The notes under the pieces were generated by a model. That model was not told the DNA's origin, ran no database searches, and saw only the letters and a list, made by a program, of their open reading frames with translations. This document shows, piece after piece, positions 1 through 64,000 of a stretch of 64,000 nt of DNA; positions within the stretch are counted from its first letter, which is position 1, and every line of letters starts with the position of its first letter. The stretch is taken from positions 61,017-125,016 of the forward strand of contig JAHBYA010000006.1 of assembly GCA_019636195.1 (NCBI GenBank), given 5' to 3'. A program made the position numbers and the translations under genes. Source of the stretch: Planctomycetota bacterium (GTDB lineage Bacteria; Planctomycetota; UBA8742; UBA2392).

Positions 1-147
1 CGATCTCGTTGGCGATGTCGGTTACGTCGTCCTGGGCGTCTTCAGGCAAATTGCGCGGCGCGCCGTGCGGGCCGGGCGCGCCATGGTCGCTGTTGGGACG
101 ACGCTCTGTCATGAACGCAACAGCCTACGCCAATGTGCGCCATCAAT

Positions 148-855
148 CTAGACGCCGCGCTTGCTGGGGCCCCAGATGTACTTGTGCAATTGCAGGTTCA
201 GGCGCGCGTTGACGCCATCCTCAAGCATCCAGCCCACAAGTGCGGCGGGGTCAACCTTGCCCCACGCCGGGCTGAGCAGCAGCGTTGTGCGCCGGTGCAG
301 ACTTTCGCGTCTGCACAGGTCGCGGACCCACTCATAGTCGGCCCGTGACGTAAGCACGAACTTGACTTCGTCGCCGGGCCGCAGTTTTTGCAGGTTGGCG
401 TAGTGGTTGGCGGCCTCTTCGCCGCTGCCGGGTGTCTTGATGTCGAGAATGGCCTTCACGCCTTCCGGCACGCAACCGATGTCGTGGCTGCCCCCCGTCT
501 CAACCAGCACCTCGCACCCCGCGGCAAGCAGGCGGCGACAAAGCTCCGGAAACAGCGGTTGCAGCAGGGGCTCGCCGCCCGTGACCTCCACCAGCCGCAG
601 CCCCTTCGCCAGTGCCTGCGTGACAACGTCGTCGATATGCATCGGCTGGCCCTGCGTGAATGCGTAGGCGGTGTCGCAGTAGTTGCAGCGCTGGTTGCAG
701 ACGGCGGTGCGGATAAAGGTGCACGGCCGCCCGGCGTGGGTGCTTTCGCCCTGAATGCTGGCGTAGATTTCGTTGATCAGCAGGTGCGTGGACTCAAGGC
801 CCTTGAGCGCGGCCAAAGGCGCCAGACGCCGGTCAATTGTGGTATCGCTTGTCAT
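148..855 (-). CDS. queE: 7-carboxy-7-deazaguanine synthase QueE (radical SAM)
   Basis: CxxxCxxC radical-SAM cluster motif (CNQRCNYC). Overall match to the QueE family, about 235 aa. Confidence 0.88.
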   Translation of the reverse strand: MTSDTTIDRRLAPLAALKGLESTHLLINEIYASIQGESTHAGRPCTFIRTAVCNQRCNYCDTAYAFTQGQPMHIDDVVTQALAKGLRLVEVTGGEPLLQPLFPELCRRLLAAGCEVLVETGGSHDIGCVPEGVKAILDIKTPGSGEEAANHYANLQKLRPGDEVKFVLTSRADYEWVRDLCRRESLHRRTTLLLSPAWGKVDPAALVGWMLEDGVNARLNLQLHKYIWGPSKRGV

Positions 856-987
856 CGCGTTTCCGCCACCGGGTTACGCCCGTGGTTCTTGTGGACACTA
901 TTGATAGCATCGCGCCCAGCGACTTGCGCCCCCTGGAACCTGAAACCTGCACCCTGAAACCTGATTTCCCCCTATACTCCGCGCCCT

Positions 988-1764
988 ATGGCCAAGGCCG
1001 TACTGTTGCTGCTTGTGTTTGCTTCGGCCTTGAACGCGGCCACGTTCGACTTGTCGCGGGTGTTGCCCGCCGCAGACGATGAGCTTGGCTTTGACATCAA
1101 GCCGCCGTGGGGCCTGTGGGGCAACCGCGCGCCCTACCCCTTCTATGATGGGCCCTTCGGCATCGACACCGACGACGACCTTGTGGCCCGCGACTTCTGG
1201 ATTGATTTTCAATCCGAGCTGTGGCTCACGCCCAGCCGCTACCGCGGGGCAAGCGGCCAGATTCGGGCGCGCTTCGGTTTGTTCTTTGCCGACGTGGGCT
1301 ACACGCAGATCACGCGCACGGATGGCGAAGGCTTCATCGGCAAGCGCAAGGTCAAGGACTGGTCGTACATCACAGACGCGCGCGGGCACCTGGGCGTGAC
1401 GATCCCGATCCCAATCCTGGGCTACGCCGATTTCGGCATCGGCCTGGCGGGCTTTGATGAAACGCCCGGCATCAGCCGCGTGGGCGCCAGCTTCAAGGCC
1501 GCGTTGCAGATCTGGCCGATTTTTCCGGTGGGCGTGGAGGCCTTTGCCGTGCGCGAGCAGTTTTTTGACGGCACGGGCGTCAACGACTTTGGTGTAAAGT
1601 TGCACGTGCAGGTGTTTCGGCACTTAATGATTACCGCGGGCTGGCGCTGGCTTGAGGTCGATGGCACGCGCTTTGGCACGCACGGCTTCACGTTCGGGTT
1701 CAGCTTTCAGTTCAGCAACCTGCGAACCTTCTTCTGGGCGCCGTTCCGCGGCCCCGCCTACTGA
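988..1764 (+). CDS. Secreted hypothetical protein, probable outer-membrane beta-barrel
   Basis: N-terminal signal peptide (MAKAVLLLLVFASALNAA). Alternating amphipathic strands, aromatic-rich C-terminus ending FGFSFQF. Confidence 0.5.
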   Translation: MAKAVLLLLVFASALNAATFDLSRVLPAADDELGFDIKPPWGLWGNRAPYPFYDGPFGIDTDDDLVARDFWIDFQSELWLTPSRYRGASGQIRARFGLFFADVGYTQITRTDGEGFIGKRKVKDWSYITDARGHLGVTIPIPILGYADFGIGLAGFDETPGISRVGASFKAALQIWPIFPVGVEAFAVREQFFDGTGVNDFGVKLHVQVFRHLMITAGWRWLEVDGTRFGTHGFTFGFSFQFSNLRTFFWAPFRGPAY

Positions 1765-2339
1765 CGCACCCAGGCCAGCCAGTACACCAAAGCGGCAACC
1801 GGCGCAAGCAGGATGGCCGCCGCCAGCGCATACTGAAGCAGCGCGACGCCTGCCCACAGCACGAAGCTCGCTTTGTCGGCAACCGTGGCGGCGGGCGGCG
1901 CTTCCGGCAGGCCGATTTCGCGACGCATCTCGTCGGCGCTTCGGTGCAGCAGCGCTTCGTCGTACGTCAGATGGTAGAAGTTCGACTTTGTCTTCCGGCC
2001 ACGCACCCAGGCCCGAAACGTCTTGCCCGGCGCGATCAGCAGGCCCATGCCCATTGCAAACAGGTTCAGCACCCAGGCGGCGCGAAAGCGGCCGCAGCCG
2101 GTGGCGACTTCCCATGCGCCGATTTCAGCTTCCCCGCTGGGGATGGCTGGGTAGCCGGTCAGGGTGTGGTGCAGATCATGGAAGCGTATCGCCTCGCGGC
2201 GCGTGCGGGTGGAAGGAATCCAGAACTTGATGGGCCCCAGTTTGATGGCGGCCCACCGCTCTTCATATGCGGCGGTAGAGAAGCCGTACCGCTGCAGGTA
2301 GGCATCGCGCGCCTGGCCCAGTGTGAGTGTGTTGGTCAT
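1758..2339 (-). CDS. Hypothetical membrane-associated protein, Coq4-like HDxxH...E motif
   Basis: HDLHH followed by E at +12, resembling the Coq4 zinc motif. Hydrophobic C-terminal helix. Not Arg-skewed like the shadow ORFs. Confidence 0.4.
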   Translation of the reverse strand: MTNTLTLGQARDAYLQRYGFSTAAYEERWAAIKLGPIKFWIPSTRTRREAIRFHDLHHTLTGYPAIPSGEAEIGAWEVATGCGRFRAAWVLNLFAMGMGLLIAPGKTFRAWVRGRKTKSNFYHLTYDEALLHRSADEMRREIGLPEAPPAATVADKASFVLWAGVALLQYALAAAILLAPVAALVYWLAWVRQ

Positions 2340-2399
2340 CGCTGCCCCCGGTCTTTCAGCTTAACGCCCCACGGGCAGTCATCAGTCCGGATTTCGACG

Positions 2400-2429
2400 T
2401 TGCAAGCCTGATCGGGGCGGGCGTACACT
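2400..2429 (+). promoter_or_regulatory. Candidate sigma70-like promoter (TTGCAA-N18-TACACT) for the beta-helix gene pair
   Basis: Hexamers located 25-55 bp upstream of ATG 2455. Confidence 0.3.
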
Positions 2430-2454
2430 CAGGCATCCATCAACAGGAGTCCGC

Positions 2455-4071
2455 ATGCGCTTTCGCCTGCTTGCCGCCGCGCTGCTTGCGTGTGCGCCGC
2501 TGTGCGCCGAGACATACTACGCCGACCCCGCGGCCGGCAAGTCGTCCAACCCCGGCAGCAAAGCCGCCCCCTGGGGCGCGCTTGAAGATGTCATCGCAAG
2601 CGGCGCGCTGGCAAAGCTCAAACCTGGCGACACACTGCTGCTGCGCGGCGGCTTGCACGGCCGGGCCGTGTTTTCGGGCGACAACGCCGACTTTGTCACC
2701 ATCGCCGCCGAAGACGGCCACCGCCCGCGCCTGAGCTACCTTGAAATCACGCGCGGCCGCAAGTGGCGCGTGCGCGGGCTTACCGTCAGCGCGTCGTTCA
2801 GCGACAAGCCCTACGAAGGCGCGATGATCAAGTTTGCCGACGGCGGCGACTCGGCGGAGATTGAGCTGCTGGACTGCTTTGTGTATTCCACCCTTGACAC
2901 GTCAAGCTGGTCGGCCGAGCAGTGGATGAAGGCAAACTCGGGCATCACCATGGGCCGCCACGGCACGGGCCACGTGGTGCGCAACTGCTACGTGATGAAC
3001 ACGCGCTTCGGCATCAACCTGTGCGCCGAAAACTCGCTGTGCGAAGGCAACGTGATTTCGCACTTTTCGGCCGACGGCATCCGCGCCACGCGCGACGGCC
3101 AGGTGGTGCAGCACAACGTGATCCGCAACATCTACGTCAGCGACGACGACGGCGACAAAAACCACGACGACGCCATCCAGGTCTTCCTGTTCAACAAGGG
3201 CACCGGCACCGTGCGCAACATTACCCTGCGCGAAAACGTCATCATCATGCGCGAGAACGAACAGCAGCGCTGGCCCGCCAACATGCAGGGCATAGGCTGT
3301 TTTGACGGGCCGCTGATCGGCTTTACGGTTGAAGGCAACGTGATCAACACCAGCCACTGGCACGGCGTGTCGCTGTACGACGCGCAGGGCTGCAAGATCC
3401 TGAACAACGTTTGCTACACGCAATGGACCGACAGCAAGCTGCGCCCATGGGTTGAGCTTGGCACCAAGAAAGTCGGCGAGGTCAAGGACAACGAGGTCAA
3501 GAACAACCACGCCTACAGCTTTCGGCTGGACAACGACAAGGGCGTAGCCGCCGAAGGCAACCTGCCCCCAAGCGCCGAGATTCACGACAAGCGCCAGAAA
3601 GAGCTGCTGGCGAAAATCGACGAAAAGCACGGCAAGCTGCACCCCGTGGCGGGCTTCCGCCGCACCGGCCTTGAAAAGACGCGCTGGCAGGAGGGCCGAG
3701 TCGTTGACGGCGAAGGCGGCAAAGTGATCGACGCCATCGAATCGGCGCGGCAAGCCGAAAAAGTCGTCGTGCTGTTCGTGTTTACGCGCGATCTCAAGGA
3801 CAAAAAGGGCGTTCAGGCCTGCGAAGACTTTGAGCGCGAAGTGCTGGCCGGCGACGAAATCGGCAAGCTGCTGGACCAGTGCGCGACCATCGGCGTGTGC
3901 CTTGACGACGTGCCGCGCGACTTGCGCAAGCGCTACTATATAGGAAGTAAGTCGCCGCAACTGGTGATCATCCGGCCCGACGGCACGGAGGGCTACAGCG
4001 GCAAGCCCGGAAACGCCAAGGCACTCTTGAAACAGCTTGAGGCCGCATTGAACCCGGAAAAGGGGAAATGA
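2455..4071 (+). CDS. Secreted right-handed beta-helix (pectin-lyase fold) protein with C-terminal thioredoxin-like domain
   Basis: Signal peptide. Repeated beta-helix rungs (NVISHFSADGIRAT, VQHNVIRNIY, ...). Paralogous to the next gene. The C-terminal approximately 130 aa resembles a thioredoxin-fold domain lacking CxxC. RBS CAGGAG 5 nt upstream. Confidence 0.7.
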   Translation: MRFRLLAAALLACAPLCAETYYADPAAGKSSNPGSKAAPWGALEDVIASGALAKLKPGDTLLLRGGLHGRAVFSGDNADFVTIAAEDGHRPRLSYLEITRGRKWRVRGLTVSASFSDKPYEGAMIKFADGGDSAEIELLDCFVYSTLDTSSWSAEQWMKANSGITMGRHGTGHVVRNCYVMNTRFGINLCAENSLCEGNVISHFSADGIRATRDGQVVQHNVIRNIYVSDDDGDKNHDDAIQVFLFNKGTGTVRNITLRENVIIMRENEQQRWPANMQGIGCFDGPLIGFTVEGNVINTSHWHGVSLYDAQGCKILNNVCYTQWTDSKLRPWVELGTKKVGEVKDNEVKNNHAYSFRLDNDKGVAAEGNLPPSAEIHDKRQKELLAKIDEKHGKLHPVAGFRRTGLEKTRWQEGRVVDGEGGKVIDAIESARQAEKVVVLFVFTRDLKDKKGVQACEDFEREVLAGDEIGKLLDQCATIGVCLDDVPRDLRKRYYIGSKSPQLVIIRPDGTEGYSGKPGNAKALLKQLEAALNPEKGK

Positions 4072-5591
4072 CCATGCGCGCGCTGCTGATACCGGTATGG
4101 CTTGTCGCAACCGCATGCTGCGCCGCCGACTTCTACGTTGACCCAGTCAACGGCAGCGCGACCGGCAACGGCAGCGCGGGCAACCCGTGGCTGACGCTGC
4201 AACAGGTCGTTACTGACAACCTGATCGAAAGCCAGGTCTGGAACAGCCTGCCCTACACCGCAGGCGCGACGCTGGTGCCCAAGAATGCGGGCGCGCCGGT
4301 CAAGGCCGGCGACACGATCTGGCTGCGCACGGGCTATCACGGCGAGCTGATACTCAACGGCTGGTACAACAGCGCGCCGATCACGATACGGCGGCAGTCA
4401 GGCCACACGCCGCGCCTGCGCCGCGCCAGCCTGATCGGCGCGAGCAACTGGATACTGGACGGCTTGTCGATCAGCCCGGCGCACGCGCCGACGTTTACAG
4501 CCACGACGATCATCACCATGCGCGGCGACGGCTTTTGGGGCCCGGCGCAGGGCATGATTGTGCGCAACTGCGACGTGTTTTGCGGCAACGACGCAAGCGC
4601 GTGGACGGCGCAGGACTGGATCGACAATGCCAGCACAGCCTTTGATTCACGCAGCGACACCACGCAGATTTTGAACAACACGATCCGCAACACGCGCTAC
4701 GCCATCGCGTGCAGCGGCGCCAACTGCGTCGTGCGCGACAACGTGATTGACGGCTTTTCCGGCGACGGCATTCGCGGCCTGGGCGACTACGGCGTGTACG
4801 AATACAACGTGGTCAAGAACGCCATTGACGTCGGCGACGGCCACCACGACGACGGCTTTCAAAGCTGGTCGGTCGGGCCCGGCGGCGTGGGCACCGGCAG
4901 CGTGACGGGGGTTGTGCTGCGCGGCAATACGTTCATTAACCACGAGAATCCCAGCCACCCGATGCGGACCACCATGCAGGGCGTGGGCTGCTTTGACGGC
5001 TGGTTTGACGACTGGGTGATCGAGAACAACGTGGTCATCACCGACCACTGGCACGGCATCACGCTGCTGGGCGCGCGCAACTGCCGCATCGTGAACAACA
5101 CGGTGATTGACCTGTACACCGGCACGCCCGGCCCGTCGTGGATACAGATCGGGTTTCACAAGGACGGCACACCCAGCGAAGACTGCGTGATTCGCAACAA
5201 CCTCAGCAACACGATCAGCGTGCCCGGCGGCCAGACCAACATCGTCTCGGACCACAACATTCTCGTGAACGACCCGAGCTTGTTTTTCGTGGACCCGGCG
5301 GCGTTCAACCTGCGATTGCTTGAAACCGCGTCGGCTGTGGATGCGGGCAGCGGCGCGCTTGCGCCCGGCATCGACCGCGACAAGTTTGCACGGCCTTATG
5401 GTGCCGGTATTGATGTCGGCGCCTACGAGTGGCACCCGCCCGGCAGCGGCGGCGGCGGTTCAGGCGGCGGCAAGGGCGACGGCAAAGACAGCAGTTGCAG
5501 CACCTCGGGCGCGAAAGCCCCCGCGTTGTGGGTGCTTGTCCTGCTGCCCGCCATTCTGCTGGCAATGCGCAGGCAGCGCCCCGCCCGCTAA
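4068..5591 (+). CDS. Secreted beta-helix protein (paralogue of the previous gene) with Gly-rich spacer and C-terminal Cys/TM/Arg sorting tag
   Basis: ATGA start/stop overlap with the upstream gene. Signal peptide. Shared motifs HDDxxQ, MQGxGCFDG, HWHG. C-terminal ...GGGGSGGGKGDGKDSSC-STSGAKAPAL-WVLVLLPAILLAM-RRQRPAR. Confidence 0.7.
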   Translation: MTMRALLIPVWLVATACCAADFYVDPVNGSATGNGSAGNPWLTLQQVVTDNLIESQVWNSLPYTAGATLVPKNAGAPVKAGDTIWLRTGYHGELILNGWYNSAPITIRRQSGHTPRLRRASLIGASNWILDGLSISPAHAPTFTATTIITMRGDGFWGPAQGMIVRNCDVFCGNDASAWTAQDWIDNASTAFDSRSDTTQILNNTIRNTRYAIACSGANCVVRDNVIDGFSGDGIRGLGDYGVYEYNVVKNAIDVGDGHHDDGFQSWSVGPGGVGTGSVTGVVLRGNTFINHENPSHPMRTTMQGVGCFDGWFDDWVIENNVVITDHWHGITLLGARNCRIVNNTVIDLYTGTPGPSWIQIGFHKDGTPSEDCVIRNNLSNTISVPGGQTNIVSDHNILVNDPSLFFVDPAAFNLRLLETASAVDAGSGALAPGIDRDKFARPYGAGIDVGAYEWHPPGSGGGGSGGGKGDGKDSSCSTSGAKAPALWVLVLLPAILLAMRRQRPAR

Positions 5592-5635
5592 ACAGCAGGG
5601 CCCCGGCGCGTGCACCGGGCCCTGCTGATTGTCGG

Positions 5636-6889
5636 CTACTTCGTGCGCTCGGCGCGGGAGCGGGTGCTTCGCGAGGCCTGTAATTCGGTTTTGGCCTTGG
5701 GCGCCGACGACTCTGAAGACGCGCCCGATGGCTTGACCGCCACACGGCTTGCGCCCTCGCCGCTCCTGGACTTCTGCGTCGCACGCGACACAGCCGCCTG
5801 CGGCTTGCCCTCAACGGTTGCGATGCGGCTGTTGACCCGCGCCGCCACCGAGTTGTTGCCTGCGCGCTTGGCGATTGCGCGCAGGTCTTCAATGTATTTG
5901 GCCTTGGCTGCGTCATCGGCGGGCGGGGCCTTGCGGGCGGCGCCCTCAAGGCGCTCAAAGTCATCGCGCGCCTTTACGAAACCGGCCATGGTGTCAGAGT
6001 CCTTCCACTTGCCCACGCGGTCAGAGAAATCCTTGACCCCGGGCACCGCCCCGAACTTCTCAATCACCGGCTTGGCGCGCTCCAGCGCGTTGACGGGGTC
6101 GTAGTAGAAGTCGTCCTCAATCTTCTCGATGCGGCGGCGGGCCAGCGTTTCAATGAACTCTTTCATGTAGCCCGCGTCGGCCTTGTCCTTGTCGCTGCTG
6201 GCGCCGGAGCGCTCAACGTCGTCGGCTTCCTGCCATGCCTTGCTGTAGTCGCCGGCCTTGAAGGCGTCGTAGCTGCCCTTGCAGCGCAGCGTGACTTCGC
6301 GCGGCATGCGGTGGCAGTCGCAATTCAGGTTCATGGCAAGTCGGTCGAGGGTGGCCTCGAGTTTCTCCCACTCGCGCTCGTCGCTGTACCAGTCGTGGGC
6401 GCGCACCGTGCCGTGCTGGTCCAGGACAACCGCCTGCGGCGTGCCGATCACTTCGTCCAGCTCAAACATCTCGACGCTCAGGTCTTCAAAGTCCAGCGCA
6501 ACCGGCATCTCCCAGCGCATGCGTTGCAGGTGCTTGCGGGTCTGCTCAATGTCGGCGACGTGCGGGTAATCTTCACGGTCAAACGATGTGTTGATCGCCA
6601 GCACCAGTACACAGCGGCTGTCCTTGTAGCGCTCGTACAGTTGTTGCAGTCTTGGCATCGCGACCTTTTCGCAACCGGCGCAGTCGCGGCGATAGAACAT
6701 GAAGAACACCACGCGGTTTTCAAAGTCGTCCTGCGTCAGGGTTGCACCCTGCACCATCTCCGGGGCGAGCAACAACTCCGGGCACGGCTCGTTCAGGACG
6801 TTGGACTTCGGCTGCTTGTGGCGCTGGGCAGCCAGCGCGCCGGCCAGCAGGGCGCAACACAACGCAATGGCGGGAATTCGGACGGGCAT
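5636..6889 (-). CDS. Secreted thioredoxin-fold thiol-disulfide oxidoreductase (TlpA/redoxin-like) with long C-terminal extension
   Basis: Signal peptide. CxxC motif (DCAGCEK) in a thioredoxin-like N-terminal domain. Charged, low-complexity C-terminal tail. Confidence 0.65.
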   Translation of the reverse strand: MPVRIPAIALCCALLAGALAAQRHKQPKSNVLNEPCPELLLAPEMVQGATLTQDDFENRVVFFMFYRRDCAGCEKVAMPRLQQLYERYKDSRCVLVLAINTSFDREDYPHVADIEQTRKHLQRMRWEMPVALDFEDLSVEMFELDEVIGTPQAVVLDQHGTVRAHDWYSDEREWEKLEATLDRLAMNLNCDCHRMPREVTLRCKGSYDAFKAGDYSKAWQEADDVERSGASSDKDKADAGYMKEFIETLARRRIEKIEDDFYYDPVNALERAKPVIEKFGAVPGVKDFSDRVGKWKDSDTMAGFVKARDDFERLEGAARKAPPADDAAKAKYIEDLRAIAKRAGNNSVAARVNSRIATVEGKPQAAVSRATQKSRSGEGASRVAVKPSGASSESSAPKAKTELQASRSTRSRAERTK

Positions 6890-6960
6890 GGGAGTCTCCT
6901 TGTGGGCGTAAGGATGTCACCCATGTAACGCGCCAGTCGAAAATTCGTTGTACGCAGATG

Positions 6961-7794
6961 TTATTCGGCGATGATTTCGACCTTCTGCATGTGGTACTTG
7001 CCGGCGTTGCGGTCGCTTTCGCCGATGGTCATCACCGCGTCCAAGCCTTCGACGACTCTGCCGAAGACGGTGTACTGCTCATCGAGGTTGGGGCAGTCGT
7101 CGGTGCAGATAAAGAACTGGCTGCCCGCGCTGTGGGGGTCGCTGGTGCGCGCCATGCTGAGAATGCCGGGCACGTGCGGGATTTCATTGAACTCGGCGGG
7201 CAGCTTGTAGCCCGGGCCGCCGCTGCCGGTGCCGGTGGGGTCGCCGCCCTGGATGACAAAGCGCGGCACCACGCGGTGGAAGACAATACCATTGAAATAG
7301 CCCGATTGCGCAAGCTGCACGAAACTGAGCACATGGTTCATCGCGCGGTCGGCAAAGAACTCCAGCTTGATGGGGCCCGCCTCGGTGTGGATCACCGCGT
7401 GCAACTTCTTGCCGTGGGCGTGCACGCGCACCGGCACGCGGTTACTGGTTTCTTTGTCAGTGCCGCTGAAGTCAGGCCGAATGTCTCCGCGCGGGGCGTA
7501 GTAGGCCTCAATCAATTGCCCGTGCGGGTCAACCGCCGGAAACTCGATGACCCCGCTGGCGCTTTTACCCGGCGCCAGCTTGACGACCTTTCCCGCGCCC
7601 TTGATGCGCACCAGGTGGCTTTCGGGTGTTGGCGCGTCGGGGCGGCGAATCACATGCAGGCTTACGCTGGGCAGCGCGAGTTCAGGCGCCGGGTAGTCGG
7701 CGGCAACTTTGCCCTCGTTGGTGACGGTGACTTCGGCGCGAATCGTTTCACCCAGCGCGTACTCGGGTTTGTCGAGCTTGAGCGTGACAGCCAT
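6961..7794 (-). CDS. Peptidyl-prolyl cis-trans isomerase, cyclophilin type, with N-terminal extra domain
   Basis: Cyclophilin signatures FHRVVPRFVIQGGDPTGTGSGGPGY and SQFFI in the C-terminal half. Start chosen at MAVTLKLD with AAGGAG RBS 6 nt upstream. Confidence 0.85.
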   Translation of the reverse strand: MAVTLKLDKPEYALGETIRAEVTVTNEGKVAADYPAPELALPSVSLHVIRRPDAPTPESHLVRIKGAGKVVKLAPGKSASGVIEFPAVDPHGQLIEAYYAPRGDIRPDFSGTDKETSNRVPVRVHAHGKKLHAVIHTEAGPIKLEFFADRAMNHVLSFVQLAQSGYFNGIVFHRVVPRFVIQGGDPTGTGSGGPGYKLPAEFNEIPHVPGILSMARTSDPHSAGSQFFICTDDCPNLDEQYTVFGRVVEGLDAVMTIGESDRNAGKYHMQKVEIIAE

Positions 7795-7892
7795 TGCAAT
7801 CTCCTTGCCGCACACGCTAACAATCCCGCGGTTGGGTGTGCAGATACAAAAGAGCCCCGCACTTGCGTGCGGGGCTGTGCGGGCATTCCAGG

Positions 7893-8963
7893 TTACTTGT
7901 AGCGGCTGATGGCAAGCGCGAGCGTGTCGATCATGCCCTTGGCGGCTTCACGGGCCTGCTCTGTCTTGCCCTCTTTGGCCAGTTGCTTCACCCACGCGAG
8001 GCTTTCGTCGTACGCCACGGACTGCAGTTGCTGGCTGATGTGTTCAGCGAGCGCTGGGTGGGACTCAAGGTGCATCACCAGCAGACGCGCGCACTTTTCG
8101 CGAATGCGCTCGCCCTGTTCCTTGACCATCGCGCCGCGGGCCTGCCAGCCGCCGCGCGAGCCCAGCGTGCCCACGCCCAACAGCAGGGCGCGCACAAACG
8201 CCTCGTCGGCAGCCAGCACCTCATTGGCCAGCCGCGACTCCATGGCGTCAAAGGCCTTGTCGTCGGCGACGCGCCCCAGCGCGTAGCAGCAGGTCTCGCG
8301 CAAAGCTTTGGGGTGGGCTGCATCGTCAATGATGGCGCACAGTTCAACGATCGCATCCACGCCGCCGGTCTGGCCGTAGCTGACGGCTGCGTCGCGGCGC
8401 CATGCATCGGGCAGCGCCTTGTCTTTCAGCGCAGCCAGCATGGCAAAGCGCGCCCGGGTGTCGGCGTGAAAGCCTGGCACGTACAGCAGGGCATGGGCAA
8501 GCGCATTGCGCTCAGCCATGCCGGCTTCGCCTTTGCTGAAGGGCCTGGCATCAAGCGTCCAGTGCCACCGCTCCAGCAGCAGCGGGACAAACTCCTTGCC
8601 GGGGTGCGACAGTTCCTGGACACAGCCGGGCGCGGGTTTGCGGAACTCGCGGTACACTTCAGGGTTGATGCCGGGCGGGTTGTCAATCACTGCCACCGTT
8701 TCGGGGTGCAGGATGCGCAGACGCGCGGCCTCAGCGGCCATGGCGCGAACCCAGCCGCTTTCGGTCCACTGATCATCTGCGGACGCGGCAGCAAGTGCGG
8801 GGACGGCGGCGTCGCCCTTGGCGACCAGCTTGTCACGAACTGCGATCCACCCGGCGTGGTCGCCGGGCGCGGCTTCGACGGCCTTGTCCAGCAGCTCGCT
8901 TACGGACTGCGCTGCCAGCAGGGGCGCAAAGAGCAACGGAAGAATGGCAACTCGAATGGTCAT
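7893..8963 (-). CDS. Secreted alpha-helical (HEAT/ARM-like repeat) hypothetical protein
   Basis: Signal peptide MTIRVAILPLLFAPLLAAQ. Helical repeat composition. Same strand and nearly contiguous with the PAD-like gene. Confidence 0.5.
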   Translation of the reverse strand: MTIRVAILPLLFAPLLAAQSVSELLDKAVEAAPGDHAGWIAVRDKLVAKGDAAVPALAAASADDQWTESGWVRAMAAEAARLRILHPETVAVIDNPPGINPEVYREFRKPAPGCVQELSHPGKEFVPLLLERWHWTLDARPFSKGEAGMAERNALAHALLYVPGFHADTRARFAMLAALKDKALPDAWRRDAAVSYGQTGGVDAIVELCAIIDDAAHPKALRETCCYALGRVADDKAFDAMESRLANEVLAADEAFVRALLLGVGTLGSRGGWQARGAMVKEQGERIREKCARLLVMHLESHPALAEHISQQLQSVAYDESLAWVKQLAKEGKTEQAREAAKGMIDTLALAISRYK

Positions 8964-8987
8964 GTCTGGTTCCCTGGTTTGCGGCAA

Positions 8988-11096
<2,109 letters not shown>

Positions 11097-11254
11097 AGGA
11101 CCCCCCACGTCGGGTTTGGATAGTTGTTGTTCTATAGTAACAAACGGTGTCACATCCTTACGCGCCCACCGAAAAATGAACCGTTACACGTCCATTACGG
11201 CATTCAAGCAACAACCCTCAGTTGCAATTGAACTTACGGCTCGCGGAGGCTTGC

Positions 11255-13981
11255 ATGACCAGGCTGGGCGTGTTGGGCATCTTTGCCATTCTGTGCTTGT
11301 CTTCCTGTGCTGGCGGCGGCGGCAGTGACGGTGGCGGTGGCGGCGGCGCCTCAAGCCTGAGCATTTCAACCACTTCGCTGCCGGGCGCTTCCATCAACCT
11401 TGCGTACAACACGGCCATCCAGGCCACCCCCAGCGCCCAGACTTACGTCTGGTCGCTCGATGCGGGCGCTCTGCCGCCCGGCTTGACAATTGACACAGTC
11501 GCCACAGGCAGCAGCACCAGCATTTCGGGCACGCCGACCTCCGCGGGCAACTTCACATTCACGGTGCGCGTCGAGATTCCGGCGGTGAGCCAGTCGGCGA
11601 CGCGGCAACTCAGCATCAGCGTTGCGGCCAGTGGTTTCCCGCCGGGCGTCAGCGTGACAGACGTTACTGTCAGCAACACAGTTCGCGTCGCGGGCGTCAA
11701 GAAGTTCGGCATCAACGTCGGCGGTCACGACCGCTGGGGTGCCGCCAAGATCCTGAAAAATCAGCTTCCGAACCCCGGCTTTGAACCCGGCGTGTTTGGC
11801 ACCGTCTGGCTTGCACGGCCGGGCAGCACCAGCGGCGTGTTTGAGCCCGACCTGTGGAACACAACCAGCGGCAACCAGCCCGCGGGCTTCTGGGACGGCG
11901 CCGAGTACGAAATTGTGTACGGGCCCGGCGCGGGCGCCAGCGGCACCGTGGCCAGCTTCGTGCACAACGCGGGCAACTATCGCTTCAATCTGGGCGGCGG
12001 CACGACAGCCTTGAACCAGTACGACGTGATGTTCACGCGCCGCACCTTCCCCGGCACGGCCTACGGCTTGCACGAGGGCACGGGCGTGGCCGACACAAGC
12101 AATCCGTACTCGGGCGTGCAAAGCCTGCGCCTTGCGCCCAACGCCAACTTCAGCTTTGTGCAGGACACAAGCTGGCGCGACGGCGACCAAAGCAGCCACA
12201 AGCTGCTGGTCGTGCAGGGCGACTGGCGCGTGCGCCTGAAAGCCCGCGGCGAAACCGGCACCGAGCAGATTCGCGTGCGCTTCTATCGTGACGGCGGCGC
12301 GCCCTACAACCCCAGCTTTATCAATCGACTGTTCAACCTGACCGGCAACTGGGCCACGTACACCGAAGACCAGACCATCGCCCCCGGCACCGACCAGACG
12401 CCCGACCCCTGGCCCGCAAGCACGTACCGCCCGGCACTGACCTTCCGCATTGAGGTGCCGGCCACCAACGCGGGCAACATCTGGATCGACGAAGTCGAAC
12501 TATATCGCGTTGACGATGCGACCAACCCGACCGTCTTCTCCGACCGATTTGTCCAGCGCCTGCAGGAATACAGCCCCGGCGTGCTGCGCTGGTGGGCGGG
12601 CCAGCTTGGCGAAACTCTCGACAACATGACCAGGCCCTGGCAGCAGCGCGGCAGCGTGGGCTACAAGCCAAGCGCAACCACCCCCGGCGACTGGAACTAC
12701 GGCGCCCACGAATTCTTGCAACTATGCCAGCACATCGGGGCCGAGCCGTGGATTGTCATGCCCCCCACCGCCAGCCAGCAGGACCTGCTCAACTTCATGG
12801 AGTACCTGTGCGGCACCAGCGGCACCTACGCCACGCGCCGCACAAGCCAGGGGCAAACCGCGCCGTGGACCACCGTGTTTTCAAAGATTCACCTTGAATG
12901 GGGCAACGAGCTGTGGGGCGCCGGCGACCCCGGCGACCCCTTTGGTGGCGCAAGTGTCCGCGGCGGAGTGCGCCTTGGCCGCTGCGCCGACCGGGCGTTC
13001 GCCTTCATGAAGGGCAGCTCGTGGTACACAGCCAACAGCAGCGTGCTGAACTTCATCGTCGGCGGGCAGGCAGGCTACGCCGGTCGCCAGCAGGAAATTG
13101 AAGCCAACAGCAACGACCACGACAGCACGGCGCTGGCGCCCTACTTCGGTGAACTAAGTGACGGCTGGAGCACCGATGCGCAAATGTTCGGGCCGTTGTT
13201 TGCCTACCCGTTCTATCACGCGCTGCACGCCAACGGCCGCATGCGCCAGAGCAAGCAGTACCTGGTGAACGGCGGCAACAACAGCGACCTGAGCATCTAC
13301 GAGATCAATTTCCATACCACCGGAAACGGCGGCCCGCTTGCTGGCCTGCCCACCACCACGCGCAACGAGTTTGTGGCTGGCGCATCGGGCGCGATTGCCA
13401 TGCCGCTGAACATGCTGGTGTACCTGACCGAGCTTGAAGCCCGCGAGCAGTGCGGCTTTTGCGCGCTCGGCTACGCCTATCGCTTTGACACAAGCGGCGG
13501 CTGGCCGCCCGCGCAAAACCAGTTTGTACACATCTGGGGCATGCTGCGCGATTTGTACCACTACAACCTGAAGCGGCCGACGTGGCTGGGCGTTGAGCTT
13601 GTGAACAAGGCCGTGATGGGCGACGCGATCACAACCACCCACACCGGCGACAACCCGGACTGGACGCAAAGCGGCATCAACGGCGTGGGCGCAGCGACCA
13701 CGGTCAACTATGTGCAGAGCTTTGCCTTCCGCAGCGGCAACACCTACGGGATTGTGCTGATGAACCTTGACCTGGTTAACCAGCACGGCGTGCGCCTGAA
13801 CGTGCCCGGCACGCCGCAAGCCAACGCGAACATCTGGCGCATCGAGCCCAACAACATCCGGGACATGAACCTGAACGCCGCCAACGTGACGATCCAGCTG
13901 CAGGCAGTCACCAACTTTGCCAGCGGCTACGAAATGGTGCTGCCAAAGCACAGCATTAGGGCCATCGTCTGGCAGAACTGA
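11255..13981 (+). CDS. Lipoprotein with putative Ig-like (dystroglycan/cadherin-like) domain and large TIM-barrel glycoside-hydrolase-like domain
   Basis: GGAGG RBS 5 nt before ATG 11255. Lipobox LSSC, then Gly-rich linker. LPPGLTID...GTPTSAGNFTF Ig-like module. HLEWGNELWG resembles the GH-A clan acid/base NE motif. The GH family assignment is uncertain. Confidence 0.55.
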   Translation: MTRLGVLGIFAILCLSSCAGGGGSDGGGGGGASSLSISTTSLPGASINLAYNTAIQATPSAQTYVWSLDAGALPPGLTIDTVATGSSTSISGTPTSAGNFTFTVRVEIPAVSQSATRQLSISVAASGFPPGVSVTDVTVSNTVRVAGVKKFGINVGGHDRWGAAKILKNQLPNPGFEPGVFGTVWLARPGSTSGVFEPDLWNTTSGNQPAGFWDGAEYEIVYGPGAGASGTVASFVHNAGNYRFNLGGGTTALNQYDVMFTRRTFPGTAYGLHEGTGVADTSNPYSGVQSLRLAPNANFSFVQDTSWRDGDQSSHKLLVVQGDWRVRLKARGETGTEQIRVRFYRDGGAPYNPSFINRLFNLTGNWATYTEDQTIAPGTDQTPDPWPASTYRPALTFRIEVPATNAGNIWIDEVELYRVDDATNPTVFSDRFVQRLQEYSPGVLRWWAGQLGETLDNMTRPWQQRGSVGYKPSATTPGDWNYGAHEFLQLCQHIGAEPWIVMPPTASQQDLLNFMEYLCGTSGTYATRRTSQGQTAPWTTVFSKIHLEWGNELWGAGDPGDPFGGASVRGGVRLGRCADRAFAFMKGSSWYTANSSVLNFIVGGQAGYAGRQQEIEANSNDHDSTALAPYFGELSDGWSTDAQMFGPLFAYPFYHALHANGRMRQSKQYLVNGGNNSDLSIYEINFHTTGNGGPLAGLPTTTRNEFVAGASGAIAMPLNMLVYLTELEAREQCGFCALGYAYRFDTSGGWPPAQNQFVHIWGMLRDLYHYNLKRPTWLGVELVNKAVMGDAITTTHTGDNPDWTQSGINGVGAATTVNYVQSFAFRSGNTYGIVLMNLDLVNQHGVRLNVPGTPQANANIWRIEPNNIRDMNLNAANVTIQLQAVTNFASGYEMVLPKHSIRAIVWQN

Positions 13982-14007
13982 CCGGGCACGCAGGCCTTTC
14001 GCCTGAA

Positions 14008-14040
14008 CCAGTCGGGGGCAGCCGCCCCCGGCTGGTTGCG
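14008..14040. terminator. Hairpin between convergent genes (possible bidirectional terminator)
   Basis: CCAGTCGGGGGC-agcc-GCCCCCGGCTGG followed by a T-containing tract. Lies between the stops at 13981 (+) and 14042 (-). Confidence 0.4.
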
Positions 14041-14041
14041 T

Positions 14042-15301
14042 TTACTCGGTCCGCCGCAGGGCCTTGAAACTCAGGCCGATCACGCCGCACGCCGCGCCGC
14101 ACAGACCGCCCCAGAAAAACAGCTCGCGCGGCTCAAGCCATTGCAGCGCCAGTCCCGTGGCAAGCGCGCTCAGCGCGGTAAAGCCCTGCACGGTGATCGC
14201 CACCAGCGCGAAAATCCGGCCCAGCCTCTCGCGCGGGTAATGGCGCTGGATCAGCGTGGTCCGCCCCACCGTGATCAGCGGTATGAACAAGCCGTGGGCA
14301 AAGATCGCGACCAGAAACCACTCAAAGGTCTGCAAGAACAGAAACGGCACATACGTGATGCCGTCGAAAAACATCCCCGCGATCACCAGCCGCCCCGTGC
14401 GCAGGTTGCGGCCAAACCGCGCCAGCAGCAGCGTGCCAATCAACCAGCCCGCGCCAAGGCAGGCCTCGAACACGCCGTAGGCCCACAACTCAAGGCCCAG
14501 CGTGCCCTTGATCAGGAACATCGCGCCGACGATGGCCGGGCCCATGATGAAGAAATTGTCCACGGCGGTCAAAAACAGCAGCGAGCGCAGCCGCGCGTCG
14601 CGCCACGCGCTGCTTAAACTGTCCGCCAATTCACGCAACGAGCCGGGCCGCGCCATCGTCGGCGCCGCGCGCGCGGGCGGGCGAATCAACGCGATGCACA
14701 CAAAGCTGAACAGCAAAGCAATGGCGTTCAGCGCCAACAGCCAGGCAATGCCATCGGGCCCTGCACGCTCGCCTGCTATGGCGGGCGCCAGCAGCACGCC
14801 GACCAGTCCCGCGCCCAGAATGACGGCCAGCTGCTGGCTTGTCTGGAAGACGCTGTTGACGCGCAGCAGGTTGGCGCCCTCGGCCAGGTCAGGGATGATG
14901 GCGTCGCGGGCGGGATTGAAGAACGTCACGAAGGCATAGCTGAGAAATGCGGCCACGGGCAGCATCCACCATTGAAGCACACCCGCGAAGTACAGGAGCG
15001 GAATCGTGCCCACTATCAGCGCCCGCGCGATGTCGGAAAGCAGCATCGCCCCGCGCCTTGAAAAGCGATCGACCAGCACGCCCGCGTATGCCCCGAACAG
15101 CAGGAAGGGCAGCGCGTCCATCATGCGCGTAAGGCCAACCTGCGTGTGCGCGCCCGGCCCCAGCAGGTAGATCACAAAAAAGCCGACACTGACCGAAAAC
15201 ACCGAGTCGCCGGTGCCCGAAACAAACTGCCCCAGCCAAAGCAGAAACAGGTTGCGCCCACGGCGTGAAGGCGCGGCAGGGTCAGTGGCAGGCGAGTCCA
15301 T
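14042..15301 (-). CDS. MFS transporter
   Basis: About 12 predicted TM helices typical of MFS permeases. Start chosen at MDSPATD (M48 of the ORF); the upstream part of the ORF is Arg/Ala-rich and unlikely to be coding. Confidence 0.7.
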   Translation of the reverse strand: MDSPATDPAAPSRRGRNLFLLWLGQFVSGTGDSVFSVSVGFFVIYLLGPGAHTQVGLTRMMDALPFLLFGAYAGVLVDRFSRRGAMLLSDIARALIVGTIPLLYFAGVLQWWMLPVAAFLSYAFVTFFNPARDAIIPDLAEGANLLRVNSVFQTSQQLAVILGAGLVGVLLAPAIAGERAGPDGIAWLLALNAIALLFSFVCIALIRPPARAAPTMARPGSLRELADSLSSAWRDARLRSLLFLTAVDNFFIMGPAIVGAMFLIKGTLGLELWAYGVFEACLGAGWLIGTLLLARFGRNLRTGRLVIAGMFFDGITYVPFLFLQTFEWFLVAIFAHGLFIPLITVGRTTLIQRHYPRERLGRIFALVAITVQGFTALSALATGLALQWLEPRELFFWGGLCGAACGVIGLSFKALRRTE

Positions 15302-15408
15302 CGCGGCACAATACGATTCGCGACGAAGAGAACAGGAGCCCGGAGCGCAACCGACGGGGCCATCTCTGTCCATTGCCGACGGCGCTGCAATCGTTAGCCT
15401 TGCGCGCC

Positions 15409-15990
15409 ATGCAGCCGAACATGGAACAGGCGCGTCAGGCATTCGTCGGCATGGTCGATGACCTGTACCGGCGCGGCGCCACCGGGCGCAGCGTGATCGG
15501 CCTTGAACTGGCGCAGGAGATGATGGCCGCGGCCTTTGAGTCCCTGATGAAAGCGCAGGACGAAGCCGACATCAGCGACGTGAAGCTGCAACTGTTTGAA
15601 GACGCCGGCTTGTTCACGTGCAGCCTGAAGGTCAAGGCCAAGGCCTGGCCGCCGCGCCCGCCGATTGACACGCGCGTTGAGCTTGGTGTGCGCGACGTGA
15701 CGCACAGCGAAGCGGGCGAGTCGGGCAGCCTGATGTTCCGCGTCGAGAAGCCGCTGTATTTCACAAGTACGTTCGCGGATATCCTGATTCCGCTGCTGGG
15801 CAAGATCGTGCGCGGCCTGCCGGTCAGCATGGATGCCCTGCGTCACAAAGACGCGCTGGTGACAGTTGATTTTGCGCAATTCGTGAAGGCGTACCGGCCC
15901 GAGCTTGCGGCGCACACAAAACAAGTGCGGCTGTTCGGGTTGAAGGTGACGACCGGCAAGGCGAAAGTAGAAGTCGGGTTCTTGCGCTAG
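15409..15990 (+). CDS. Hypothetical cytoplasmic protein
   Basis: Balanced amino-acid composition, no signal peptide. Divergent from the MFS gene. Start at MQPNMEQ chosen to avoid overlap. Confidence 0.45.
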   Translation: MQPNMEQARQAFVGMVDDLYRRGATGRSVIGLELAQEMMAAAFESLMKAQDEADISDVKLQLFEDAGLFTCSLKVKAKAWPPRPPIDTRVELGVRDVTHSEAGESGSLMFRVEKPLYFTSTFADILIPLLGKIVRGLPVSMDALRHKDALVTVDFAQFVKAYRPELAAHTKQVRLFGLKVTTGKAKVEVGFLR

Positions 15991-16007
15991 CCGGAGACGC
16001 CGCAGCC

Positions 16008-16982
16008 TTGGAAATCCTGATCATAGTTGTGCAACTGGTTGTCGGCGTGCTGGGCCTGCATTTCGGCGCCAACTGGCTTGTCAGCGGCTCAAGCAAGCTG
16101 GCGCTGACCTTCGGCATCAAGCCGCTGGTGATTGGGCTTACGGTGGTCGCGATGGGTACCAGCGCGCCGGAGCTCACGGTCAGCCTTGCCGGCGCGTTTC
16201 AGGGCAATACCGACCTTGCCGTGGGCAACGTGGTCGGCAGCAACATCGCCAACATCGGCTTGATCCTGGGCATCTCGGCGACGATCAGGCCGATGCAGAT
16301 CGAGTCCGAGGTGTTCAAGCGGGATTTGCCGTTCATGCTGGCGGCGACGTTTCTGCTGGTGCTGGCGGCGTACTTCGGCGGCCCGCGCGAAGGTGCGGAC
16401 GGCGGCGCCGCTTTCATGCTGGGGCGCGTTGAAGGCGTAATCCTGATCAGCGGCATGGCCTTCTTCATCTGGTTCATGCTGCGCGGCTCACGCAGCGCCG
16501 GCGGCACGGCACCGAAGTCCCGCAAAGGCACGCGGCGCTGGATGGTGGCGCTGACCATCATCGGTCTGGGCGTGCTGCTGATCGGCGGCAAGCTGTTCGT
16601 GGATGGCGCGGTGTCGGCCGCGCAGATGCTGGGCGTGCCGGAACTGGTGATCGGCCTTACCGTGGTCGCGGTCGGCACCAGCCTGCCCGAGCTTGCCACC
16701 AGCATTGTCGCAATTCTAAAGGGCGAAAGCGCGATCAGTGTGGGCAACGTGGTCGGCAGCAACATCTTCAACATCTTCCTGGTGCTGGGCATCGTCGCGC
16801 TGATTCAGCCGTTGCCGATCAACGTCAAAGTCATGCAACTCGACATGATCGTGATGGTGGCAATTTCGGTGTGGGTCACCGGCATGGCGTGGCGCGCCAA
16901 GGGCCTGAATCGCCTGCACGGTGTCAGCCTGCTGGCCTTCTACGGCATTTACGTCGCCAACCTGTTTTTCGGCTGGGTCTAG
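16008..16982 (+). CDS. Ca2+/Na+ (CaCA family, YrbG-like) antiporter
   Basis: Two alpha-repeat signatures GNVVGSNIANIGL and GNVVGSNIFNIFLVLG. About 10 TM helices. Confidence 0.85.
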   Translation: MEILIIVVQLVVGVLGLHFGANWLVSGSSKLALTFGIKPLVIGLTVVAMGTSAPELTVSLAGAFQGNTDLAVGNVVGSNIANIGLILGISATIRPMQIESEVFKRDLPFMLAATFLLVLAAYFGGPREGADGGAAFMLGRVEGVILISGMAFFIWFMLRGSRSAGGTAPKSRKGTRRWMVALTIIGLGVLLIGGKLFVDGAVSAAQMLGVPELVIGLTVVAVGTSLPELATSIVAILKGESAISVGNVVGSNIFNIFLVLGIVALIQPLPINVKVMQLDMIVMVAISVWVTGMAWRAKGLNRLHGVSLLAFYGIYVANLFFGWV

Positions 16983-17044
16983 ATTTTCAGTAACAGCCGT
17001 CGCAGAACTCGCGTACCCTTACAATCGAGGTGCTCGAGGTGTCT

Positions 17045-18394
17045 ATGCGTTCACCGAATCTGTTGTTCGGCCTTCTGATCATGCTGGGCGCCTGCGGCAT
17101 CTCGTTTGGCGCGGGCTACATGATTGCCAAGAACGAACGGCCGGCGCCCGCACCACGGATCGAGACTGCCGCCGCCGATCCAGCCCCGACGGCCACGCCG
17201 GAAAAGCCGCAGCGAGACCCCGCACCGACGCCTGACAAGCAGGACCCGCCACCCGCACCGCAACCGGCGAAACCGGAAGGCAGCCCTGACATTAAGCCTG
17301 CCGCGTCAGACCCCACCAAAGTAGATGCCTCAAAGCCCGCGCCGGCGCCCAAGCCGCTGCCGACTGTCCCCGCCGCTGAGGATGAAAATGCCGCCAAGCT
17401 GAACGAACTGAAAGAGCGGCTCAAGCGAATCGAAAACGGCGAGATCGACCCGGAGGATGTGTTCAATGCGTCGAAAGAGACGTTTTCAGCGATCATTCGG
17501 GGCTCGGTAGTTGACGGCAACGGCGTCGGCGTGCCCGGCGCGAGCGTGCACGGCACCTACGGCGAAACGGTCGGCCAGAACACGCGTTTCGTGCGCGTGA
17601 TGATGACCGGCGACAGCGAACTCGGCCAGTTGCTTGCAACCACCGACGGTTCCGGTCACTTCCAGATTGATGTCTCACGCGAAGTCGCCAAGGGCGCCAG
17701 CGTGATCGCCAGCCTTACCGCCAGGGCGCAGGGCCACGCTGACAGCACCACCGCGTCGGTCACTGTCGCCGCCGGCGAAACCAAAGAGGGCGTGACACTC
17801 AAGCTGCGCCAGCCGGGCAGCGTTTCCGGCTGGGTGGTTGACCAGTCGGGCACGGGCATCGCCGGGGTCACCGTAGCGCTGAGTGCCGGCAACACCATGG
17901 GCATGGAGATGCGCATCGAAATCCCGGGCCAGGGCGGCGGCCACAGCGCCATCACCGACGGCGCGGGCGAGTACCGCGTGGAAAACGTCCCCGAAGGCAG
18001 GTACAGCATGCGCATTGAAGCTGCGGGCTGGGCGCAAGTGAGCGGACCTTCGCATGTGGAAGCAGTAGCCGGCAAGGACACGCGCGCCGCGGCGGACTTT
18101 GTGGTCAAGGCCTCAAGCAGCGTGAAGGTACAGTTGCGCGGCCCGGACGGCACACCGCTGCGCACTTGGGTAAACATTGAGTTGCAGGACGGCAGCGGCA
18201 GGACTGTCTGGAAGCGCGGCGTGAGGTCTAACGCGCAGGGCTTGGCCGCCATGAACGAGCCACCGGCAGGCAGCTACACGGCGGTTGTAACAGTCCCGGG
18301 CTACGCGCCTGAAAAGGTGCAGGCCACGATCGTCGAGGGGTCTGTTTGCGACTTGGGCGTGGTAACCCTGCAATTGGCTTCAACCGGGGATTGA
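17045..18394 (+). CDS. Membrane-anchored protein with Pro-rich linker and carboxypeptidase-regulatory-like (CarboxypepD_reg) beta-sandwich repeats
   Basis: N-terminal TM anchor. PAPAP-rich spacer. Repeats such as GSVSGWVVDQSGTGIAGVTVAL...TDGAGEYRVENVPEGRYSM. GAGGTG RBS before ATG 17045. Confidence 0.55.
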   Translation: MRSPNLLFGLLIMLGACGISFGAGYMIAKNERPAPAPRIETAAADPAPTATPEKPQRDPAPTPDKQDPPPAPQPAKPEGSPDIKPAASDPTKVDASKPAPAPKPLPTVPAAEDENAAKLNELKERLKRIENGEIDPEDVFNASKETFSAIIRGSVVDGNGVGVPGASVHGTYGETVGQNTRFVRVMMTGDSELGQLLATTDGSGHFQIDVSREVAKGASVIASLTARAQGHADSTTASVTVAAGETKEGVTLKLRQPGSVSGWVVDQSGTGIAGVTVALSAGNTMGMEMRIEIPGQGGGHSAITDGAGEYRVENVPEGRYSMRIEAAGWAQVSGPSHVEAVAGKDTRAAADFVVKASSSVKVQLRGPDGTPLRTWVNIELQDGSGRTVWKRGVRSNAQGLAAMNEPPAGSYTAVVTVPGYAPEKVQATIVEGSVCDLGVVTLQLASTGD

Positions 18395-18459
18395 CCCAGT
18401 TCAGCGGAACCTGAGCCCGGCCCTTGGCATCCCATACGCATCCCCAGCCGGAGGATCTC

Positions 18460-19728
18460 ATGGCCCTTTTACGCACTGCCCTGCCTGCACTGGCGACACT
18501 TGCCCTGCTGATCTCAGCCATCGCCGCCCAGCGCAAGGTGGTCGAGGAAGAGCCGGACAAGCCCCGCGCACGCGACGCGCAGGAGCCCGCGCAAGGCAAG
18601 AACCCGCGACCGGCAGCCGTCACCACGCTGAAAGTCTATGAGTGGGGCGTCGCCACCGAAAACTGGGACGGCTCCCCTGAGCCCCCGGAAGACGTGCCCT
18701 CGTTCTACTACCGCGCCGAGCAGATCCCGATTGAAGCGGCGCCGGAAAAACCCGTGCCCGCAGGCCAGGGCCAACCCAACCAGCAGCCCGACCGCCCGGC
18801 CACCAAGCGCAAGCCCGTACTGTACTTTGAGTGCACGCAGGACATTGCCTTTGACCTCGATATCAAGTTCACTTGCGGCGTGGTGACCTGGCTGTACCCC
18901 AAGGCCAACCGCCGCATCGATGCGACCACAGTGCAGTGGGACAACATCAGGCTGCGCAGCGACTTGGCCGAGCGCGACAAGTCGCCCCCGCCGCCCCAGT
19001 TGCCGGGCGTCGCCGACAACCACTGGGCCAACTACAGCCGTGAAGGCAGCACCAGCTACGTCATGGTCAACGGCGAAGCCGAGCGCTTTCTGTTCTATGA
19101 GGGCAGCGCACGCTACCTGCCTGAGACCGACATCTTCGTGCGCGACGGCAAAGTCGTTGTCCGCAACTTCACGGCTGAGCCGCTGCTGGACGCCCGCGTG
19201 TGCGTCATGCTTGACAGCAAGCTGCTGCGCCTGCACGCGGCAAGCGTTCCAGCCGCCGGCGGCGACACCCCCGGCGAAGCCACGCTGGACCCGGCGGCCA
19301 GCCTGAAGTCCTTTGGCGAGGCAGGCACGATCACCCGCGAAACGCAGGCAGCCGGCTTGACCGAAGCGCAGGCCAAGGTGTTTGAGCGCTGCTGGCACAA
19401 CGAGATGTTTGAACTTGAGGGCACGCTTTCGTGGCGGCGCACGCCCAGGCAGCTGGACGAGTTGATGCAGCTCAAGCTGACGCTGCCCACCGGCGTGAAC
19501 AGTGAAGTCAATCGCGTCGGATATGTGCAGGTCCGCGGGATCGACCTTGGCAAAATCGCCGACTACGACGCGCTAGTGACCAAGTACCTCGGCGGCGACG
19601 CGGATGCCCTGAAAAAGCTCAAGGGCACAGCCGGCGCCGGCGCACTGCGCCGCGCGATGCTGGACAGCAACCGCCCGCTGAAAGAAAGGGTGCTGCTGGC
19701 CAAGGCGCTGGCCGAGCTTGCGTCGTAG
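18460..19728 (+). CDS. Secreted hypothetical protein
   Basis: Strong GGAGG RBS 6 nt before ATG 18460. Signal peptide MALLRTALPALATLALLISAIAAQ. Coding-like composition. Confidence 0.5.
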   Translation: MALLRTALPALATLALLISAIAAQRKVVEEEPDKPRARDAQEPAQGKNPRPAAVTTLKVYEWGVATENWDGSPEPPEDVPSFYYRAEQIPIEAAPEKPVPAGQGQPNQQPDRPATKRKPVLYFECTQDIAFDLDIKFTCGVVTWLYPKANRRIDATTVQWDNIRLRSDLAERDKSPPPPQLPGVADNHWANYSREGSTSYVMVNGEAERFLFYEGSARYLPETDIFVRDGKVVVRNFTAEPLLDARVCVMLDSKLLRLHAASVPAAGGDTPGEATLDPAASLKSFGEAGTITRETQAAGLTEAQAKVFERCWHNEMFELEGTLSWRRTPRQLDELMQLKLTLPTGVNSEVNRVGYVQVRGIDLGKIADYDALVTKYLGGDADALKKLKGTAGAGALRRAMLDSNRPLKERVLLAKALAELAS

Positions 19729-19859
19729 CGCGAACATTGCAATGGCCGCCTGAAACACTACTCTGGGTGGTGCGTATTCCCCTTGGGGTCCGGTTTGCGA
19801 TGTCCTGCCATCGGCAGGCCGTCCGCGATTTGGACTACGGTGATTCAGGAGGAGACACC

Positions 19860-22682
19860 GTGCGCAACATTGCCTTGCTGACGCTGCTTTGCACCGCGCC
19901 GCTGCTCGCGCAGGTTACAAACGACAACTGGGAGCCGAACAACACCGCCGCAACAGCCGTGGACATGTTCATGCAGGTTTCGCCCGCGACCACGATGGGC
20001 GGCTACCGCCTTTCTCTCGCCGGGCGGCCGTTTGACGACCAGTTGAAAATCACGCCTAATGACAACGACTGGTACAAGGTCGGGCAAGTGTTCACCGTGC
20101 CCAACGGCACCTTGAAGGTTTACGTCAACCAGACCAGCAACCTGCAATACGCGCTCAGCGCCCAAATCACGGACAGCACCGGCGCCACCGTGCTGGCTGG
20201 GCCCGGCGTCGGCACCTACTTCACGCTTGCGTCGCCCAGCAATCCCAACCCGGGACTGGATCTGTACGACGGCGCACGCGCCGAGACAGCGGTGACCAGC
20301 GGCAGCGTGTACCTGATACGCGTCTATGCCAACCCGCCGGTGCCCAGCGGCAACAGCGTGGATTACGAGCTTTCCATCGAGTTCACGCCCAGCGACTCGG
20401 CTGAGGGCAGCTACAGCAACAACTTTCCGGGCTGGGCGCCCAACCCCGCCTTTCCCGCGGGCAGCAACCCCTCTGAGGCAACGCCCTCAGGCTACGGGGC
20501 GGGCAACGCCAAGCTGTACCAGTCGGTCAGCTGGCGCGGGTTTGACTATTACATGGTACGGCTGACTGCACCGGCAATCATCACCGTCGATCTCGGCAAC
20601 TTCGCCAACATGCCCGCTACAACCGTCAACTATGACGTGTACTGGATGCGCCAGGACGGCCTGATGATTCCTTCCAGCGCACCGGGACAGCCGCTGGCCG
20701 GCGCCTCTGACACCTTTCCGATGGGCTGGCCCGGCCCGGGCATCGCCGTCGTGACCACGCCCAACACCAGCGAGCAGATCACAACGCCCGCGCTTTCGCC
20801 GGGCGTGTACTACTTTCAGGTCATCACATGGGACACCAGCGCCGGCACGCTGGCGCTTGGCTACAACGCGGGCAACTACGACATTACGTTCACGCTGACG
20901 TCCGCCAGTGATGACGCGCTGGAAGGCACCGCACCCAACGAAAACGACATAGCCGCCAACGCGGCCACGCTGCCGCCGGGCACCACCAGCAACCTGCGCC
21001 TGCTGTACAACCCCAACGGCCAGGAAGAAGACTGGTACAAGGTAACGCTTGCGGACGGCGACAACCTGAACGTGCGGTTGACAGTCACCCAGCCATCGAC
21101 TGACGACCTGAACATCATCCTGTACCGGCCCAACGCGACCACCCCCGGCGCAGCAGCCGATCTTGTGGACTCATCGTTCATCAACAACACCGACACCGCC
21201 ACCAAGGGCGGCACGACCGCCAGTGAAGTCGTGGGCACCTGGGGCAGCGTCGGCAACTCGGGCAACACCGGCTTGCCGGCGGGCGACTACCTGGTGCGAA
21301 TCGTCAACGGCAATTCGCTCAGCCAGGGCGGGGTGCCGCAAAACGGCGGCTACTCGCTGACGGTGACGATCAGCTTCAGCAACGTGGACATCGCGCCCGA
21401 GGACAGCAAGGAACCCAATGACTCAGCGGCGCAGGCCTTTGCCACGGCCAACACATACCTTGAGCTTTCACGCGGCATGAACTCGGGCCTCAAGGCCATG
21501 GACTTCCAGGACTGGTTCCGGGTGCCCGCGGTCCAGCGCAACCACAGCGTTGAGATTACGCTGATCTACGACGGCGGCGCGAACACTGACCTTGATATCG
21601 TCGTCTTTGACCAGAACTTCGGGCCCAACTACGCAACCACCGGCGCCATGTCGGTGCTGGCTTCCAGCTTCGCCAATGAAAACTCGCCCGGCGCCGTGGT
21701 CACGGTCAACGGCACCGCCGGCAGCACATGGGGCACGTCGCCCAACACCGCGCCCATCTTTGTCGCGATCCAGCGCTGGAACAGCCTGGGCGCGAGCTAC
21801 ACCATCAATGTCAACATCAACAACGCCAACCCGCTGCCTCCTCTGCGCATGAACAGCATGAACATCAACCCCACCAGCTTCACGGCCCCCGCAGGTACGC
21901 AGGTTACGGTGCAGGTCGAGAACATCGGCGCCACGCCTGCCGACGTGGCAACCATGACGCTGCGCCTGACACACGCCACCGGCGCCATTGTCACAAATCA
22001 GTACACGATTACCGGGCCGACACCGGCGCTGCCGGCGACAATCGCCGCAGCGTCAACGCAGAACTTCGTGTTCGATATCGGCAGCACGACCCAGTGCACC
22101 AACGGTGTGGTCACGGTCAGCGTCACGGCGACTGACGGGAGCGGCAACCCGCTGCTTGGTGCGCCCAACGGCACGTTCACGCTGTCCGGGGGGCAAGCCC
22201 CGGCGCCGCTGCTGGTGTACCAGCAGGTCTCCGCCTCGGGCATGACCAACCCCGGCGGCAACGTCACGCTGTCACTGGTGATCCGCAACGACGGCACGGC
22301 GGGAGGGGTGTTCGGCGACACGCCGCCGATCACGTTCACGTTTACGCAGGGCGCCACTGACGTGACCGGCTTCTTCAGCGGCCCGACCGCGCCCAGCCAG
22401 ACGCTGCCCATGAACGTCGCCATCGGCCAGGTGCGCACGGTAAGCTGGACCTGGATTATCGGCACCAACCCGTCGCTCGGCACCACGACCATCACAGCCA
22501 GCGGCGGCGGGCCGGACAACCCTGCCACGCCGGCCACTGTCAACTTCAACCTGAGCCTGCCCAGGAACAAGGACAAGAGCGGCAGCAGCGGCTGCGTGCT
22601 GGGCGCGGCACCCGCGTGGTTGCCGCTGGCGGCCCTCGCGTCGCTGGCAGCCATTCGCCGTCGGCGCCAGAGACAGGGCTAA
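19860..22682 (+). CDS. Large secreted protein with multiple PPC (pre-peptidase C-terminal, EPNxT/D..DWY) domains and C-terminal Cys/TM/Arg sorting tag
   Basis: GGAGGAG RBS 6 nt before GTG 19860. Signal peptide. PPC signatures NWEPNNTAATA, NENDIAANAATL...DWYKVTL, KEPNDSAAQAF...DWFRV. C-terminal ...KSGSSGC-VLGAAPA-WLPLAALASLAAI-RRRRQRQG. Confidence 0.7.
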   Translation: MRNIALLTLLCTAPLLAQVTNDNWEPNNTAATAVDMFMQVSPATTMGGYRLSLAGRPFDDQLKITPNDNDWYKVGQVFTVPNGTLKVYVNQTSNLQYALSAQITDSTGATVLAGPGVGTYFTLASPSNPNPGLDLYDGARAETAVTSGSVYLIRVYANPPVPSGNSVDYELSIEFTPSDSAEGSYSNNFPGWAPNPAFPAGSNPSEATPSGYGAGNAKLYQSVSWRGFDYYMVRLTAPAIITVDLGNFANMPATTVNYDVYWMRQDGLMIPSSAPGQPLAGASDTFPMGWPGPGIAVVTTPNTSEQITTPALSPGVYYFQVITWDTSAGTLALGYNAGNYDITFTLTSASDDALEGTAPNENDIAANAATLPPGTTSNLRLLYNPNGQEEDWYKVTLADGDNLNVRLTVTQPSTDDLNIILYRPNATTPGAAADLVDSSFINNTDTATKGGTTASEVVGTWGSVGNSGNTGLPAGDYLVRIVNGNSLSQGGVPQNGGYSLTVTISFSNVDIAPEDSKEPNDSAAQAFATANTYLELSRGMNSGLKAMDFQDWFRVPAVQRNHSVEITLIYDGGANTDLDIVVFDQNFGPNYATTGAMSVLASSFANENSPGAVVTVNGTAGSTWGTSPNTAPIFVAIQRWNSLGASYTINVNINNANPLPPLRMNSMNINPTSFTAPAGTQVTVQVENIGATPADVATMTLRLTHATGAIVTNQYTITGPTPALPATIAAASTQNFVFDIGSTTQCTNGVVTVSVTATDGSGNPLLGAPNGTFTLSGGQAPAPLLVYQQVSASGMTNPGGNVTLSLVIRNDGTAGGVFGDTPPITFTFTQGATDVTGFFSGPTAPSQTLPMNVAIGQVRTVSWTWIIGTNPSLGTTTITASGGGPDNPATPATVNFNLSLPRNKDKSGSSGCVLGAAPAWLPLAALASLAAIRRRRQRQG

Positions 22683-22704
22683 TACCGACTATCGCCAAAG
22701 CAGA

Positions 22705-22735
22705 ACAGGCGCCACGCGGCGCCTGTTTCTGTCTT
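22705..22735. terminator. Bidirectional terminator between convergent genes
   Basis: ACAGGCGCC-acgc-GGCGCCTGT followed by TTCTGTCTT. Lies between the stop at 22682 (+) and the stop at 22745 (-). Confidence 0.65.
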
Positions 22736-22744
22736 GCAGCAGTC

Positions 22745-24073
22745 CTAGCGCGTGTGCTTCAGGGCGCCAAGCGCGTAGGCTGTGCACAACACAGGGCTGT
22801 CTTCCTGCCAGCGCGGGTTGCCGGCGTTGACCCACTGGCCCTTGTCGGCCTGGCGCTTGGCAAGCTGCTTGACGACATCTTCGCGCCAGTTGTGTTTCAG
22901 GCCGCGGTCGGGGTCTTCAATGTGCTCTTCTCCCCACGCCTGAAGCGTCTTGGCCATGCTGAGGTAATAGTAGTAGATGCCCATCTCGTGCTGCTTTGCG
23001 TCGCGGAAGCCGGGCACGCGCTCAAGCGTGTAATTGCGCTGGATCCAGCCCCACGCCAGACGCACCGGCAGGCTGTCTTTCTTCAAGCCGGCAAACAGGT
23101 ACGCGCGCAGCAGGTTGTAGGTCATGCTGCCGTAGCTGAACAACGTGACCGTGCCGTCGTCGTTTTCACGGCGGCCGTCGGCCATGCTGCTTTCTTCGCT
23201 GTACACTGCGCCGCCGTGATCTTCGCTGCCTTTCTCGGCGGGCTTGATCTTCTTGCCGCTGGCTTTGTCCACCGCCGTGAAGCCCTCGTCCTGCACTTCA
23301 CCCGCGTTCTGGTTGCGCTTCAGGAACGTCAGCGCCTTCTCCCACAGCGGGTCATCTTCGCTCAGGCCGCAGGCCTTCAGAGCGTCGATGGCAAACGTGG
23401 TGGTGCTCATGTTTGAGGGCGGTTTGCCTTCCTTGTTCACGGACTTGTCGATCTCTTCCTTTGAGTACGCCCAACCGCCGTAGCCCGCCGTGTCTTTCTT
23501 GTAGTCCGGCGCCGGGCCTTCGGCGTTGCCCACCTGCGATTGCTTAAGGTAGTCACGCGCCATTGCCACCTGGTTGGTCAGCTTGCCCTTCCACGGGTTG
23601 GCGGGCGCAGAGGCACCGTTCAATTCCGCGAACAACTGCGCACAGATGCTGGTGATGTACACCGCACGAATGCCCTTGAGCTGATCGACGCCCGGCATGT
23701 AGCTCCAGGCCCCGCTGGCTTCCTGGCTCTCGATCAGCCAGGTCATGCTGTCCTTGATCATGGCATCATCGGCGTTGAAGTACTTTGTGCCCACCAGCCC
23801 CTGCAGCACCATCGCCGTGTATGGCACGTTCATGGTCTTGGGCCCCCAGCCGGACATAAGGCCCTTTGGGTCATCCTTGGAGGGCGGTTTGTTGTACTCG
23901 GATTTCAAAAACGCCCATGCCTTGTCAATCAACTTGTCACGCTCGGCGTTTACGTCGTACTTTTCCTGCAAGATTTGCGGCGCCGACGGCGCGACCGGCG
24001 GCTGTGCCTCTGCATTCACTGTCAACGCCAACGCGGCCATGCCGCAACCCAGAATTCCTGTCCATACACGCAT
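22745..24073 (-). CDS. Secreted prenyltransferase/squalene-cyclase-type alpha-alpha toroid repeat protein
   Basis: AAGGAG RBS 7 nt before ATG 24073. Signal peptide. Repeated GxWxY/QW-like motifs (SGAWSYMPG, YGGWAYSKEE, KGQWVNAGNPRWQ). Confidence 0.55.
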   Translation of the reverse strand: MRVWTGILGCGMAALALTVNAEAQPPVAPSAPQILQEKYDVNAERDKLIDKAWAFLKSEYNKPPSKDDPKGLMSGWGPKTMNVPYTAMVLQGLVGTKYFNADDAMIKDSMTWLIESQEASGAWSYMPGVDQLKGIRAVYITSICAQLFAELNGASAPANPWKGKLTNQVAMARDYLKQSQVGNAEGPAPDYKKDTAGYGGWAYSKEEIDKSVNKEGKPPSNMSTTTFAIDALKACGLSEDDPLWEKALTFLKRNQNAGEVQDEGFTAVDKASGKKIKPAEKGSEDHGGAVYSEESSMADGRRENDDGTVTLFSYGSMTYNLLRAYLFAGLKKDSLPVRLAWGWIQRNYTLERVPGFRDAKQHEMGIYYYYLSMAKTLQAWGEEHIEDPDRGLKHNWREDVVKQLAKRQADKGQWVNAGNPRWQEDSPVLCTAYALGALKHTR

Positions 24074-24134
24074 GGTTGTCTCCTTTGTCCCGGCCAAGAG
24101 TACCCGTGGCAGCCCTTTTCTGACAACAGATGTC

Positions 24135-24731
24135 CTAGAAGCCCAATTCCAGCATTGCCTGGGTCGTCAGGCCCTGCATGAAGACCTCAAGCCGCCGCCG
24201 GATGAAGCGCTGCTCACCGATAATGCCGGTTTCGGCGGGCGGCTGGTCCAGCAACTGGCAATCCTGCACGACCTCGGTTTGGGCAAGCACCTTCTGCGTC
24301 TCGCTGTCCACCAGCACAGCCGCCAGCCCCAACCTGATACGGCCGGTGCGGCGCAGCTCGGTCATCTCAAACACTGAAATTGCGCCGTGCAGCTCATGGC
24401 GCCCGGTGTCGGCATCGCGCCCGGAGTTGCGCAGGTGTGCGCGCAGGCCTGCTTCGGCCAGCAGGCGCAGGTCGATCAACTCAATTTCGAGCCCGGCGGC
24501 TTTTTCACCGGCATCACCCATGTACAGCTCCGGCACGTTCAGTGTGACGCCTGCCAGGTTCTTCACCGGCAGCACGCGCGCGGGCACGCCGGCGGGCAGC
24601 ACCGGCTCATGCCCTGAGCTTGCACACGCGGTCAGCAGCAACACCGCGAGACCGCCCAAGGCCGCGCGCACAACACCCGACGCCAGCCCGGGCTTCCGGC
24701 CAGTGCCCGCACGTGTCGGCTCAGGCTTCAT
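24135..24731 (-). CDS. Lipoprotein, function unknown
   Basis: Start at MKPEP with lipobox LLTAC. The annotated longer ORF upstream is Arg-rich shadow. GAGGAA RBS. Confidence 0.5.
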   Translation of the reverse strand: MKPEPTRAGTGRKPGLASGVVRAALGGLAVLLLTACASSGHEPVLPAGVPARVLPVKNLAGVTLNVPELYMGDAGEKAAGLEIELIDLRLLAEAGLRAHLRNSGRDADTGRHELHGAISVFEMTELRRTGRIRLGLAAVLVDSETQKVLAQTEVVQDCQLLDQPPAETGIIGEQRFIRRRLEVFMQGLTTQAMLELGF

Positions 24732-25323
24732 CGCGGATTTCCTCACCCGTGAGCGCACGTTCAAGCCAGCCCGCAATCTCGAGTATCCCGACTGTGGACT
24801 TGGCAAGCTCAAGGCCGCGCCACAACACAACCGGCCGGTCTTCCGGCGCACAAGATTGCGGCGCCACGCGCGGCCCCGCCCAGGACCACGCCGACAGCAC
24901 CACGACGCGTGTAGCGCCCGCAAGCAGCGGCGCTGCCTGCGCATCGACGCCGCGCAGGAATTCCCCGCCCGGTGAAGGCGGCAGCGGCCCCAGCGTGTGC
25001 CATGCAAAGTGTGCGTCGTGGCCCACCGCCTGCCACGGCGGCGGCAGCGGCAGGGCAGTCTGCACCCGGCTGCGCAGGCCCGCGCGTTTTGCGGCTGCAC
25101 GCACCCAGAACGGCTGGGCGCGGGGCTCGCCGACACCGCCGCCGAACGCGCCCAGGTGCTCCGGCGCCAAGCCGCAGAGCAGCGCGGCCTCCTGTTGCGC
25201 GGGCGATGCACTGTCGATGTTGACCAGCGAGGCCGAGTGTTCCAGCGCCGCAACAGCAGGCATCCCGCCGCGCAAAAGCATGCGCGCGCTCAGGCCGGGG
25301 ATGTGCAGCACCATCAGTTCCAT
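24721..25323 (-). CDS. Hypothetical protein (weak call)
   Basis: ORF overlapping the lipoprotein start by 11 nt, in operon-like order. Composition only moderately protein-like. Confidence 0.3.
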   Translation of the reverse strand: MELMVLHIPGLSARMLLRGGMPAVAALEHSASLVNIDSASPAQQEAALLCGLAPEHLGAFGGGVGEPRAQPFWVRAAAKRAGLRSRVQTALPLPPPWQAVGHDAHFAWHTLGPLPPSPGGEFLRGVDAQAAPLLAGATRVVVLSAWSWAGPRVAPQSCAPEDRPVVLWRGLELAKSTVGILEIAGWLERALTGEEIRDEA

Positions 25324-25417
25324 CGCCGCAGTCTGGCGCGAGGCCGGCGTAAATCCAGCGGCAAGTGCGGCGCCCGGGTTCTGCTTGCAAGCCGCGGCGT
25401 GTTGCTAATCTGCCCGC

Positions 25418-26740
25418 ATGACCGGCGGCGCACACTTTCGGCAGGCTGTGTTCTGGGTCGGCTTGTACGCCGCGCTGGCGCTGGCCCCGCTTGCGTTGGC
25501 GCTGGCCGGCTATGACCGCCCCGCGCGGCCCTTCTGGGTTGAGTTCGGGGTGGGGCTGGGGTTTGTCGGCCTTTCCATGATGGCGTTGCAGTTCGTGCTC
25601 ACCGCCCGTTTCAAGGGCATTGCCGCGCCCTTTGGCACCGACGCCATGCTGCAATTCCACCGTCAAGCCGGGCTGGTTGCCTGCGCCTTTGTCGCCGGGC
25701 ACGTGCTTGTCCTGATTGCCGCGCGGCCCGGCTACGTCGCGTTTTTTGACCCGCGCGTAAACCTGATGCGCGCCGGCGCGCTGGTCACGGTGCTGCTGGC
25801 GCTGGCGGGCATTGTCGGGTTGACGCTGCTGCGAAAGCGCTTGCGCTTTCCGTACGAGTGGTGGCGCCTGACCCACGGCCTGCTTTCGCTGCTGGTGATA
25901 TTGATCAGCCTTGCCCACGTGCAGATGGTGGGCCGCTATGTTTCAACTGTGCCCAAGCGCGCGCTGTGGGCGGCCATGTGCCTTGGCGCGATGTCGCTGC
26001 TGCTGTACCCGCGGCTGGTAAAACCGTTTCTTGCCCGCAAGCGGCCCTATCGCGTCGTGGACGTCAAGCCCGAAACACCGCGTGTCTGGACAATCACGCT
26101 GGAGGCTGAGGGCCACGAAGGCTTGCGCTTCACGCCCGGCCAGTTTGCGTGGCTGACGCTGGGCGGCTCGCCGTTTGCACTGAAGCAGCACCCGTTCACG
26201 TTCGCGTCCAGCGCCGAGCAGCGGGGGCGCTACAGCTTCACAATCAAAGAGCTTGGCGACTTCACGTCAAAGATCAGTAGCGTGGCGCCGGGCACGCGCG
26301 CGTGGCTTGACGGGCCGCACGGGGCGTTCACGCCGGGCACGGGCGCAAGCGCGCTGGTGCTGATCGCGGGGGGCATCGGCGTGACGCCGATGATGAGCAT
26401 ATTGCGCAGCATGAAGGACCGCGGCGACACCCGGCCGGCCACGCTGATTTACGGCGCGGGCAGCGAAGCAATGATCGCCTTCCGGGCCGAGCTTGAGGCG
26501 CTGGCGCAGGCGGCGACTTTCAAGTTCGTGCCGGTGGTTGAAAACCCCGGCGAGGGCTGGCAGGGCGAGCGCGGCGTGATTGACGACGCACTACTCACGC
26601 GCCACCTGCCGCCCGATGACGGCAAAGTTGAGTACATGATCTGCGGCCCGGATGCGATGATGGACGCCGTGGAGTTGCTGTTGATCAAGCGAGGCGTGCC
26701 GATGCGCCGCAGGCATTCGGAACGCTTCAACATCGCATGA
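25418..26740 (+). CDS. NOX-like ferric reductase: transmembrane bis-haem domain fused to FAD/NAD(P)-binding ferredoxin-reductase domain
   Basis: Two His pairs in TM helices (FHRQAG...AGHVLV; THGLLS...AHVQM). HPFT(F) FAD motif. NAD-binding motif GGIGVTP. Confidence 0.8.
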   Translation: MTGGAHFRQAVFWVGLYAALALAPLALALAGYDRPARPFWVEFGVGLGFVGLSMMALQFVLTARFKGIAAPFGTDAMLQFHRQAGLVACAFVAGHVLVLIAARPGYVAFFDPRVNLMRAGALVTVLLALAGIVGLTLLRKRLRFPYEWWRLTHGLLSLLVILISLAHVQMVGRYVSTVPKRALWAAMCLGAMSLLLYPRLVKPFLARKRPYRVVDVKPETPRVWTITLEAEGHEGLRFTPGQFAWLTLGGSPFALKQHPFTFASSAEQRGRYSFTIKELGDFTSKISSVAPGTRAWLDGPHGAFTPGTGASALVLIAGGIGVTPMMSILRSMKDRGDTRPATLIYGAGSEAMIAFRAELEALAQAATFKFVPVVENPGEGWQGERGVIDDALLTRHLPPDDGKVEYMICGPDAMMDAVELLLIKRGVPMRRRHSERFNIA

Positions 26741-26833
26741 TGCATTTGAACAAGGAGTACCGGAGCAACAGAGGGACAGCCCGAACAGCAAGGGGCGGAT
26801 TGCATGACCACCAGTATCAGGCTGACTTTCAAT

Positions 26834-26899
26834 GTTCACGGTCAACGGTTCACGGTCAACGGACAAAGCTGTCAAGTCGTTACCGTCAACCGTTGACCG
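26834..26899. repeat. Array of GTCAAC half-sites: 14-nt tandem direct repeat (TTCACGGTCAACGG x2) plus palindrome GTCAAC-C-GTTGAC
   Basis: Intergenic region between the NOX-like gene and the large secreted-protein gene. Four GTCAAC/GTTGAC occurrences within 66 nt. Confidence 0.6.
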
Positions 26900-27219
26900 C
26901 TAACCGGAAGCCGATGGTCAGCCCCAAGGTGCAATGACAAGTCCACCCGGGCCAACTCTGTTACTGCGTTTGCAGAAGAAACCACCATGCGCCACATCTG
27001 GATCAGACGAGTCGTACTTGCATTCGCCGCGCTTGCGCTGCTGGCGATTGCCGCGTTTGCGGGTTTGCGGACCTGAATAGCGCTTAACGTGGCCAACGCC
27101 AATTGCGCCAACCTCGCGTGACATCGCGCATAGCACCACTTCGGGAATTCATTTTCAGCGAAACGCAGCTGCAATGTATGAGTGAAGCCTTATAGTTCAT
27201 TGCACCAGGAGACTACCCC

Positions 27220-29868
27220 ATGCGCTTTGCTTTGAAGGTGCGCCTTGCGGCGCTTTGTTTGTTGGTTGCTTCGGCCACACTGCTCAACGGCCAGTACATC
27301 ACGCCTGAGGTTGAACCAAACAATGATTTTACCATGCCCCAGGCGCTGACGCTGGTCAACGGCTCGGCCCGGCTGCGCGGCAACATCTTCCCGAATGGCG
27401 ATCTCGACTTCTACTCGTTCAGCGGCAACACCGGCGACCGCGTGTTCGCGGCGACCATGACTTCAGCCAGCGCCAGCGCCAGCACGGACAGCCTGCTGCA
27501 ACTGATTGCCCCGGACGGCACGACAATCATCGAAGCCGACGACAACGACGGCACATTTAGTGGATCTTCCTCGTCAATTGCCGGCGCCACACTGACCAGC
27601 ACCGGCACCCATTACCTCCGGGTTACGCACGCCAGCCCGACCAGCCAGTTGCGCTTCTATGACCTGTATTTGCGTGTGGTACCGGCAGCTACGGTTTTTA
27701 CTGCCGAATCCGAACCCAACAACGATATCGCCAGCGCGACTGTCCTTGGCGCCGACCTCGTCGCCAGCGGCAGCGTCAACCCGGCCGCGGACGTTGACTA
27801 CTTTGCGATTGACCTGAACGCCGGCGACACCGTTTTCCTCAGCCTTGACCTTGACCCCGAACGCGACGGCACCACGTTCAACGGAAGACTTGGATTTGGC
27901 CCCTTAGGCGGATTCTTACTTGTTGCCAACGACGCCTCGGTGACTTCCCCGAATTCCGAGGCACACTTCTACACCGTTGCCACTTCGGGCACTTACTACA
28001 TCTTCGTGGATGAACAGGGTGGCGGCGGCGGCGCTACGTTCACTTACCGTCTTGCGGTCGCCGTGTTTCCAGACGTCACAATCGGCACGCGGATCGTTTA
28101 CAGCAGCACATCGACGCCGGAGGCGATTCCAACCACCGCCGGCGGTCTGGTTCTGAACACGGTCACAGTGCCGGATAACCGCCGGATCGGCCGGTTGGCT
28201 GTGGCCCTGTCCATCTCCCACGCCACCGTCGCGGACCTCGACATTTGGCTGACTTCGCCCAGCGGCACCAACGTTCACCTTGCCACGGACGTGGGCGGCG
28301 CCACGGGCATGTCCTGCGTACTGGATGAGTATGCAGGGAATGTGGTCGGTTCGTTCACCGTCCTCCAGAACGCCTGGCTGCAGCCTGAACTGAACGGTCG
28401 GCTTTCCTGGTTCAATGGGATGTCATCTGCGGGTACTTGGACTCTCAACATCGCCGTGGACACTGCCGGTGCGGGCGGAACGCTGGACTTCTGGGCGCTG
28501 GTCATCGAAGACGAGCCGATCCCGGCGCTGAGCGTTGCGCCCTACACACTGCAAACGGTGTTCAGCAGCGACTTTGAAGCCAACGACGGCGGCTTTACTC
28601 ACAGCGGCACCCAGGACGAATGGGAGCGCGGCACGCCCACGTTTGCGCCGATTATCAGCGCGTTCAGCGGCACCAACTGCTGGTGCACGGATTTGGACAA
28701 CACATACAACGCGAGTTCTGACCAGACGCTGGTTTCGCCGCCCATCGACCTGACAAACTATGTGGCGCCGATCCGCGCACGCTGGGCCATGGCCCATCAG
28801 ATGGAAAGCGCGACCTTTGACACGCTCAGAATCGTCGTGCGCGAAGTGGGCAACCCCTCCTTCGCTGTCACGCTGTACACTTGGCTTGGCGCGACCCAGA
28901 CCATTTCAGCCGGCAATCCGGCGGCCACGATCCAGCAGTCGCTGGGTTGGGGGCAGTTCTATGGCGACATCTCTGCGCTGGCGGGACTGACTGTCGAGTT
29001 TGTCGTGCAATTGACCAGCGACACATCCGTCCAGTACGCCGGCGTGGCGATTGACGACGTCATGATCGAAGGCGCCCTGAACCAGGCGCCCGTCTATACG
29101 CCGCCCGCGGGCAACGTGATCCGCGGCCAGCAGTCCGGCGCCAACGACAGCAACATCGGCACGATCTCAGACGCCGAGACACCCGTGACGTCCATGGGCC
29201 TGATCATCATTTCGGCCGCACCCACAGGCGTCACGTTCGGGACGCCGTATGCTAACGTCTCGGGCGCACTGATGCTGCCCATCACCATGAGCATGGCGGC
29301 AGTGATCGGCACATACCCGATTGACCTTATCATCGTCGATGGCGACGGTGGCCTTGACAGTGGACAGTTCATCCTTGAGGTTGTCGCCGGTACAGCCGGG
29401 ATAGCCAACAACCCGCCCGTGTACACACCGCCCGCGGGCAACGTGATCCGCGGCCAGGAGTCGGGCAGCAACGGCAGCGCCATCGGCACAGTATCGGACG
29501 TTGAGACACCCGCGGCATCGCTGGTGGTCGCGATCACAAGCGCGGCCCCGACAGGCATCACCTTCGGGACACCGACCGTGAACGCCTCAGGCGTAGTCAC
29601 GCTGCCGATCACCATGACCACGGCGGCTGTGATCGGCACATACCCGATCGACCTTACCGTCACCGACGGCGACAGCGCGGTCACGAACGGCCAGTTCACA
29701 CTGGAAGTCGTGGCTGGCAGCGCTGGCGGCGGCGGCGGCAAGAAGAAGGGCGGGGGCGGCGACGACAAAAAATGCAGCGCCGACGCGACCTCGTCATGGC
29801 AATGGCTTGCACTGCCGGGCCTGCTTGCGGTGCTGGCCCTGCGCAGACGCCGAACAGCCCGCGCATGA
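27220..29868 (+). CDS. Large secreted protein with PPC domains, proprotein-convertase P-domain, two tandem 109-aa repeats and C-terminal Cys/TM/Arg sorting tag
   Basis: AGGAG RBS. Signal peptide. PPC motifs VEPNNDFTMPQA..DLDFYSF and SEPNNDIASATV..DVDYFAI. P-domain-like ADLDIWLTSPSGTNVHL. C-terminal GGGGGKKKGGGGDDKKC-SADATSS-WQWLALPGLLAVLAL-RRRRTARA. Confidence 0.75.
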   Translation: MRFALKVRLAALCLLVASATLLNGQYITPEVEPNNDFTMPQALTLVNGSARLRGNIFPNGDLDFYSFSGNTGDRVFAATMTSASASASTDSLLQLIAPDGTTIIEADDNDGTFSGSSSSIAGATLTSTGTHYLRVTHASPTSQLRFYDLYLRVVPAATVFTAESEPNNDIASATVLGADLVASGSVNPAADVDYFAIDLNAGDTVFLSLDLDPERDGTTFNGRLGFGPLGGFLLVANDASVTSPNSEAHFYTVATSGTYYIFVDEQGGGGGATFTYRLAVAVFPDVTIGTRIVYSSTSTPEAIPTTAGGLVLNTVTVPDNRRIGRLAVALSISHATVADLDIWLTSPSGTNVHLATDVGGATGMSCVLDEYAGNVVGSFTVLQNAWLQPELNGRLSWFNGMSSAGTWTLNIAVDTAGAGGTLDFWALVIEDEPIPALSVAPYTLQTVFSSDFEANDGGFTHSGTQDEWERGTPTFAPIISAFSGTNCWCTDLDNTYNASSDQTLVSPPIDLTNYVAPIRARWAMAHQMESATFDTLRIVVREVGNPSFAVTLYTWLGATQTISAGNPAATIQQSLGWGQFYGDISALAGLTVEFVVQLTSDTSVQYAGVAIDDVMIEGALNQAPVYTPPAGNVIRGQQSGANDSNIGTISDAETPVTSMGLIIISAAPTGVTFGTPYANVSGALMLPITMSMAAVIGTYPIDLIIVDGDGGLDSGQFILEVVAGTAGIANNPPVYTPPAGNVIRGQESGSNGSAIGTVSDVETPAASLVVAITSAAPTGITFGTPTVNASGVVTLPITMTTAAVIGTYPIDLTVTDGDSAVTNGQFTLEVVAGSAGGGGGKKKGGGGDDKKCSADATSSWQWLALPGLLAVLALRRRRTARA
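29080..29733 (+). repeat. Intragenic tandem repeat, 2 x 327 bp (2 x 109 aa)
   Basis: Units begin NQAPVYTPPAGNVIRGQQSG... and NPPVYTPPAGNVIRGQESG.... A 30-nt identical core (ccgcccgcgggcaacgtgatccgcggccag) occurs at 29101 and 29428. Confidence 0.8.
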
Positions 29869-29965
29869 GGCAACACCATCACGAACAAACAACCCGGCCC
29901 GCAAGGGCCGGGTTTGCGTTTGATCGCCACTTCTCTGGACCCTGCGTGCCTTGCATAGTGGGGCG

Positions 29966-30799
29966 ATGGCACAGACTACCCTTGCCTCGCCCGTTTCGAT
30001 GACCGGCACCAGCCTGCATGAGGGCCACCCGGTTACGCTAACCCTGAAACCTGCCCCTGCGGACGCGGGCATTACCCTTGTGCGCGTCGATAAAGGCGGC
30101 GCGCGCATTGCCGTGCACCCGCGCAATATACGCGAAGTACAGCGCCGCACCGTGCTGGCCGCCAACGGCGCGGAAGTCCACACCGTTGAGCATGTACTCG
30201 CCGCCCTGTACGGCATGGGCGTCGATAACTGCGAACTTGAGTTAACCGCGCCCGAGCCGCCCGCCGGCGACGGCAGCAGCCGCGCATTCGTCAAGATGAT
30301 CCGCGAAGCCGGCATCACACAGCTTGCCGCCGACCGGCCCGCGTTCACGCCCGCAGCCTCCATCCGCGCGGGCGACGACAAGGCCTGGGTCAGCGTTGAG
30401 CCGGGCGACGGCTTGACCGTCGAGTACACGCTGGATTACGGCGTGCCCTTCATGCCCATCAGCACCGTGCGCTTTGCCGTGACACCCGAAACCTTTGAGC
30501 GTGACATCGGCCCCGCGCGCACCTTCTGCCTTGAGCAAGAGGCCAAAATGCTGCAAGCCATGGGTTTCGGCAAAGGCGCCAACACGCAAAACACGCTGGT
30601 CGTCGGCCCCGGCGGGCCCCTGGACAACACGCTGCGCTTTGCCGATGAATACGCCCGCCACAAGCTGCTGGATGTGATCGGCGATTTGGCTGTCACCGGC
30701 CTGCGCCTGAATGCCACCGTTAAGGCCCACCGCAGCGGCCACAGCCAGAACCAGCAGGTAGCCAAGGCCCTGCGCGAACAGTATGACGGGGCGCGGTAA
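29966..30799 (+). CDS. lpxC: UDP-3-O-acyl-N-acetylglucosamine deacetylase
   Basis: Matches LpxC along its length: VTLTLKPAPA, HTVEHVLAALYGMGVDN, DGSS, EYARHKLLDVIGDL, HRSGH. Confidence 0.9.
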   Translation: MAQTTLASPVSMTGTSLHEGHPVTLTLKPAPADAGITLVRVDKGGARIAVHPRNIREVQRRTVLAANGAEVHTVEHVLAALYGMGVDNCELELTAPEPPAGDGSSRAFVKMIREAGITQLAADRPAFTPAASIRAGDDKAWVSVEPGDGLTVEYTLDYGVPFMPISTVRFAVTPETFERDIGPARTFCLEQEAKMLQAMGFGKGANTQNTLVVGPGGPLDNTLRFADEYARHKLLDVIGDLAVTGLRLNATVKAHRSGHSQNQQVAKALREQYDGAR

Positions 30800-30813
30800 C
30801 CCAGGAACAACCA

Positions 30814-31266
30814 ATGACCGAAGCATCCAGCCAGCCCGGCGCCCTAGACATTCGCGGCATCTTGAACGTCGCCCCGCACCGCTACCCGTTTTTGATGATC
30901 GACCGCGTGCTCATGCAGGACGCCACCAAGGCGGTGGGCATCAAGAACGTCACCTACAACGAGCCCTGCTTCACCGGCCACTTTCCGGAAAAGCCGATCT
31001 TTCCCGGCGTGCTGATGCTTGAGGCGATCGCGCAACTGGGCGGCCTGGCCATTCTCAGTCGGCCTGAAAACAAGGGCAAGCTGGCCTACTTCACGGGCGC
31101 CGATGAAGTCAGCTGGCGGCGGCTGGTAGTGCCCGGCGACCAAATCCGCATTGAGACAGAACTGCTGAAAGAGCGCCGGGGCCTGTGCATCGTGAAGGGC
31201 GTGGCGACCGTTGACGGCGACTTGTGCTGCGAAGCGACGGTGAAGTTCATGATCGCCAGCGAGTAG
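30814..31266 (+). CDS. fabZ: 3-hydroxyacyl-ACP dehydratase
   Basis: FabZ hot-dog motifs ([13 protein letters not shown], FFx[12 protein letters not shown]). Classic lpxC-fabZ adjacency. Confidence 0.9.
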
Positions 31267-31337
31267 GGGTATGTCAGAAACTTGCAGAATCTTGACGAAC
31301 TCGCTACAACATTGCATCCGCAGGTCGGGGGAACGCA

Positions 31338-32381
31338 GTGGCAACCACTGAACGCGTCAAAATCGCCGTTATCGGCGTTGGCCACCTTGGCAAGAATCAC
31401 GCCCGCGTGCTGAAAGAGCTGCCGACCGCAGAGCTTGTCGCCGTGGTTGACAGCGACCCCAAGAAGGCCGCCGAAATCGCCGAGCGCTTTCACTGCCAGG
31501 CGCTGACCGACTACAAGCAACTCAAGGGCAAGGTGGACGCTGTCAGCGTCGTCGTGCCCACCCGCCACCACTACGAAGTCGCAAGCTGGGCCTTTGAAAA
31601 CGGCTTGCACGCGCTGGTGGAAAAGCCGATGGCATACTCGGTGGATGAGTGCCACAAGCTGATCGAACTGGCCAAGAAGCACAAGCGCATCCTGCAGGTC
31701 GGCCACATCGAGCGCTTTAATCCTGCACTTTCGAGCATTCGCAACGCCATCAATACGGTGGCGTTCATTGAAGCCGACCGGCTCTCGCCCTACCCGTTCC
31801 GCAGCACTGACGTGGGCGTGGTCATGGACGTGATGATCCACGACCTTGACATCATCCTCAGCATCGTCGGCAGCGAGGTCGAAGACATCCAGGCTGTGTG
31901 CACACCCGTGCTGTCCAAGCGCCATGAAGACATCGCCAGCGTGCGCCTTACCTTCAAGAACGGCAGCGTGGCCAACATCACAGCCAGCCGCATCAGCGAC
32001 AAGAGCGTGCGCAAGATGCGCATCTTCTGCGCTGACCGGTACCTGAACCTGGACTTTGCCGGCAAGCAGGCGTGGATTTACAGCAAGACCCCCAAGCTGG
32101 ACCAGGCGGATTTCCACGTTGAGAACGTCGATATCACCGGCATTGATGACTTGATGCAGTTCGTGTTCAACGACCTGATCCGGGTTGAGCAGGTGGTGAT
32201 CGGCGAAGAAGAACCACTAAAGGAAGAGCTGAAGCATTTCATCAACGCGATTCGCACCGGCGCCCGTCCCCAGGTCGGCGGCGAAGAAGGCATGGCGGCC
32301 ATCCAGCTCGCGCACGACATCTTGAAAGCGGCGCGCGACCACTACAACCGGCACGTGCCGGAAGAACATCGCCGCTGGTAG
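31338..32381 (+). CDS. Gfo/Idh/MocA family NAD(P)-dependent oxidoreductase
   Basis: N-terminal Rossmann motif KIAVIGVGHLGKNH. EKP motif. C-terminal alpha/beta domain typical of the family. Confidence 0.8.
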   Translation: MATTERVKIAVIGVGHLGKNHARVLKELPTAELVAVVDSDPKKAAEIAERFHCQALTDYKQLKGKVDAVSVVVPTRHHYEVASWAFENGLHALVEKPMAYSVDECHKLIELAKKHKRILQVGHIERFNPALSSIRNAINTVAFIEADRLSPYPFRSTDVGVVMDVMIHDLDIILSIVGSEVEDIQAVCTPVLSKRHEDIASVRLTFKNGSVANITASRISDKSVRKMRIFCADRYLNLDFAGKQAWIYSKTPKLDQADFHVENVDITGIDDLMQFVFNDLIRVEQVVIGEEEPLKEELKHFINAIRTGARPQVGGEEGMAAIQLAHDILKAARDHYNRHVPEEHRRW

Positions 32382-32621
32382 CGCGACCCGACGCACATTC
32401 TTGCCCAAAATTTCGTGGATTGTTACGGAACCTCACCATTGTGGGGTCGGTCTATGTTCCCAAACGGTGCCATGAAGTGGCACGGTTGGTGTATCCATTC
32501 GTTACCGGCAAGGAATTTGATCGTTACCGATTCGACACCATGCGCGTAACTTATTATTCCAATACATCTTACGGTCGTAACCTACTCGCATTTCAGGCTT
32601 GACTTGACTCGCCCAAAGAAT

Positions 32622-32637
32622 TGGCACACACCCTGCA
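32622..32637 (+). promoter_or_regulatory. Sigma54-type -24/-12 promoter element (TGGCAC-N5-CTGCA) upstream of VWA copy 1
   Basis: TGGCACacaccCTGCA with GG-N10-GC spacing, about 50 bp upstream of ATG 32687 in an AT-richer intergenic island. Confidence 0.45.
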
Positions 32638-32686
32638 AAGCAATTAGCCAGCTAACCGTTTTCAAACCAACCATCGGGACCCAAAC

Positions 32687-33125
32687 ATGCGCAAGCTTAT
32701 CGCCTCACTCGCAGTGTTCGCGCTCTTCGGCTTCGCCGCCGGGTTGAACGCTCAGGCGCCCAACCCCCAGGCTGAGATCAAGAGCCCGGACGCCAACAAG
32801 CCGAACACGCACGACCGTTCGGCTGGCCATGCAGTGATCAAGGTGCCGTCGCCGGCGACTCCTCCGACGACCCCGCCGGAACCTGCTCCGCCCCCGCCCC
32901 CGCAGAACCCCACGCCTCCCAGTGAAGGCGAAGACATTCCGCCCAGCGAAACACCCCCGGACCCGCCGCCGCCGGAAGATCCGCCGACCTACTACGGCGA
33001 GCCGGTGCAGGGCAAGTTCGCCTTCATCTTGGACGCCAGTGGCAGCATGTATGGGAGCCGCGTCGCCAGCATGCGCGCTGAGACCACGGCTGTGATCCAG
33101 GACCTGACCGAGAACGACGAACTCG
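32687..33125 (+). repeat. Near-identical duplicated segment (5' part of VWA copy 1), about 85-90% nt identity to 35157-35595
   Basis: Stretches of 60-80 identical nt (e.g. aacaagccgaacac.cacgaccgttcggctggccatgcagtgatcaaggtgccgtcgccggc). Reflects the tandem gene duplication. Confidence 0.7.
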
Positions 33126-33514
33126 ACGCAGTTGCCTTCGGCGACCAGTTCGGCGCGGCTCAGCACTACAGCGTCTTCATGTGGGGCGCCCTGCTGCCCG
33201 CCACGGACGGCAACAAGTCCAGCGCGATCTCGTGGGTCAACGGCTCTGCGACGAACCCCGGCGGCGGTACCCCGTCGTACGCCTGCCTCAAGCGCAGCTG
33301 CCAGATCTACCCCGCCGACCTCGACAAGATGTTCTTCCTGAGCGACGGCTACCCCAACACCAGCGGCAGCGCCAGCCAGATTCTGGCTGACTTCCCCGGA
33401 TGGTGGAACAAGTTCACCGACTGCACCTTGGTCTGCATCTGCATCGGTGGCGGCGGCGCCAGCTTCATGCAGCAGCTTGCGGCACTCGCCGGCGGCATCT
33501 ACATCGCGGCTTAG
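32687..33514 (+). CDS. Secreted von Willebrand factor type A (VWA) domain protein with Pro-rich linker (copy 1)
   Basis: Signal peptide. PTPP-rich spacer. MIDAS motif DASGSM. FFLSDGYP. A sigma54-like element lies 50 bp upstream. Confidence 0.75.
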   Translation: MRKLIASLAVFALFGFAAGLNAQAPNPQAEIKSPDANKPNTHDRSAGHAVIKVPSPATPPTTPPEPAPPPPPQNPTPPSEGEDIPPSETPPDPPPPEDPPTYYGEPVQGKFAFILDASGSMYGSRVASMRAETTAVIQDLTENDELDAVAFGDQFGAAQHYSVFMWGALLPATDGNKSSAISWVNGSATNPGGGTPSYACLKRSCQIYPADLDKMFFLSDGYPNTSGSASQILADFPGWWNKFTDCTLVCICIGGGGASFMQQLAALAGGIYIAA

Positions 33515-33560
33515 ACAAAACCAAAGCAACCAACAGCGCCTGTTGGGAAGCTTGGAGGAC

Positions 33561-33582
33561 AGGGGGGCCGCAAGGCCCCCCT
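33561..33582 (+). terminator. GC-rich hairpin (possible terminator/attenuator) after VWA copy 1
   Basis: AGGGGGGCC-gcaa-GGCCCCCCT. The downstream U-tract is weak. Confidence 0.4.
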
Positions 33583-33644
33583 GAGGCATTTGTCGCCCGG
33601 TTTCTGTTCCTGTTGCGCCCCCGCTTGCTAACCTGAAACCCGCC

Positions 33645-34871
33645 ATGGACAACGATCGACGCAAGTTTCTGCACTACGCGGCCGCCATCACCGGCGTTTC
33701 AGTGCTTGCCGCATGCGGCGACAAGCCGGCAAACAATGCCGGGCCCGCCAACACGGCCGCGCCTGACGAGCCGGAGCCAACACCCGAGATTGTCGATACC
33801 CCCGGCAAGCGCGGCATGCTGATCGGCCCCGGCAGCGCCAGCGGTGAGACCAAGTGCTGGCTGACGTTCATCGCGCTCGACCACGTTGAAGAGTACGCCA
33901 CCGGCAAGCGCAAGGTTGACCGCCTGCCGATTGCGTTTCCCGGCCACGCCGTCGTGCCCCACCCGACCCAGCCGCATCTGGCAGCCGTGTTCCAGAAGTG
34001 GGGACCGGGCGCCTGCGAAGTTGACCTGGTAGAGCGCAAGGTCACCCGCCCCATCACCACCGTGCCCGAGCGCATGTTCTACGGCCATGGCGCCTGGTCC
34101 AGCGACGGCAAGCTGCTTTACGCCGTTGAAAGCACAGACCCCAAGCTCGGCCCCTATGAAGGCTCGGTCGTTGTGCGCGATGCCGGCAACCTGCGCATCA
34201 TGGCTGAGTTCCCGACCTACGGTATGCAGCCCCATGACTGCCACCTGCTGGACGACGGCCGCACACTCGGCATTACCAACGGCGGCGGCCCCCCCGGCGG
34301 CAACGAGCCGGGGTGTGTCACTTTCGTGGATATCCAGACCCAGGCGCTGCTCGAGAAGGTCACGATCCCGGAGCTGATGGCCGGCCACCTGATGACCAGC
34401 GGGCGCAGCAGCAAGGGCGACCTGGCGGTCGGCTGTACGCCGCATTCGCCACCGGGCACCGGGCCTGAAGGTTTCAAGACTGTGCCGGGCGGGTTGGCCC
34501 TGCGAGCGGCGGGCAGCAAAGACCTGAAGCTGATGCGCCAGCCGGCCACGGTCACGGGCAAGATGCTGGGCGAAACACTCAGCCTTGCAATCCATGAGCG
34601 GCGCGGAATTGCGGGCGCCACCAACCCGGCAGGAAACATCGCGACGTTCTGGAAGGTCGCGACCGGCGAACTGATCAAGAGCTTTGAGCTTCCGGTTGCC
34701 CGCGGCATCGGCCTTACGCTGGACAACACACATTTCCTGGTCAGTTACGGCATGGACGCCAGCCTGGTGATGATTCGGGCCTCTGACCTTGAGCTTGTGC
34801 CCGCCACACGGCTGACCGGCGACAACAAGTCGTATGTAACGGGCTCGCATTTCATCACTTACGACCTTTAG
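33645..34871 (+). CDS. Tat-signal lipoprotein, beta-propeller-like (DUF1513-like) (copy 1)
   Basis: Twin-arginine motif RRKFL. Lipobox LAAC. Propeller-like repeats (YGHGAWSSDGKLLY...). DUF assignment from memory only. Confidence 0.6.
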   Translation: MDNDRRKFLHYAAAITGVSVLAACGDKPANNAGPANTAAPDEPEPTPEIVDTPGKRGMLIGPGSASGETKCWLTFIALDHVEEYATGKRKVDRLPIAFPGHAVVPHPTQPHLAAVFQKWGPGACEVDLVERKVTRPITTVPERMFYGHGAWSSDGKLLYAVESTDPKLGPYEGSVVVRDAGNLRIMAEFPTYGMQPHDCHLLDDGRTLGITNGGGPPGGNEPGCVTFVDIQTQALLEKVTIPELMAGHLMTSGRSSKGDLAVGCTPHSPPGTGPEGFKTVPGGLALRAAGSKDLKLMRQPATVTGKMLGETLSLAIHERRGIAGATNPAGNIATFWKVATGELIKSFELPVARGIGLTLDNTHFLVSYGMDASLVMIRASDLELVPATRLTGDNKSYVTGSHFITYDL

Positions 34872-35080
34872 CCCGAGTGTTACCGGCGGCTCGCCCGCTA
34901 ACCGCGCGTTCTGCGCCGTCCGGGACATTGGGTTCCAAGCTGGCTGAGCGACGTTCCCGGCCGGTATCAAGGATCGTAGCACTCAATGATAACCTCAGTG
35001 TCACCGCCAAGTGCGGTCGCAAGTCACCTGTTTTACAGGCTTTACGAGGCCAGTCGCTAAGCCCCTGTGTGCAGGAAATT

Positions 35081-35096
35081 TGGCACGCAGACTGCT
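35081..35096 (+). promoter_or_regulatory. Sigma54-type -24/-12 promoter element (TGGCAC-N5-CTGCT) upstream of VWA copy 2
   Basis: TGGCACgcagaCTGCT, about 60 bp upstream of ATG 35157. Same element type as at copy 1. Confidence 0.45.
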
Positions 35097-35156
35097 CTGA
35101 TTTCAATGAGGACAAGGCTTAAACCCTTCTAAGACCCTAGGCACAAGGAACTGGAA

Positions 35157-35595
35157 ATGCGCAAAGTTATCGCAGCTTTCGCGATCTTTGGCTTGCTCGG
35201 GTTCGCCGCCGTTGAGCTGAACGCTCAGACGACGCCGCAATCCGAGATCAAGAGCCCCGACGCGAACAAGCCGAACACCCACGACCGTTCGGCTGGCCAT
35301 GCAGTGATCAAGGTGCCGTCGCCGGCTACACCCCCGACGACACCGCCGGAACCGGCGCCTCCGCCGCCTCCGCAGAACCCCACGCCCCCGAGCGAGGGCG
35401 AGGACATTCCGCCCAGCGAAACACCCCCGGATCCCCCACCGCCGGAAGATCCGCCGACCTACTACGGCGAGCCGGTGCAGGGCAAGTTCTGCTTCGTGCT
35501 GGACGCCAGCGGCAGCATGTACGGCAGCCGTATCGCCAGTCTGCGCGCTGAAACAACCAGCGTGATTCAGGACCTGACCGAAAACGACGAGCTTG
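35157..35595 (+). repeat. Duplicated segment partner (5' part of VWA copy 2)
   Basis: See 32687-33125. Confidence 0.7.
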
Positions 35596-35981
35596 ACTGC
35601 TGCGCTTACGGCGGCCAGTTCGCGGCGCCCAACCACACCGTGTTCATGTGGGGTGCACTGCTGCCTGCCACCGACGGCAACCGCAGCAGCGCCATCAGCT
35701 GGGTCAACGGTCCCACCACCAACCCCGGTGGCATGACCCCCAGCTACGCGGCCCTGAAGCTTTCGTGCCAGACCTACCCAGCCGACCTTGACAAGATGTT
35801 CTTCGTCACCGACGGCTACCCGAACATCACCGGCAGCGCCAGCCAGATTCTGGCTGACTTCCCCGCCTGGTGGAGCAAGTTCACGGACTGCACGCTGATC
35901 TGCATCTGCATCGCTGGCGGCGGCGCGAGCTTCATGCAGCAGCTCGCGGCACTGGCCGGCGGTGTGTACATCGCAGCCTAG
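35157..35981 (+). CDS. Secreted VWA domain protein (copy 2, paralogue of 32687-33514)
   Basis: About 83 aa identical to copy 1 (EIKSPDANKP...GEPVQGKF), then about 90% identity. MIDAS motif DASGSM. Sigma54-like element upstream. Confidence 0.75.
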   Translation: MRKVIAAFAIFGLLGFAAVELNAQTTPQSEIKSPDANKPNTHDRSAGHAVIKVPSPATPPTTPPEPAPPPPPQNPTPPSEGEDIPPSETPPDPPPPEDPPTYYGEPVQGKFCFVLDASGSMYGSRIASLRAETTSVIQDLTENDELDCCAYGGQFAAPNHTVFMWGALLPATDGNRSSAISWVNGPTTNPGGMTPSYAALKLSCQTYPADLDKMFFVTDGYPNITGSASQILADFPAWWSKFTDCTLICICIAGGGASFMQQLAALAGGVYIAA

Positions 35982-35999
35982 TTGCACAAGCCACGAATC

Positions 36000-36029
36000 G
36001 GGGGAGCCTGCGGGCTCCCCCTTTTCATT
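36000..36029 (+). terminator. Rho-independent terminator after VWA copy 2
   Basis: GGGGGAGCC-tgc-GGGCTCCCCC followed by TTTTCATT. Confidence 0.65.
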
Positions 36030-36062
36030 GCCCGCTTCAGCCCAGCTTGACACAATAGACCC

Positions 36063-37268
36063 ATGGGTCCGATTCCGACCAACCCTGATCGTCGTCGCTT
36101 CCTGGCGGGCACCGCAGCCGCCAGCCTGCTTGTCGCCTGCGGTAAACCCGCCGAAAACGCGCCCGCGAACCGGGGCGAGCCTGAGCCCCCAAAGCCGCGC
36201 GAGTTCAAACGCGGCAACCTGGGCACCGTGATCGGCGGCGGCGTCGCCGTAACCGATGCCGGCAAGGCCTGGTTCGTCGGCATCGTCAACCTTGACGCTG
36301 AAAGACCCACGGCCGCGACCATCGACGACATCGGCTTTCTGGGCCACGGCTTCACGCCCAACCCGGTAAAGCCGGAAACTGCCGTCGTCTGCGAAAAGCA
36401 CGGCCCCGGCTGCTGCGAAATCGACCTGGTCAAGCGCCGCGTGCTGCGCCGCATCAAGACCACCGCCGGCCGACAGTTCTATGGCCACGGGGCATTCTCG
36501 CCCGACGCAAAACTGTTCTATTGCACCGAAGCTGAAACCGGAAACTACAGCTACAAAGGCGTACTGGCTGTGCGTGACGGCGCCAGCTTTGAGTTGCGCA
36601 GCGAGAGTTTCCCGACCCATGGCGTGGCGCCACACGACTGCATTCTTGTGGACAACGGCGAAACGCTGGTGATCACCAACGGCGGCGGCCCGGTCGACAA
36701 GCCGGACGAGCCCGCCAGCGTGGCCTATGTCGATGTGAAGTCCGGCAACGCCCGCCGCGTGCTGAAGTTCCGCGACGACAAGATCAACGCCGGGCACATC
36801 GCCATCACCGGCAAGGGCGAGCTGGTGTGCGTGTCAGCCCCCCGCGACGGCATTGAACAGAAGATCAAGGGCGAACCCAACCCCGACTGGGTCGGCGCGA
36901 TCACGTTCTATGACCCCGCGACCGACAAGCTGACCACCGCCGAGGACCCGATCCGCGAAAAGATGAAAGGCGAAACGCTCAGCGTTGCGATCCATGAACC
37001 CAGCATGATCGTGGCGGCGACGAATCCCGCGGGCAACTTGCTCACGTTCTGGGATTTCAAGACCGGCAAGCTGGTGCACAGCATTGAGGGCGAGTTCAAG
37101 TCGCCGCGCGGCGTAAGCCTGACGCTCGACGGCAACTACTTCGCGGTCACCTATGACCAGGAGACGCACCTGGCGTTGATTGACGCGCAGACCTTCAAGG
37201 TGATTGAGCAAAGCAAGGTTGACAGAACCTTCATCTCGGGCAGCCACAACATCGTCTATAAGCTGTAG
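36063..37268 (+). CDS. Tat-signal lipoprotein, beta-propeller-like (copy 2, paralogue of 33645-34871)
   Basis: RRRFL Tat motif. Lipobox LVAC. Shared motifs YGHGAFSPD, PHDC, ITNGGGP and C-terminal ...GSH.I.Y.L. Confidence 0.6.
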   Translation: MGPIPTNPDRRRFLAGTAAASLLVACGKPAENAPANRGEPEPPKPREFKRGNLGTVIGGGVAVTDAGKAWFVGIVNLDAERPTAATIDDIGFLGHGFTPNPVKPETAVVCEKHGPGCCEIDLVKRRVLRRIKTTAGRQFYGHGAFSPDAKLFYCTEAETGNYSYKGVLAVRDGASFELRSESFPTHGVAPHDCILVDNGETLVITNGGGPVDKPDEPASVAYVDVKSGNARRVLKFRDDKINAGHIAITGKGELVCVSAPRDGIEQKIKGEPNPDWVGAITFYDPATDKLTTAEDPIREKMKGETLSVAIHEPSMIVAATNPAGNLLTFWDFKTGKLVHSIEGEFKSPRGVSLTLDGNYFAVTYDQETHLALIDAQTFKVIEQSKVDRTFISGSHNIVYKL

Positions 37269-37300
37269 GGTTCGGAGTGCCGGGTAGCAGTTCGTCGTTG

Positions 37301-37356
37301 GAAACCCGGAACCCGGAACCCGGAACTCAGAACTCGGAACTCAGAAGCCGGAACTC
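37301..37356. repeat. Eight tandem copies of heptamer GGAACYC (GGAACCC/GGAACTC/AGAACTC/AGAAGCC variants)
   Basis: Read directly from the sequence. Intergenic, 50-100 bp upstream of the coiled-coil gene. Confidence 0.8.
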
Positions 37357-37404
37357 ACCACCGCTCTCGTTTCCATCCTGCGCTGCCTTTGCTAAAACAG
37401 CCGC

Positions 37405-39672
37405 ATGGCCCGCAACAAGCCTGAGCCCGTCGATGAAGGCGCCATCCTGCGCGAGATTGCCACGCGCAAGATTGAAGCCGAGCGCCTGCGCGTGCAGCAG
37501 CTCGCCGCCGAGAACGAAAAACTGCGCGCCATCGCCGCCGACCTTCAAAAAAAGATCAGCGTCGCCAACGCCCGCACAGCCGAGCTGGAAAAGAAACTGA
37601 AGTTCGGCCTGACCGACGCGGAAAAGCAGTTCCAGCAGGATCTGAAAGGCGAGCGCGAAAGCCTGTCGTCCGAGATCAAGGATCTCAAAGAGCGCCACGC
37701 CATCGAGATCCAGCGCGAACGTGACCGCTGGGAAAAGCGCCTCACCGACATGGAGGCCCGCCACGCCAAAGACGTCGAACGCCTGCAAGCCAAGGGCGAG
37801 CGCGAAATCCAGAAGGTGCAGGGCACAGCCGAAACCATCGAGCAGCGCCTGACCGACCTGCAGGAATCGCTCGACAATGAACGCAAGGCCCGGCAGGAAG
37901 CCGAGGCCCGCCTGCGCGGCCTTGACCAGACCGCCAAGCGCATCGGCGTGCGCACCGGCCAGGTGACGGGCTTTGAAGCCGAAACACCCGAAGAACTGCT
38001 GGAAGTGCTGAGCGAAGTCGATGGCGAAGCGCCGCTGAAGTTGCTGCGCACCAGCGTGCGCGACCTGCGCGCCGCCGCCGCCAGCGTCGAGCGCGCCTTT
38101 GCCCGCGCCGTAAAGTCGGAAGACCAGAAGGGCGAGCTGCACGACGCCGGCGTAGCCTTTGCCGAGGCGCGCGCATTGCCCGAAACTGAAAGCATCCCGC
38201 CCGCCAGCGCCATGCTGATCGAGGAAGCCTTCAACATGATCAGCGAAGAAGTGGCTGAGCGCATCAAGGGCCGCCACTACTCGGCACTGATCAGCGCCAT
38301 GGCCAACGAGCTGGTGCGCGTGCTGCGCAACCAGCGCGAAGGCATGGACAAGATGCAGCGGCTGGTCGAAATTGCCGAAGGCACCGAGCTCGCCACCAGC
38401 GCGCGTCTGCTGCTCAAGGGCGCGACCAACCACCAGCAGGAAGTCGCGGCCGCCAAGCTGCTGCAGGACGAGCTCAAGCAGGTGCAGGCCCAGGCCCGCG
38501 AAGAAAAGGGCAAGGTCAAGAAGCTGTACGCCAGCGCCGAAAGCGGCATGGCCGGCGAGTGGGCGCTCAATGCCATGCAGGCAATCGCAAGCCTGCAACC
38601 GCTGCCCGCCCCCGACCGCGAAGCGATCAAGCGCCCGCTGTACAACCGTGTCGTCGAAAGCGCCAAGCTGGTGCAGCAGCGCATTGACGCCGCCATCAAC
38701 CTGGGCGCCGAAGCCGAGGCCGCCCTGCGCGAAGCCGACGAGGCTTTCTCCGGGCTGGAAGGCGTGATGGCCAACATGAGTGAAGTAGTGATGGCCGCCC
38801 GCCGCCAGCTCATGAGCAAGGTCGAGGGCGAACAGGACGCGCGCCTCAAGCTTGAGGCCGCGGCCCGCGCCCTCAGCGAAGTCGGCAAGCGCGGCCTGCG
38901 CGCGGTCGGCATTTTCAACGACGCTTTCAAGTCCGTTGAAATGCTGCTGACCCAGTGGAAAGCCACCTACAAGGCCTACACCGGCCTTGCCCGCGACATG
39001 GACCGCATCGAGGGCAGCATCGAAGGCGCCATGCTCGATATCAACCAGCCGCTGGAATCAGAACAAGGCAAGAAGCTGTACGCAATTATCCACGACCTGA
39101 GCGCGCACCTGCCTGAGTTCCGCAGTCTCCAGATTCTGCGCCAGCGCCTGTTCTTTCACCTCGAAAACGCCAAGCAGCGCCTGCCTGAGCTCAAGGCTGT
39201 GCGCGACACCGCCCACCGCATCATGCGCGCCGTCGGCGAGCCCGACCACCACGACCACGTGCGCCAGTACCAGCTTGCCATGGCGCGCCTGTACGACACC
39301 TGGGCCTACCTTGAAGAAGTGCGCGGCGGCACCCACAGCCAGCTGGCCGTCGCCGCCGAGCAGATTGAGCCCCTGATCTCGGAAACGCTGCTCTGGCTCA
39401 GCAGCACCAACATTGACCAGGTCAGCGACAGCGAGCGCGATGAGGCCATGTACACGGCCGCATACGTCCGCAGGCTCAAGCGCCACGTGCTGGGCATTCA
39501 CGACCTCGCGCAGCAAAGCCGCGGCAGCGGCACCGAACTGACGGCGCAGTTCGAGCATCGCCTTGACCACATGCAGTACCCGCCGGACTGGGCCCACGTG
39601 CTGCACCGCCTGAAAAAGCAGGGCGGCCCGCAACACGACGATGCGGTCCACCCCACCGAACGCGAACGCTAG
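37405..39672 (+). CDS. Large cytoplasmic coiled-coil protein (755 aa), function unknown
   Basis: No signal peptide. N-terminal approximately 200 aa of heptad-rich E/K/R/L-rich sequence. Clean coding composition. No Walker motifs. Confidence 0.6.
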   Translation: MARNKPEPVDEGAILREIATRKIEAERLRVQQLAAENEKLRAIAADLQKKISVANARTAELEKKLKFGLTDAEKQFQQDLKGERESLSSEIKDLKERHAIEIQRERDRWEKRLTDMEARHAKDVERLQAKGEREIQKVQGTAETIEQRLTDLQESLDNERKARQEAEARLRGLDQTAKRIGVRTGQVTGFEAETPEELLEVLSEVDGEAPLKLLRTSVRDLRAAAASVERAFARAVKSEDQKGELHDAGVAFAEARALPETESIPPASAMLIEEAFNMISEEVAERIKGRHYSALISAMANELVRVLRNQREGMDKMQRLVEIAEGTELATSARLLLKGATNHQQEVAAAKLLQDELKQVQAQAREEKGKVKKLYASAESGMAGEWALNAMQAIASLQPLPAPDREAIKRPLYNRVVESAKLVQQRIDAAINLGAEAEAALREADEAFSGLEGVMANMSEVVMAARRQLMSKVEGEQDARLKLEAAARALSEVGKRGLRAVGIFNDAFKSVEMLLTQWKATYKAYTGLARDMDRIEGSIEGAMLDINQPLESEQGKKLYAIIHDLSAHLPEFRSLQILRQRLFFHLENAKQRLPELKAVRDTAHRIMRAVGEPDHHDHVRQYQLAMARLYDTWAYLEEVRGGTHSQLAVAAEQIEPLISETLLWLSSTNIDQVSDSERDEAMYTAAYVRRLKRHVLGIHDLAQQSRGSGTELTAQFEHRLDHMQYPPDWAHVLHRLKKQGGPQHDDAVHPTERER

Positions 39673-39747
39673 GGCTTCTGCGGATTGTAACGAAGCATTG
39701 CAAGGCCCGCCGCGAGCAGTAGCCGCAACTGACAGTCCGAAAGTGCA

Positions 39748-41067
39748 CTAGAGCGGCGGGCCGACGTTTCTCCATCTGGCAAGCAACAGCAGCAGGCCGG
39801 CTGCGATCAGGATGCCGCCGACCGCAAAGGGCCACTGCGGGCCCGCAGCGTCGTACACCGCGCCCGCGGTCACCGGGCCGATGATCCTGCCCAGTGTGGC
39901 TGCGCTGGCGGCCACGCCCATCATGCCGCCCTGCTCGTCGGCGCGGGTGTGCGAGCTGATAATCGCCAGCACGCTCGGGTTGCACAGCGCGTTGAACAAT
40001 CCGATGCCGATCGCCAGCAGCACCAGCCAAACCATCGCATTCAGCCCCGGGTTCAGCTCAACCTGAAAGCCGAACAGCAGCATCATCACCATCAGCCCCG
40101 CCAACCCGGTCGCGAGCACAACGCGGCTGCCCAGCGCCCTGGTCAAGCGCCCGATCAAGCCGCCCTGCACAAACGCCAGCGTCAAGCCCACCGCAACAAA
40201 CACCCACGCGTTGGCGCTGGCTTCGATGCGCAGGTGATCCACGTTGAATTGGCTGAACATGGCCTCAAGGTTCGCAAAGCCAAGCGTGACCACGAAATAC
40301 ACCAACAGCATCGGCCCGATGCCGGGGCGCTTCAGGCTGCGCACCAGCGCGCCGAGCTTGCCCTCGCGCGGCGGCAGGCTGGCGCGCTGCTCGGCTGACA
40401 ACGACTCGCGCATCACGGTCAGCGTCAGCGTAAACGCCAGCAGGCTCAGGCATGCCGCGAACAGGCTTGGCACAGCCAGTTGCGCGCGCTGAAAACTGCG
40501 CAGGTCTGCCCCCGGCGAGAAACCGAGCACGCCCAGAAACGGCTCGCTGACCAGCAAACCGCCGATCGCCGGCCCGAACACAAAGCCGAGCCCGAACGCC
40601 ATGCCGATCAAGCCCATGCCCTTGGCGCGTCGCTCGGCGGGAAAAGTGTCGGCCATGTAGGCCTGCGCCGTGCTGAGGTTCGCGGCGCACACGCCGGCCA
40701 GCGCCCGCGAAAGCAGCAGCACCGTGAAGTTGGGCGCGAACGCGAACAGCACCCACGTCAGCGCAAACCCGGCTGTGCTCATGGCCAGAATCGGCCGGCG
40801 GCCCACACGGTCAGACAACCGGCCCCAGATCGGCGCGAACACAAACTGGCACAGGCTGTAACTGGTCAGGATCAACCCCACCAGCACGCCGCCGCGCGTC
40901 TGCAGCCCCAGCGCGCGCGCAGGCGCATCGGCCCACGCGGGCACTTCAAACACCGCCACAAAGTAAGCCAGGCTGGGCAGCACGATGCCGAAGCCCAGCA
41001 GGTCAATGAAGATGATCAGCCAGACGGTGAAGACGCCGCGCCGCTGCTGAGGGGTAAGTGCTGCCAT
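39748..41067 (-). CDS. MFS transporter (drug/H+ antiporter-like)
   Basis: MFS signature GRLSDRVGRRP between TM2 and TM3. 12 TM helices. Confidence 0.85.
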   Translation of the reverse strand: MAALTPQQRRGVFTVWLIIFIDLLGFGIVLPSLAYFVAVFEVPAWADAPARALGLQTRGGVLVGLILTSYSLCQFVFAPIWGRLSDRVGRRPILAMSTAGFALTWVLFAFAPNFTVLLLSRALAGVCAANLSTAQAYMADTFPAERRAKGMGLIGMAFGLGFVFGPAIGGLLVSEPFLGVLGFSPGADLRSFQRAQLAVPSLFAACLSLLAFTLTLTVMRESLSAEQRASLPPREGKLGALVRSLKRPGIGPMLLVYFVVTLGFANLEAMFSQFNVDHLRIEASANAWVFVAVGLTLAFVQGGLIGRLTRALGSRVVLATGLAGLMVMMLLFGFQVELNPGLNAMVWLVLLAIGIGLFNALCNPSVLAIISSHTRADEQGGMMGVAASAATLGRIIGPVTAGAVYDAAGPQWPFAVGGILIAAGLLLLLARWRNVGPPL

Positions 41068-41219
41068 GGCGGGATGCTACGCAAATCAGCGCTTAGGAAC
41101 AATTTAGGGAGTCTTTAGCGATCCCTAAAGGTGTGTCGCTGCCCCGCGGCTGGTATCAAGTGCACAGTGGCAGAGGGTGGCCTTTCTAGGCAAGATATGC
41201 GCTTTCAACGGGGGCAGAT

Positions 41220-42146
41220 ATGGCAGACAAGAAGAAGATGGGCCTGGTGAAGAAGCTGGTGCTCTTCACGTTCGGCGGCGGCTTTCTGCTGGTGGTTGGC
41301 GGCTACGGCTATGTGTCGTTCGCTTACTCCAGCGAGATCAGCAAGGAATTCGACCAGCCGGTGAGGGCGCTGGAAATCTCGGACAGCAAGGCGACGATCG
41401 AGCGCGGCAAGTACCTGGTTGAAAGCGTGCTGGGCTGCGGCCACAGCGAGTGCCACCGCGCCGATTTCGGCGGCGGCCACGTGATCAATGAGGCGCCGAT
41501 GGGCCTGATCTACGCGCCGAACCTTACACCCGGCAAGGGCAGCGTGACCTCCGAGTACACGGGCGAAGACTGGGCGCGCATCATTCGCCACGGCATCAAA
41601 AAGAACAAAAAGCGCGCCGTGATCATGCCCAGCGAAGACTACTACCAGTTTTCTGACGCCGACCTTGGCGCAGCGGTCAGCTACATCAAGAGTTTCCCGG
41701 CGGTTGATCGCGAAACGCCGGCGCACGACCCGGGCTTCCTGTTCCGGGCGTTGCTGGCGACCGGCGCAATCCCGTTCGCGCATGACAAGATCGACCACAG
41801 CCACAAGCCCGCTGACGTAAAGCCGGGCCCGACGGTTGAGTGGGGCAAGGTCATGGCGGGCACGTGCAGCGGCTGTCACGGGCAGGGTTTCTCGGGCGGC
41901 AAGGTACCGGGCGGTGACCCGAAGTGGCCCGAGGCGCGCAACATCACGCCGGACGAAGCCACGGGCATCGGCAAGTGGAAGTTCGAGGACTTCGACAAGG
42001 CAATCCGCACCGGCGAACGCCCGGACGGCACCAAGCTGGACAAAGTCATGCCCTACGAGCTGTACAAGGGCATGAGCGAGGACGACGTGCGGGCCCTGTG
42101 GGAGTACCTGCGCACCGTGCCGGCCAAGCCAGCCGGCGGCCGCTAG
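41220..42146 (+). CDS. Membrane-anchored c-type cytochrome (one CxxCH plus one CX4CH-like site)
   Basis: N-terminal TM anchor. CSGCH haem-binding motif and CGHSECH. Followed by a strong rho-independent terminator. Confidence 0.6.
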   Translation: MADKKKMGLVKKLVLFTFGGGFLLVVGGYGYVSFAYSSEISKEFDQPVRALEISDSKATIERGKYLVESVLGCGHSECHRADFGGGHVINEAPMGLIYAPNLTPGKGSVTSEYTGEDWARIIRHGIKKNKKRAVIMPSEDYYQFSDADLGAAVSYIKSFPAVDRETPAHDPGFLFRALLATGAIPFAHDKIDHSHKPADVKPGPTVEWGKVMAGTCSGCHGQGFSGGKVPGGDPKWPEARNITPDEATGIGKWKFEDFDKAIRTGERPDGTKLDKVMPYELYKGMSEDDVRALWEYLRTVPAKPAGGR

Positions 42147-42163
42147 AACAGAACCAGCCAAAA

Positions 42164-42189
42164 GCCCCGGCCACGCGCCGGGGCTTTTT
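42164..42189 (+). terminator. Rho-independent terminator after the cytochrome c gene
   Basis: GCCCCGGC-cacgc-GCCGGGGC followed by TTTTT. Confidence 0.75.
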
Positions 42190-42225
42190 GTCGAAGTGAG
42201 GCGCGCCGGGCGCTAGACTGTCGCC

Positions 42226-43902
42226 ATGCGAAAACTGTTGGCAATCACAGCGCTGGCCCTGCTGGCAGGCATCACGTTGGGCGAAGACGAAAAGCCGCAC
42301 ACGCCCGACTACGGCAAAGACCTTCCGCGCAAGCTCTTTGCGCTGGAATTGGACTTGGTGGACGCCGCCAACCAAGTGGCGATTCTGGATCACCATGCAG
42401 ATAGTGAGCGAGTGCTCGCGCGTGTCGTCCGCGTTGACGGCAAGCACAGGTGGGAAGTGCCCTGTCACGTTGACAAGCACGCCGCCCGCGTCATTGGCGG
42501 TGCGCCGGGTGTGGCGGGACTTGAAAGCGGCACCTACCTCGTGACCGTCGTGGCCGGCCACTACGGCAAGGCCGAAATCGAGGTCAAGCTTGCCGGAAAG
42601 GCTGTGCTGCGCAAACTGAAGCTGCCGAACGCGCGACGGCTGGTGTGCGTGAAGTTCGTTGACGAGAACAAGGCCGCAATGGAGCTGGCGCCGTCGGCCC
42701 CGAGGTTCGAGGCTGACGTGCCCTCGTTGGGCGCAACAAAGTCGGTGCTGCCGGACCCGGTGCTTCGCCTGCCGCCGGCTGTAAAGTCTGGCGGCAGTGG
42801 CGGATTTGCATATCGGAAGGCGCGAGGCGGAGGCGGCTACCCGCGAGGCTTGGTCAAAACCGATGAGGGTCGATGCTGGGTGGTAGCGTTTGAAGGCGGC
42901 AACGGCGTGATTCGCATAAGCACGGGTAAGGACTTGTTCAAGGAAGAGCAAGTCGAGATCAAGCAGCCATTCAACCCGCAGGCAACCGAAGTCAAGTTGA
43001 CGCCTACCCAGGAGTGGCATGACCTGTTGGCAGGTGAATACCATGTTCGGAACGAGAACGATCCCGGTTACCGCGAAGCCAGCAAGGCGGCTCCCCCGGC
43101 AAAAGATCCCCAGCCGCGACAAACGGTCAAGTTTGAGTTGACACCCACCGTGCTTGCCTGGGCGCGCTATGGGTCGTTGATCAACAGCGACAACGCCAGC
43201 GCCGAGGGCAAGTACACACCCGGCAAGATCAGCCGGATCGAGCCGCTGGGGAGAGTCAACGGCGCAAGACTGCAAGCCCGTGAGCACGGCGCTGACCCGG
43301 GTTATGCGCTTGACCCGGAGGCTCGCGCACGGCGCATGCGCGCCGAAAGGCAAGGCTTGCCGCGGATGACCGTGGCCTGCTACGAGTCCGGCGCGTGCGT
43401 AGGACTTTTTTTCAGGGTAGTCGGGCGGGATGGCAGCCCGGTGCGCTTTGCCGAGGCGACGGTGCACACCCTTCAGGAAGACCGGGTTGCCCAAACGCTT
43501 CTGGCCATCGAGCGCAAGCTGCACGATGCAGGCAAACGGCCGGCTCCTGCCGACACCCTTTCCGCTGACGCACAGGATGACATGCGCAGTGCGTTCACCC
43601 ATGACGATGAGGGCTTCATTGAAAGGGCGCTGGGACGCGAAGTCTTTGAGGCGTTGCAGAACAAAGAGAACCGGCTGCACTACGGCCTGTACGGCGCGTG
43701 GTACAACAGCCACTGGCGGCTTGATGCCGACGAGGACGGCTTCGTGATTACCCAGATGCACCAGCTTGAAAAGGACAAGACCTACGTCCTGTATGTCTGG
43801 GGCGACTCTCGCGATGACTTGAAGCCCGACCTCAGGATCCTCGTGCGCGGCCAGGGCGACTGCACCGACCTTGGCGTGATCCGCCTGCCTGAGCGCAAGT
43901 AA
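42226..43902 (+). CDS. Secreted hypothetical protein
   Basis: Signal peptide MRKLLAITALALLAGITLG. Coding-like composition. No recognised motifs. Confidence 0.5.
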   Translation: MRKLLAITALALLAGITLGEDEKPHTPDYGKDLPRKLFALELDLVDAANQVAILDHHADSERVLARVVRVDGKHRWEVPCHVDKHAARVIGGAPGVAGLESGTYLVTVVAGHYGKAEIEVKLAGKAVLRKLKLPNARRLVCVKFVDENKAAMELAPSAPRFEADVPSLGATKSVLPDPVLRLPPAVKSGGSGGFAYRKARGGGGYPRGLVKTDEGRCWVVAFEGGNGVIRISTGKDLFKEEQVEIKQPFNPQATEVKLTPTQEWHDLLAGEYHVRNENDPGYREASKAAPPAKDPQPRQTVKFELTPTVLAWARYGSLINSDNASAEGKYTPGKISRIEPLGRVNGARLQAREHGADPGYALDPEARARRMRAERQGLPRMTVACYESGACVGLFFRVVGRDGSPVRFAEATVHTLQEDRVAQTLLAIERKLHDAGKRPAPADTLSADAQDDMRSAFTHDDEGFIERALGREVFEALQNKENRLHYGLYGAWYNSHWRLDADEDGFVITQMHQLEKDKTYVLYVWGDSRDDLKPDLRILVRGQGDCTDLGVIRLPERK

Positions 43903-43975
43903 GCCTCGCGGCGATTGTGTCCTTGCCTGCTCGAAACCACTTGCGGCGGGCGCGGGTTTGCGCCATGTTTTGCGC

Positions 43976-46621
43976 ATGGCCGACCTTCAGCATTGGCACG
44001 CCATGCCTGCGCCCGACGTGTTGCGGGCGCTGGATGCGGTTGACGCGGGCCTGAGTAGTGCCGAGGCGCGCGACCGTCTGTCGCGCCACGGCCCCAACGA
44101 ATTGCCGTCGAAACCGCCGCCGCCCTTCTGGTGGGTCTTTCTGCGCCAGTTCAACAGCCCGCTGATCTACATCCTTGCCGCCGCCGCCGTGTTTTCAGTC
44201 GTGATCGGCGAGCACACAGACGCTGGCTTTATCGTGGCTGTGCTGCTGCTGAACGCGATTATCGGCAGCGTCCAGGAGTGGCGCGCTGAGAAGGCCTCCA
44301 GCGCATTGCAAAAATTGATCGTCACTCGCGCGACCGTCGTGCGCGACGGCGAGAGCCTTGAGCTGCCCGCCCGTGAGCTGGTACCCGGCGACATCGTGTG
44401 GCTTGAAAGCGGCAACCGCGTGCCCGCCGACATCCGCCTGCTGTCGGCCCACGGCCTTGAAGCCGACGAGTCGCTGCTGACCGGCGAATCGCTGCCCGTC
44501 AGCAAAGACGCGGCCTGGATCGGCCACGACCGCGCAACCTTGGGCGACCGCCGCAACATGTGCCACGCCGGCAGTGTGGTCGTGCGCGGACGCGGGCGCG
44601 GCGCAGTGGTGGCCACGGGCGCGAAAACCAGCGTGGGCGCGCTGGCGCTGGACGTGACCGGGCGCGAAGCCGGCAAGCCGCCGCTGCTGCTGCGCATGGA
44701 GAAGTTCACGAAGTTCATCGGCATCGCAGTGCTGGCTTCCGCGGCGCTGGTGGCGCTGCTGGGCGTGCTGGTCCAGAACAAGAGCTGGGGCGAAATGTTC
44801 ATGGCGGCCGTGGCGCTGGCGGTAAGCGCGATCCCCGAAGGCCTGCCGGTGACGCTTACCATCGTGCTGGCGATTGCGACTTCGCGCATGGCGCGGCGCG
44901 GCGTGGTCGTGCGCAAGCTGGCGGCTGTCGAGGGCCTGGGCAGTTGCACCATGATCGCCAGCGACAAGACCGGCACACTGACGGCCAACGAGTTAACCGT
45001 CAAGCTGGTCATGCTGCCCGACGGCCATGAGCTTGAAGTCGCCGGTGTGGGCTACGCGCCCGATGGCGCGATCGGCGGCGACGTTGCCCCCGCGTTCATC
45101 CGCGCCTGCGTGCTGTGCAACGAAGGCACGCTGCACCGTGCCGCCGACGGCTGGCACTGGCGCGGCGACCCGACCGACATCGCGCTGCTGGCGCTGGGCC
45201 ACAAGGCGGGCGTGACGCGCGAAAGCCTTGAGGCCGCGCACCCGCTGATCAACCAGATTCCGTTTGAGCCTGAGCGCAAGTACGCAGCGACGTTTCATCG
45301 CGATGGCGCAAACACGCTGTGCTGTGTGAAGGGTGCCCCCGAGCGCGTGCTGGACATGTGCACCTGGGCCAACAAAGGCGGCGACGCCGCCCGCGACGCC
45401 ATGGCAGACGCGGCAGCCAAGCTCGCGGCCCGCGGCTTTCGGGTGCTGGGCATCGCTGACGGCCAAAGCCAACCCGTCGATGCAGTTGCCGCGCCGCCCG
45501 AGCCCAGGGGACTTCGCTTTCTGGGCTTCGTGTGCATGATTGACCCGCTGCGCGATGGCGTCAAAGACGCCGTCGCCGCGTGCCGCAAGGCGGGCATCAC
45601 GGTCGCCATGGTCACGGGCGATCACCCGGTAACCGCGCTGGCCATCTCGCGCGAGCTGGGCATGGCGGAGCACCGCGAGCAGGTGCTGTCGGGCGTAGAA
45701 GTCGAAAAGTTGTCGGCCGAGCAGTTGCAGCAGCGCATCGCCGGCACGCGCGTGTTCGCGCGCACCAGCCCGCAGCAGAAACTGGCGATCGTGAACGCCG
45801 CCCGCGCAGCCGGGCACTTTGTCGCTGTCACCGGCGACGGCGTAAACGACGCGCCCGCGTTGCGCGTGGCCAACATCGGCGTGGCGATGGGCAAAAGCGG
45901 CACCGACGTCGCGCGCGAAGCCGCGGAACTGGTGATCAGCGACGACAACTTTGCGACCATCGTGGCAGGCGTAGAGGAAGGCCGCGTCGCGTACGACAAT
46001 TTGCGCAAGGTGATTTTCCTGCTTGTGAGCTGCGGCGCCGCCGAGGTTGTGCTGGTGCTGCTGGCGGTCGCCACAGGCTATCCGCTGCCCCTGCTGCCGG
46101 TGCAACTGCTTTGGCTGAACCTCGTGACCAACGGTATTCAAGACAAGGCGCTGGCGCTTGAGCCGCGCGAGGGCGACGTGCTGGACCGCAAGCCCAAGCC
46201 GCCCCACGAGCGCATTTTCAACCGGCTGATGATCGAGCGCGTGCTGCTTTCGGCCGTGGCGATGGGCGTTGCAGGTTTTGCGCTGTTCAAGGTGCTGCTG
46301 GACGGCGGCATGGACGAGTCGATGGCGCGCAACATTGTGCTGGCGCTGTTCGTGCTGTTTGAAAACGTGCACATCGGCAACGCGCGCAGCGAAACGCGCA
46401 GCTTGTTCATGATCTCGCCGCTCAAGAACCCGTGGCTGCTGGCGGCAGCGGCGGGCGCGTTTGCACTGCACTTTGCGTGCATGTACATCCCGTTCATGTC
46501 GAACCTGCTGGGTGCGTTGCCGCTGGACCTGGAAACCTGGGGCATGATCGCCGCCATCGCGCTGGGCCTGCTGGCCGTCATGGAGCTGCACAAGCTGATC
46601 CGCCGCAAGTGGCCGGTGTGA
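43976..46621 (+). CDS. P-type (P2) cation-transporting ATPase, Ca2+/Mg2+ type
   Basis: DKTGTLT phosphorylation site, PEGLP, TGDHPVTA, GDGVNDAPAL. 10 TM segments. Confidence 0.9.
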   Translation: MADLQHWHAMPAPDVLRALDAVDAGLSSAEARDRLSRHGPNELPSKPPPPFWWVFLRQFNSPLIYILAAAAVFSVVIGEHTDAGFIVAVLLLNAIIGSVQEWRAEKASSALQKLIVTRATVVRDGESLELPARELVPGDIVWLESGNRVPADIRLLSAHGLEADESLLTGESLPVSKDAAWIGHDRATLGDRRNMCHAGSVVVRGRGRGAVVATGAKTSVGALALDVTGREAGKPPLLLRMEKFTKFIGIAVLASAALVALLGVLVQNKSWGEMFMAAVALAVSAIPEGLPVTLTIVLAIATSRMARRGVVVRKLAAVEGLGSCTMIASDKTGTLTANELTVKLVMLPDGHELEVAGVGYAPDGAIGGDVAPAFIRACVLCNEGTLHRAADGWHWRGDPTDIALLALGHKAGVTRESLEAAHPLINQIPFEPERKYAATFHRDGANTLCCVKGAPERVLDMCTWANKGGDAARDAMADAAAKLAARGFRVLGIADGQSQPVDAVAAPPEPRGLRFLGFVCMIDPLRDGVKDAVAACRKAGITVAMVTGDHPVTALAISRELGMAEHREQVLSGVEVEKLSAEQLQQRIAGTRVFARTSPQQKLAIVNAARAAGHFVAVTGDGVNDAPALRVANIGVAMGKSGTDVAREAAELVISDDNFATIVAGVEEGRVAYDNLRKVIFLLVSCGAAEVVLVLLAVATGYPLPLLPVQLLWLNLVTNGIQDKALALEPREGDVLDRKPKPPHERIFNRLMIERVLLSAVAMGVAGFALFKVLLDGGMDESMARNIVLALFVLFENVHIGNARSETRSLFMISPLKNPWLLAAAAGAFALHFACMYIPFMSNLLGALPLDLETWGMIAAIALGLLAVMELHKLIRRKWPV

Positions 46622-46741
46622 CGAAAGAATCGCGGACTACTGCCGCTGGGGGCTGCGTTTGCGGGCTCCCCCACCGCCGGGGGCGATGCGCCCAAACCCG
46701 CTGAAAGTACAATGTTCGCGTGGTTCTGAAGGAGCAATGCC

Positions 46742-47020
46742 TTGAACCCGCATGACTGGGCGCGAGTCGGCTCGCCCCTGAGAGAGTACGACGCCGAGAC
46801 ACTTCGAGATCTTATCCACCAGGCCAGCTACCCTGCCCGGATCGAGCGATTGACCAACCCCTCCGAGATCGAGGACGGTCGCGCGTTCTGCGTGCTGGTG
46901 CGCCACGACGATCTGCCGTGCGCGCTGGCGATCCGCAATCGCAACTTCGACGGCCCCACACGCCGCCCCACCAAGCGCTGGCGACTGACCGGCCTGCTGC
47001 GCCGAAAGCCCGCGGCCTAG
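46742..47020 (+). CDS. Small domain-only protein, paralogue family member A (possibly DUF2007-like)
   Basis: TTG start with GAAGGAG RBS. Shares the motif DWARVG.PL.E.DAE.L.DLI.....P.RIE......EIE.GR...VLVR with the next two genes. Confidence 0.45.
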   Translation: MNPHDWARVGSPLREYDAETLRDLIHQASYPARIERLTNPSEIEDGRAFCVLVRHDDLPCALAIRNRNFDGPTRRPTKRWRLTGLLRRKPAA

Positions 47021-47028
47021 GAGCGACC

Positions 47029-47511
47029 ATGCAATCGACGGACTGGCACGACGTCGGCGGCCCCCTGATTGAACAGGACGCCGAGTACCTGTCGGACCTG
47101 ATTCGGGCGCAGGACTTCCCGTGCCGCATTGAGCACCGGCAAGACAGCACGGCAGCCGAGGCGGGCCGTACACACTTCGTGCAGGTACGACGGATGCACC
47201 TGCAGTTTGCCCGCGAAATTCGGGCCAACGAGTTTCCTGAGCCGGGAGACAAGCCGCCCAAAGAGTCCAAGCCCATGTCGCCGTTCACAGCGCGCCTGCT
47301 GAAATCCTGCGGTGCAGCGGCAGTCGGCATGTTGGCCGGGCTGCGTGTCGGCGCTAAACTTCGCGGCGGCGGCTTGGGCACGCTTTTGGGCGGGCTGGCC
47401 ATGGGAATTCTGAGTTTCGTGACAGTGTTAGTGATCAGCGGTCGCGCACAGGAGGGCAGCAGCAACGGCGCGACTGAAGTTTCAGACAGCGACAACAGCA
47501 AGAACGTTTGA
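47029..47511 (+). CDS. Small paralogue B: same approximately 80-aa N-terminal domain plus C-terminal hydrophobic/TM segment
   Basis: AGGAG RBS. N-terminal domain aligns with A and C. Gly/Ala/Leu-rich TM helix (AAAVGMLAGLRVGAKLRGGGLGTLLGGLAMGILSFVTVLVI). Confidence 0.5.
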   Translation: MQSTDWHDVGGPLIEQDAEYLSDLIRAQDFPCRIEHRQDSTAAEAGRTHFVQVRRMHLQFAREIRANEFPEPGDKPPKESKPMSPFTARLLKSCGAAAVGMLAGLRVGAKLRGGGLGTLLGGLAMGILSFVTVLVISGRAQEGSSNGATEVSDSDNSKNV

Positions 47512-47578
47512 CGCCGTGCCTGCTCTCGCATGACTTGACGGACTGCACCTGAAGCGGACGCGCGCCACAGGAGACACG

Positions 47579-48091
47579 ATGAAAGACACCGACTGGGCAC
47601 GCACCGGCGAGCCCCTGCTTGAACCCGATGCCGAGTACCTGAAGTCGCTGCTTGAGGCGGAAGGTTTCCCCGTTGACATTGTGCGCAGCGATGACGAACA
47701 CGAGATTGAGTCCGGCCGCTGCTACTTTGTGCGCGTGCAAGCCATGCACCTTCGGTTCGCTAAGCGCATCTACGCCAACACCTTCAAGCAGCGGGCCAAC
47801 GATGACGTCCAGCCGGGCGCACAAACCCTGCGCTGGCAGAAGCGCGAACTGATCGGCGCGGGCGCGGCCACCGGCGGGTGCCTGCTGGGCATACCCGTGG
47901 CGCTGATCTTCAAGGGCGGCGCGCTGATGGCTGTGCTTGCCGGCGGCGCGTTTTCGCTGATTGCGATGCTGATGACGCTGGTGATCACGGTCGGCAGCGG
48001 CGGCCCGCCCACGGTGCAGCAGCAAGGCGGCGGCGTGACAACAACGCACGTGGCAACACGTCGCGAATCCGGCGAGCGCCGCAAGGACTAG
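47579..48091 (+). CDS. Small paralogue C: same N-terminal domain plus TM segment
   Basis: N-terminal MKDTDWARTGEPLLEPDAEYLKSLL... aligns with A and B. TM-like GAGAATGGCLLGIPVALIFKGGALMAVLAGGAFSLIAMLMTLVI. Confidence 0.5.
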   Translation: MKDTDWARTGEPLLEPDAEYLKSLLEAEGFPVDIVRSDDEHEIESGRCYFVRVQAMHLRFAKRIYANTFKQRANDDVQPGAQTLRWQKRELIGAGAATGGCLLGIPVALIFKGGALMAVLAGGAFSLIAMLMTLVITVGSGGPPTVQQQGGGVTTTHVATRRESGERRKD

Positions 48092-49575
48092 CGCACAACG
48101 ATCATGAACTGGCGCTGGGCCGTGTTGCCCGCGCTGTCGCGCACCTGTACGGTAAACGTGTAGTTGCCCAGCGTGGTCGGCGTGCCGCTGATTGTTGTGG
48201 CGCCCGTATCCAACGGCGCCTGCGCCACATGGATCGGCGCGGTGGCCTGTGCCGCCAGCTCCGTGCATGTAAAAAGCCGCGTGCCGTCCGCGCTGTAACA
48301 GATCGCCTCATACTGCTGCCCACCCGGTACCGTGACAGCCGTGCCCGGCTGTGCAAACACGTCATCGAACACAAACCCCGCCGGCCGGCCGTACTCGCGC
48401 GCTGAGCCGTAGCCGCGCAGGATGACGCGGCGCCCGCAGGCGCTCACGTCGCCGCCGGTCAGCGTGCCGTCAAACGTGCCGGTTGCGCTGACGCTCGTCA
48501 GTGTCACGGGGTTGGCGCTGGTCCAGGCTGTGTCCAGCGGCATCGTGAACTTGTGCACGCGCGGCGCGGCTGCGGTCTTCTCGACCAGGTAGGGCGTGCC
48601 GCTGACCGGCTCAATGAACAGCGTCTCGCAATTCTGGCTGCCGCCGGGATATGTAAACCAGAACTCGTCATGCCCGACATTGATCGGCGCGCCGGGCGTG
48701 GACGGGACCGTCGGCTCAACGATGCGCAGCAGACAGCAGTTGGTGCGGTTCAGCGCGTTGTCGCCGAAGTCACCGATGAAAATGCAGTCCGTGCCGCCGG
48801 GGCCGGGCCCGATGGCGATATCCTCCCAGTCCACAGCCGTCGCGGTCACTGCGTAGTGCTGCAGCACGTTGCCCTGCGCGTCAATCGCGTAAAACTCCGG
48901 GCCCGCACCGCTGTCATCGTGGACCCAGAACACTCCCGGCTGGCTGCGGCTGGCGACCATGCCCGAAACTTCGGAAAGCCGCCCGCCGCCCAGGGACTGG
49001 TCAAGGTTGCCTGCAAAGCTGAACGCGCCCCAGTTCAAGGCGGCGTGCTTGCCGTCGAGCGTCAGGCCCGGCGGCAGCGCGGCTACAATGACGTGCCATG
49101 TATAGCCCGTGCCGGACCCGCCGGTCGCGTAAAGGTTCCGGTTGTACGGCGAGCCGCCGACCGCAAACGGCAGGATCGAAGTCGTGATCTGCAACGGGGC
49201 GTTGGCCAGCACAGCCAGCGAGAAGTTCTGGCGGTGGGTAAACGTGCCGAAGCTGAGGGTGATTTCAAAGCTGTAGCTGCCGACCGCGCTGGGCGTGCCC
49301 GACAGCAATCCGTCGCCCATGCTGCCGCTGAGCGCAATGCCGGGCGGCAGCGCGCCGCTGCTTACGGTCCACAGCAGTGTCGGCTCAGTGTTATGCGGGC
49401 CGTTCCACCACAGCGGGTGCTGGTAGGGCAGGTCTTTGCCAGCGGCCACGAGCACGCCCGGCGTAATCGCCAGCGTCACGCTGTCCACGGCGCCGGCACC
49501 GCCGCCCTCATCCTCTTGTTTGCAGGCAGAAATGGCGAGGCAAACAAGCAACAACAAGATGATCGTCCTGCGCAT
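48088..49575 (-). CDS. Lipoprotein with repeated putative Ig-like (LPPG...GTP..G.Y.F) domains
   Basis: Lipobox LAISAC. Three Ig-like modules (LPPGIALSG...GTPSAVGSYSF; LPPGLTL; GTPTTLGNYTFTV). 4-nt overlap with the convergent upstream gene. Confidence 0.55.
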   Translation of the reverse strand: MRRTIILLLLVCLAISACKQEDEGGGAGAVDSVTLAITPGVLVAAGKDLPYQHPLWWNGPHNTEPTLLWTVSSGALPPGIALSGSMGDGLLSGTPSAVGSYSFEITLSFGTFTHRQNFSLAVLANAPLQITTSILPFAVGGSPYNRNLYATGGSGTGYTWHVIVAALPPGLTLDGKHAALNWGAFSFAGNLDQSLGGGRLSEVSGMVASRSQPGVFWVHDDSGAGPEFYAIDAQGNVLQHYAVTATAVDWEDIAIGPGPGGTDCIFIGDFGDNALNRTNCCLLRIVEPTVPSTPGAPINVGHDEFWFTYPGGSQNCETLFIEPVSGTPYLVEKTAAAPRVHKFTMPLDTAWTSANPVTLTSVSATGTFDGTLTGGDVSACGRRVILRGYGSAREYGRPAGFVFDDVFAQPGTAVTVPGGQQYEAICYSADGTRLFTCTELAAQATAPIHVAQAPLDTGATTISGTPTTLGNYTFTVQVRDSAGNTAQRQFMIVVR

Positions 49576-49652
49576 CACAACAGCGTAGCACGCGACAGTG
49601 CCGCAATCGCGGGCGGCATGAGTTTGTTTAGCGAACGCGAGAAGGACGCCCG

Positions 49653-51713
49653 TCACTGCCCGGCAAGCTGGCCCATCTTGATATCGACTTCGTAGGTTTC
49701 GCCGTCGCGCCAGAACTTGAAGCGCACGATGTCGCCGGCCTTCTTGTTCGTGTTCAGCCAGACCTTGAAGTCCTGGGTCATGGTGCCGGGCTTGGTCACC
49801 GTGCCGTCGCTGTCTTTCTCGGCTGCGTGGCCGGCCTCGATGCCTTCATACTCGAGCAGCACGTCGCCGGCCTTCACGCCTTTGTGGTAGGCGTCGAACC
49901 ACGGACTTACGTTGCTGACGTACAAGCCGCGCTCGCAGCGCGTGTCCAGCAGCTTGTCGCCGGTCCAGAAGCCGGGAAACACGCTGTTCACGCCGATGGT
50001 GCGCGTGCCAAGGTGCTTGGGCGGGCCTTCGGGGTAGTTGATGGCATAGATTTTCACTTCGTGTTTCTCGCCGTCCTTGACCCAGTCCGGCGGCGCGATA
50101 CGAAAGCCGTGCTCGGGGTTGGGCGCGTAGCCCGTGCCGATCAGCCATTCTTCGCGAAAGTCCGCCTTGGTGCGCTGCCACAGCTTGCCATTGATGTAGA
50201 TCTCAATCTCGCAGGCCTCGGTGTTCAAATCGGGGTCGGCGGCCCAGCCGCGCAGCCACTTTTCGTCGGCATGCCAGAAGCCGCCCATCGGGTCGGTGTT
50301 TTCTTCCATGCGGTAGGTGCGCGGGCTGCCCTGCAGCTCGACCTTCGGCCCGTGGCCGTAGTTCAAGCCGTAGGCGCGAATCGTGTGCGTCTTGCCGTCC
50401 AGCAGCACCCCCGGCGTGGTTGTAACGAAACCGTGGTAGGGGTCGGGCGTCTGCTTGCTGTTGCGCAGGTTGTCGTGGCGGCAGTTTGCGGCGATGGTCG
50501 TGAACAGCTCGCCGTCAATCCAGATTTCAACGTCGTTGCTGCCCTGCCCGGCATCAGGGTCGTAGCTCCAGCCGGCAATCACCACGCGGTTGACGATCTC
50601 GAGGCGGCCGATCGGCGGCTGGTTGGCCAGGCCGCCGCGGTTGCTGACTACGCGGGGGCTGCCGTCGATTTCGTGCTCGGTGCCGTTTTGCAGATCGACG
50701 GCGTACACCTGCACCGTGTGCTCGGCGCCGTCGTTCAGGGCGTTGGGCCAATCCATTTTGAAGGCGCAGGTATCAACGGGCGCGATTTTGCGCTTGAGCA
50801 GTTCTTCGTTCTTCTGGTTGGCCTTCAGTTCGGCGACCTTTTCGCCGTCAATGCGCACGACCAGCGTTACCGGCTTCTTGTTGTCGTCGGGGTCCCAGGC
50901 GTAGCCGCTGATGCCCTTTTCGGGCGTGGCTTCTTCCAGCTTGCCGCGCGGGTTGGTGCCGATCACCCGGCTGCGCGGCGAGCCTGAAAGCTCGGTGCGG
51001 CCGTGCTGGTCTTTGCGAAACACGAAGGCGCGCACCATGTGCAGCTCGGCGTCCTGCAATTGCTCAGGTTTGTCGATGTTGAAGCGCCAGATGACACCCT
51101 GCTGCTTGTGGTCTTCGCGTTTGTCGGCGCGCACTTCATAGGCCGGCTTGTCGTCGATCAGCACCTCAATGAACATCTGCGCTTCGCGGTCGGCCTTGCA
51201 CACCACCCAGCCGTTGATGCGCGTGGCGCTGACTTCGCCCAGCGCGCCCTCAAGGTTGGGGTTGTGGTTCTGGCCTTCCACGGTTTCAACCAGCACCGCC
51301 TCGGGCTCGGCTTCCTTGGCTGCTTCCGCGGTGGCCTTGTCGCCGGCTTCGGCCTTGGCCGCTTCGGCCTTTGCGCGCTCGGCGTCTTTGCGGGCTTGCT
51401 CGTCCTGTTCGGATTTGCGGCGGGCGGCCTCGGCTGCGTCCAGCTCGGCTTGCATTGCGCGGCGCCGCTCTTCATCGGCGTCGCGCGCGTCGCGCTGGTC
51501 AGCTTCGCGGGCGGCCTTGGCGGCTTCGGCGTCGGCGGCGTCTTTGCGGGCGGCTTCCAGGGCCGCGGCCTCGACGTCGGCGCGGCGGGCGCGGTTGGCG
51601 GCGGCGCTGTCAGCACCAAACTGCTGTTCAAGCCACGGCCATGCCGCCATGCCGCCAAGCAGCAACGCCGCGCAGATGCCCACGCCGATCAACCACATCG
51701 ATCCCGAACGCAT
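49653..51713 (-). CDS. Membrane-anchored protein with Ala/Glu/Arg-rich coiled coil, four approximately 110-aa GWxxDPD repeats and C-terminal PDZ-like domain
   Basis: TM anchor MWLIGVGICAALLLGGMAAW. AEAARK-type coiled coil. Repeats GWVVCKAD, SGYAWDPDD, IAGWSYDPDAG, LRGWAADPDLN. PDZ-like GVKAGDVLLEYEGIE...DIVRFKFWRDGETYEV. Confidence 0.6.
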   Translation of the reverse strand: MRSGSMWLIGVGICAALLLGGMAAWPWLEQQFGADSAAANRARRADVEAAALEAARKDAADAEAAKAAREADQRDARDADEERRRAMQAELDAAEAARRKSEQDEQARKDAERAKAEAAKAEAGDKATAEAAKEAEPEAVLVETVEGQNHNPNLEGALGEVSATRINGWVVCKADREAQMFIEVLIDDKPAYEVRADKREDHKQQGVIWRFNIDKPEQLQDAELHMVRAFVFRKDQHGRTELSGSPRSRVIGTNPRGKLEEATPEKGISGYAWDPDDNKKPVTLVVRIDGEKVAELKANQKNEELLKRKIAPVDTCAFKMDWPNALNDGAEHTVQVYAVDLQNGTEHEIDGSPRVVSNRGGLANQPPIGRLEIVNRVVIAGWSYDPDAGQGSNDVEIWIDGELFTTIAANCRHDNLRNSKQTPDPYHGFVTTTPGVLLDGKTHTIRAYGLNYGHGPKVELQGSPRTYRMEENTDPMGGFWHADEKWLRGWAADPDLNTEACEIEIYINGKLWQRTKADFREEWLIGTGYAPNPEHGFRIAPPDWVKDGEKHEVKIYAINYPEGPPKHLGTRTIGVNSVFPGFWTGDKLLDTRCERGLYVSNVSPWFDAYHKGVKAGDVLLEYEGIEAGHAAEKDSDGTVTKPGTMTQDFKVWLNTNKKAGDIVRFKFWRDGETYEVDIKMGQLAGQ

Positions 51714-51817
51714 GGCCACAATGGTAATGCCGCGGGCCCCAAGGGCAAACACGATTGCCCGTTGATCCGCCGGATGTGAACAAGTGAAACACGTTACCTG
51801 CACTCTAGGAGAGCGCC

Positions 51818-52762
51818 ATGAAAGCGTTTGTCGCGATTCTTGCGGTTTGCGCCTGCGCGTCGCTGCCGGCGCAGGACCAGCTTGCGGTCTCGGGTACCGT
51901 AGCCGACGGGTTTGAGCGCGCAATTCTGGTCAACGTGAACTTTGGCGGCGCACCCCAGTCCCTGACCCTTACACTGAACATTGCCGCCACCAGCGGGTCG
52001 GCAGGACTGGATGTTGAACTGATCGACCTGGATGAACTGGCGGCCAACGGCAGCACCGCCGCAACCGTTGAAGACAGCGACCCGGGTACCGGCAACATCA
52101 TGCTGACGTTGCCCACGGGCAACTACAGCGGCACCCGCCAGTTCGCGATCCTGGTTTACACCAACACCAACGGCACGTCACCGTTTTCAGGCACGCTCAG
52201 CGAAGCGACTCTGGCGCCGGGGTCCATGACGCTGGCTGGACAGGTGACAAACAATGTCAGCGCGGTACCGGCGCGGCAAACCCTGTTTGACCGCAGCGCG
52301 CGACATGTGGTCGAACACCCGGGCGCGCGCACGACCACCAGCGATGTACGTGTCAACTTTGGCGGCGGCACACAAGCCGTCACGTTCTGGGTCAGCGCCA
52401 TCACCTTTGCGGGCGACACGACTGTCCAGGTGTACGAGATTGACAGCACCGGGGCTGAGCAACTCCTCGGCAGCACAGTCGCATCGGGGCTCGGCAGCAG
52501 CGAGATCAATGTTTCCAGTTCCGCCAGGACGGGCAACGTGACATTCCGGTTCAAGATCATCACTCCCGGCGCATCCATCGTGTCCGCGTATTGGGCAGTA
52601 TTCCCCGGCACGGTCAGCGTGTCCGGCTTTGCGGGCGGGGGCGGCGGCGGCGGCGACAAGGGCTCCTGCACAACCACCGGCGCTGGCTCCGGATGGCTGG
52701 CCGTTGCGGGTACTCTGGCCGCGCTGGTGCTGGGTTTGCGCCTGTACCGGACACGCGCGTAA
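51818..52762 (+). CDS. Secreted protein with internal duplication and C-terminal Cys/TM/Arg sorting tag
   Basis: AGGAGA RBS. Signal peptide. Duplicated VNVNFGGAPQ / VRVNFGGGTQ modules. C-terminal GGGGGGGDKGSC-TTTGAGSG-WLAVAGTLAALVLGL-RLYRTRA. Confidence 0.6.
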   Translation: MKAFVAILAVCACASLPAQDQLAVSGTVADGFERAILVNVNFGGAPQSLTLTLNIAATSGSAGLDVELIDLDELAANGSTAATVEDSDPGTGNIMLTLPTGNYSGTRQFAILVYTNTNGTSPFSGTLSEATLAPGSMTLAGQVTNNVSAVPARQTLFDRSARHVVEHPGARTTTSDVRVNFGGGTQAVTFWVSAITFAGDTTVQVYEIDSTGAEQLLGSTVASGLGSSEINVSSSARTGNVTFRFKIITPGASIVSAYWAVFPGTVSVSGFAGGGGGGGDKGSCTTTGAGSGWLAVAGTLAALVLGLRLYRTRA

Positions 52763-52800
52763 TCGCGCGCCATGGTCTTGCAGGCGCGCCCGCCGTCGCC

Positions 52801-53634
52801 ATGATTCGCGCCATGGACCTGAAGGGCAAAGTTGTCGTCGTTACGGGCGCGGGCTCGGGCATCGGCCGCATCGCGGCCCGCGACCTCGCCAAAGCCGGCG
52901 CGCATGTGCTGGCCATCGCGCGCAGCGAGGCGCGCCTGCAACCGCTGGTCGATGAAGTCAAGGCCCAAGGCGGCAGCGTACAGCCGCTGGCGTGCGACAT
53001 GTCGGTGCTGTCGGCTGTGCGCGAGGCGGCCGCGACAATCAGCGCCGCCCACGCGCAGATCCACGCACTGGTGAACAACGCCGGCCTGTGGGCAGACCAG
53101 CAGCGTGTAACGCCCGAGGGCCACGACGAAACACTGGCTGTGAACGCGCTGGCGCCGCACCTGCTGGCAAAGTTGCTGTTGCCGCAGTTGCGGGCGGCCA
53201 AGGGGCGCATCGTGAACGTGGCCAGCGAAGAACACCTGAACGGCGACATTCACTGGGACGACCTGAGCCTGAAGGGCCGGTACTCGCCGCGCCGCGCCTA
53301 CCGGCAAAGCAAGCTGATCCTGACCATGCTGTCGATTGCGATGTCTGAGCGCGAGCCTGACGTGCAGGTTAACGCGCTGCACCCGGGCATTGTGGGCACC
53401 AAGCTGTTCCGGAACTTCCCGCGCTTCATCCAGTTCTGGATCAACCTGTTGATGCGCAAACCGCAGGACGGCGCCAACGTGCTGACCTGGCATGTGCACT
53501 CGCCCGAGATGGGGGGCGTAACCGGCAAGTTCTACTCGCGGTACAAAGAGCGCCGCCCGCACGGCCTGGCGCTGGTCAAAGAGTCGCGCGAGCGCCTGTG
53601 GGGCATGGTCGAAAAGCTCACGAACGCCTCGTGA
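52801..53634 (+). CDS. SDR family oxidoreductase
   Basis: TGAGSGIG cofactor-binding motif, NNAG, catalytic YxxxK (YRQSK). Start may be 52813 (MDLKGK). Confidence 0.85.
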   Translation: MIRAMDLKGKVVVVTGAGSGIGRIAARDLAKAGAHVLAIARSEARLQPLVDEVKAQGGSVQPLACDMSVLSAVREAAATISAAHAQIHALVNNAGLWADQQRVTPEGHDETLAVNALAPHLLAKLLLPQLRAAKGRIVNVASEEHLNGDIHWDDLSLKGRYSPRRAYRQSKLILTMLSIAMSEREPDVQVNALHPGIVGTKLFRNFPRFIQFWINLLMRKPQDGANVLTWHVHSPEMGGVTGKFYSRYKERRPHGLALVKESRERLWGMVEKLTNAS

Positions 53635-53872
53635 TGTGCGCAACTACAGTCACAAGTCAGGTTCCGTCGCACAATTTTGTTTACAATTCGAGTTTCGATT
53701 CTGATTCTTGGATCATCAAGATTCAGTAGTTCTTGCAACGGCAAAATTGTGCAGTATGGGCATTAGCCGAATTCCTTTGCACCTAAACCGTTTTCGCTTC
53801 TCGCCCGTTGTGCAGGCGTGCCACACTTCAAGTAATTCCTGATTGTTGTCAGCACCTTGCAAGGGGACTGCC

Positions 53873-55396
53873 ATGGTGAACCGGCTTCCTGCGCTGGTGT
53901 TCTGGGCCGCAGCAATCGGGTTGATCGTGTTCTCGACGGGCTGCGTGCAGGAAGGCGGCAAAGCCGACCTTGCACCCGCAGCGGAAGAGGACCTCAGCCC
54001 GGTTACCCAGATCAGCCAGAACGACCGCATCTTCTTTCTCAAACGTACGCACTTTGCGTTCCGGCCCACGGAACTGCAGACGCTGAACCAGATGGGGTAC
54101 GAACCGTACCTTGACTGGATGCTGACGCTGCAACAGGACCCGGCCCTTGAGGCCGCGGCGCTGGCCGCCACGGTGGCCGACGTCGAGTTTCCCAGCACAG
54201 CCGAGCTGTCGCGCTGGTGGTGCTGGCTGATGGTGCACAACCCCAACGCGTTTCAAGAGCGACTGGCGCTGTTCTGGCACGACCACTTCGCGACCAGCAC
54301 CGACGTGCTTGAAGCCGGCGAGCGCTACTGGTTCTTCAACCACATCAACCTGTGGCGCTTCCAGGGCACCAGCGGCCTGCCCGACCTGCTGCACAACATG
54401 AGCATCGACTGGGCGATGCTGAAGTGGCTCGACGGCTACGTCAGCACCCGAACCGCGCCCAACGAGAACTTCGCCCGCGAATTCTGGGAGTTGTTCACGC
54501 TCGGCGCCGACAACGGCTACACCGAGGCCGACATCCAGGAAGCAAGCCGCGCCTTTACCGGCTACCGGCGCATCTTTGTGCCGGACGCGGCGGGGCCGGG
54601 ACGTGACCAGTTCATCATGCAATGGGACCCGAACCGCCACGACAACACCTCAAAGTCGATCTTCGGCCAGACCTTCGCCGGAAACGGCCAGCAGGAGTAC
54701 CGCGACATGGTGACGTTCACGCTGTCTCACCGCGGCGTGGCCGAGTTCATCGCGCGCAAGATATGGGAAGAGTTTGTCTATGAAGACCCCAGCCCCGGAC
54801 TGGTCAGCAAGCTGGGCAAAAACCTGCGCGGCAAGAACTACGACCTGCGCGCCTTCCTAAAGATGATCTTCACTTCCAAGGCTTTCTTCAGCAGCCGCGC
54901 GCGCCAGAGCATCATCAAGAACCCGATCGAGCACCACATCGGCTTCATGCGCGCCACCGGCCTTGAAATCACCACCAACCGCATGGACAGCAACCTCAAC
55001 ACCATCGGCCAGCGGCCCACCCAGCCGCCCACCGTCAACGGCTGGCCCAGCGGGTTCTTCTGGCTGAGCAGCCAGGCGATGGTCGAGCGCGCGAACTTCT
55101 TGCGCGACTGCGTGTACTACCGCGCCGAGGCGCCGCAGGTCGGGTACGACGTAAGCACGCTGATCCTGCCGAACGAGACTGCGGACTGGCAGGTCGTGGA
55201 CCGGCTGGCCTTCCTGTTGCAGGTCAAGCTGACCGCCGCCCAGCGCGACGAGTGCATCCTGTACTTGAACTCGGACCGCAACAGCGGCGGCGTGTTCAGC
55301 CAGACCTGGGACTTCGGCGATGCCGTGCAGAAGGAAAAGAAGATTCGCGGGCTGCTTTACATCCTTGGCCAGCACCCCACCTATCACCTTCGGTGA
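53873..55396 (+). CDS. DUF1800 family protein
   Basis: Length and organisation typical of DUF1800, immediately upstream of a DUF1501 gene. Signal/anchor MVNRLPALVFWAAAIGLIVFSTGC. AAGGGGA RBS. Confidence 0.75.
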   Translation: MVNRLPALVFWAAAIGLIVFSTGCVQEGGKADLAPAAEEDLSPVTQISQNDRIFFLKRTHFAFRPTELQTLNQMGYEPYLDWMLTLQQDPALEAAALAATVADVEFPSTAELSRWWCWLMVHNPNAFQERLALFWHDHFATSTDVLEAGERYWFFNHINLWRFQGTSGLPDLLHNMSIDWAMLKWLDGYVSTRTAPNENFAREFWELFTLGADNGYTEADIQEASRAFTGYRRIFVPDAAGPGRDQFIMQWDPNRHDNTSKSIFGQTFAGNGQQEYRDMVTFTLSHRGVAEFIARKIWEEFVYEDPSPGLVSKLGKNLRGKNYDLRAFLKMIFTSKAFFSSRARQSIIKNPIEHHIGFMRATGLEITTNRMDSNLNTIGQRPTQPPTVNGWPSGFFWLSSQAMVERANFLRDCVYYRAEAPQVGYDVSTLILPNETADWQVVDRLAFLLQVKLTAAQRDECILYLNSDRNSGGVFSQTWDFGDAVQKEKKIRGLLYILGQHPTYHLR

Positions 55397-55444
55397 GCAA
55401 GGGGCGACAGACCGGATGAAAAGGCAAACCCACAGGAGCGAACC

Positions 55445-56749
55445 ATGAACCGCAACCTCAAAAGCACCGCCCGCCGCAACTTCCTGCGCGTAAGCGCCGG
55501 CGCCGCGGGCGTCGCCGCGCTGGGCGCCGTGACCGGCAACGGGCATACGCCGCTGAAGGCGGCTGCGCTGCCCAACCACAAACGGCTTGTCATCGTCAAC
55601 ATGCTGGGCGGCAACGACGGTCTCAACACCGTGTTCCCAGTGACCGGCGCGGAAGCTGCCGCCTACCTGAACAACCGCCCCACGCTCGGTTTCGCGCAGG
55701 GCCAGGGCCTGAGCCTGACCGGCGGGCCCGGCGTCAGCGAGTACGAGTTGCACCCGTCGCTGGTGAACTTCCAGGCGCGCTGGAATGCGGGGCAGATGGC
55801 CGTGATCCACAAGGTCGGCTACCCGCAACAGAACCTCAGCCACTTCGTCAGCGAAGATATCTGGAGCTACGGCACGCGCAGCGGGCTGGGCTCGCTGGTC
55901 GGCATGGCCCCGGGCTGGGTCGCCCGCTACGGCAACACCTACGCCCCCACCACGATGGGTGTGGTCAGCATCGGTGTCGGCCGGCGCCTAGACTTCGCGG
56001 GCGCGAACGTCAACCCGTTTCTGGTTTCCAGCGTCGCAAGCTTCAACTATCGCACCGACTTCAACTACACCCAGAACCACGCCCTGCGCCTGCAAACCAT
56101 CCAGAACATCCTGGCCCTGCAGCCTGCCGGCGACATTGTCGGCGACATTGCCGCCGCCGGAAGCTCGGCTTTCTCGGCAGCGGCGCAGGTGCAGCAGGCC
56201 GCCAGCGACTACACGGCGTGGGCTGCGGGCAACTCGATCGTGTACCCCAACACCTCGATGGGCAACCGCCTGCGCGACATCGCGACGCTGATCCACGGCA
56301 CCACCGCCACCGGCGGCTTTGAGTCGCGCGTCTTCTACACAGGCTATGGCGGCTTTGACACGCACAGCAACCAGCTCACGGCGCACGCCGGCCTGCTTAC
56401 GCAGCTCGATAACGCGCTGGGCGTCTTCTACACCGACCTGGTGGCGCAGGGAGTCTGGAACGACACCGTGCTTGTCGTGATCAGCGAGTTCGGGCGCCGC
56501 AACTATGAAAACGGCAGCAACGGCACCGACCATGGCCACGGCAACTGCGTGCTGGTGGTCGGCGGGCCCGTCAACGGCGGCTTCTACGGCACGCTGCCCA
56601 GCGTTGCCGACCTGAACATGGGCCACCTCAACTACAACACCGACTTCCGCGACGTGTACCGCGCCCTGCTGATGCAGCACCTGGCGCACGACCCCACGCC
56701 GCTGTTTCCTGAAACACAACCGACCAACAACGTGCCCAACCTCGTGTGA
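55445..56749 (+). CDS. DUF1501 family protein (sulfatase-like fold), Tat-secreted
   Basis: Tat motif RRNFLRVSAGAAGVAALGA. Conserved DUF1501 blocks (LVIVNMLGGNDGLN, FGRRNYENGSNGTDHGHGN). AGGAG RBS. Confidence 0.85.
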   Translation: MNRNLKSTARRNFLRVSAGAAGVAALGAVTGNGHTPLKAAALPNHKRLVIVNMLGGNDGLNTVFPVTGAEAAAYLNNRPTLGFAQGQGLSLTGGPGVSEYELHPSLVNFQARWNAGQMAVIHKVGYPQQNLSHFVSEDIWSYGTRSGLGSLVGMAPGWVARYGNTYAPTTMGVVSIGVGRRLDFAGANVNPFLVSSVASFNYRTDFNYTQNHALRLQTIQNILALQPAGDIVGDIAAAGSSAFSAAAQVQQAASDYTAWAAGNSIVYPNTSMGNRLRDIATLIHGTTATGGFESRVFYTGYGGFDTHSNQLTAHAGLLTQLDNALGVFYTDLVAQGVWNDTVLVVISEFGRRNYENGSNGTDHGHGNCVLVVGGPVNGGFYGTLPSVADLNMGHLNYNTDFRDVYRALLMQHLAHDPTPLFPETQPTNNVPNLV

Positions 56750-56754
56750 GCATC

Positions 56755-57954
56755 ATGCCGATTTGCCGCCACTCCCCGCGCAAGGGCCCAGCCATCCGGC
56801 TGGGCCTGATGCCCGCCGTGCTGATGACCCTGCTGCTTGCGTCCTGCCCCGCAAGCGAAGATGGCGGCGGCAGCGGCGGTGGTGGCGGGGGCGGTGGCTA
56901 CCCGGACCCCGGGCCGCGCAACCCGCTGCCCGCGGACATCACGTCGCTTGACTACTACTGGGGCGTTGAGGCAATCGCCACGGGCCTGAGCACACCCTGC
57001 AAAATGGCGCAGGCCCCCGACGGCCGACTGTTCGTCAGCGAGCTGAACGGCACTCTGCGCATCATTGAGACCACCCCGCCGCACACGCAGCACGTCTTTG
57101 CATCTGAAAATGTGCTGACCGGCAACGAGCGCGGCCTGCTGGGCGTCGCACTATCGCCCGACTTCACGACCAACGGCTATGTCTATGTCATGCTGTGCAT
57201 CAACGACGTGACGGACCGGCAACAGGTCATCCGCTACACAGCCGTCGGCAATACCTCAACTGCGCGCACGGTGCTGATCGACAACCTGCCGATCGCCCAG
57301 ACCCACAACGCGGGCGCAATCAAATTCGGGCTTGATGGCCGGCTGTACGTCAGCGTCGGCGACGCCGAATTGGATACCAATTCGCAGACCAACGGCTCAC
57401 TGGCGGGGCGCATCCTGCGCTACAACGAAGACGGCAGCATCCCGGCGACCAACCCCAAGTTCGGCACGGTGGATGCCGCCGAGTGGTGCCGCGGCCTGCG
57501 CAACGCGTTCGGCATGTGCGTGCACCCGACGACGGGCACGATCCTGATCACGGAAAACGGGCCCAACAACAACGATGAACTGAATTACGTGTCGCCCGGC
57601 AAGAACTTCGAGTGGGGCTCTACGGGCGGCATACCCGGCGCTGAAATCGGCACCAAGCTGCGCAACTGGGGCAGCGTGATCGTGCCCACCGGCTTGACCT
57701 ACCACAGCGGCAACAACGCACCGCCCAACACAGCCGACGCGCTGTTCATCTGCAGCTACGACGAAGAAGTGGTGTACAAGTTCAAGATGGACGGCAACCC
57801 GCCGGTGAACATTGACACCGAGGAAGTGTTTCTGGAGTTCACGAAGAACTTCCAGGCCAACAAGCCGCTGGACATCATTGAGGCCAACGACGGCAGCCTT
57901 TACGTCAGCACGTTCACGGCTATCTGGCGCGTGTATCGCCGCACCGGGCCCTGA
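56755..57954 (+). CDS. PQQ-dependent sugar (glucose/sorbosone) dehydrogenase-like beta-propeller lipoprotein
   Basis: Lipobox LLASC plus poly-Gly linker. GSDH family motifs GLLGVALSPDF, LYVSVGD, RGLRNAFGM. 4-nt overlap with the DUF1501 stop. Confidence 0.75.
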   Translation: MPICRHSPRKGPAIRLGLMPAVLMTLLLASCPASEDGGGSGGGGGGGGYPDPGPRNPLPADITSLDYYWGVEAIATGLSTPCKMAQAPDGRLFVSELNGTLRIIETTPPHTQHVFASENVLTGNERGLLGVALSPDFTTNGYVYVMLCINDVTDRQQVIRYTAVGNTSTARTVLIDNLPIAQTHNAGAIKFGLDGRLYVSVGDAELDTNSQTNGSLAGRILRYNEDGSIPATNPKFGTVDAAEWCRGLRNAFGMCVHPTTGTILITENGPNNNDELNYVSPGKNFEWGSTGGIPGAEIGTKLRNWGSVIVPTGLTYHSGNNAPPNTADALFICSYDEEVVYKFKMDGNPPVNIDTEEVFLEFTKNFQANKPLDIIEANDGSLYVSTFTAIWRVYRRTGP

Positions 57955-59484
57955 CTACAAAAAGCGCGCGTACGTGCCGTAGCCCTTGTCAAAGAACTCG
58001 CGAAAGAAGCCCTCCGCCATCGCGCGTTGCGCCGCCGTGTTCTTGGCCTTGCTGCCGTCCGGGTACAGCGCCAGCGCGTTGGCCCAGTGTTGCGCAAGGC
58101 TCAGCATCTGCGGGCTCACGTTCGGGTCCAATGTGTCCAGCCGCTGCTGCGCCGCTTCGTGGTACTTCAGTGCCGCCTTCGTGTTGCCCGCCGCAAGCGC
58201 CAGCCGCGCGCCGGCCACGGCGTATGCAAACTCCTGCGTCGGGCGCACGGCAATGCGCCCGCGCTCGGCGTTGACGGCGGCTTCGAAGGCAGCGACAGGA
58301 TCGTTGTCGTCTTTGCCCTTCTTGCGGTTGCCGGTGGCGGTGGCCAGGCCGCGTGCCCACGCTTCCCAGATGCTGCCGTCGGCAAGGCCCAGCCGGTCAT
58401 CGCCCTTGTAGCGTTCATGAATCTGCGCCAGCTGGCTCCATTCCTCCATAAGGCCGGCAAAGCGCACCAGCGCGACGGCCTTGCTGCTGTGGTCTTCTCC
58501 GATGCCGGTGGCGTAGCTCAGCGGCGTAAGGCCGCTCAGCAGCATGGTCTCAACCAGCTTGCCGCTGAATGAACGCTTGAGCTGGTCAGGCAGCACGGGA
58601 TAGGTGTCGTGCAGGTCGCGCAGGCCTTCGCGCAGGTTGCCCAGTTCAATGTTCAGCACGGCGTGCAGCGCCTGAATCTGCTTGTAGCGGCCCCAGTCCT
58701 TGCCCACGTCTTCGTACAGCGCCAGCGTGGCGCGGCAGATGCGGCGGGCCTCTCGGGCCCGGTCGGCGCGGTGCAGGCTGACGATCAGGTTGATCGCCAG
58801 CGCCGCGTGTTCCTTGTCCATGGTCACGTCGCTGGCAGCGAGGCTTTTCACGAACACCTTGCGGCTGAGCTCAAGCGCCTTCACCTGGTCGCCGAAGATG
58901 TGCTCGTAGAATTCCTGCAGGCTGTCGAATTCGACGTTCAGTTCAGGGTCGTCGCACAGGCGGCTGACCTGCTGGGCAGCTTTGCGCACCTCGGCGGCGC
59001 GGGTGGCATCCATGTCCTGCAACGCCTTCTTGAAGTTATCCAGCAGCTCGCGAAACACGGTCTTGGTGCGGCGGTTCAACACCGCGCGCAGCGCCTCGTA
59101 GCGTTCAATGGCGTCATTAAGCTCGCGCAAAACTTTCAGGTGGGCCTGGCCTGTCAGGGCGCCCAGCTTCATTTTGGCCACCTGGTTCATGGCCTCAACC
59201 AGCTCAAGCAGGTTGCTGGCCATTTCGCTGGTGCCGGCGCTCACGTCGGCCAGGTACGGCGTGCCTTCGCCGGTCATCAACCATGCGGGGTTCACGCCCA
59301 GGCCGGCGATCACGCTGGTGCAGAACTCGGCTGGGATTTTTGTGGACTTGAGGTAGCGGTTGACGGTGCTGACCAGGGTGCCGGTCTTGCGGGCAAGGTC
59401 GCTTTGGCTGCGGGTCTTGACCAGCACGCGCAAGCGCTCGCGGACCTGTTCGTCATACAAACGCGGAGTGACTTCCGTGCCCAT
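57955..59484 (-). CDS. Transcriptional regulator: N-terminal XRE-type helix-turn-helix plus large C-terminal all-helical (TPR-like) domain
   Basis: HTH QSDLARKTGTLVSTVNRYL...LGVNPAWLMTGEG. About 430 aa of helical repeats. Paralogue of 61784-63289. Divergent from the selenoprotein gene. Confidence 0.65.
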   Translation of the reverse strand: MGTEVTPRLYDEQVRERLRVLVKTRSQSDLARKTGTLVSTVNRYLKSTKIPAEFCTSVIAGLGVNPAWLMTGEGTPYLADVSAGTSEMASNLLELVEAMNQVAKMKLGALTGQAHLKVLRELNDAIERYEALRAVLNRRTKTVFRELLDNFKKALQDMDATRAAEVRKAAQQVSRLCDDPELNVEFDSLQEFYEHIFGDQVKALELSRKVFVKSLAASDVTMDKEHAALAINLIVSLHRADRAREARRICRATLALYEDVGKDWGRYKQIQALHAVLNIELGNLREGLRDLHDTYPVLPDQLKRSFSGKLVETMLLSGLTPLSYATGIGEDHSSKAVALVRFAGLMEEWSQLAQIHERYKGDDRLGLADGSIWEAWARGLATATGNRKKGKDDNDPVAAFEAAVNAERGRIAVRPTQEFAYAVAGARLALAAGNTKAALKYHEAAQQRLDTLDPNVSPQMLSLAQHWANALALYPDGSKAKNTAAQRAMAEGFFREFFDKGYGTYARFL

Positions 59485-59672
59485 GGGGCCCCCGTTGCCG
59501 ATGTGCGAAAGTAGAATGCGCGAAATTATTGCATACACAAAGGGATCGCGCCATCGCGGATTGGAAAAACCCTGGGCCAGCGCCGTGCCCCGCAAAATTC
59601 TTATTTGGGTTTCCGGCCAAAGCCGGGTAATCCATATCAGTAATGTTCCCTTTCCTCTCTACTGGAGACCAG

Positions 59673-60656
59673 ATGAAAACGATGCTTACGCTCAGCGTAG
59701 TTGCGCTGGCGCTGCTCGCTTCTCCGGCGTTCGCGCAGGACGCCAAAGGCGTGCAGTGGACCGACAACTACGAGGGCGCCCTCAAGACCGCCAAGGAAGA
59801 AAAGAAGCGGTTGTTCATTGAATTCACCGCCGAATGGTGAGGCCCCTGCAAGAAACTGGCCCGTGACGTATGGCCAGATGAGGCGCTTGCCAAGACCATC
59901 GCCAAGAACTTTGTGCCGGTGATGCTGTACGACGACAAGGCGCCCGATGTCCTCAAGAAGTACGGCGTGCGTGCCTTCCCGACCTTCATTGTCACCGACG
60001 CCGACGGCAAAGAAGAGATGCGCCAGGTCGGCGCGCCCTTCAGCACCCCGGCCGACGCCATCAAGTGGTTCGAAAAGGTCGGCGACGCCTTTGTCAACCT
60101 GCCCAAGTACGAGGCGGCCTACGAGAAGAGTGCCGACGACCACGACAATGCCATCAAGCTGGCGGACGCCTACGCCGCGCTGGGCAAAGCCGACAAGGCC
60201 ATGCCGATTTACGAAAAGCTGGCTGAGAAGCTGCCCAAAGACGACAAGCGCCGGGTTGACGTGCAACTGGCATACGCGCAGGCGTTGATCGGCACCGCCA
60301 CCCGCGAAAACCAGGCCGAAGTCGGCGCCAAGATCCAGAAGATCTATGACGACGTGCTGCCCGGGCTGGTCAAGGCCAAGGATGAACGCGCCCTTGAGCC
60401 CGGCATCCTGAACGCACGCCTCAAGTCCGGCATCGGTAAAGACCACGATGGCGCACGCAAGGACCTCAAGGCGCTGATCGAGGCCTTCCCCGAGACCAGC
60501 CGCATGAACGAACTCATGTACTGGGCCGCGGCCATCGCACAGCAGGCCGGCGACAACGACGCCGCCAAGGCCGAGTTCCAGGCGCTGATCAAGCGCGGCC
60601 CCGCCGAAGACGACTACGTCAAGGCCGCCCAACGCAGCCTTGACCGCATGAAGTAG
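59673..60656 (+). CDS. Periplasmic thioredoxin-fold protein with in-frame TGA (putative selenocysteine, W-U-G-P-C) fused to a C-terminal TPR-like helical domain
   Basis: GGAG RBS 5 nt before ATG 59673. Signal peptide MKTMLTLSVVALALLASPAFA. Beta1 KRLFIEFTAEW, then TGA at 59838-59840, then GPC. Conserved cis-Pro (RAFPTFIV). The ORF track splits this at the TGA into 59643-59840 and 59913-60656; both are in the same frame with no other stop between. SECIS-like hairpin at 59856-59877. Strong terminator after the stop. Confidence 0.55.
59856..59877 (+). ncRNA. SECIS-like mRNA hairpin downstream of the in-frame UGA
   Basis: Perfect 6-bp GC-rich stem CUGGCC/GGCCAG with a 10-nt loop (CGUGACGUAU, containing GU). 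It starts 16 nt after the UGA, within the spacing used by bacterial SECIS elements. Confidence 0.4.
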
Positions 60657-60675
60657 CCAGATCTGCAATTTGAAA

Positions 60676-60703
60676 GGGCGGGCGCGAGCCCGCCCTTTCT
60701 GTT
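60676..60703 (+). terminator. Rho-independent terminator after the selenoprotein gene
   Basis: GGGCGGGC-gcga-GCCCGCCC followed by TTTCTGTT. Confidence 0.7.
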
Positions 60704-60729
60704 GGTGGCTGCCGCAAATGTTGTATAAG
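60702..60729 (+). promoter_or_regulatory. Candidate sigma70-like promoter (TTGGTG-N16-TATAAG) for gene 60747-61787
   Basis: Lies between the upstream terminator and the RBS. Confidence 0.35.
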
Positions 60730-60746
60730 CAACCCGGAGGTTGACC

Positions 60747-61787
60747 GTGCGCATCCCACTCGCCGCCCTGTTGCTGCTTGCACTTGCCTGCCATATCCCC
60801 GGCGCCGCGGAAGACGCCCCGGCCCCGGACCGCAAAGCCGCCATGAAGGCCGCCGCGCGCGCAGTCGGCGGGTCGTGGGTCAGTGAAGCGGTCGGGCCCG
60901 ACGGCAAAACATCGTGGGTGCGCAGCGAAACCACCTGGAGCGAAAACAAGCGTATCCTGCGCGCGCGCACGTGGTCGCTGACCGCAGACAACGAAACCCT
61001 CGACTTTGAAGGCGGCATGTACTGGCACCCCGGCACCAAGCGCATCGAGTACTTCGCCGTCATGGCCAACGGCGGTTTGTTCAAGGGCCACGTTGAGGTC
61101 AAGCAGGGCAGGCTGATCAGCCGCTGGAGCGCATGGATGGGCAGCATGACCATGCACGGTGAAAACCACACCGAGTACACCGACGACGACACCCAGGTGA
61201 CCAAAATTTACACCAAGACCGGCGATACCCTGCGCCTGATGAAAGAAATGAAAACCGTGCGCAAAGAAGCCGGCTGGAAACCCGCCAAGCCCGAAGAGGG
61301 CGACAAGGACGAAACGCCCGACAGCCCCGAGCCCTCGAGCCTCGAGCACTCCGGCAAGCTGGTCGGCGGGCAGTGGGTGACCCAGACCGACCCGGACAAG
61401 CCATACAACGGCTTCACATACGAGTGGGGCATCGGCAAACAGTTGATCTGGGGCCGCACGTTCGCAGCCAACGCCGGGGCAACCAAGGTGCTGTACGAAG
61501 GCGCACAGTACTGGCACCCGGGCGAGAAAAAGCTGCGGTACTTTGAGTGCGCAACCGGCGGCGAAGTGTACGAGGGCGAGATTACGCGCAAGGGCGAAAC
61601 CGAAATCTCCGCCTTCAAGGCCTACGGCGACAAGGGCGTCACCGAGTATGAGCAGCACAGCAAGCTCACGGACAAAGACACGCTGGAAAGCACAGTGTTC
61701 ATCCGCCAGGGCGAAGAGTTCAAACAGGCCCACAAGTTCAAGTTCACCCGCAAGCCCGCCGACTGGCCCCCAAAGCAGGACAACTAG
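60747..61787 (+). CDS. Secreted hypothetical protein with internal tandem duplication (two approximately 110-aa YWHPG.K..YF modules)
   Basis: GGAGG RBS 6 nt before GTG 60747. Signal peptide. Repeats ...MYWHPGTKRIEYFAV... and ...AQYWHPGEKKLRYFEC.... Confidence 0.5.
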   Translation: MRIPLAALLLLALACHIPGAAEDAPAPDRKAAMKAAARAVGGSWVSEAVGPDGKTSWVRSETTWSENKRILRARTWSLTADNETLDFEGGMYWHPGTKRIEYFAVMANGGLFKGHVEVKQGRLISRWSAWMGSMTMHGENHTEYTDDDTQVTKIYTKTGDTLRLMKEMKTVRKEAGWKPAKPEEGDKDETPDSPEPSSLEHSGKLVGGQWVTQTDPDKPYNGFTYEWGIGKQLIWGRTFAANAGATKVLYEGAQYWHPGEKKLRYFECATGGEVYEGEITRKGETEISAFKAYGDKGVTEYEQHSKLTDKDTLESTVFIRQGEEFKQAHKFKFTRKPADWPPKQDN

Positions 61788-63289
61788 TCGCTGGCGAGCG
61801 GTCGAAAACGGCCGTAGCCCTTTCTGTAGTGCGCGACAAACCATTCGCGCGCGCGGTCGTAGTCACGCTGCGGGCCCTTGGCGCGCAACGCTACGTGGTG
61901 CTGGATCGCGTATGCAATGAGGTAGGGCCGGACGCCCTTGGGCAACGATTGCTCCATCTCGGCTGCTGCGTCAAGGAGTTTGCGCGCTTCCTGCGGCCGC
62001 CCGCACAACAGCGCAAGCTGTGCTTCGAAGGTGCTTATCTGGAACTGCATCTGCGGCGATGACGGGTAACTTCGCCTGAGTGCTTCTATGTCCGCGCCTG
62101 CCTCAGCCAGTGTGCTCTGGGTGGGTTGTTGCAGCGCGCGCAACGCCCAGGTCGCGTGCGTGAACTCCGGCTCGGGGTCGTTGGACAGGTCCTTGCGCAA
62201 CTCACGATAGATCTCGAGCGCGCGTTGCAGGTTGGGCCCGGACTCAGACCATAGCGCCATGCGTGCAAGGCACTGCGCGAACAGCTCCACGCCGCCCACC
62301 GGCCTGGGCTGCACAGCCAGGTGTTCGAACTCGGCGACGCCCGAGAAGTACTGGGCGTAACTCCAGGGCCCCATCCAGGCGGGCCGAACCCGGTCGTCGA
62401 TGAAAGTCATCGCGCGCTGCAGCAACGGCATGCCTTCCTGGATCTCTCCAAGTTCGGTCAGCACGTCACCAATCTGTGCGTCAAGCCGCGCCAGCAGATG
62501 GGTCGGGGCCTGGTATGCATCGCCCAGCACGCGCATTGCGCGGCACAGGGCCACGCTTTCGTCAAGGCGGCCCGCGCCCTCCAGCAGGTAAGTAGAACGG
62601 ATGATCACGGCAAGCGCGTCGGTGCTCAACGTGCCGGCCCGGACAATCGCGCGCAACGCCGCGCTGCGCTGCTTGTCCACCGCAAGGTCTGAACGGTGCG
62701 CCACCATGTCGTCCATCGCCTGCGCTTCCAGCAACCGGAACGCGAGGTCTTCATCATCGCAAAGGCGCGCCACCTGCTCAGCGGCGCGGCGCAACTGGTG
62801 CACGCGCTCGGGGTGTTTGCGCCCGAAGCTGCTTTCCACATCGTCCAGAAGTTTGGCCAGAATCGGCCGGCTGTGCTCATTCAGCTTCTCGCGCAGTCTT
62901 TCATATGCGCGCAGGGCATCGTCCAGGTCGCGCAGCGCCTTCAGGTGCTGCTTGCCGGTCAGGGCGCCCAGCCGCATCTGCGCCACCACATGCATCGCCT
63001 CTACTACTTCAAGCAGGTCCGTCGCCATGCGCGCGTGGCCGGCGTGAATGTCAGCCAGATAGGGCGAGCCCTCGCCGTTCAACAGCCAGGCGGGGTTGAC
63101 ACCGAAGCCCTTGACCAACGCCGCGCAAAACGAGGCGGGAATGCGGTTGCCGGAAAGGTAGCGGCTTACGTTGGCCCGGCTTGTGGCGCAGACTCGGGCG
63201 ACGTCAGCCTGGCTGTGGCGGTCACAGACCTGCTGGAGTCTTTTGCGGATGCCCTCGTCTGCATCGGAATTGGGTTCGGTGTCCGGCAT
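61784..63289 (-). CDS. Transcriptional regulator, XRE-type HTH plus large helical domain (paralogue of 57955-59484)
   Basis: HTH HSQADVARVCATSRANVSRYL...FGVNPAWLLNGEG. Shared blocks (LLEVVEAM...MRLGALTGKQHLKALRDL) and C-terminal KGYGRF. Start chosen at MPDTEP to align with the paralogue. Confidence 0.65.
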   Translation of the reverse strand: MPDTEPNSDADEGIRKRLQQVCDRHSQADVARVCATSRANVSRYLSGNRIPASFCAALVKGFGVNPAWLLNGEGSPYLADIHAGHARMATDLLEVVEAMHVVAQMRLGALTGKQHLKALRDLDDALRAYERLREKLNEHSRPILAKLLDDVESSFGRKHPERVHQLRRAAEQVARLCDDEDLAFRLLEAQAMDDMVAHRSDLAVDKQRSAALRAIVRAGTLSTDALAVIIRSTYLLEGAGRLDESVALCRAMRVLGDAYQAPTHLLARLDAQIGDVLTELGEIQEGMPLLQRAMTFIDDRVRPAWMGPWSYAQYFSGVAEFEHLAVQPRPVGGVELFAQCLARMALWSESGPNLQRALEIYRELRKDLSNDPEPEFTHATWALRALQQPTQSTLAEAGADIEALRRSYPSSPQMQFQISTFEAQLALLCGRPQEARKLLDAAAEMEQSLPKGVRPYLIAYAIQHHVALRAKGPQRDYDRAREWFVAHYRKGYGRFRPLASD

Positions 63290-63460
63290 GGTTGCTTCAG
63301 GGCTAAAGTGATCCCGATCTGAAACAGAGGTCATGTAGTGATTCTGTTCAGTAACACTACTATACGATTACACTCAAAGTCAATTGCTAAATAGTTACAG
63401 TGGCGATCACCAGCACAAACCAGCGGCCAACACGCCGCAACCGGATAGTGGGGAGAACGC

Positions 63461-64000
63461 CATGAGAATTCCGTTTTGCCTTGTGACACTGGCTGCTTGC
63501 GTGTGCGCGGGCGCCTTGTCCGCCGTCACTGTCAACGTCAGCAATGAAACTGAACTGCGGCAGGCGATCAGCACCATCAACGCCAGCGCCGCAGCCCAGG
63601 ACGAAATCATTCTCGCGCCCGGCACCTACATGCGCGGCGCTGGCACGCCGGCCGCCGAGGAAAATGCCAATGCATCCGGCGACTACGACATCACCAAAGC
63701 GGTCAGCAACTCACGCGTGATCATCCGCGGTCAGGCTGGCCAGGGCGCAAGCACGATCATTGACGCCAACAACAACGACCGTGTCTTCCATATCTTCACG
63801 ACCGCGAACATCACCGTCGAGTTTCGTGACCTGACGTTGACTCGCGGACGCGCAATCGGCGACGGCGCCAGCCTGACCGAGGCACGCGGCGGCGGCATCC
63901 TGAACCGGCGCCCGGGCACCAGCGCGACCACCAGCAGCGTCGAGCTGCATAACGTGGTTATCCAGGACTGCCTTGCGATTGGCGAAGACGGCGCCGACGG
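63461..64000 (+). CDS. Secreted beta-helix protein with CSLREA-like N-terminal motif (5' partial, runs off the window)
   Basis: ATG 63461, signal peptide MRIPFCLVTLAACVCAGALSA. VNVSNETELRQAISTINAS...IILAPGTY...IIRGQAG..TIIDANNNDRVFHI is typical of CSLREA/Pmp-like beta-helix N-termini. Not in the ORF track because no stop lies within the window. Confidence 0.5.

Follow-up and report, generated by a model that had tools for sequence, protein, structure and literature searches.

Cysteine-type C-terminal sorting signals

Tripartite C-terminal signals that contain a Cys, together with the CPBP-family 'myxosortases', were recognised only in 2023-2025, among Myxococcota, Bradymonadales, Synergistota, the JDVT lineage and Thermococcales. 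They are distinct from GlyGly-CTERM signals (TIGR03501), in which a GG motif directly abuts the helix. We know of no identified lipid transferase for the MYXO-CTERM-type pathway. Co-expression in E. coli has been carried out for MrtX and TraA. In a curated review, the range of MYXO-CTERM is given as Myxococcota and Bradymonadales, lineage-specific signal forms are described as diverging and requiring custom models, and all four Cys-type tags studied are paired with CPBP enzymes (Haft 2023, 10.1101/2023.06.07.544157). No report of a Cys-type tripartite signal in Planctomycetota was found in the searchable literature.

Four tagged proteins in the window

The window, the whole stretch of 64,000 nucleotides of DNA that was analysed, belongs to a MAG of an uncultured planctomycete and was found to encode four secreted proteins that end in a common tag (Table 1). 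In this tag, a flexible spacer of Gly, Asp and Lys leads to a single Cys; 7-10 small residues then separate the Cys from a hydrophobic helix of 13-20 residues, and an Arg cluster closes the tail. Each tag ends immediately 5' of the stop codon of a long plus-strand ORF with coding-type GC3, and the translations agree exactly with the four intervals and sequences reported in a first-pass annotation of the DNA. A poly-Gly/Lys/Asp spacer had been described there for every tag; poly-Gly is present in three, but not in carrier 2.

A six-frame scan covering the 542 ORFs of 60 aa or longer in the window identified exactly these four tails combining Cys, hydrophobic stretch and Arg, along with three further hydrophobic, basic-ended tails, none of which possesses the tag architecture. 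When ORFs of 150 aa or more were searched with a single regular expression, tagged ORFs made up 4/148 in the window and 6/666 in related Planctomycetota loci; loci of other phyla, with 628 such ORFs, contained none. A chance origin was rejected on these counts. DNA identity between the window tags is only 58-62%, which shows that they are not recent copies and led to the rejection of a recently duplicated tag cassette as their origin. Furthermore, the carriers share no significant pairwise similarity outside the tail (BLASTP, all E > 0.1). The recurrence of the tag on four otherwise unrelated secreted proteins is confirmed as real.

Table 1. Tagged carrier proteins of the window and their C-terminal tags
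Feature	Position	Strand	Description	Basis
Carrier 1	4068..5591	+	Secreted right-handed beta-helix protein, choice-of-anchor Q domain directly 5' of tag	Pfam, NCBIfam
Tag 1	5496..5588	+	C-STSGAKAPAL-WVLVLLPAILLAM-RRQRPAR, GSGGGGSGGGKGDGKDSS just before	Carrier 1 C-terminus
Carrier 2	19860..22682	+	940-aa secreted protein, repeated PPC-like and Ig-like regions	Translation; Pfam all sub-threshold
Tag 2	22593..22679	+	C-VLGAAPA-WLPLAALASLAAI-RRRRQRQG, spacer NKDKSGSSG without poly-Gly	Carrier 2 C-terminus
Carrier 3	27220..29868	+	882-aa secreted protein: PPC, proprotein-convertase P-domain, sub-threshold MAM-like region, two Ig-like repeats	Pfam
Tag 3	29773..29865	+	C-SADATSS-WQWLALPGLLAVLAL-RRRRTARA, GGGGGKKKGGGGDDKK just before	Carrier 3 C-terminus
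Carrier 4	51818..52762	+	314-aa secreted protein of small family	Without Pfam or NCBIfam match
Tag 4	52667..52759	+	C-TTTGAGSG-WLAVAGTLAALVLGL-RLYRTRA, GGGGGGGDKGS just before	Carrier 4 C-terminus

All four carriers have a Sec signal-peptide-like N-terminus, as read by eye from the translations with no predictor. Carrier 1 passes the Pfam threshold for Beta_helix (39.6 bits) and matches NCBIfam choice_anch_Q over residues 413-454 (35.2 bits), a placement before the tag that fits the choice-of-anchor name, which we take to denote domains found beside differing anchors. It corresponds to GenBank MBX3459932.1 / MCW8135669.1, annotated there to start two codons later, with P0001 being 100% identical. 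Carrier 2 begins at the GTG at 19860, which follows a Shine-Dalgarno site (AGGAGGAG), and not at the TTG at 19737; the orthologue in a strain of 95% identity (L173), in which tag 2 is kept, was also called as 940 aa. Carrier 3, which is directly adjoined downstream by lpxC, passes for P_proprotein (40.9 bits) and PPC (33.2 bits), with InhA-like_MAM falling below its cut-off (20.2 against 26.9 bits).

Carrier 4 gave no domain match in Pfam or NCBIfam. Its AF2 model is all-beta and of low confidence (pLDDT 55.6), suggesting that the fold probably comprises two all-beta domains. The family forms 60 clusters among 1.84 billion representatives, and of its members, the four that come with a source name all bear the label Planctomycetota. 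The first-pass annotation had described the carriers as beta-helix, PPC-domain, P-domain and beta-sandwich proteins, which holds for Beta_helix in carrier 1 and for PPC and P_proprotein in carrier 3; however, PPC is sub-threshold in carrier 2 (14.6 bits) and the fold of carrier 4 is indicated by the low-confidence model only.

Recurrence and conservation in the Planctomycetota lineage

Relatives of the LpxC encoded beside carrier 3, at 73-83% identity, were identified in 14 MAGs labelled Planctomycetota or Planctomycetaceae and in one 'uncultured bacterium', and the tagged proteins are named at NCBI as Planctomycetota. At least five tagged proteins occur in the source MAG, namely the four of the window and MBX3460647.1 on another contig. 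More tagged ORFs were found at loci of related MAGs (L009, L011, L014 with two, L015, and L104 with two), and tagged orthologues were collected as P0002-P0010, with P0121-P0123 as lineage orthologues of carrier 3. A degenerate DNA pattern (GGGG...D-x-G-C-[ST]-T), scanned once against metagenomes, recovered real tags in three among the 80 matches listed (L050, L104, L110), a yield that gives no measure of how abundant the tag is. Tails of a CCGGG type were noted in Phycisphaerales (P0161, P0176, P0209).

Alignment of 71 tails (A1) showed the Cys to be the sole invariant column, with a tag consensus of polyG-D-x-G-C-[ST]-[TA]. Nearly all lineage tags have a single Cys followed by S/T and then T/A, and long Gly runs lie upstream of most. 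In the carrier-4 family, the Cys tag was present in 50 of the 51 members with an intact C-terminus, down to approximately 25% identity. Across the 51 tails of this family, Gly occupies position C-1 in 33, S/T/A position C+1 in 45 and T/A position C+2 in 44, and the first basic residue follows the Cys at a distance of 16-28 (mode 23). These patterns point to selective constraint on the tag. The helix had been proposed to begin with Trp. This is so for all four window tags, but it does not hold as a lineage rule, the residue being found in 16 of 20 and in about half of 51 wider-lineage tags; Trp is thus frequent, yet was rejected as a defining residue. Similarly, the suggestion that a Cys-x8-10-Trp spacing marks a lineage-specific variant was upheld as regards the variant but not the spacing, the signature instead being D-x-G-C-[ST]-[TA] with a tight Cys-to-Arg distance.

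Comparison with curated models and known systems

The tails were compared with curated sorting-signal models using cut-offs of 20 bits (TIGR03901.2) and 15.85 bits (TIGR03382.1) for MYXO-CTERM, 15.5 bits for GlyGly-CTERM (TIGR03501) and 16 bits for PEP-CTERM (TIGR02595). As whole proteins, none of the four window carriers passed for MYXO-CTERM, with scores of 19.4 bits for carrier 1 and 13.8 bits for one other, the remaining two giving no match. When isolated from its protein, tag 1 reached 25.2 bits on TIGR03901. Tag 2 alone remained below the cut-offs of JDVT-CTERM (19.3 bits), MYXO-CTERM (18.3 bits) and GC_trans_RRR (15.7 bits), as did tag 3 for MYXO-CTERM (17.2 bits), and tag 4 matched no NCBIfam sorting model even at E <= 10. 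Ordinary membership of an existing TIGRFAM, which the first-pass annotation had named as grounds for refutation, gave a borderline result, with one of four isolated tails and none of the whole proteins passing TIGR03901.

At E <= 6e-4, 13 of the 71 isolated lineage tails matched MYXO-CTERM, near its cut-off. Other Cys-type matches were to GC_trans_RRR (four), Synerg-CTERM (one, E = 2.9e-8) and JDVT-CTERM (one), and four further NCBIfam matches were to tails of MYXO-CTERM-anchored protein families. Outside the Cys type there were only one LPXTG and one WGxxGxxG match. PEP-CTERM, GlyGly-CTERM and IPTL-CTERM matched none of the 71 tails at this threshold. No lineage tail reached 15.5 bits for GlyGly-CTERM, the best being 12.9 bits for an L014 tail; the PEP motif is absent, with a best PEP-CTERM score of 14.0 bits for one tail. 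Among the three classes of signal that had been named as candidates, these matches support only the Cys type (MYXO-CTERM and relatives), and not PEP-CTERM or GlyGly-CTERM.

Homologues of the carriers were found to bear other signals at the same position. Those of carrier 1 in Myxococcota (approximately 50-57% identity) end in DDGG-C-G-C-R...TM...RRRR, the classical GCGC form of MYXO-CTERM; several are labelled Myxococcota, Sandaracinaceae or Polyangiaceae by NCBI, and several are named 'MYXO-CTERM domain-containing protein' by JGI. The second Cys was present in 42 of 42 Myxococcota-type orthologue tails, a set gathered by a C-x-C pattern. Homologues of carrier 3 possess IPTL-CTERM (in Acidobacteriota), a T9SS tail or no tail.

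The closest likeness of the tag is to MYXO-CTERM (TIGR03901 / TIGR03382; MrtX, MrtC and MrtP, CPBP family). Shared between the two are a tripartite layout at the extreme C-terminus, an invariant Cys after a disordered Asp/Gly-rich sequence (ddGGC in both), an aromatic residue that often opens the helix, the Arg cluster, and multiple unrelated secreted carriers per genome. One alternative is that the tails are ordinary MYXO-CTERM signals handled by a standard myxosortase of the MrtX, MrtC or MrtP type, with low scores reflecting the insensitivity of one short HMM. Such an explanation is regarded as unlikely. It would accommodate the score of isolated tail 1 and the 13 tails at about the TIGR03901 cut-off, as well as the need for custom models noted by Haft, and the true MYXO-CTERM on carrier 1 orthologues of approximately 55% identity suggests a common origin or transfer. 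However, none of the whole window proteins and only about one quarter of the isolated tails pass, and the current NCBI names of the tagged proteins make no mention of such a domain. The planctomycete tag has a single Cys followed by Ser-Thr in place of the GCGC double Cys, a Cys-to-Arg linker shorter by about five residues than in the Myxococcota orthologues (tails read by eye) and longer pure poly-Gly runs, and its host phylum lies outside the curated range of Myxococcota and Bradymonadales.

Profile comparison also argues against ordinary MYXO-CTERM: custom profiles separated the tag and Myxococcota tails cleanly, with 30-56 bits for self and at most 17.5 bits for cross scores. In favour of a Cys-type signal, hhalign aligned the common ddgGC signature of the two sets (probability 89%). 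Weighing against that reading, the median score of the custom tag profile was 5 bits on Myxococcota MYXO-CTERM tails and 7.9 bits on Cys-free IPTL-CTERM tails; apart from ddgGC, the tag profile is no nearer to MYXO-CTERM than to IPTL-CTERM, and the cross-similarity is mostly generic helix and Arg. The lack of a second Cys and the shorter Cys-to-Arg distance count against it as well. The sequence comparisons support the tag as a separable, lineage-wide family that is mostly missed by curated models.

With JDVT-CTERM and Synerg-CTERM the tag shares a single invariant Cys followed by one helix and an Arg cluster, and the character of a lineage-restricted variant that resembles MYXO-CTERM yet is easily told apart from it; the occasional cross-matches given above also link them (JDVT-CTERM on tag 2, Synerg-CTERM on one lineage tail). 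Unlike JDVT-CTERM, it has no DP motif, and a single system has many carriers, whereas in JDVT-CTERM an enzyme and its substrate form a dedicated gene pair. The invariant Pro of Synerg-CTERM, set within a Leu-rich helix, is missing. A CGP motif is also absent, and the phylum differs from those of the other single-Cys variants. The general tripartite design and Gly-rich upstream sequence are held in common with GlyGly-CTERM/rhombosortase and with PEP-CTERM or IPTL-CTERM/exosortase-type signals, but the planctomycete tag differs from these in its invariant Cys, a Gly run set away from the helix, the lack of a PEP or IPTL motif, and scores below the cut-offs of their models.

Search for a processing enzyme

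No sorting protease was identified in the window, in agreement with the first-pass annotation; its polytopic proteins were assigned by Pfam as two MFS transporters, a Na/Ca exchanger, a ferric reductase and a P-type ATPase. A CPBP motif pattern (EExxxR and HxxxN with at least three predicted helices) was applied to the window and loci L001-L015, where the sole match was an antisense shadow ORF and was dismissed. Among the later lineage loci, polytopic ORFs flagged for EExxxR were large transporters only. In total, approximately 457 kb of lineage DNA, part of it redundant, yielded no ORF with CPBP motifs; this absence says little, as it represents no more than about 10% of a single genome. A homologue search with a synthetic query composed of two MrtX-specific 13-mers (Haft 2023) returned nothing. 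No CPBP, rhomboid or exosortase gene lay near any of the seven tagged proteins whose gene neighbourhoods were inspected. At L167, a secretin gene was observed 1.3 kb from a tagged gene; it is weak evidence for the reading proposed below and the sole hint of type II secretion.

These searches in the window and lineage DNA would be in keeping with the tail being a plain membrane anchor, in which a stop-transfer helix and positive-inside Arg hold a periplasmic protein on the cytoplasmic membrane with no protease and no lipidation. A helix and Arg cluster suffice for anchoring, and the similarity to other tags is largely generic in just these parts. This is nevertheless considered very unlikely, because a simple anchor needs neither the invariant Cys nor the D-x-G-C-[ST]-[TA] motif, both of which lie outside the helix with closely constrained spacing to the Arg cluster and persist on unrelated carriers and at identities as low as approximately 25%; homologues moreover have sortase-dependent signals at the same position. 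Least probable is processing by a non-CPBP enzyme (rhombosortase, a member of the exosortase/archaeosortase family, or one of unknown type) with poly-Gly as a GlyGly-type recognition element, for which the Gly runs before most tags, the weak GlyGly-CTERM match of the L014 tail and the lack of an identified cognate enzyme would speak, but against which stand the acidic/basic stretch, Cys and 3-10 residues between Gly run and helix, the failure of every lineage tail to reach the GlyGly-CTERM or PEP-CTERM cut-off, the missing PEP motif, the absence of any Gly run in tag 2, and the pairing of all four studied Cys-type tags with CPBP enzymes (Haft 2023).

Proposed processing and significance

The tails are most readily explained as a Cys-type tripartite sorting signal specific to this Planctomycetota lineage, which probably receives a lipid on its Cys and is cleaved by a myxosortase-like protease of the CPBP family; this reading is considered likely, with the link to CPBP made purely by analogy. 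The first-pass proposal of a sorting signal like those processed by exosortase, rhombosortase or myxosortase is consistent with every testable criterion for tripartite signals listed by Haft (2023, 10.1101/2023.06.07.544157, section 5). A motif, one helix and a basic cluster were found at the extreme C-terminus in all four tags of the window and in about 70 from the lineage; several unrelated carriers with signal-peptide-like N-termini occur per genome (at least five in the source MAG, those of the window being unrelated by BLASTP); and homologues elsewhere either lack the tail or have a different signal (carriers 1 and 3).

On the model of the M. xanthus MYXO-CTERM pathway (Guo, Haft and Wall 2025, PMC11980579; Haft 2023, 10.1101/2023.06.07.544157), the precursor would be exported by Sec, and its tag helix would keep it tethered to the cytoplasmic membrane with the Arg cluster facing the cytoplasm. 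A lipid would then be added to the invariant Cys, which is set a few residues clear of the membrane, after which a dedicated, myxosortase-related intramembrane protease of the CPBP family (Rce1-like, glutamic-type) would remove the helix distal to the Cys. The lipid-anchored protein would finally pass to the cell surface, probably via a secretin of the type II secretion type.

It is possible, though held at somewhat less than even confidence, that the lineage runs a Cys-type system of its own with the signature polyG-D-x-G-C-S-T, delivering many lipid-anchored proteins to the surface; the protease might then be a new subfamily beside MrtX/C/P, MrtJ, MrtS and MrtA, or even lie outside CPBP. If true, this would offer a second, independent system in which to seek the lipid transferase of the pathway. 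Furthermore, the exchange of GCGC for C-S-T on orthologous carriers represents a natural experiment on recognition by the protease and the lipid transferase. The finding extends a known principle, and a new one is not claimed. The organisation of the Planctomycetota envelope is still debated, and a model for the tag would supply a phylogenetic profile with which to find the cognate protease in closed MAGs, and would allow many Planctomycetota exoproteins now called 'hypothetical' or given generic names to be recognised as surface-anchored.

C-terminal tails of four secreted proteins

Four proteins of the window end in a tail consisting of a spacer, a cysteine, a short linker, a hydrophobic helix and an arginine cluster (Table). 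The first-pass annotation had translated these tails exactly, and each abuts the stop codon of a long ORF with coding-type GC3. A mechanical six-frame scan, covering 542 ORFs with a minimum length of 60 aa, identified exactly these four tails with cysteine, hydrophobic stretch and arginines; it also listed three further tails, hydrophobic with a basic end, that lack the architecture of the tag. A single fixed regular expression, applied to ORFs no shorter than 150 aa, flagged 4 of 148 as tagged in the window, 6 of 666 in related loci and 0 of 628 in loci of other phyla. The tags share only 58-62% DNA identity and are thus not recent copies, and no significant pairwise similarity was found among the carriers once the tail was excluded. 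Read by eye, the N-terminus of each carrier resembles a Sec signal peptide. The start of carrier 2 was placed at the GTG at 19860, preceded by a AGGAGGAG site, in preference to the TTG with which the mechanical ORF begins; its orthologue in a strain of 95% identity was called at 940 aa. A poly-Gly/Lys/Asp spacer was reported for every tag; a poly-Gly run precedes three of them but not tag 2. In carrier 1, a choice-of-anchor Q domain lies directly N-terminal to the tag. The tandem pair to which carrier 1 belongs, with an ORF overlap of 4 bases, is kept in two other loci (L043 and L044).

Coordinates of tagged genes, their neighbours and features of compared loci
Feature	Sequence	Gene or region	Strand	Tag	Description
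Carrier 1	window	4068-5591	+	5496-5588	beta-helix protein
Carrier 1 paralogue	window	2455-4071	+		beta-helix protein, signal peptide, no tag
Carrier 2	window	19860-22682	+	22593-22679
Carrier 3	window	27220-29868	+	29773-29865
Carrier 4	window	51818-52762	+	52667-52759
PAD protein	window	8988-11153	-		721 aa; PKD domain and full-length protein-arginine deiminase (PAD) domain (PF03068, 224 bits)
Carrier 3-lpxC gap	window	29868-29951
Carrier 3-lpxC insert	L173	12649-14709
Paralogue A	window	32687-33514	+		secreted, about 275 aa
Next gene after A	window	33645-34871	+		twin-arginine-like N-terminus
Paralogue B	window	35157-35981	+		secreted, about 275 aa
Next gene after B	window	36063-37268	+		twin-arginine-like N-terminus
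Tandem tagged genes	L050	598-4984	-		three genes
Secretin	L167	6540-8654	+		Secretin_N and Secretin
Carrier 4 paralogue locus	L168	6909-12370
Carrier 4 paralogue locus	L169	7331-12367

Recurrence of the tag in the source lineage

The LpxC gene directly downstream of carrier 3 has relatives at 73-83% identity in 15 MAGs, 14 of them bearing the label Planctomycetota or Planctomycetaceae and the other 'uncultured bacterium'; several have isolate names resembling those of wastewater projects, and three consist of a single contig each (2.7-4.1 Mb). The LpxC matches ranking next, in other phyla, drop to about 40% identity. GenBank MBX3459932.1 / MCW8135669.1 (Planctomycetota bacterium, 795-kb contig) matches carrier 1 at 100% identity. 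NCBI names of the tagged proteins refer to globular domains or are hypothetical, and never name a sorting domain. In the 95%-identity strain (L173), a 415-aa CarboxypepD_reg gene and a 70-aa ORF separate carrier 3 from lpxC, a gap of only about 80 bases in the window; the strains therefore differ by an insertion or deletion at this point.

Additional tagged ORFs were found in related MAG loci (L009, L011, L015 and, two in tandem, L014) and, again as a tandem pair, on a metagenome contig (L104). Lineage orthologues of carrier 1 (P0002-P0010) and three of carrier 3 (P0121-P0123) are likewise tagged. When carrier 4 was run with HMMER against the full set of 1.84 billion representatives, only 60 clusters emerged. 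In this family, 50 of the 51 members whose C-terminus is intact bear the tag, even at identities as low as about 25%; a source is named for four members, all labelled Planctomycetota, and one of these four, on another contig of the source MAG, is a fifth tagged protein of that MAG. Alignment of 71 tails gave the consensus polyG-D-x-G-C-[ST]-[TA], with the cysteine as sole invariant column and the first arginine conserved at >90%. In the carrier 4 family, the first basic residue beyond the helix follows the cysteine at a distance of 16-28 (mode 23). The tryptophan stressed in the first-pass annotation was seen in 16 of 20 tags and in roughly half of 51, but is not defining. The tag is a lineage-wide element under constraint.

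Relation to curated sorting signals

Scanned whole, none of the four carriers passed any NCBIfam sorting model, the top score being 19.4 on MYXO-CTERM (cut-off 20), but one isolated tail did pass that model (25.2), a borderline outcome for the proposed comparison with existing TIGRFAMs. Two other isolated tails scored 17-18 on MYXO-CTERM, one of them matching JDVT-CTERM best (19.3), and one of the four matched no NCBIfam sorting model. At E <= 6e-4 (roughly 20 bits), the 71 lineage tails gave matches to MYXO-CTERM (13), GC_trans_RRR (4), Synerg-CTERM (1) and JDVT-CTERM (1), and four more hit the tails of protein families anchored by MYXO-CTERM; one LPXTG and one WGxxGxxG match were the exceptions, and none of the 71 matched PEP-CTERM, GlyGly-CTERM or IPTL-CTERM. 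Curated models now in use largely fail on the planctomycete tag, missing most copies. Using custom profiles, planctomycete tags scored 30-56 bits on themselves and at most 17.5 bits against 42 Myxococcota tails, not above Cys-free IPTL tails. With hhalign, only the ddGGC motif common to both groups aligned. Given these model scores, profiles and alignments, the tag is a separable relative of MYXO-CTERM, as JDVT-CTERM is. Ordinary MYXO-CTERM membership, with which the passing tails would agree, is unlikely, as the planctomycete tag has only one cysteine (C-S-T in place of G-C-G-C), its linker is shorter and it occurs in another phylum. The tag fits best among the Cys-type tripartite C-terminal sorting signals, as a new variant specific to Planctomycetota. 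The searchable literature yielded no account of a tag of this kind in the phylum.

Three tandem Cys-tagged genes lie on metagenome contig Ga0247822_10000939 (L050, 70% GC), with tags GGCCDAGG..., DGGICSAGG... and DDGGCSTARG..., one being of the C-S-T form; one of the tags scores 25.6 bits on MYXO-CTERM. Because of these tags, the C-S-T form may extend beyond the lineage to a higher-GC, possibly Myxococcota-like organism.

Tails of homologous and neighbouring proteins

Carrier 1 homologues of about 50-57% identity have the ending of classical MYXO-CTERM, DDGG-C-G-C-R followed by a helix and RRRR; several bear the NCBI label Myxococcota, Sandaracinaceae or Polyangiaceae, and the JGI name of several carrier 1 homologues is 'MYXO-CTERM domain-containing protein'. 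Other carrier 1 homologues are without a tail. Carrier 3 homologues in Acidobacteriota and Thermoanaerobaculia possess an IPTL-CTERM end (two so named by NCBI), with further homologues carrying a T9SS tail or none. Since the tail architecture occurs on unrelated carriers and homologues have other sorting signals, or no tail, at this position, the tag agrees with every feature of a tripartite sorting signal listed by Haft 2023 (10.1101/2023.06.07.544157) that is testable here, enzyme co-occurrence aside, and its position is that of a sorting signal. A plain membrane anchor is decidedly improbable in view of the invariant extramembrane cysteine motif and its fixed spacing.

Other endings were observed among carrier 3 homologues. 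P0161, P0176 (MCB9857854.1, labelled Phycisphaerales) and P0209 have another Cys-containing tripartite tail, ...PAACCGGG-LPALLPLMLLGW-KRKRRR (in P0161 ...GCCAPGAGPAVGLLVPGLLLTL-KGRKRRKP), which had no match above cut-off among NCBIfam sorting models and may represent a second Planctomycetota tag of the Cys type. Many show [FY]-L-P-[LVIFMA]-x-x-[KR] in the final 6-12 residues without helix or arginine cluster (P0140, P0149, P0150, P0153, P0154, P0167, P0172, P0174, P0177, P0180, P0182, P0189, P0190, P0202, P0210, P0216, P0227, P0228; P0172, the only one with a source name, is labelled Anaerolineae), which may be a different C-terminal signal. The conserved end ...SSCG[PA][VL]PVEL[AQLTM]GFS[VA]E of P0124, P0127, P0135, P0141 and P0203, those with names being labelled Acidobacteria or Holophagales, is another recurrent tail of this family.

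Within the window, paralogues A and B have a common C-terminus, ...GGASFMQQLAALAGG[IV]YIAA, which differs from the tag and is without an arginine cluster. Paralogue A, the one scanned, had no Pfam match; the gene after it, likewise the one scanned of its pair, matched DUF1513 (108 bits). Together, the four genes are a duplicated two-gene module.

Proposed processing and genes near tagged loci

If the M. xanthus pathway (PMC11980579; 10.1101/2023.06.07.544157) is taken as a model, carriers would be exported via Sec, the tag helix would keep them in the cytoplasmic membrane, the cysteine would receive a lipid, a myxosortase-related protease of the CPBP family would cut off the helix, and the carrier would then be transferred to the surface. 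We infer all of these biochemical steps; what is seen directly is sequence anatomy alone. Processing by a non-CPBP enzyme is very improbable, with zero matches of PEP or GlyGly type and a Gly run that does not adjoin the helix. As first reported, no sorting protease is encoded in the window, where the polytopic proteins are all MFS transporter, Na/Ca exchanger, ferric reductase or P-type ATPase. No CPBP-like ORF was found adjoining seven tagged genes or across lineage DNA totalling about 457 kb, some of it redundant, a sample too small for evidence of absence.

A stand-alone secretin gene (L167; GCA_041398505.1, contig JAWKUP010000002.1) lies 1.3 kb upstream of a tagged carrier 4 family gene, with a CorA gene in between; this 21-kb locus contains, secretin aside, no type II secretion genes. 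In L168 and L169, synteny is conserved around a tagged three-repeat carrier 4 paralogue (788-789 aa): both loci carry an ApeP-like gene and, divergently, a GT2-DUF2062 gene. A lipid A-type acyltransferase is present in addition in L168, and a DUF2064 gene in L169. This set resembles the lipid part of aryl-polyene-type clusters; linking it to tag lipidation is pure speculation.

The first-pass finding is real and its interpretation essentially right. A recently established principle, not itself new, here reaches a new phylum, and the planctomycete tag provides a concrete handle for finding the sorting enzyme.

Follow-up and report, generated by a model that had tools for sequence, protein, structure and literature searches.

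Analysis of the 64 kb stretch of DNA studied here (hereafter the window) showed two autonomous VWA transcription units that alternate with a pair of DUF1513 lipoprotein genes whose divergence is ancient. All four ORFs named in the initial annotation are present on the plus strand, in the order VWA1 (32687..33514, 275 aa), PROP1 (33645..34871, 408 aa), VWA2 (35157..35981, 274 aa) and PROP2 (36063..37268, 401 aa). That annotation had read them as a tandem two-gene cassette, each copy behind a sigma-54 promoter, a reading which finds no support because what repeats is only the VWA gene: promoter, upstream element and 3′ hairpin flank the VWA genes only, and PROP1 stands apart from any VWA gene in five related loci. 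For comparison, 21 MAGs of related Planctomycetota, contributing 37 loci, were analysed besides the window, and the motif searches for promoter, upstream element and hairpin covered 474 kb.

The best explanation as a whole, to which we give a probability of about one half, combines sigma-54-controlled VWA units with a presumed activator, export, MIDAS binding and a propeller partnership. A dedicated enhancer-binding activator, acting from ~125-175 nt upstream, would turn on sigma-54 RNA polymerase upon an envelope or nutrient signal, and the hairpin-protected, mostly monocistronic mRNA would then give a burst of VWA protein exported by Sec. Carried on an extended arm of polyproline-like character, the VWA head could bind an acidic ligand via its MIDAS metal ion in an adhesin-like manner, and the membrane-anchored DUF1513 propeller would be its likeliest docking or partner protein, presumably made at a lower level through hairpin read-through or from its own promoter. 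The regulation has good support and its details are new, but its parts are of known kinds; the function is what we infer.

Promoters and upstream elements of the VWA genes

Sigma-54-type -24/-12 promoters were located in front of both VWA genes: P1 (TGGCACacaccCTGC, 32622..32636) lies 65 nt upstream of the VWA1 ATG, and P2 (TGGCACgcagaCTGC, 35081..35095) 76 nt upstream of the VWA2 ATG, both on the plus strand. Each shows the spacing of -24 GG and -12 GC and the orientation of the class (TGGCAC-N5-TTGCW), in agreement with the initial annotation, which had described TGGCAC-N5-CTGC elements with GG-N10-GC spacing at these genes. A search of the window for TGGCACNNNNNYTGC on either strand gave exact matches, TGGCAC-N5-CTGC, at 32622 and 35081 only. 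As a count, this is not above chance (2 vs 1.1 expected; two or more in 31 of 100 shuffles), whereas their placement before two paralogous ATGs, taken with the conservation of the motif, is far above chance. TGGCAC-N6-YGC was found 50-111 nt upstream of the ATG in 40 of the 41 VWA homologues of the window and the 37 loci, with GG-N10-GC spacing exact and in a single orientation. The motif is kept amid otherwise diverged DNA at varying distances from the ATG, and its flanks are sigma-54-like (T at -1, R following TGGCAC, W following TGC); where the consensus has T before the -12 TGC, most of these genes have C, G or A. Across the 474 kb, the promoter motif has 62 matches, only ~17 of them not at VWA genes, and six of these ~17 sit upstream of Hsp20 genes. 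Genes of the Hsp20 class are sigma-54-driven in E. coli (ibpB).

The sigma-54-type promoters of the VWA genes are, judging from these sequence features, very probably real. It is very unlikely that TGGCAC-N5-xTGC is instead the site of another conserved factor or a chance feature; the deviation of the base before TGC and the unremarkable raw count in the window would suit such a reading, but the exact spacing and uniform orientation at 40 of the 41 genes, the constancy of the motif while the ATG distance varies, the consensus-like flanks, the occurrence before Hsp20 genes and a second conserved element at enhancer distance all speak against it.

This second element (GTTYCC-N4-GGTRYC) lies 123-177 nt before the promoter of the VWA unit. 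Element 1 (GTTCCCAAACGGTGCC, 32456..32471, plus strand) is a candidate enhancer (bEBP) site 166 nt upstream of P1, and element 2 (GTTCCCGGCCGGTATC, 34953..34968, plus strand) lies 128 nt upstream of P2. A search of both strands of the 474 kb with GTTYCC-N4-SGTDBC returned 37 matches, in the window at 32456 and 34953 only; 33 of the 37 stand 123-177 nt upstream of a same-strand TGGCAC promoter, and 31 of these precede an intact VWA gene. The conserved 16-nt element is essentially restricted to VWA promoters and lies at enhancer distance, where a bEBP would bind it. The regulatory region of VWA1 additionally contains five GTTAC/GTAAC boxes (32422, 32501, 32523, 32546 and 32577; 32422..32581, plus strand), which are candidate sites for a second regulator or for the activator; one GTTAC box (34879) was found near element 2. 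The background of such boxes in the window is 0.77 per kb, and the 6-mers GGTAAC, GTAACA and CGTTAC show 8-14x enrichment over the 220 nt that precede each of 36 VWA promoters.

The propeller genes presented a different picture. None of the DUF1513 genes in the 474 kb is preceded by the promoter motif or the upstream element, and no promoter was detected upstream of the propeller genes in the window. Neither rpoN nor a bEBP gene was found in the window, which covers 64 kb of a 795 kb contig. In the phylum, rpoN is present in R. baltica (RB6491; PMC2754498), and in locus L037 the gene just upstream of a distant VWA homologue encodes a Sigma54_activat protein (E 4e-74).

Hairpins downstream of the VWA genes

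The GC-rich hairpins described as terminators in the initial annotation are present after both VWA genes, on the plus strand; a U-tract follows the second. Hairpin 1 (CAGGGGGGCC-GCAA-GGCCCCCCTG, 33560..33583, -24 kcal/mol) has no clean U-tract and may stabilise the 3′ end of the mRNA or act as a terminator, while hairpin 2 (GGGGGAGCC-TGCG-GGCTCCCCC followed by TTTTCATT, 36000..36021, -24 kcal/mol) looks like an intrinsic terminator. The family form is GGGGAGCC-tetraloop-GGCTCCCC, and within the 474 kb GGGGRGCC-tetraloop-GGCYCCCC was found downstream of VWA genes or VWA remnants only; the propeller genes of the window have no comparable 3′ hairpin (z ~0). A strong hairpin stands between each VWA gene and its propeller, and it is only the VWA ORF that is enclosed by promoter, upstream element and hairpin. 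Since hairpin 2 looks like a full terminator, co-transcription of the two genes is argued against.

Evolutionary history of the gene copies

VWA1 and VWA2 are identical at 234 of 276 aa (85%, E 1e-140), fully so over residues 31-111, and their DNA shares a longest identical run of 51 nt and 89% identity over 300 nt; PROP1 and PROP2 share 39% identity (E 8e-80). The gene-for-gene paralogy, the more than 80 identical residues of the VWA proteins and the greater divergence of the propellers, all noted previously, were reproduced here. The accompanying proposal of recent duplication or gene conversion survives in part: dS between the VWA genes is ~0.65 overall (0.42 in the arm), so that their duplication is not recent, whereas local homogenisation of the N-terminal segment is borne out. 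Among locus-A paralogues of one genome the arms are 95-99% identical, compared with 61-70% when the genomes are distant and 51-61% when the partner is the same genome's locus-B copy. The heads follow positional orthology in part; VWA2 itself is, by position, orthologous to the VWA gene found ahead of PROP2 in other genomes. From these values we infer that the N-terminal arms of neighbouring copies were homogenised locally, by gene conversion, and that the heads were kept distinct across species. The dN/dS of the VWA genes is 0.16. The VWA units resemble sigma-54-dependent structural genes, for example those of pilin or flagellin, which have an upstream activator site, a monocistronic mRNA and a strong 3′ hairpin: they share the -24/-12 promoter, the upstream element (here at 125-175 nt), the one-gene layout, the strong hairpin 3′ of the ORF and the exchange of sequence between tandem paralogues. 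The product here, however, is a globular VWA protein and not a filament subunit.

PROP1 and PROP2 each have orthologues of 52-73% identity across the clade, which marks them on sequence comparison as ancient paralogues and suggests that their split predates the clade radiation. At 39% against 85% identity, the propeller and VWA pairs have different histories. The initial annotation's explanation, a recent tandem duplication of a VWA-propeller operon in which each operon forms one transcript from its sigma-54 promoter, is consequently improbable. The VWA-PROP-VWA-PROP order in the window and in L005, the gene-for-gene paralogy, and the short VWA-to-propeller gaps (130 nt for copy 1, 81 nt for copy 2) with no promoter detected before the propellers would all be expected from it, but it is hard to reconcile with the unequal divergence and separate orthologues of the propellers, the dS of 0.65, and the family-specific strong hairpin between VWA and propeller genes with its U-tract after VWA2. 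The variable copy number of the VWA gene, the second locus without a propeller and the separate position of PROP1 in five loci, all described below, likewise count against it.

Conservation of the locus

The conserved locus reads lpxC, fabZ, GFO/IDH, VWA (1-3 copies), PROP2 and a 755-aa coiled-coil gene, with PROP1 in either of two positions. The VWA unit is present again at a second conserved locus (locus B), where it has no propeller in at least 12 loci, and it is likewise alone in L027 and L028. In five loci from five MAGs, PROP1 is placed between fabZ and GFO/IDH and has no VWA gene ahead of it. A DUF1513 gene immediately 3′ of a VWA gene was found in 14 loci from 14 MAGs and twice in the window, so the synteny that the initial annotation had proposed to look for in relatives exists, but it does not extend to locus B. 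The window, L005 and L001 show a second VWA-PROP adjacency, this one with PROP1. Although the locus is broken up in MAG_44, VWA has stayed next to PROP2 and the coiled-coil gene there (L023). A ferric-reductase-like gene was also observed 6 kb upstream.

These arrangements bear on whether the two kinds of genes work together. A VWA-propeller partnership is plausible from gene order, but it may reflect synteny inherited in one clade, because VWA genes occur without DUF1513, PROP1 occurs without a preceding VWA gene, and the closest DUF1513 proteins outside the clade are orphans. Taken further, the genes would be unrelated neighbours, the VWA genes forming an independent sigma-54 stress or nutrient regulon and the DUF1513 genes encoding constitutive envelope proteins of the lpxC-fabZ lipid A cluster. 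We regard this as possible though rather unlikely. It accords with the sigma-54 and upstream-element signature on VWA genes only, with PROP1 inside the lpxC-fabZ-GFO/IDH row in five loci, with solitary VWA genes at locus B and in L027/L028, and with the restriction of the pairing to genomes that are rather close relatives (VWA at least 57% identical); against it, the VWA-PROP2 adjacency outlasts the splitting of the locus in MAG_44, and a second adjacency, with PROP1, exists in three loci.

Propeller proteins

Both propellers belong to DUF1513 (PF07433), the family that had been put forward for checking, with scores of 108.2 and 109.8 bits (cut-off 27) over model positions 6-290 of 304. PROP1 is a seven-bladed propeller of the YVTN/lactonase type, and lactonase/YVTN types are also the nearest structures. 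As annotated before, the proteins combine a Tat motif with a lipobox: DRRKFL and LAAC (Cys24) in PROP1, DRRRFL and LVAC (Cys26) in PROP2. The lipoboxes, which conform to L-[ASV]-[AG]-C, are read directly from the translations; the Tat motifs, to be compared with the consensus (S/T)-R-R-x-F-L-K, were seen there by eye. In the family alignment their RR reaches a conservation of at least 90%, but the Pfam and TIGR Tat models score just below threshold (TAT_signal 14.0 bits, cut-off 22.7; TIGR01409 14.7 bits, cut-off 16.7). The propellers are supported as DUF1513 proteins and putative Tat-lipoproteins. Five His (H101, H148, H197, H248 and H402) are invariant and fall on the innermost strand of successive blades, and the structural neighbours include NosZ, selenium-binding protein, thiocyanate dehydrogenase and the B12-capturing lipoprotein BtuG. 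PROP1 and PROP2 share 40-45% identity with DUF1513 members of proteobacterial, myxococcal and acidobacterial origin, and the nearest family proteins beyond the clade are orphans.

DUF1513 has been found cofit with EfeO-like and DUF1111 genes, and mutants have metal-related phenotypes (bioRxiv 10.1101/072470), which together with the five inner-strand His, the putative Tat signal, the structural neighbours listed above and the ferric-reductase-like gene could point to metal (iron) acquisition, the DUF1513 protein being a periplasmic metalloprotein and the MIDAS VWA protein replacing the missing partners as metal or ligand capturer. This role is improbable. Neither Peptidase_M75/EfeO/imelysin nor DUF1111 was detected in the 38 window proteins scanned or among the neighbours at related loci, and no Fur-type signature among those 38 proteins; sigma-54 control comes without a recognisable iron box, the nearest out-of-clade DUF1513 proteins are orphans, and MIDAS normally uses Mg, Mn or Ca for ligand binding, not metal transport. 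Compared with the proteobacterial EfeO-like/DUF1111/EfeO-like/DUF1513 operon, the present genes have in common a bona fide DUF1513 domain and a putative Tat-type signal, but there are two paralogues per locus, both lipoproteins, in a lipid A gene neighbourhood beside sigma-54-driven VWA genes. Membership of that operon type is not supported, as its partner genes were found neither among the window proteins scanned nor among the neighbours at related loci.

VWA proteins and their likely role

The VWA1 ORF was confirmed and encodes a Sec signal peptide (~aa 1-24), a conserved D-x-N-K..HDR..G motif, a Pro/Glu-rich arm to ~aa 100 and a C-terminal VWA head. Its MIDAS is complete (D116, S118, S120, T195 and D220): four of these residues are invariant among 94 homologues and S120 nearly so (at least 90%), and all five are invariant in a 28-sequence set. 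The VWA assignment stood on these residues, a profile match to ITIH1 (1e-7) and the predicted fold, but not on Pfam, whose VWA models stayed below the gathering threshold (PF00092 16.5 bits, cut-off 23.8; PF13519 16.5 bits, cut-off 27; E 0.01). Some homologues have precomputed PF13768 or PF00092 matches, and TIGR03788 gave a partial match (1e-7). The AF2 model of VWA1 has pLDDT >90 for aa 100-275, the N-terminal 100 aa being of low confidence and disordered, so a Rossmann-like alpha/beta VWA fold is confidently predicted. Its best matches in Foldseek against the PDB are extracellular MIDAS VWA domains, of ITIH1, ITIH4, CLCA1 and alpha2delta (E 3e-10 to 1e-7) and of CMG2 (the whole set spanning E 3e-10 to 1e-6). 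The data support the VWA proteins as predicted exported MIDAS-type VWA proteins. The homologue search gave 127 matches, and all with a named source are from Planctomycetes/Planctomycetota; by this measure the family is confined to one Planctomycetota clade. It shares the complete DxSxS..T..D MIDAS, the fold and export with the VWA domains of ITIH, CLCA1, alpha2delta and VIT-VWA ('sortase target') proteins, but is ~20% identical to them, lacks VIT domain and LPXTG, and places a compact head (~170 aa) at the C-terminus, behind a Pro/Glu-rich arm, in a chain of 275 aa.

Integrin heads combine a VWA domain with a seven-bladed beta-propeller. The same combination occurs in PilY1 of the type IV pilus tip (PMC11891296). 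By analogy, a MIDAS-type VWA domain and a seven-bladed propeller could here too make up an extracytoplasmic, metal-dependent adhesion device; in the window, however, they are separate polypeptides from separate transcription units with a hairpin between, and the propeller is a YVTN/lactonase-type DUF1513 lipoprotein, unlike the propellers of PilY1 and integrin alpha. Membership of the PilY1- or integrin-like adhesins, which are one chain or a shown heterodimer in a pilus or transmembrane context, is not supported, the genes being separate and no pilin or minor-pilin genes being found among the window proteins scanned.

Another likeness concerns long Ig-repeat proteins with 6-14 He_PIG/PKD repeats, in which the same VWA subtype caps the extreme C-terminus (family profile, E 1e-35 to 1e-72). 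This position suggests an extended stalk that bears a binding head at its distal end; in place of the 6-14 Ig domains, the present proteins have a polyproline-like stalk of ~70 aa. Because the same subtype sits at the tip of these proteins, the adhesion or binding role proposed in the initial annotation fits, and the analogy supports an inducible, adhesin-like binding role for the VWA protein.

Identification of the VWA proteins and DUF1513 lipoproteins

Four open reading frames were recovered at exactly the coordinates proposed by the initial annotation: VWA1 (32687-33514, 275 aa, identical to NCBI protein KF696_08295), PROP1 (33645-34871, 408 aa), VWA2 (35157-35981, 274 aa) and PROP2 (36063-37268, 401 aa). 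The two VWA proteins share 85% amino acid identity (E 1e-140), and the two beta-propellers share 39% (E 8e-80). Both propellers are clear members of DUF1513, with scores of 108 and 110 bits (cut-off 27). Their N-termini, DRRKFL...LAAC in PROP1 and DRRRFL...LVAC in PROP2, read as a twin-arginine motif followed by a lipobox, and the Tat HMMs score them just under threshold.

The VWA proteins fall under the Pfam VWA thresholds (E about 0.01). Their identity is secure despite these scores, because the MIDAS is conserved (D116, S118, T195 and D220 invariant and S120 nearly invariant in 94 homologues), the family profile matches the ITIH1 VWA domain (1e-7), AlphaFold confidently models residues 100-275 (pLDDT above 90), and this model matches the VWA domains of ITIH, CLCA1, alpha2delta and CMG2 (Foldseek E 3e-10 to 1e-6). 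Within residues 1-100, a Sec-type signal peptide is followed by the conserved motif D-A-N-K..H-D-R..G and by a stretch rich in Pro and Glu whose predicted state is extended or disordered. An exhaustive profile search returned 53 cluster representatives at E < 1e-30 and 381 at < 1e-10. The family itself (127 matches) is confined to one Planctomycetota clade and is not covered by a dedicated Pfam or NCBIfam model, and no literature on it was found; the present analysis gives this clade-specific, unannotated secreted family a first plausible context.

Sigma-54-type promoters and upstream elements of the VWA genes

The proposed sigma-54-type promoters, P1 (TGGCACacaccCTGC, 32622) and P2 (TGGCACgcagaCTGC, 35081), match TGGCAC-N5-YTGC exactly, and neither strand of the 64 kb has a further exact match. 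With 1.1 matches expected, a count of two is not unusual, and the evidence must therefore come from position and conservation. Across the window and 37 related loci from 21 Planctomycetota MAGs, TGGCAC-N6-YGC was found in gene orientation 50-111 nt upstream of 40 of the 41 VWA gene starts; the surrounding DNA has diverged and the promoter-to-ATG distance varies. The flanking positions, on which no selection had been made, agree with the sigma-54 consensus: T precedes TGGCAC in 31 of the 40 promoters, a purine follows it in all 40, T stands before GC in 34, and A or T follows GC in 35. That the TGGCAC motif is no sigma-54 promoter would fit the chance-level count in the window; set against the conservation, it can be given almost no credence. 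The 474 kb analysed contain 62 motif matches, about 45 of which are VWA promoters; six of the others lie in front of Hsp20 genes, a class (ibpB) transcribed from a sigma-54 promoter in E. coli.

Further upstream, a candidate enhancer element, GTTYCC-N4-GGTRYC, has 37 matches on both strands of the 474 kb, 33 of them 123-177 nt upstream of VWA-type promoters. Just two of these matches are in the window, one at 32456 (166 nt upstream of P1) and one at 34953 (128 nt upstream of P2). GTTAC boxes are enriched 8-14x in the 220 nt upstream of the VWA promoters, with five at VWA1 and one at VWA2. As read from the sequence, the promoter, the upstream element and the boxes have the anatomy expected of enhancer-dependent promoters.

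Six Hsp20 genes (PF00011) are found at the second VWA locus, all on the minus strand (L007 9856, L021 12177, L020 12186, L022 12687, L025 10378 and L026 10241). Each has its own upstream TGGCACG-N5-GTGC, separated by 52-62 nt from the gene in those with an unambiguous start. Since these promoters carry the sigma-54 motif without the VWA upstream element, they suggest a second class of sigma-54 targets that may respond to a different activator.

A six-frame search for signatures of bEBP and RpoN proteins (GAFTGA, GESGTGKE Walker A, RpoN box), covering the window and every locus, identified one activator only, in locus L037 of a distant relative, Planctomycetaceae MAG_30. This 1159-aa STAND/AAA-TPR-Sigma54_activat protein (19-3498, plus strand, E 4e-74) has a GAFTGA motif and is encoded directly upstream of a distant VWA homologue (3746-4666, plus strand, 34% identical), making it a candidate for the cognate activator type. 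A Pfam scan of 38 window proteins found no bEBP, rpoN, imelysin/EfeO, DUF1111 or pilus genes; rpoN exists in the phylum as R. baltica RB6491 (PMC2754498). A sigma-70 consensus scan of 32000-38000 returned zero sites, and the propeller genes are therefore left without an assigned promoter. By eye alone, a weak TTGCCC-N17-CACAAT was noticed abutting the PROP2 ATG; it would mean that the mRNA is leaderless, and we do not claim it.

Hairpins and the boundary of the VWA unit

The GC-rich hairpins expected after the VWA genes were borne out: a 9-10 bp G/C stem of about -24 kcal/mol, closed by a stable tetraloop (GCAA, GAAA, TTCG or TGCG), lies 20-55 nt after each. A U-tract is present on the VWA2 hairpin and absent on that of VWA1. 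In the 474 kb, GGGGRGCC-loop-GGCYCCCC was found exclusively after VWA genes or VWA remnants, on which ground a generic terminator or REP element was rejected, and a search for comparable hairpins after the propeller genes found none. The unit therefore ends at the hairpin and excludes the propellers: what is repeated is upstream element, promoter, VWA ORF and hairpin. An Rfam scan of the window gave zero family matches, so the hairpins and 5' UTRs resemble no known RNA.

Conservation of the 3' UTR extends past the hairpin in the window (33515-33600) and after VWA genes in L002, L003, L004, L005, L008 and L015, in the order small stem (CAACAGCGCCTGTTGG), AAGCTTGGAGGA, GC hairpin and AGGCATTT, with no Rfam match. 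It could represent a 3'-UTR-derived RNA or a processing site. A remnant of a VWA unit was also observed in L013 (5159-5700), with an upstream element at 5159, a TGGCAC promoter at 5325 and the family hairpin at 5679; about 340 nt separate promoter and hairpin, no VWA ORF is called there, and the remnant probably represents either a copy in decay or a short transcript.

Organization and evolution of the VWA loci

Comparison of the loci revealed a clade-wide gene order of lpxC, fabZ, a GFO/IDH oxidoreductase gene, one to three VWA units, PROP2 and a gene for a 755-aa coiled-coil protein. Autonomous VWA units, running from a sigma-54-type promoter with its upstream element to a hairpin, thus adjoin anciently split DUF1513 paralogues within a conserved neighbourhood of envelope genes. 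The pairing expected in relatives was found, with a VWA gene directly before a DUF1513 gene in 14 loci from 14 MAGs. The initial annotation had gone further and proposed a tandem two-gene cassette, that is, a duplicated and co-transcribed VWA-propeller operon. The comparison leaves such an operon unsupported. PROP1 follows a VWA unit in the window, L005 and L001, and lies between fabZ and the GFO/IDH gene in L002, L008, L011, L014 and L019. PROP1 and PROP2 each have orthologues at 52-73% identity, so their split is old. L027 and L028 carry VWA-VWA-coiled-coil without a propeller. Finally, a second conserved VWA locus is propeller-free and includes, in this order, genes for a DUF6576 protein, a small Cys-rich protein, VWA and a phosphorylase-family protein. 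We consider the operon quite improbable. The suggested recent duplication of the VWA genes did not hold either, since VWA1 and VWA2 differ at dS 0.65 (dN/dS 0.16).

Over the N-terminal arm (aa 25-112), identity is 95-99% among paralogues of the lpxC-fabZ locus within one genome, 61-70% across distant genomes, and only 51-61% to the copy at the second locus of the same genome. The C-terminal heads partly track positional orthology; that of VWA1 shares 84% identity with the head of the first Bin_90R copy and 82% with VWA2. This mosaic history appears best explained by local gene conversion of the arm over older, functionally maintained head paralogues. Local conversion is preferred because the second-locus copies do not share the arm, and co-evolution with a shared partner was rejected as the cause of arm homogenization on the same grounds.

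The coiled-coil protein (37405-39672, plus strand) has no Pfam match or signal peptide, and its gene follows PROP2 in the window and nine other loci, and the VWA genes in L027 and L028; it could be either part of the VWA/propeller system or a mere neighbour. The gap between PROP2 and this gene holds a heptanucleotide tandem repeat (AACCCGG/AACTCAG, x7.4, 37303-37357). Other heptamers, (CCCACTG)n and (AGGCAGG)n, lie between VWA and PROP2 in L002 (about 8240-8440) and L008 (about 8130-8230), and a further array was seen at 932-964 of the window.

Putative functions of the VWA and DUF1513 proteins

The same VWA subtype occurs at the extreme C-terminus of several proteins with 6-14 He_PIG/PKD Ig-like repeats, an arrangement classic for surface adhesins that carry their binding head distally. 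VWA1 and VWA2 have a polyproline-like arm of ~70 residues in place of the Ig stalk. One relative, P0267, fuses an ECF sigma factor (Sigma70_r2 + r4) to a C-terminal VWA of this subtype.

Alignment A4 of DUF1513 shows invariant H101, H148, H197, H248 and H402, as well as E162 and E310. Going by strand periodicity alone, the five histidines would lie at the innermost strand of successive blades, a ring that hints at a central metal site likened to those of NosZ and thiocyanate dehydrogenase, and such a site would fit Tat export. DUF1513 (PF07433) was found in a single paper, and its sole functional data come from Proteobacteria, where it is cofit with EfeO-like and DUF1111 genes and its mutants have metal-related phenotypes (bioRxiv 10.1101/072470). 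A metal-acquisition module formed by VWA and DUF1513 would be in line with these data, but the EfeO-like and DUF1111 partner genes are absent among the 38 window proteins scanned, and we regard it as highly improbable. PROP1 and PROP2 are true DUF1513 members that are not part of the operon known for this family. Beyond the clade, the closest DUF1513 proteins come from Myxococcota and Acidobacteriota; these and a third paralogue, in MAG_44, are orphans with uninformative neighbourhoods.

We propose that a dedicated activator at the upstream element would switch on sigma-54 transcription, that the hairpin-stabilized mRNA would yield abundant VWA protein, and that the exported protein may bind an acidic ligand through its MIDAS metal as an adhesin-like head. 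Its membrane-anchored partner would most plausibly be the DUF1513 lipoprotein, to which we give roughly even odds; that the two are functionally unrelated neighbours seems rather unlikely. More specifically, VWA heads might dock through the MIDAS metal on DUF1513 propellers, forming a two-chain adhesion or ligand-capture complex, integrin-head-like or PilY1-like, on the planctomycete envelope; the VWA paralogues would then be exchangeable specificities, and the dedicated activator would control how much head is made. In another arrangement, a fibre might be built by VWA subunits whose acidic, Pro-rich arm fills the MIDAS of the next subunit. For docking and fibre jointly we put the probability at roughly 0.12.

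PilY1 (PMC11891296) and integrins have VWA-plus-propeller heads to which the arrangement is similar; it belongs to neither class, because the chains are separate, the propeller type differs and a pilus context is absent. If true, the partnership would be a bacterial two-chain analogue of these heads. The region would also behave as do other genes under sigma-54 control whose products are exterior components, a theme that the title of PMC3162934 proposes. Its components all belong to known kinds, its regulatory architecture is unusually clean, its function is deduced, and established knowledge is not contradicted. The results provide a concrete, testable candidate sigma-54 regulon in an uncultured Planctomycetota clade (activated-sludge and anammox-reactor MAGs), with a defined promoter, a candidate enhancer and a target family, and place DUF1513, a widespread family of unknown function whose His ring suggests a metal centre, in a new genomic context.

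Other features of the window

An 882-aa exported protein (27220-29868, plus strand) has PPC, P_proprotein and MAM-like domains and a Gly/Lys-rich stretch; its gene contains an internal 327-nt tandem duplication (29087-29698), and the C-terminus of the protein, a hydrophobic segment followed by RRRR, resembles a sorting signal. At 53843-56749 (plus strand), a DUF1800 and a DUF1501 gene form a pair, after which comes a GSDH-type dehydrogenase gene. The gene at 8988-11153 (minus strand) encodes a protein-arginine deiminase (PAD, E 3e-66) with a PKD domain, an unusual find for bacteria.

Follow-up and report, generated by a model that had tools for sequence, protein, structure and literature searches.

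Why do two related regulators stand on either side of a selenoprotein gene? The window analysed here, a 64,000-nt stretch of a Planctomycetota contig, carries such an arrangement near its right end, and the first-pass annotation had read it as a locally regulated periplasmic redox/secretion module under two paralogous regulators, hereafter A and B. The genes concerned are the following:

57955..59484, minus strand: regulator A, 509 aa, MBX3459971.1, public label 'hypothetical protein' (ORF, exact match in public collections)
59673..60656, plus strand: secreted thioredoxin-fold and TPR protein (Trx-TPR), divergent from A with a 188-bp gap (sequence, Thioredoxin_7 at 6e-16, TPR matches)
60741..61787, plus strand: duplicated-domain secreted protein whose halves are homologous, convergent with B with a 4-bp overlap (ORF)
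61784..63289, minus strand: regulator B, 501 aa, MBX3459975.1, public label 'helix-turn-helix transcriptional regulator' (ORF, AlphaFold2 model)
63462..64000, plus strand: 5′ part of a large secreted-protein gene, divergent from B with a 172-bp gap and running past the window end (signal peptide seen)

The description of the locus was accurate. Indeed, A and B, both on the minus strand, flank the Trx-TPR gene and the duplicated-domain gene, and a secreted-protein gene starts beyond B, at 63462. They are also paralogous, as proposed, and share their HTH: they align over their full length with 30% identity (E 5e-64), and the motifs ..NV(N/S)RYL.. and GVNPAWL(M/L)xGEG are found in both. In homologues, too, an ATG stands some 60 codons ahead of the GVNPAW motif, which supports the starts at 59484 and 63289. 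No other paralogue lies within the window.

Both proteins have three parts, namely a Cro/CI-type HTH at the N-terminus, a conserved long-helix segment and a TPR-like superhelix of about 330 aa, which in A are placed as follows:

59272..59463, minus strand: Cro/CI-type HTH, residues 8-71 (helices H8-24, 27-34, 38-46, 52-62 and 66-71 in the model)
58960..59238, minus strand: conserved long-helix segment, residues 83-175 (H83-108, H115-156 and H160-174 in the model)
57961..58947, minus strand: TPR/SUPR-like superhelical sensor domain, residues 180-508

The helix pattern of B is the same (HTH 8-71, long helices 86-174, TPR-like domain 180-500). In the AlphaFold2 models (mean pLDDT 87.4 for A and 89.8 for B), residues 8-71 form five short helices with pLDDT of 84-96, and the rest of the chain, starting near residue 83, is all-helical, as expected for the long helical domain announced earlier; residues 81-120 of A are modelled with low confidence (pLDDT only 50-60). 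The HTH of A gives weak matches to HTH_3 and Phage_CI_repr in Pfam, and the HTH_3 scores of A and B (17.5 and 19.5 bits) are both below the Pfam cut-off of 23. Within the family, HTH_3 is matched at E<=1e-3 by 30 of 60 members (best 1.7e-8) and HTH_31 by 19 of 60, while the phage HTH-regulator profile phrog_8 matches A and B at about 1e-9; in a sequence-profile search of the PDB, the 434 repressor met the family profile with an E of only 0.13. At the level of the family, these matches point to an XRE (Cro/CI) HTH. The long-helix segment, with the motifs LLELVEAMN..LGALTG..HLKVLRELNDA..QVSRLCDD in A, is presumed to be a dimerisation or output module. Averaged over pairs of family members, identity is about 0.55 for residues 11-180, and likewise 0.55 for residues 77-180 with the long-helix segment, as against 0.26 for residues 181-509.

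What does the superhelix resemble? A TPR-like fold was recovered by structure prediction: Foldseek placed domain III of MalT (1hz4) first for both models, with Rap, AimR and NprR next. The SUPR/TPR-like sensor is thus common to A, B and the E. coli STAND activator MalT (domain III, PDB 1HZ4), with about 12% sequence identity. However, the STAND NTPase (NOD, P-loop) and the arm of MalT are absent, residues 1-180 of A and B being HTH and long helices, and neither protein has an ATPase or NB-ARC match in Pfam or NCBIfam. Moreover, the HTH of MalT is C-terminal and of LuxR type, whereas that of A and B is N-terminal and of XRE type, and MalT has 901 aa as against about 500. The A/B family can accordingly be described as a MalT-type sensor domain joined directly to an XRE HTH, without the STAND ATPase.

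The RNPP/RRNPP(A) receptors (PlcR, NprR, PrgX, Rgg, Rap, AimR) likewise carry C-terminal TPRs, and an RNPP-like mode of signalling had been suggested, in which the TPR domain binds an imported oligopeptide derived from a small secreted propeptide encoded alongside. We consider this very unlikely. The RRNPP signature needs a gene for a secreted propeptide of 10-100 aa directly adjacent to the receptor (PMC10075063), but the genes directly next to A and B code for longer products (327-402 aa and about 1150 aa) and are separated from them by -4 to about 190 bp. Nor did a search within 500 nt of 88 family members find conserved ORFs of 18-75 aa other than out-of-frame shadows of conserved genes. 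The lack of an adjacent peptide gene argues against A and B being an RNPP system. Furthermore, the closest fold is that of the sugar-binding sensor of MalT, and some 100 residues of conserved helices separate the HTH from the TPR domain in A and B. RRNPP receptors have 250-500 aa (PMC10075063), compared with 509 for A, 501 for B and about 480-530 in the family; they belong to Bacillota and their mobile elements, whereas the homologues of A and B all come from Planctomycetota MAGs and differ also in their pairing with secreted or surface-protein genes.

The family is large. Counting representatives at E<=1e-30, we obtained at least 266 clusters at 50% identity, all of about 480-530 aa, and 145 copies across about 20 species genomes, every one a Planctomycetota MAG. 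There are about 6-8 copies per genome, and JADJRK01, a closed genome, has at least 8. The family is without a Pfam or NCBIfam model, and its members are publicly labelled 'hypothetical protein' or generic 'helix-turn-helix regulator'; from the sequences collected, it appears to be an unnamed family confined to one lineage of uncultured, unclassified Planctomycetota. Could these proteins be repressors of prophages or defence islands, CI-like or AimR-like? Their HTH does match phrog_8, phrog_4 and Phage_CI_repr. However, the sole match to a defence model is to the HTH only (E 0.008), the genes around them have housekeeping functions or encode secreted proteins, none being a phage gene, and each genome holds 6-8 chromosomal paralogues, which makes such an origin extremely improbable.

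Random scatter without a conserved neighbourhood was not observed. The usual layout is head-to-head, with the regulator and a signal-peptide protein gene about 80-190 bp apart. Among non-redundant members outside the A group, a complete divergent ORF that ends in a C-terminal sorting motif (Gly-rich-Cys, membrane-helix, Arg-cluster) was found for at least 35 of 58; this is a lower bound, as three more loci are cut by contig ends and several ORFs were missed by the gene caller. The divergent partners are choice-of-anchor D or Q proteins. In one subgroup (L042, L048, L049, L053) the regulator is divergent to another Trx-fold selenoprotein. Roughly a quarter to 40% of the non-A members have no sorted partner, and none was found at the 21 A-type loci. 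In the source genome, a third paralogue (P0052) keeps the rule of the divergent partner, and so does a fourth just beyond the window end, seen in a 96.8%-identical contig (L089). The family neighbourhood is non-random.

Since most copies of the family lie head-to-head with a secreted or surface protein gene, the bracketing of the selenoprotein by A and B is mostly coincidence. That the two regulators together flank and control a single periplasmic redox/secretion module, consisting of the Trx-TPR selenoprotein and its duplicated-domain neighbour, is unlikely. All genes between A and B do encode signal-peptide proteins, A and the Trx-TPR gene are divergently transcribed in the window and in four relatives (L008, L009, L010, L023), and the other subgroup just mentioned is also paired with a Trx-fold selenoprotein. 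However, B points towards the 3′ end of the supposed module, and a conserved divergent partner of its own lies on its other flank. In JADJRK01, 455 kb separate the A orthologue (92% identical; 2.68 Mb) from that of B (3.14 Mb). A and B are also the most distant pair among the four paralogues of the contig (29% global identity), and did not therefore arise by local duplication. Finally, the duplicated-domain gene adjoins the Trx-TPR gene only in the close relatives of the window.

Comparison of the loci indicates that it is the surface-protein gene from 63462, and not the selenoprotein, that has been conserved as the partner of B. The product of this gene is 42-43% identical to the divergent neighbours of B orthologues, proteins of about 1150 aa that carry a choice-of-anchor Q domain, and its counterpart in L089 has 1153 aa and the C-terminus ..GGSGGGCAATGAGGAWLIAALVLLRRRRRG. 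Downstream of B, gene content is not conserved. The region upstream of B contains two conserved blocks:

63340..63359, minus strand: conserved 20-nt block TAGTGTTACTGAACAGAATC, inside the palindrome; near-invariant in the intergenic alignment of WINB, L005 and L007
63379..63398, minus strand: second conserved block GTAACTATTTAGCAATTGAC, identical in the window and L005

The imperfect palindrome reported here earlier, with perfect 6-bp arms and a 14-nt spacer, occupies 63335-63360, its end being 63360 and not 63361. It is not significant by itself, because chance alone would give about one such repeat per 170-bp region (an estimate). It does, however, overlap the first block, which is conserved in B orthologues, restricted to B-type loci and unique in the window (0.01 matches expected); this block is a candidate operator or promoter-proximal element of B. 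The second block includes a TTGAC(T/A) hexamer 18 nt upstream of TAGTGT, from which we infer a putative promoter; a scan with the sigma-70 consensus gave no promoter at threshold in either intergenic region, that of A or that of B.

Conserved blocks were found upstream of A as well:

59494..59564, minus strand: conserved blocks upstream of A, CCAATCCGCGATGG; TGTGTATGCAATAAT; TTTCGCGCAT; TTTCGCACATCGGCAAC

Across the family, with other intergenic regions of the same loci as controls, TATCG is commoner upstream of the regulators (28 of 59 against 14 of 174; p 2.6e-10), and TGTATC (11 versus 1) and GTGTAT (9 versus 0) are enriched too. Generic inverted repeats were not enriched over the control intergenic regions. 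What supports the operator reading is thus k-mer enrichment and conservation between orthologues, not palindromy. Generic autoregulated one-component regulators of the XRE family (Cro/CI, HTH_3/HTH_31) have the same type of HTH and, likewise, a divergent gene across a short common intergenic region with conserved blocks. A and B differ from them in their large MalT-like sensor, and their family in its expansion to 6-8 copies per genome and its strongly conserved N-terminal 180 residues.

The situation of A is less simple. The Trx-TPR gene contains an in-frame TGA (59838-59840) within W-U-G-P-C, kept in five orthologues (L008, L009, L010, L023, L037), and the coding frame goes on past it; with this conserved UGA at the first Cys of CxxC its product fits the thioredoxin-fold selenoproteins as judged from sequence. 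A hairpin, CUGGCC..GGCCAG, lies 21 nt past the UGA, with a z-score of -1.1 and unconvincing covariation; no tRNA-Sec gene was found within the window, and SelB was found in a related genome. The halves of the duplicated-domain protein are 27% identical (E 2e-24); the protein has no Pfam or NCBIfam match, and an orthologue was found in L023 alone. The divergent adjacency of A and the Trx-TPR gene is limited to the clade of the window (L008, L009, L010, L023). In L037 a methyltransferase gene sits between the two, and at least 12 other A-orthologue loci lack the Trx-TPR gene; upstream neighbours of A orthologues vary (methyltransferase, ClpB and others).

Is A then a core autoregulated regulator with targets elsewhere, beside a Trx-TPR gene kept by functionless synteny, only the fast-evolving paralogues such as B being local? 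This is possible, but we hold it to be doubtful. The A orthogroup stands apart from the other members and is strongly conserved (59-92% identity between genomes). In favour of such a role, identity between A orthologues is 72-92% in genome pairs where that between B orthologues is 52-56%. The blocks upstream of A recur in 15 A-orthologue upstream regions irrespective of which gene is next door. Even close relatives show no conservation in the half of the intergenic region nearer to the Trx-TPR gene, and A-type loci have no sorted surface-protein partner. On the other hand, of about 19 distinct A loci, 9 have a thioredoxin-fold gene (c6 or c2) on the divergent side, which fits the secreted-partner rule of the family.

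Given the architecture, paralogy, conservation pattern, gene pairing and conserved cis-blocks observed, we think it probable that each of A and B is a one-component regulator of the secreted-protein gene divergent to it; DNA binding and ligand sensing are here deduced, as is the direction of regulation. The HTH and the conserved helical segment of about 100 residues would form a dimerising, DNA-binding output module, and the fast-diverging C-terminal superhelix of about 330 aa probably a ligand- or partner-sensing input module. The regulator would bind group-specific sites in the intergenic region common to both genes and, following the signal read by the TPR domain, control its own promoter and that of the divergent partner, usually a large sorted surface protein and, in one subgroup and the clade of A, a secreted thioredoxin-fold selenoprotein. 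In the window, B would control the surface-protein gene from 63462, and A would control itself and possibly also the Trx-TPR(Sec)/duplicated-domain pair, although the A/Trx-TPR adjacency may be inherited synteny without regulatory meaning.

A more speculative and rather unlikely extension is a modular system of one sensor for one surface protein, in which the 6-8 HTH-TPR paralogues gate cognate sorted adhesin-like proteins or secreted selenocysteine oxidoreductases, each in response to a different cytoplasmic ligand. If this were true, the strongly conserved N-terminal 180 residues and related half-sites (GTGTAYC-like) would permit cross-talk or hetero-oligomerisation between paralogues, and the cell could select between alternative surface repertoires. 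Almost nothing is known of gene regulation in uncultured Planctomycetota, or of the control of their many large sorted surface proteins, and the A/B family supplies testable regulator-target pairs in these bacteria.

A and B belong to a family of one-component HTH-TPR regulators that is specific to one lineage and has expanded within it. Their genes and the neighbouring features of the window are arranged as follows.

57955-59484, minus strand: A, an ORF of 509 aa
59673-60656, plus strand: Trx-TPR, encoding a signal peptide, a thioredoxin fold and TPRs
59838-59840: in-frame TGA within the W-U-G-P-C of Trx-TPR
60741-61787, plus strand: duplicated-domain protein with a signal peptide, its halves 27% identical (E 2e-24)
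61784-63289, minus strand: B, an ORF of 501 aa
63335-63360: palindrome GTAGTG-N14-CACTAC, upstream of B
from 63462, past the window end, divergent from B: gene of a signal-peptide protein, of which the window holds the 5' part only

The two regulators align end to end with 30% identity (E 5e-64), which confirms the first-pass annotation in taking them as genuine paralogues on the minus strand. Its start codons were also borne out, since most homologues likewise have an ATG about 60 codons 5' of the GVNPAW motif. No third family copy was found within the window, and the contig to which it belongs (given as JAHCJM010000002.1, 795 kb) carries at least four, namely A, B and the further paralogues P0052 and P0058. 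As no two of these four are more distant from each other than A and B (29% global identity), this pair did not arise by local duplication.

A word-indexed search returned 122 clusters for A, every one from Planctomycetes/Planctomycetota MAGs, and 30 clusters for B. Among 1.84 billion representatives, a profile search gave 266 matches at E<=1e-30, each of about 480-530 aa and matched from end to end; a scan in which each species was represented by a single genome counted 145 copies, spread over about 20 genomes of unclassified Planctomycetota, and the closed genome of a relative, JADJRK01 (4.12 Mb), has at least eight. Single-linkage clustering at 48% identity fused nearly all of these regulators, because their N-terminus is conserved. 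Neither Pfam nor NCBIfam has a model for the family, and a literature search on it, on Planctomycetes XRE-TPR regulators and on choice-of-anchor proteins found nothing relevant.

The single-sequence scores of A and B fall under the cut-off of Pfam HTH_3, which is matched at E<=1e-3 by 30 of 60 aligned members (best 1.7e-8); HTH_31 is matched by 19 of the 60, and phage HTH-regulator profiles match A and B themselves at about 1e-9. By these profile matches, the family taken as a whole clearly belongs to the XRE type. Confident AlphaFold2 models built from family alignments (pLDDT 87.4 for A, 89.8 for B) have three parts in common.

residues 8-71: five short helices
residues about 83-156: two long helices, with pLDDT of just 50-60 across 81-120
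from there to the C-terminus: about 16 paired helices

The fold prediction supports the earlier proposal of a TPR-like sensor domain; when PDB sequences were searched with the profile of the family, TPR and 434-repressor matches were marginal at best. Mean pairwise identity is about 0.55 for residues 11-180 (HTH and long helices) and 0.26 for the TPR-like domain. Because conservation is so uneven between these two portions, we read the former as a putative shared output module and the latter as a diversified input module. The RLCDD motif has a Cys that is nearly invariant family-wide (C177 in A, window about 58954-58956, with an equivalent in B), and a second Cys, in the EFC of the HTH, is common among members; together the two might make up a redox or metal site.

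The first-pass annotation had likened these proteins to RNPP sensors, and this part of its proposal was not borne out. A small gene for a secreted propeptide, right beside the receptor, is part of the RRNPP signature (PMC10075063), whereas neither A nor B leaves space for an adjoining propeptide gene, and around 88 loci the search for a conserved small ORF gave frame shadows only; an RRNPP system is therefore very unlikely. A STAND/MalT protein was ruled out, since A and B, unlike these proteins, lack an NTPase domain and carry an N-terminal, XRE-type HTH. The MalT domain that matches the A/B superhelix is a maltotriose sensor (PMC4381067), so that, by analogy, a small molecule is at least as plausible a ligand of the TPR-like domain as a peptide. 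A phage or defence association of the family was discarded, the neighbourhoods offering no evidence for it, and PADLOC reported nothing meaningful.

What the family regulates is best approached through its neighbours. In 87 loci we predicted genes by a rough method, codon-position GC, and grouped their products into clusters. The commonest, cluster c1, occurs in 43 of them, so that a random scatter without conserved neighbourhood, the outcome that the first-pass annotation had set against its own proposal, was not seen. The c1 gene directly adjoins the regulator on its 5' side, usually at a distance of 80-140 bp, is transcribed from the opposite strand and encodes a large protein (450-1350 aa). 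These partners have in common a signal peptide, choice-of-anchor D / HYDIN-type Ig repeats (NF012200) and a C-terminus with a G-rich stretch, a Cys, a hydrophobic helix and an Arg cluster, which matches JDVT-CTERM (NCBIfam) weakly and below threshold. With an explicit pattern, a complete divergent ORF ending in this motif was found for 35 of 58 non-redundant non-A regulators, a count that excludes three partners cut by contig ends, several c1 genes having been missed by the caller; at A-type loci the figure is 0 of 21. Surface proteins with this C-terminal signal include the following, in loci of the regulator family (L numbers), and are found in about 35 other loci.

L005, 6342-9800
L007, 267-3713
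L089, 4367-7828
L088, 4000-5883

Their shared end (a Gly run, a Cys, about 20 hydrophobic residues, RRRR) may be an undescribed sorting signal of this lineage. The same arrangement holds for P0052, whose divergent neighbour is an Ig-repeat protein of 627 aa that carries the motif. The typical target of a family regulator is thus probably the divergently transcribed gene of a secreted or surface protein. Two regulator/surface-protein pairs stand in tandem in L046 and in L067, and in L032 two regulators are arranged tail to tail, which suggests that whole pairs have been duplicated locally.

By this family rule, B goes with the gene that starts at 63462. In L005 and L007 the B orthologue (56% identical) has as its divergent neighbour a protein of about 1150 aa, which shows 42-43% identity to the N-terminal part encoded in the window from 63462 and carries a choice-of-anchor Q domain and the family C-terminal motif; the genes downstream of the orthologues vary (LysR in L005, a helicase in L007). 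A contig 96.8% identical to the window (L089) reaches 7.3 kb beyond the window end and completes the partner of B, a protein of 1153 aa ending in ..GGSGGGCAATGAGGAWLIAALVLLRRRRRG. Beyond this partner, L089 holds one more family gene.

L089 2749-4239, about 3.8-5.3 kb beyond where the window stops: further paralogue, 496 aa, 30% identical to B

The gene transcribed divergently from this paralogue encodes a second choice-of-anchor-Q-like protein (1136 aa of it within the locus), and the region upstream of the paralogue contains GTTACTGAAAAGAAACAG, which resembles a block upstream of B.

Apart from this block, TAGTGTT(A/G)C(T/C)GAAC(A/G)GAATC (63340-63359), the B intergenic regions have little sequence in common between the window, L005 and L007. 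The block has no second copy in the window, where 0.01 matches would be expected, and was seen only at B-type loci. It covers most of the palindrome that had been singled out earlier, the outer arms of which keep 5 of 6 positions in L007 and are lost in L005; the palindrome lies in a conserved region, but the conserved unit is thus the block. A further stretch, GTAACTATTTAGCAATTGAC (63379-63398), is common to the window and L005. A sigma-70 consensus scan found no promoter in the A or B intergenic region, and TTGAC(T/A)-N18-TAGTGT, which we infer to be a candidate promoter of B, is sub-threshold. The region that separates B from its partner also has, on the minus strand at 63421-63443, three terminator-like hairpins that overlap one another (GC stem, T-rich tail; 0.3 expected in shuffles).

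Four blocks in the 80 nt that precede the A start codon are kept in 15 orthologue regions regardless of the upstream gene, which points to A's own promoter or to autoregulation. For the non-A paralogues, k-mers were compared with 174 control intergenic regions of the same loci: TATCG is found in 28 of 59 upstream regions against 14 of 174 controls (p 2.6e-10), TGTATC in 11 against 1 and GTGTAT in 9 against 0. They occur mostly in a single orientation 25-55 nt 5' of the ATG, sometimes with a second copy about 44 nt farther upstream. Clear inverted repeats exist in several orthologue groups (e.g. GTGTATTCgtttGAATACAC, TGTATACCtaatttGGTATACA), and perfect ones with 8-bp arms are present in 7 of 71 regions against 3 of 355 mononucleotide shuffles. 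However, this enrichment disappeared against the real control intergenic regions, and palindromic operators were dropped as a family feature. Since inverted repeats do not exceed these controls and the sigma-70 scan was blank, the conserved blocks are best termed putative operators.

The A orthologues form a tight group (59-92% identical). Trx-TPR is directly divergent to A in L008, L009, L010 and L023 (A 84-92% identical), a methyltransferase gene separates the two in L037 (73%), and the remaining A loci have varied upstream neighbours, including methyltransferase and ClpB genes. Genes of Trx-fold proteins (cluster c6, or the TlpA-like c2) stand on the divergent side in 9 of about 19 distinct A loci. 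In the window, L008, L009, L010, L023 and L037, TGA replaces the first Cys of the CxxC of Trx-TPR (W-U-G-P-C). A hairpin 21 nt past the UGA (CUGGCC-N10-GGCCAG, 59856-59877) is a candidate SECIS; its folding z-score of -1.1 is not significant, and five orthologues gave no convincing compensatory changes. In another paralogue subgroup (L042, L048, L049, L053) the divergent neighbour is a secreted Trx-fold protein of another kind, again with TGA, here at Y-U-G-P-C; a second, TlpA-like selenoprotein family (Y/K/N-U-G-P-C) occurs among these loci and L072, L083 and L087. L076 has one Trx-fold protein with two TGAs (T-U-G-P-U), and L049 an additional F-W-U-G-P-C gene at about 10553. Given this selenoprotein-paired subgroup, a divergent secreted partner seems to be the theme of the family, and a redox selenoprotein can fill this role, which in part bears out the first-pass annotation; A itself may or may not control Trx-TPR.

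The duplicated-domain protein has no Pfam or NCBIfam match and an orthologue in one related locus only (L023, 40% identical). Immediately downstream of A orthologues, and convergent on them, lies a small gene (73-82 aa, MAEKTKAYKVLVKGELRGPF...) in L004, L008-L010, L013, L015, L016, L019 and L021. It is absent from the window, where co-directional genes for DUF1800, a Tat-signal DUF1501 protein and a PQQ-type glucose/sorbosone dehydrogenase (53843-57954) end exactly at the A stop codon, the dehydrogenase gene being convergent with A at zero gap.

The first-pass annotation saw in A and B the joint regulators of one local redox/secretion module. Selenoprotein partners do occur, but B is paired elsewhere and the shared bracket is not general: an A orthologue 92% identical is found in genomes where the closest relative of B is only 56% identical, and in JADJRK01 the orthologues of A and B lie apart, at 2.68 and 3.14 Mb, which makes the bracket specific to the strain group of the window. 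That A and B flank one locus is mostly a coincidence, arising from a local cluster of regulator/partner pairs. The family varies a known regulatory design, in a phylum whose regulation is poorly understood.

Follow-up and report, generated by a model that had tools for sequence, protein, structure and literature searches.

A candidate SECIS hairpin downstream of an in-frame UGA in a predicted thioredoxin-fold selenoprotein gene of Planctomycetota

Bacterial SECIS elements of the E. coli fdhF/fdnG type are stem-loops that lie within the coding region, directly 3′ of a selenocysteine (Sec) UGA codon. In the bacterial consensus (Zhang and Gladyshev model), an upper stem of 4–16 bp carries a loop of 3–9 nt (PMC13188914, Fig. 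[quoted passage not shown] The prokaryotic selenoproteome includes Sec-containing thioredoxin (PF00085) and a 'thiol:disulfide interchange protein' (PF13098), both of which are thioredoxin-fold UxxC selenoproteins (PMC13188914). Complete selA/B/C/D sets have been recorded in Planctomycetes, together with thioredoxin-like Sec candidates (PMC4807772), and 'thiol-disulfide isomerase-like thioredoxin' selenoprotein candidates were listed for planctomycete strain P1 (PMC4807772, Table S9).

Here, we analysed a stretch of 64,000 nucleotides from a Planctomycetota bacterium (hereafter, the window), in which a plus-strand gene for a thioredoxin-TPR (Trx-TPR) protein contains an in-frame UGA followed by a short hairpin. 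Like the fdhF/fdnG elements, this hairpin is a coding-region stem-loop directly 3′ of the putative Sec-UGA, but it does not have a GGUC-type tetraloop and its register varies among orthologues. As in the thioredoxin-fold UxxC selenoproteins, the N-terminal Cys of a CxxC motif appears to be replaced by Sec and Cys-containing homologues exist; unlike them, the protein combines a signal peptide and a Thioredoxin_7/DsbH-like domain with a C-terminal TPR region of ~200 aa. With the strain P1 candidates, which were compared by description only, it shares the phylum, an annotation split by an in-frame UGA and nearest homologues that carry Cys. Whereas no SECIS was reported by bSECISearch for the P1 candidates (PMC4807772), the window gene has an evident candidate hairpin.

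A more distant relative was found on the metagenome contig Ga0210072_1000912 (locus L039; 23% identity, E 7e-16), where a lipoprotein-type Trx(W-U-P-W-C)-TPR protein has the same domain order and Sec position as the window gene. The L039 element is canonical: a GGUC tetraloop lies 23 nt after the UGA on a 7-bp stem, below which a second, lower stem of 7 bp is formed (z −2.56). It places the SECIS loop of the family at the loop position found in the window. A limited literature search returned no description of a Trx-TPR selenoprotein, and no curated NCBIfam selenoprotein family (e.g., NF041199 Trx7/PDZ, NF045694 TsoB, NF041382/3 VPGUxxT) matched at cut-off. The best scores, 56 bits vs. 805 for the TsoB C-terminal domain and 29 bits vs. 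300 for Trx7/PDZ, reflect domain-level similarity only.

The Trx-TPR gene and its in-frame UGA

The gene and the features by which it was delimited are as follows:

59673–60656, plus strand: full predicted selenoprotein gene, 327 aa when translated through the UGA
59838–59840, plus strand: in-frame UGA, predicted selenocysteine codon, aligned with the nucleophilic N-terminal Cys of CxxC
59913–60656, plus strand: part annotated separately as a 'tetratricopeptide repeat protein' (public 244-aa product from ATG 59922)
60673–60700, plus strand: intrinsic terminator-like hairpin, GAAAGGGCGGGC-GCGA-GCCCGCCCTTTC followed by TGTT (from the sequence and a terminator scan)

Translation would begin at ATG 59673, which is preceded by GGAG 5 nt upstream, and end at TAG 60654–60656. 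The encoded protein starts with a signal peptide of typical type (MKTMLTLSVVALALLASPAFA/QD, ending …LLASPAFA/QD), which is followed by a thioredoxin fold with the site W-U-G-P-C and a C-terminal TPR domain. Pfam Thioredoxin_7 matched residues 28–107 (6e-16) with the UGA inside the match, and TPR families matched downstream. In the Pfam profile search, PF13899 reached 58.7 bits (cut-off 27) and PF00085 51.5 bits (cut-off 23.5), and PF13098 was also above its cut-off. These profile scores, together with a CxxC-type site where helix 1 begins, place the protein within the thioredoxin fold. The WCGHC motif of thioredoxin and PDI chains in the PDB aligned onto W-U-G-P-C and, because of this alignment, the UGA can be said to stand in place of the N-terminal nucleophilic Cys.

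The terminator-like hairpin at 60673–60700 lies 17 nt past the TAG stop of the full-length ORF and closes the transcription unit. A 735-aa ORF on the minus strand (59637–61844) was rejected as a shadow ORF, as it has no credible family match and lies opposite the conserved protein encoded on the plus strand. The neighbouring genes (DUF1800/DUF1501, glucose/sorbosone dehydrogenase and TPR/HTH proteins) were uninformative. Neither the window nor the flanks of related loci yielded any further selenoprotein gene or any Sec machinery.

Public annotation lists this gene in shortened form. The closest database protein (MBX3459973.1, MCW8135628.1) was 100% identical over 75% of the query; besides its ATG at 59922, there is an in-frame GTG at 59913. 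About 28 nearest database proteins (39–100% identity) all start just past the UGA, with ~75% query coverage, which is the signature of an in-frame stop shared across the family. Planctomycetota MAGs and metagenomes supplied the DNA of 22 orthologous loci; 17 of these were distinct at the protein level, and TGA was present at W-*-G-P-C in all 17. A metagenome scan added two orthologous loci (one a nucleotide-level duplicate), the remainder being distant Cys-type homologues. TGC or TGT occupied the UGA position in the more distant homologues: WCGPC is encoded with UGC in L059 (protein P0029) and with TGC/TGT in the Bacteroidota-type homologues. Amino acids were kept on both sides of the UGA across orthologues, so that TGA in the orthologues, Cys in the homologues and conserved flanks together give the comparative Sec/Cys pattern. 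Over codons +1 to +24, from the UGA to the annotated start, amino acids were constant and codons varied synonymously (e.g., Gly GGC/GGA/GGG, Pro CCC/CCU/CCG and Lys AAG/AAA), which indicates that these 24 codons are translated in the frame of the UGA. On these comparisons of related sequences, the UGA at 59838–59840 is very probably a Sec codon.

It is highly improbable that the UGA is a true stop in a split or decaying gene, which would leave a 55-aa stub, a TPR protein starting at ATG 59922 and a hairpin with no role in recoding. This would agree with the public annotation, which contains only the 244-aa C-terminal protein, with a hairpin that is statistically unremarkable (see below) and with the lack of visible Sec machinery, as neither SelA, SelB, SelD nor any tRNA, including tRNA-Sec, is encoded in the 64-kb window. 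However, such a stop would have to coincide exactly with the catalytic Cys codon in 17 orthologues at 39–76% identity, and codons +1 to +24, which lead up to the annotated start and vary synonymously, are under purifying selection at the protein level. It would also cut the thioredoxin fold in two and yield a C-terminal product without a signal peptide, and the terminator follows the full-length ORF only.

Downstream hairpins can stimulate read-through of stop codons in other systems. The UGA might be read without SelB or a SECIS, either by a near-cognate Cys or Trp tRNA or through a lineage-wide reassignment, the hairpin being at most a generic stimulator. We regard this as the least probable of the readings considered. 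TGA, TAG and TAA each end other long ORFs of the window; the genetic code is taken to be standard because TGA ends many of them, which argues against reassignment. Moreover, the UGA occupies the redox-active Cys position of a thioredoxin fold, where Sec and Cys are classically exchanged, the loop of L039 is identical to the classic SelB-binding GGUC, and the phylum has documented carriers of the Sec trait (PMC4807772).

Geometry, folding and statistical background of the hairpin

Two features lie directly downstream of the UGA:

59841–59855, plus strand: 15-nt spacer between the UGA and the stem, GGC CCC UGC AAG AAA (from the MFE structure)
59856–59877, plus strand: candidate SECIS upper stem-loop, CUGGCC(CGUGACGUAU)GGCCAG (from folding)

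An earlier note on this DNA had described a perfect 6-bp stem with a 10-nt loop containing GU, placed its start 16 nt after the UGA and its loop within the range seen for bacterial SECIS elements, and proposed to verify it by folding; all of these descriptions were accurate. The arms, CTGGCC at 59856–59861 and GGCCAG at 59872–59877, form six pairs, all Watson-Crick, around a 10-nt loop at 59862–59871 (CGTGACGTAT, or CGUGACGUAU as RNA) in which GU occurs twice. There are 15 nt between the UGA and the stem, which thus begins at the 16th nucleotide, and 21 nt between the UGA and the loop (allowed range 16–37). In both the 63-nt and the 141-nt context, the hairpin was the core of the MFE structure. 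Pair probabilities were 0.99 for the four outer pairs and 0.78 and 0.55 for the two inner pairs, the lower values arising because the inner C has an alternative pairing.

Several foldings fall within about 1 kcal/mol of one another because GGCC is self-complementary and CUGG is present twice. One suboptimal form with a bulged C contains inner G-U and U-A pairs and a 5-nt loop, GACGU, at −7.8 kcal/mol, i.e. 0.7 above the isolated 22-mer hairpin (−8.5 kcal/mol). The SECIS of fdhF has a bulged-U architecture, which this bulged-base variant resembles. The spacer at 59841–59855 forms weak lower-stem pairs with 59883–59891 in the window sequence only; these pairs are not conserved because orthologues carry GAA where the window has GCG. 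A role of the hairpin at 59856–59877 as an attenuator or terminator was rejected because no U-tract follows it.

Set against the SECIS consensus, the spacing was within range for both the 10-nt-loop form (21 nt) and the 5-nt-loop form (24 nt), the loop begins C-G-U with G as its second base, the 6-bp stem is of permitted length and the energy of the 22-mer is below the threshold, whereas the MFE loop of 10 nt exceeds the limit by 1 nt. The energy criterion barely discriminates here because 60% of 150 random TGA contexts satisfied the whole model in our own implementation of the bacterial consensus. For the same reason, the consensus scan, which the MFE form of the window failed owing to its 10-nt loop and 12 of 17 orthologues passed, was dropped as evidence. 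A covariance-model search, also suggested earlier, gave no match: no family of Rfam release 15 reached its gathering score anywhere in the window, and no SECIS-type match appeared within 59600–60100 at E up to 10.

The hairpin is statistically ordinary, and the argument that a perfect GC-rich hairpin would not be expected by chance inside a coding sequence had to be given up. Perfect 6-bp hairpins with loops of 3–14 nt number about 355 per strand in this 64% GC window (~5.5 per kb). Such a hairpin lies 8–25 nt downstream of 7–8% of all 1,956 TGA triplets in the window, and about 4% of the triplets have one with a G in the first two loop positions. Relative to dinucleotide shuffles, fold z-scores were −0.29 and −0.25 in the 63-nt and 141-nt contexts, respectively. 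In this the window hairpin differs from that of L039, which stands apart from its shuffles on a host contig of 37% GC. Nor did synonymous recodings reveal any excess stability in windows of 54 and 33 nt (mean z +0.14 and −0.18). The protein fixes most of the stem, because its arms coincide with codons for Leu-Ala (CUG GCC) and Trp-Pro-Asp ((U)GG CCA G).

Pairing and codon choice across orthologues

These properties bear on an alternative in which the UGA is read as Sec but the 6-bp stem arises only incidentally from the Leu-Ala...Trp-Pro-Asp codons, SelB reading another pairing of the same 40 nt. The other structure could be the bulged form with the 5-nt loop, any of the shifted registers that other clades show, or a more extended fold into which the spacer is drawn; in one variant, SelB of this lineage might need only the loop bases C-G-(U/G)-G-A at a fixed distance. 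We consider this alternative, the main rival of the SECIS reading, unlikely. In its favour, recoded sequences fold equally well and the competing foldings are close in energy.

Comparison of orthologues, which the earlier note had named as a further check, supported the position and motif of the loop but not the exact stem, and compensatory changes were few; a lack of structural conservation in orthologues, the outcome that the note had named as refuting, was thus seen in part. Among 19 aligned orthologous 90-mers, the 6-bp stem was intact in five (the window, L001, L002, L048 and L057); pair 2 was disrupted in 11 sequences and pair 6 in 10. In other clades, the same 25 nt were folded in registers shifted by 3–5 nt, so no single structure is conserved, and this difference in pairing between clades is a further point for an incidental stem. 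The Asp-type orthologues form a CUGGAC/GUCUGG stem with the loop CGUGAA, and the GCA-type orthologues a GGCA/UGUC stem with the loop CG(G/U)GA, or a bulged variant. The RNAalifold consensus of the 19 sequences was weak (−3.6 kcal/mol; covariation contributed no more than −0.19) and paired the amino-acid-fixed Gly-Pro codons with Trp-Pro codons. When four explicit stem models were assessed by pair counting, 73–82% of cells were paired and none of the models was universal; changes on both sides of a pair affected at most one pair per model. No reduction of synonymous diversity was seen after the UGA (observed/expected 0.87–1.0).

What every orthologue had was a hairpin whose apical loop starts 21–24 nt after the UGA, mostly with C-G-(U/G)-G-A. 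On average, only one other place in the gene was more structured than the 30 nt that contain the hairpin (−8.9 vs. −5.1 ± 1.8 kcal/mol). Loop bases +24 to +28 stayed unpaired, and stem bases +20 to +22 paired, to a greater extent in native sequences (0.68 and 0.86) than in recoded ones (0.46 and 0.73); this loop-exposure effect was significant in about a third of the sequences, and not in the window's own sequence (0.29). The Cys homologue L059, which has UGC at the UGA position and UUG for Leu, has no equivalent hairpin.

Against an incidental stem, the window and its three closest relatives cannot form the shifted registers, owing to an A instead of C at 59870 and a C instead of A at 59861. 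Only the 6-bp stem forms there, and its outer pairs reach the probability of 0.99 given above. In addition, L057, the most distant Planctomycetota-type orthologue, keeps the window register and extends it to 8–10 bp (−14.3 kcal/mol), a stability with a p of 0.006 relative to synonymous recodings.

Codon choice within the family was examined by scoring 300 alignment columns by how atypical their codons are. Seven of the nine most atypical columns fell in codons +1 to +13 (hypergeometric 7e-10). The top column was Arg +8, encoded by CGU in 11, CGG in 5 and CGC in 0 of 16 sequences, even though CGC makes up 69% of Arg codons. Because Arg +8 is CGU or CGG and never CGC, the loop G always precedes U or G, which is the consensus pattern of G followed by G or U (PMC13188914). 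Leu +6 was CUG in 17 of 17 sequences, compared with 2 of 17 for Leu +16, and its third base, G, lies within the stem in every register. Atypical codons were also used across the family for Gly +1 and Lys +4, both in the spacer. In the window itself, with 36 other genes as the reference for codon usage, the rare codons CGU (6% of its synonymous set), GUA (6%) and CCA (4%) all occur inside the 22-nt hairpin. The pairing partner of U59857 is the A of CCA; a rare codon thus completes the 6-bp stem, which again speaks against the stem being incidental. Overall, however, loop bases and wobble choices were more constrained than stem pairs, as the incidental reading would have it. These codon anomalies point to selection at the RNA level after the UGA, as do the constant position and motif of the loop and the GGUC element of L039.

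Proposed recoding and its significance

The best-supported explanation is that the hairpin at 59856–59877 is the predicted SelB-binding SECIS core of a thioredoxin-fold UxxC selenoprotein, to which we assign a probability of roughly 0.65. The SECIS reading put forward in the earlier note thus stands as the preferred one for this Sec-UGA, albeit stripped of its appeal to improbability and with a loop 1 nt longer than the consensus allows. It is the context of the hairpin that makes it probably a genuine SECIS.

Under the SECIS reading, a ribosome arriving at the UGA at 59838 would meet the hairpin 15 nt downstream, which would offer its apical loop. The loop, starting with C-G-U 21 nt after the UGA, would be bound by SelB-GTP-Sec-tRNA(Sec), and SelB, competing with release factor 2, would deliver Sec to the A site. 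Translation would then run for 271 more codons to the TAG at 60654, and the product would be a secreted thioredoxin-fold/TPR oxidoreductase with Sec as the nucleophilic residue of its active site (W-U-G-P-C). We infer that selA/B/C/D are present in the source genome.

Mechanistically, SelB/SECIS recoding at this locus would be nothing new and would represent an ordinary example of a known mechanism. The comparison also indicates that neither the stability of a hairpin nor the published SECIS consensus discriminates in GC-rich genomes. What does reveal the element is anomalous codon choice after the UGA, which could aid the prediction of selenoproteins in high-GC lineages.

More tentatively, the W-U-G-P-C signal-peptide/Thioredoxin_7/TPR proteins of Planctomycetota may constitute an uncatalogued selenoprotein family with a plastic SECIS, one that was re-registered by 3–5 nt several times while the loop start and the non-preferred wobble bases were kept. 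If this doubtful but possible scenario is true, SelB of this lineage would read loop sequence and distance far more than any particular helix. If the recoding itself is true, a conserved secreted redox protein of Planctomycetota, publicly listed only as a shortened 'TPR protein', would be a selenoprotein, and both the selenoproteome and the periplasmic thiol-redox repertoire of Planctomycetota would be under-counted.

Hairpins and codon use downstream of the UGA

Compared to the selenoprotein of the window, the protein encoded at the related locus L039 (contig Ga0210072_1000912, 37% GC) is a distant homologue with 23% identity, comprising a lipoprotein-like signal, a W-U-P-W-C motif and a TPR tail.

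1082–1969 of L039, + strand: homologue gene, UGA at 1280

This gene carries a canonical SECIS, in which a GGUC tetraloop 23 nt downstream of the UGA caps a 7-bp stem and the lower stem is likewise 7 bp long; the fold energy of this element has a z of −2.56 relative to shuffled sequences. In the selenoprotein gene of the window, a second hairpin was found ~180 nt downstream of the UGA.

60020–60034, + strand: hairpin GCGCC-AGGUC-GGCGC, within the M-R-Q-V-G-A codons

Averaged over orthologues, no other part of the gene was as structured as the region of this hairpin (mean −9.9 kcal/mol). GGUC occurs in the loop, yet the hairpin lies much farther from the UGA than SECIS spacing allows, and it is probably imposed by the conserved peptide.

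At the 15th codon after the UGA, all 14 orthologues with Glu at this position used GAA (14/14), although the share of GAA among Glu codons was just 57%. In the window this codon (59883–59885) is GCG, for Ala, and no pairing partner was identified for this codon or for the orthologous column.

Public annotation and the opposite strand

Database entries for the selenoprotein gene of the window (annotated part at 59913–60656, + strand) and ~28 orthologues (P0001–P0028) are shortened, beginning downstream of the UGA, and are labelled 'tetratricopeptide repeat protein' or hypothetical protein (e.g., MBX3459973.1 and MCW8135628.1). The 55-aa N-terminal stub is either called separately or not called at all.

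59637–61844, − strand: 735-aa ORF, antisense to both the selenoprotein gene and the adjacent gene

This ORF had no credible family match and is a GC-rich shadow ORF rather than a gene.

Other genes of the window and AhpC/TSA-type neighbours

53843–55396 and 55445–56749, + strand: adjacent DUF1800/DUF1501 gene pair
56746–57954: glucose/sorbosone dehydrogenase, downstream of this pair
33645–34871 and 36063–37268, + strand: two DUF1513 paralogues
8988–11153, − strand: 721-aa protein in which a PKD domain accompanies a complete protein-arginine deiminase (PAD) domain (3e-66)
5636–6889, − strand: 417-aa AhpC/TSA-domain protein
1345–2152 of related locus L050, + strand: 409-aa AhpC-TSA/Redoxin gene

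The DUF1800/DUF1501 pair followed by the dehydrogenase is consistent with a planctomycete origin. The DUF1513 paralogues are separated by 1.2 kb, with a 274-aa unassigned ORF in the gap. PAD enzymes are infrequent among bacteria. On one related contig, L050, the AhpC-TSA/Redoxin gene is directly downstream of a Trx-TPR selenoprotein orthologue. A functional link between AhpC/TSA-type proteins and the Trx-TPR selenoprotein is possible.
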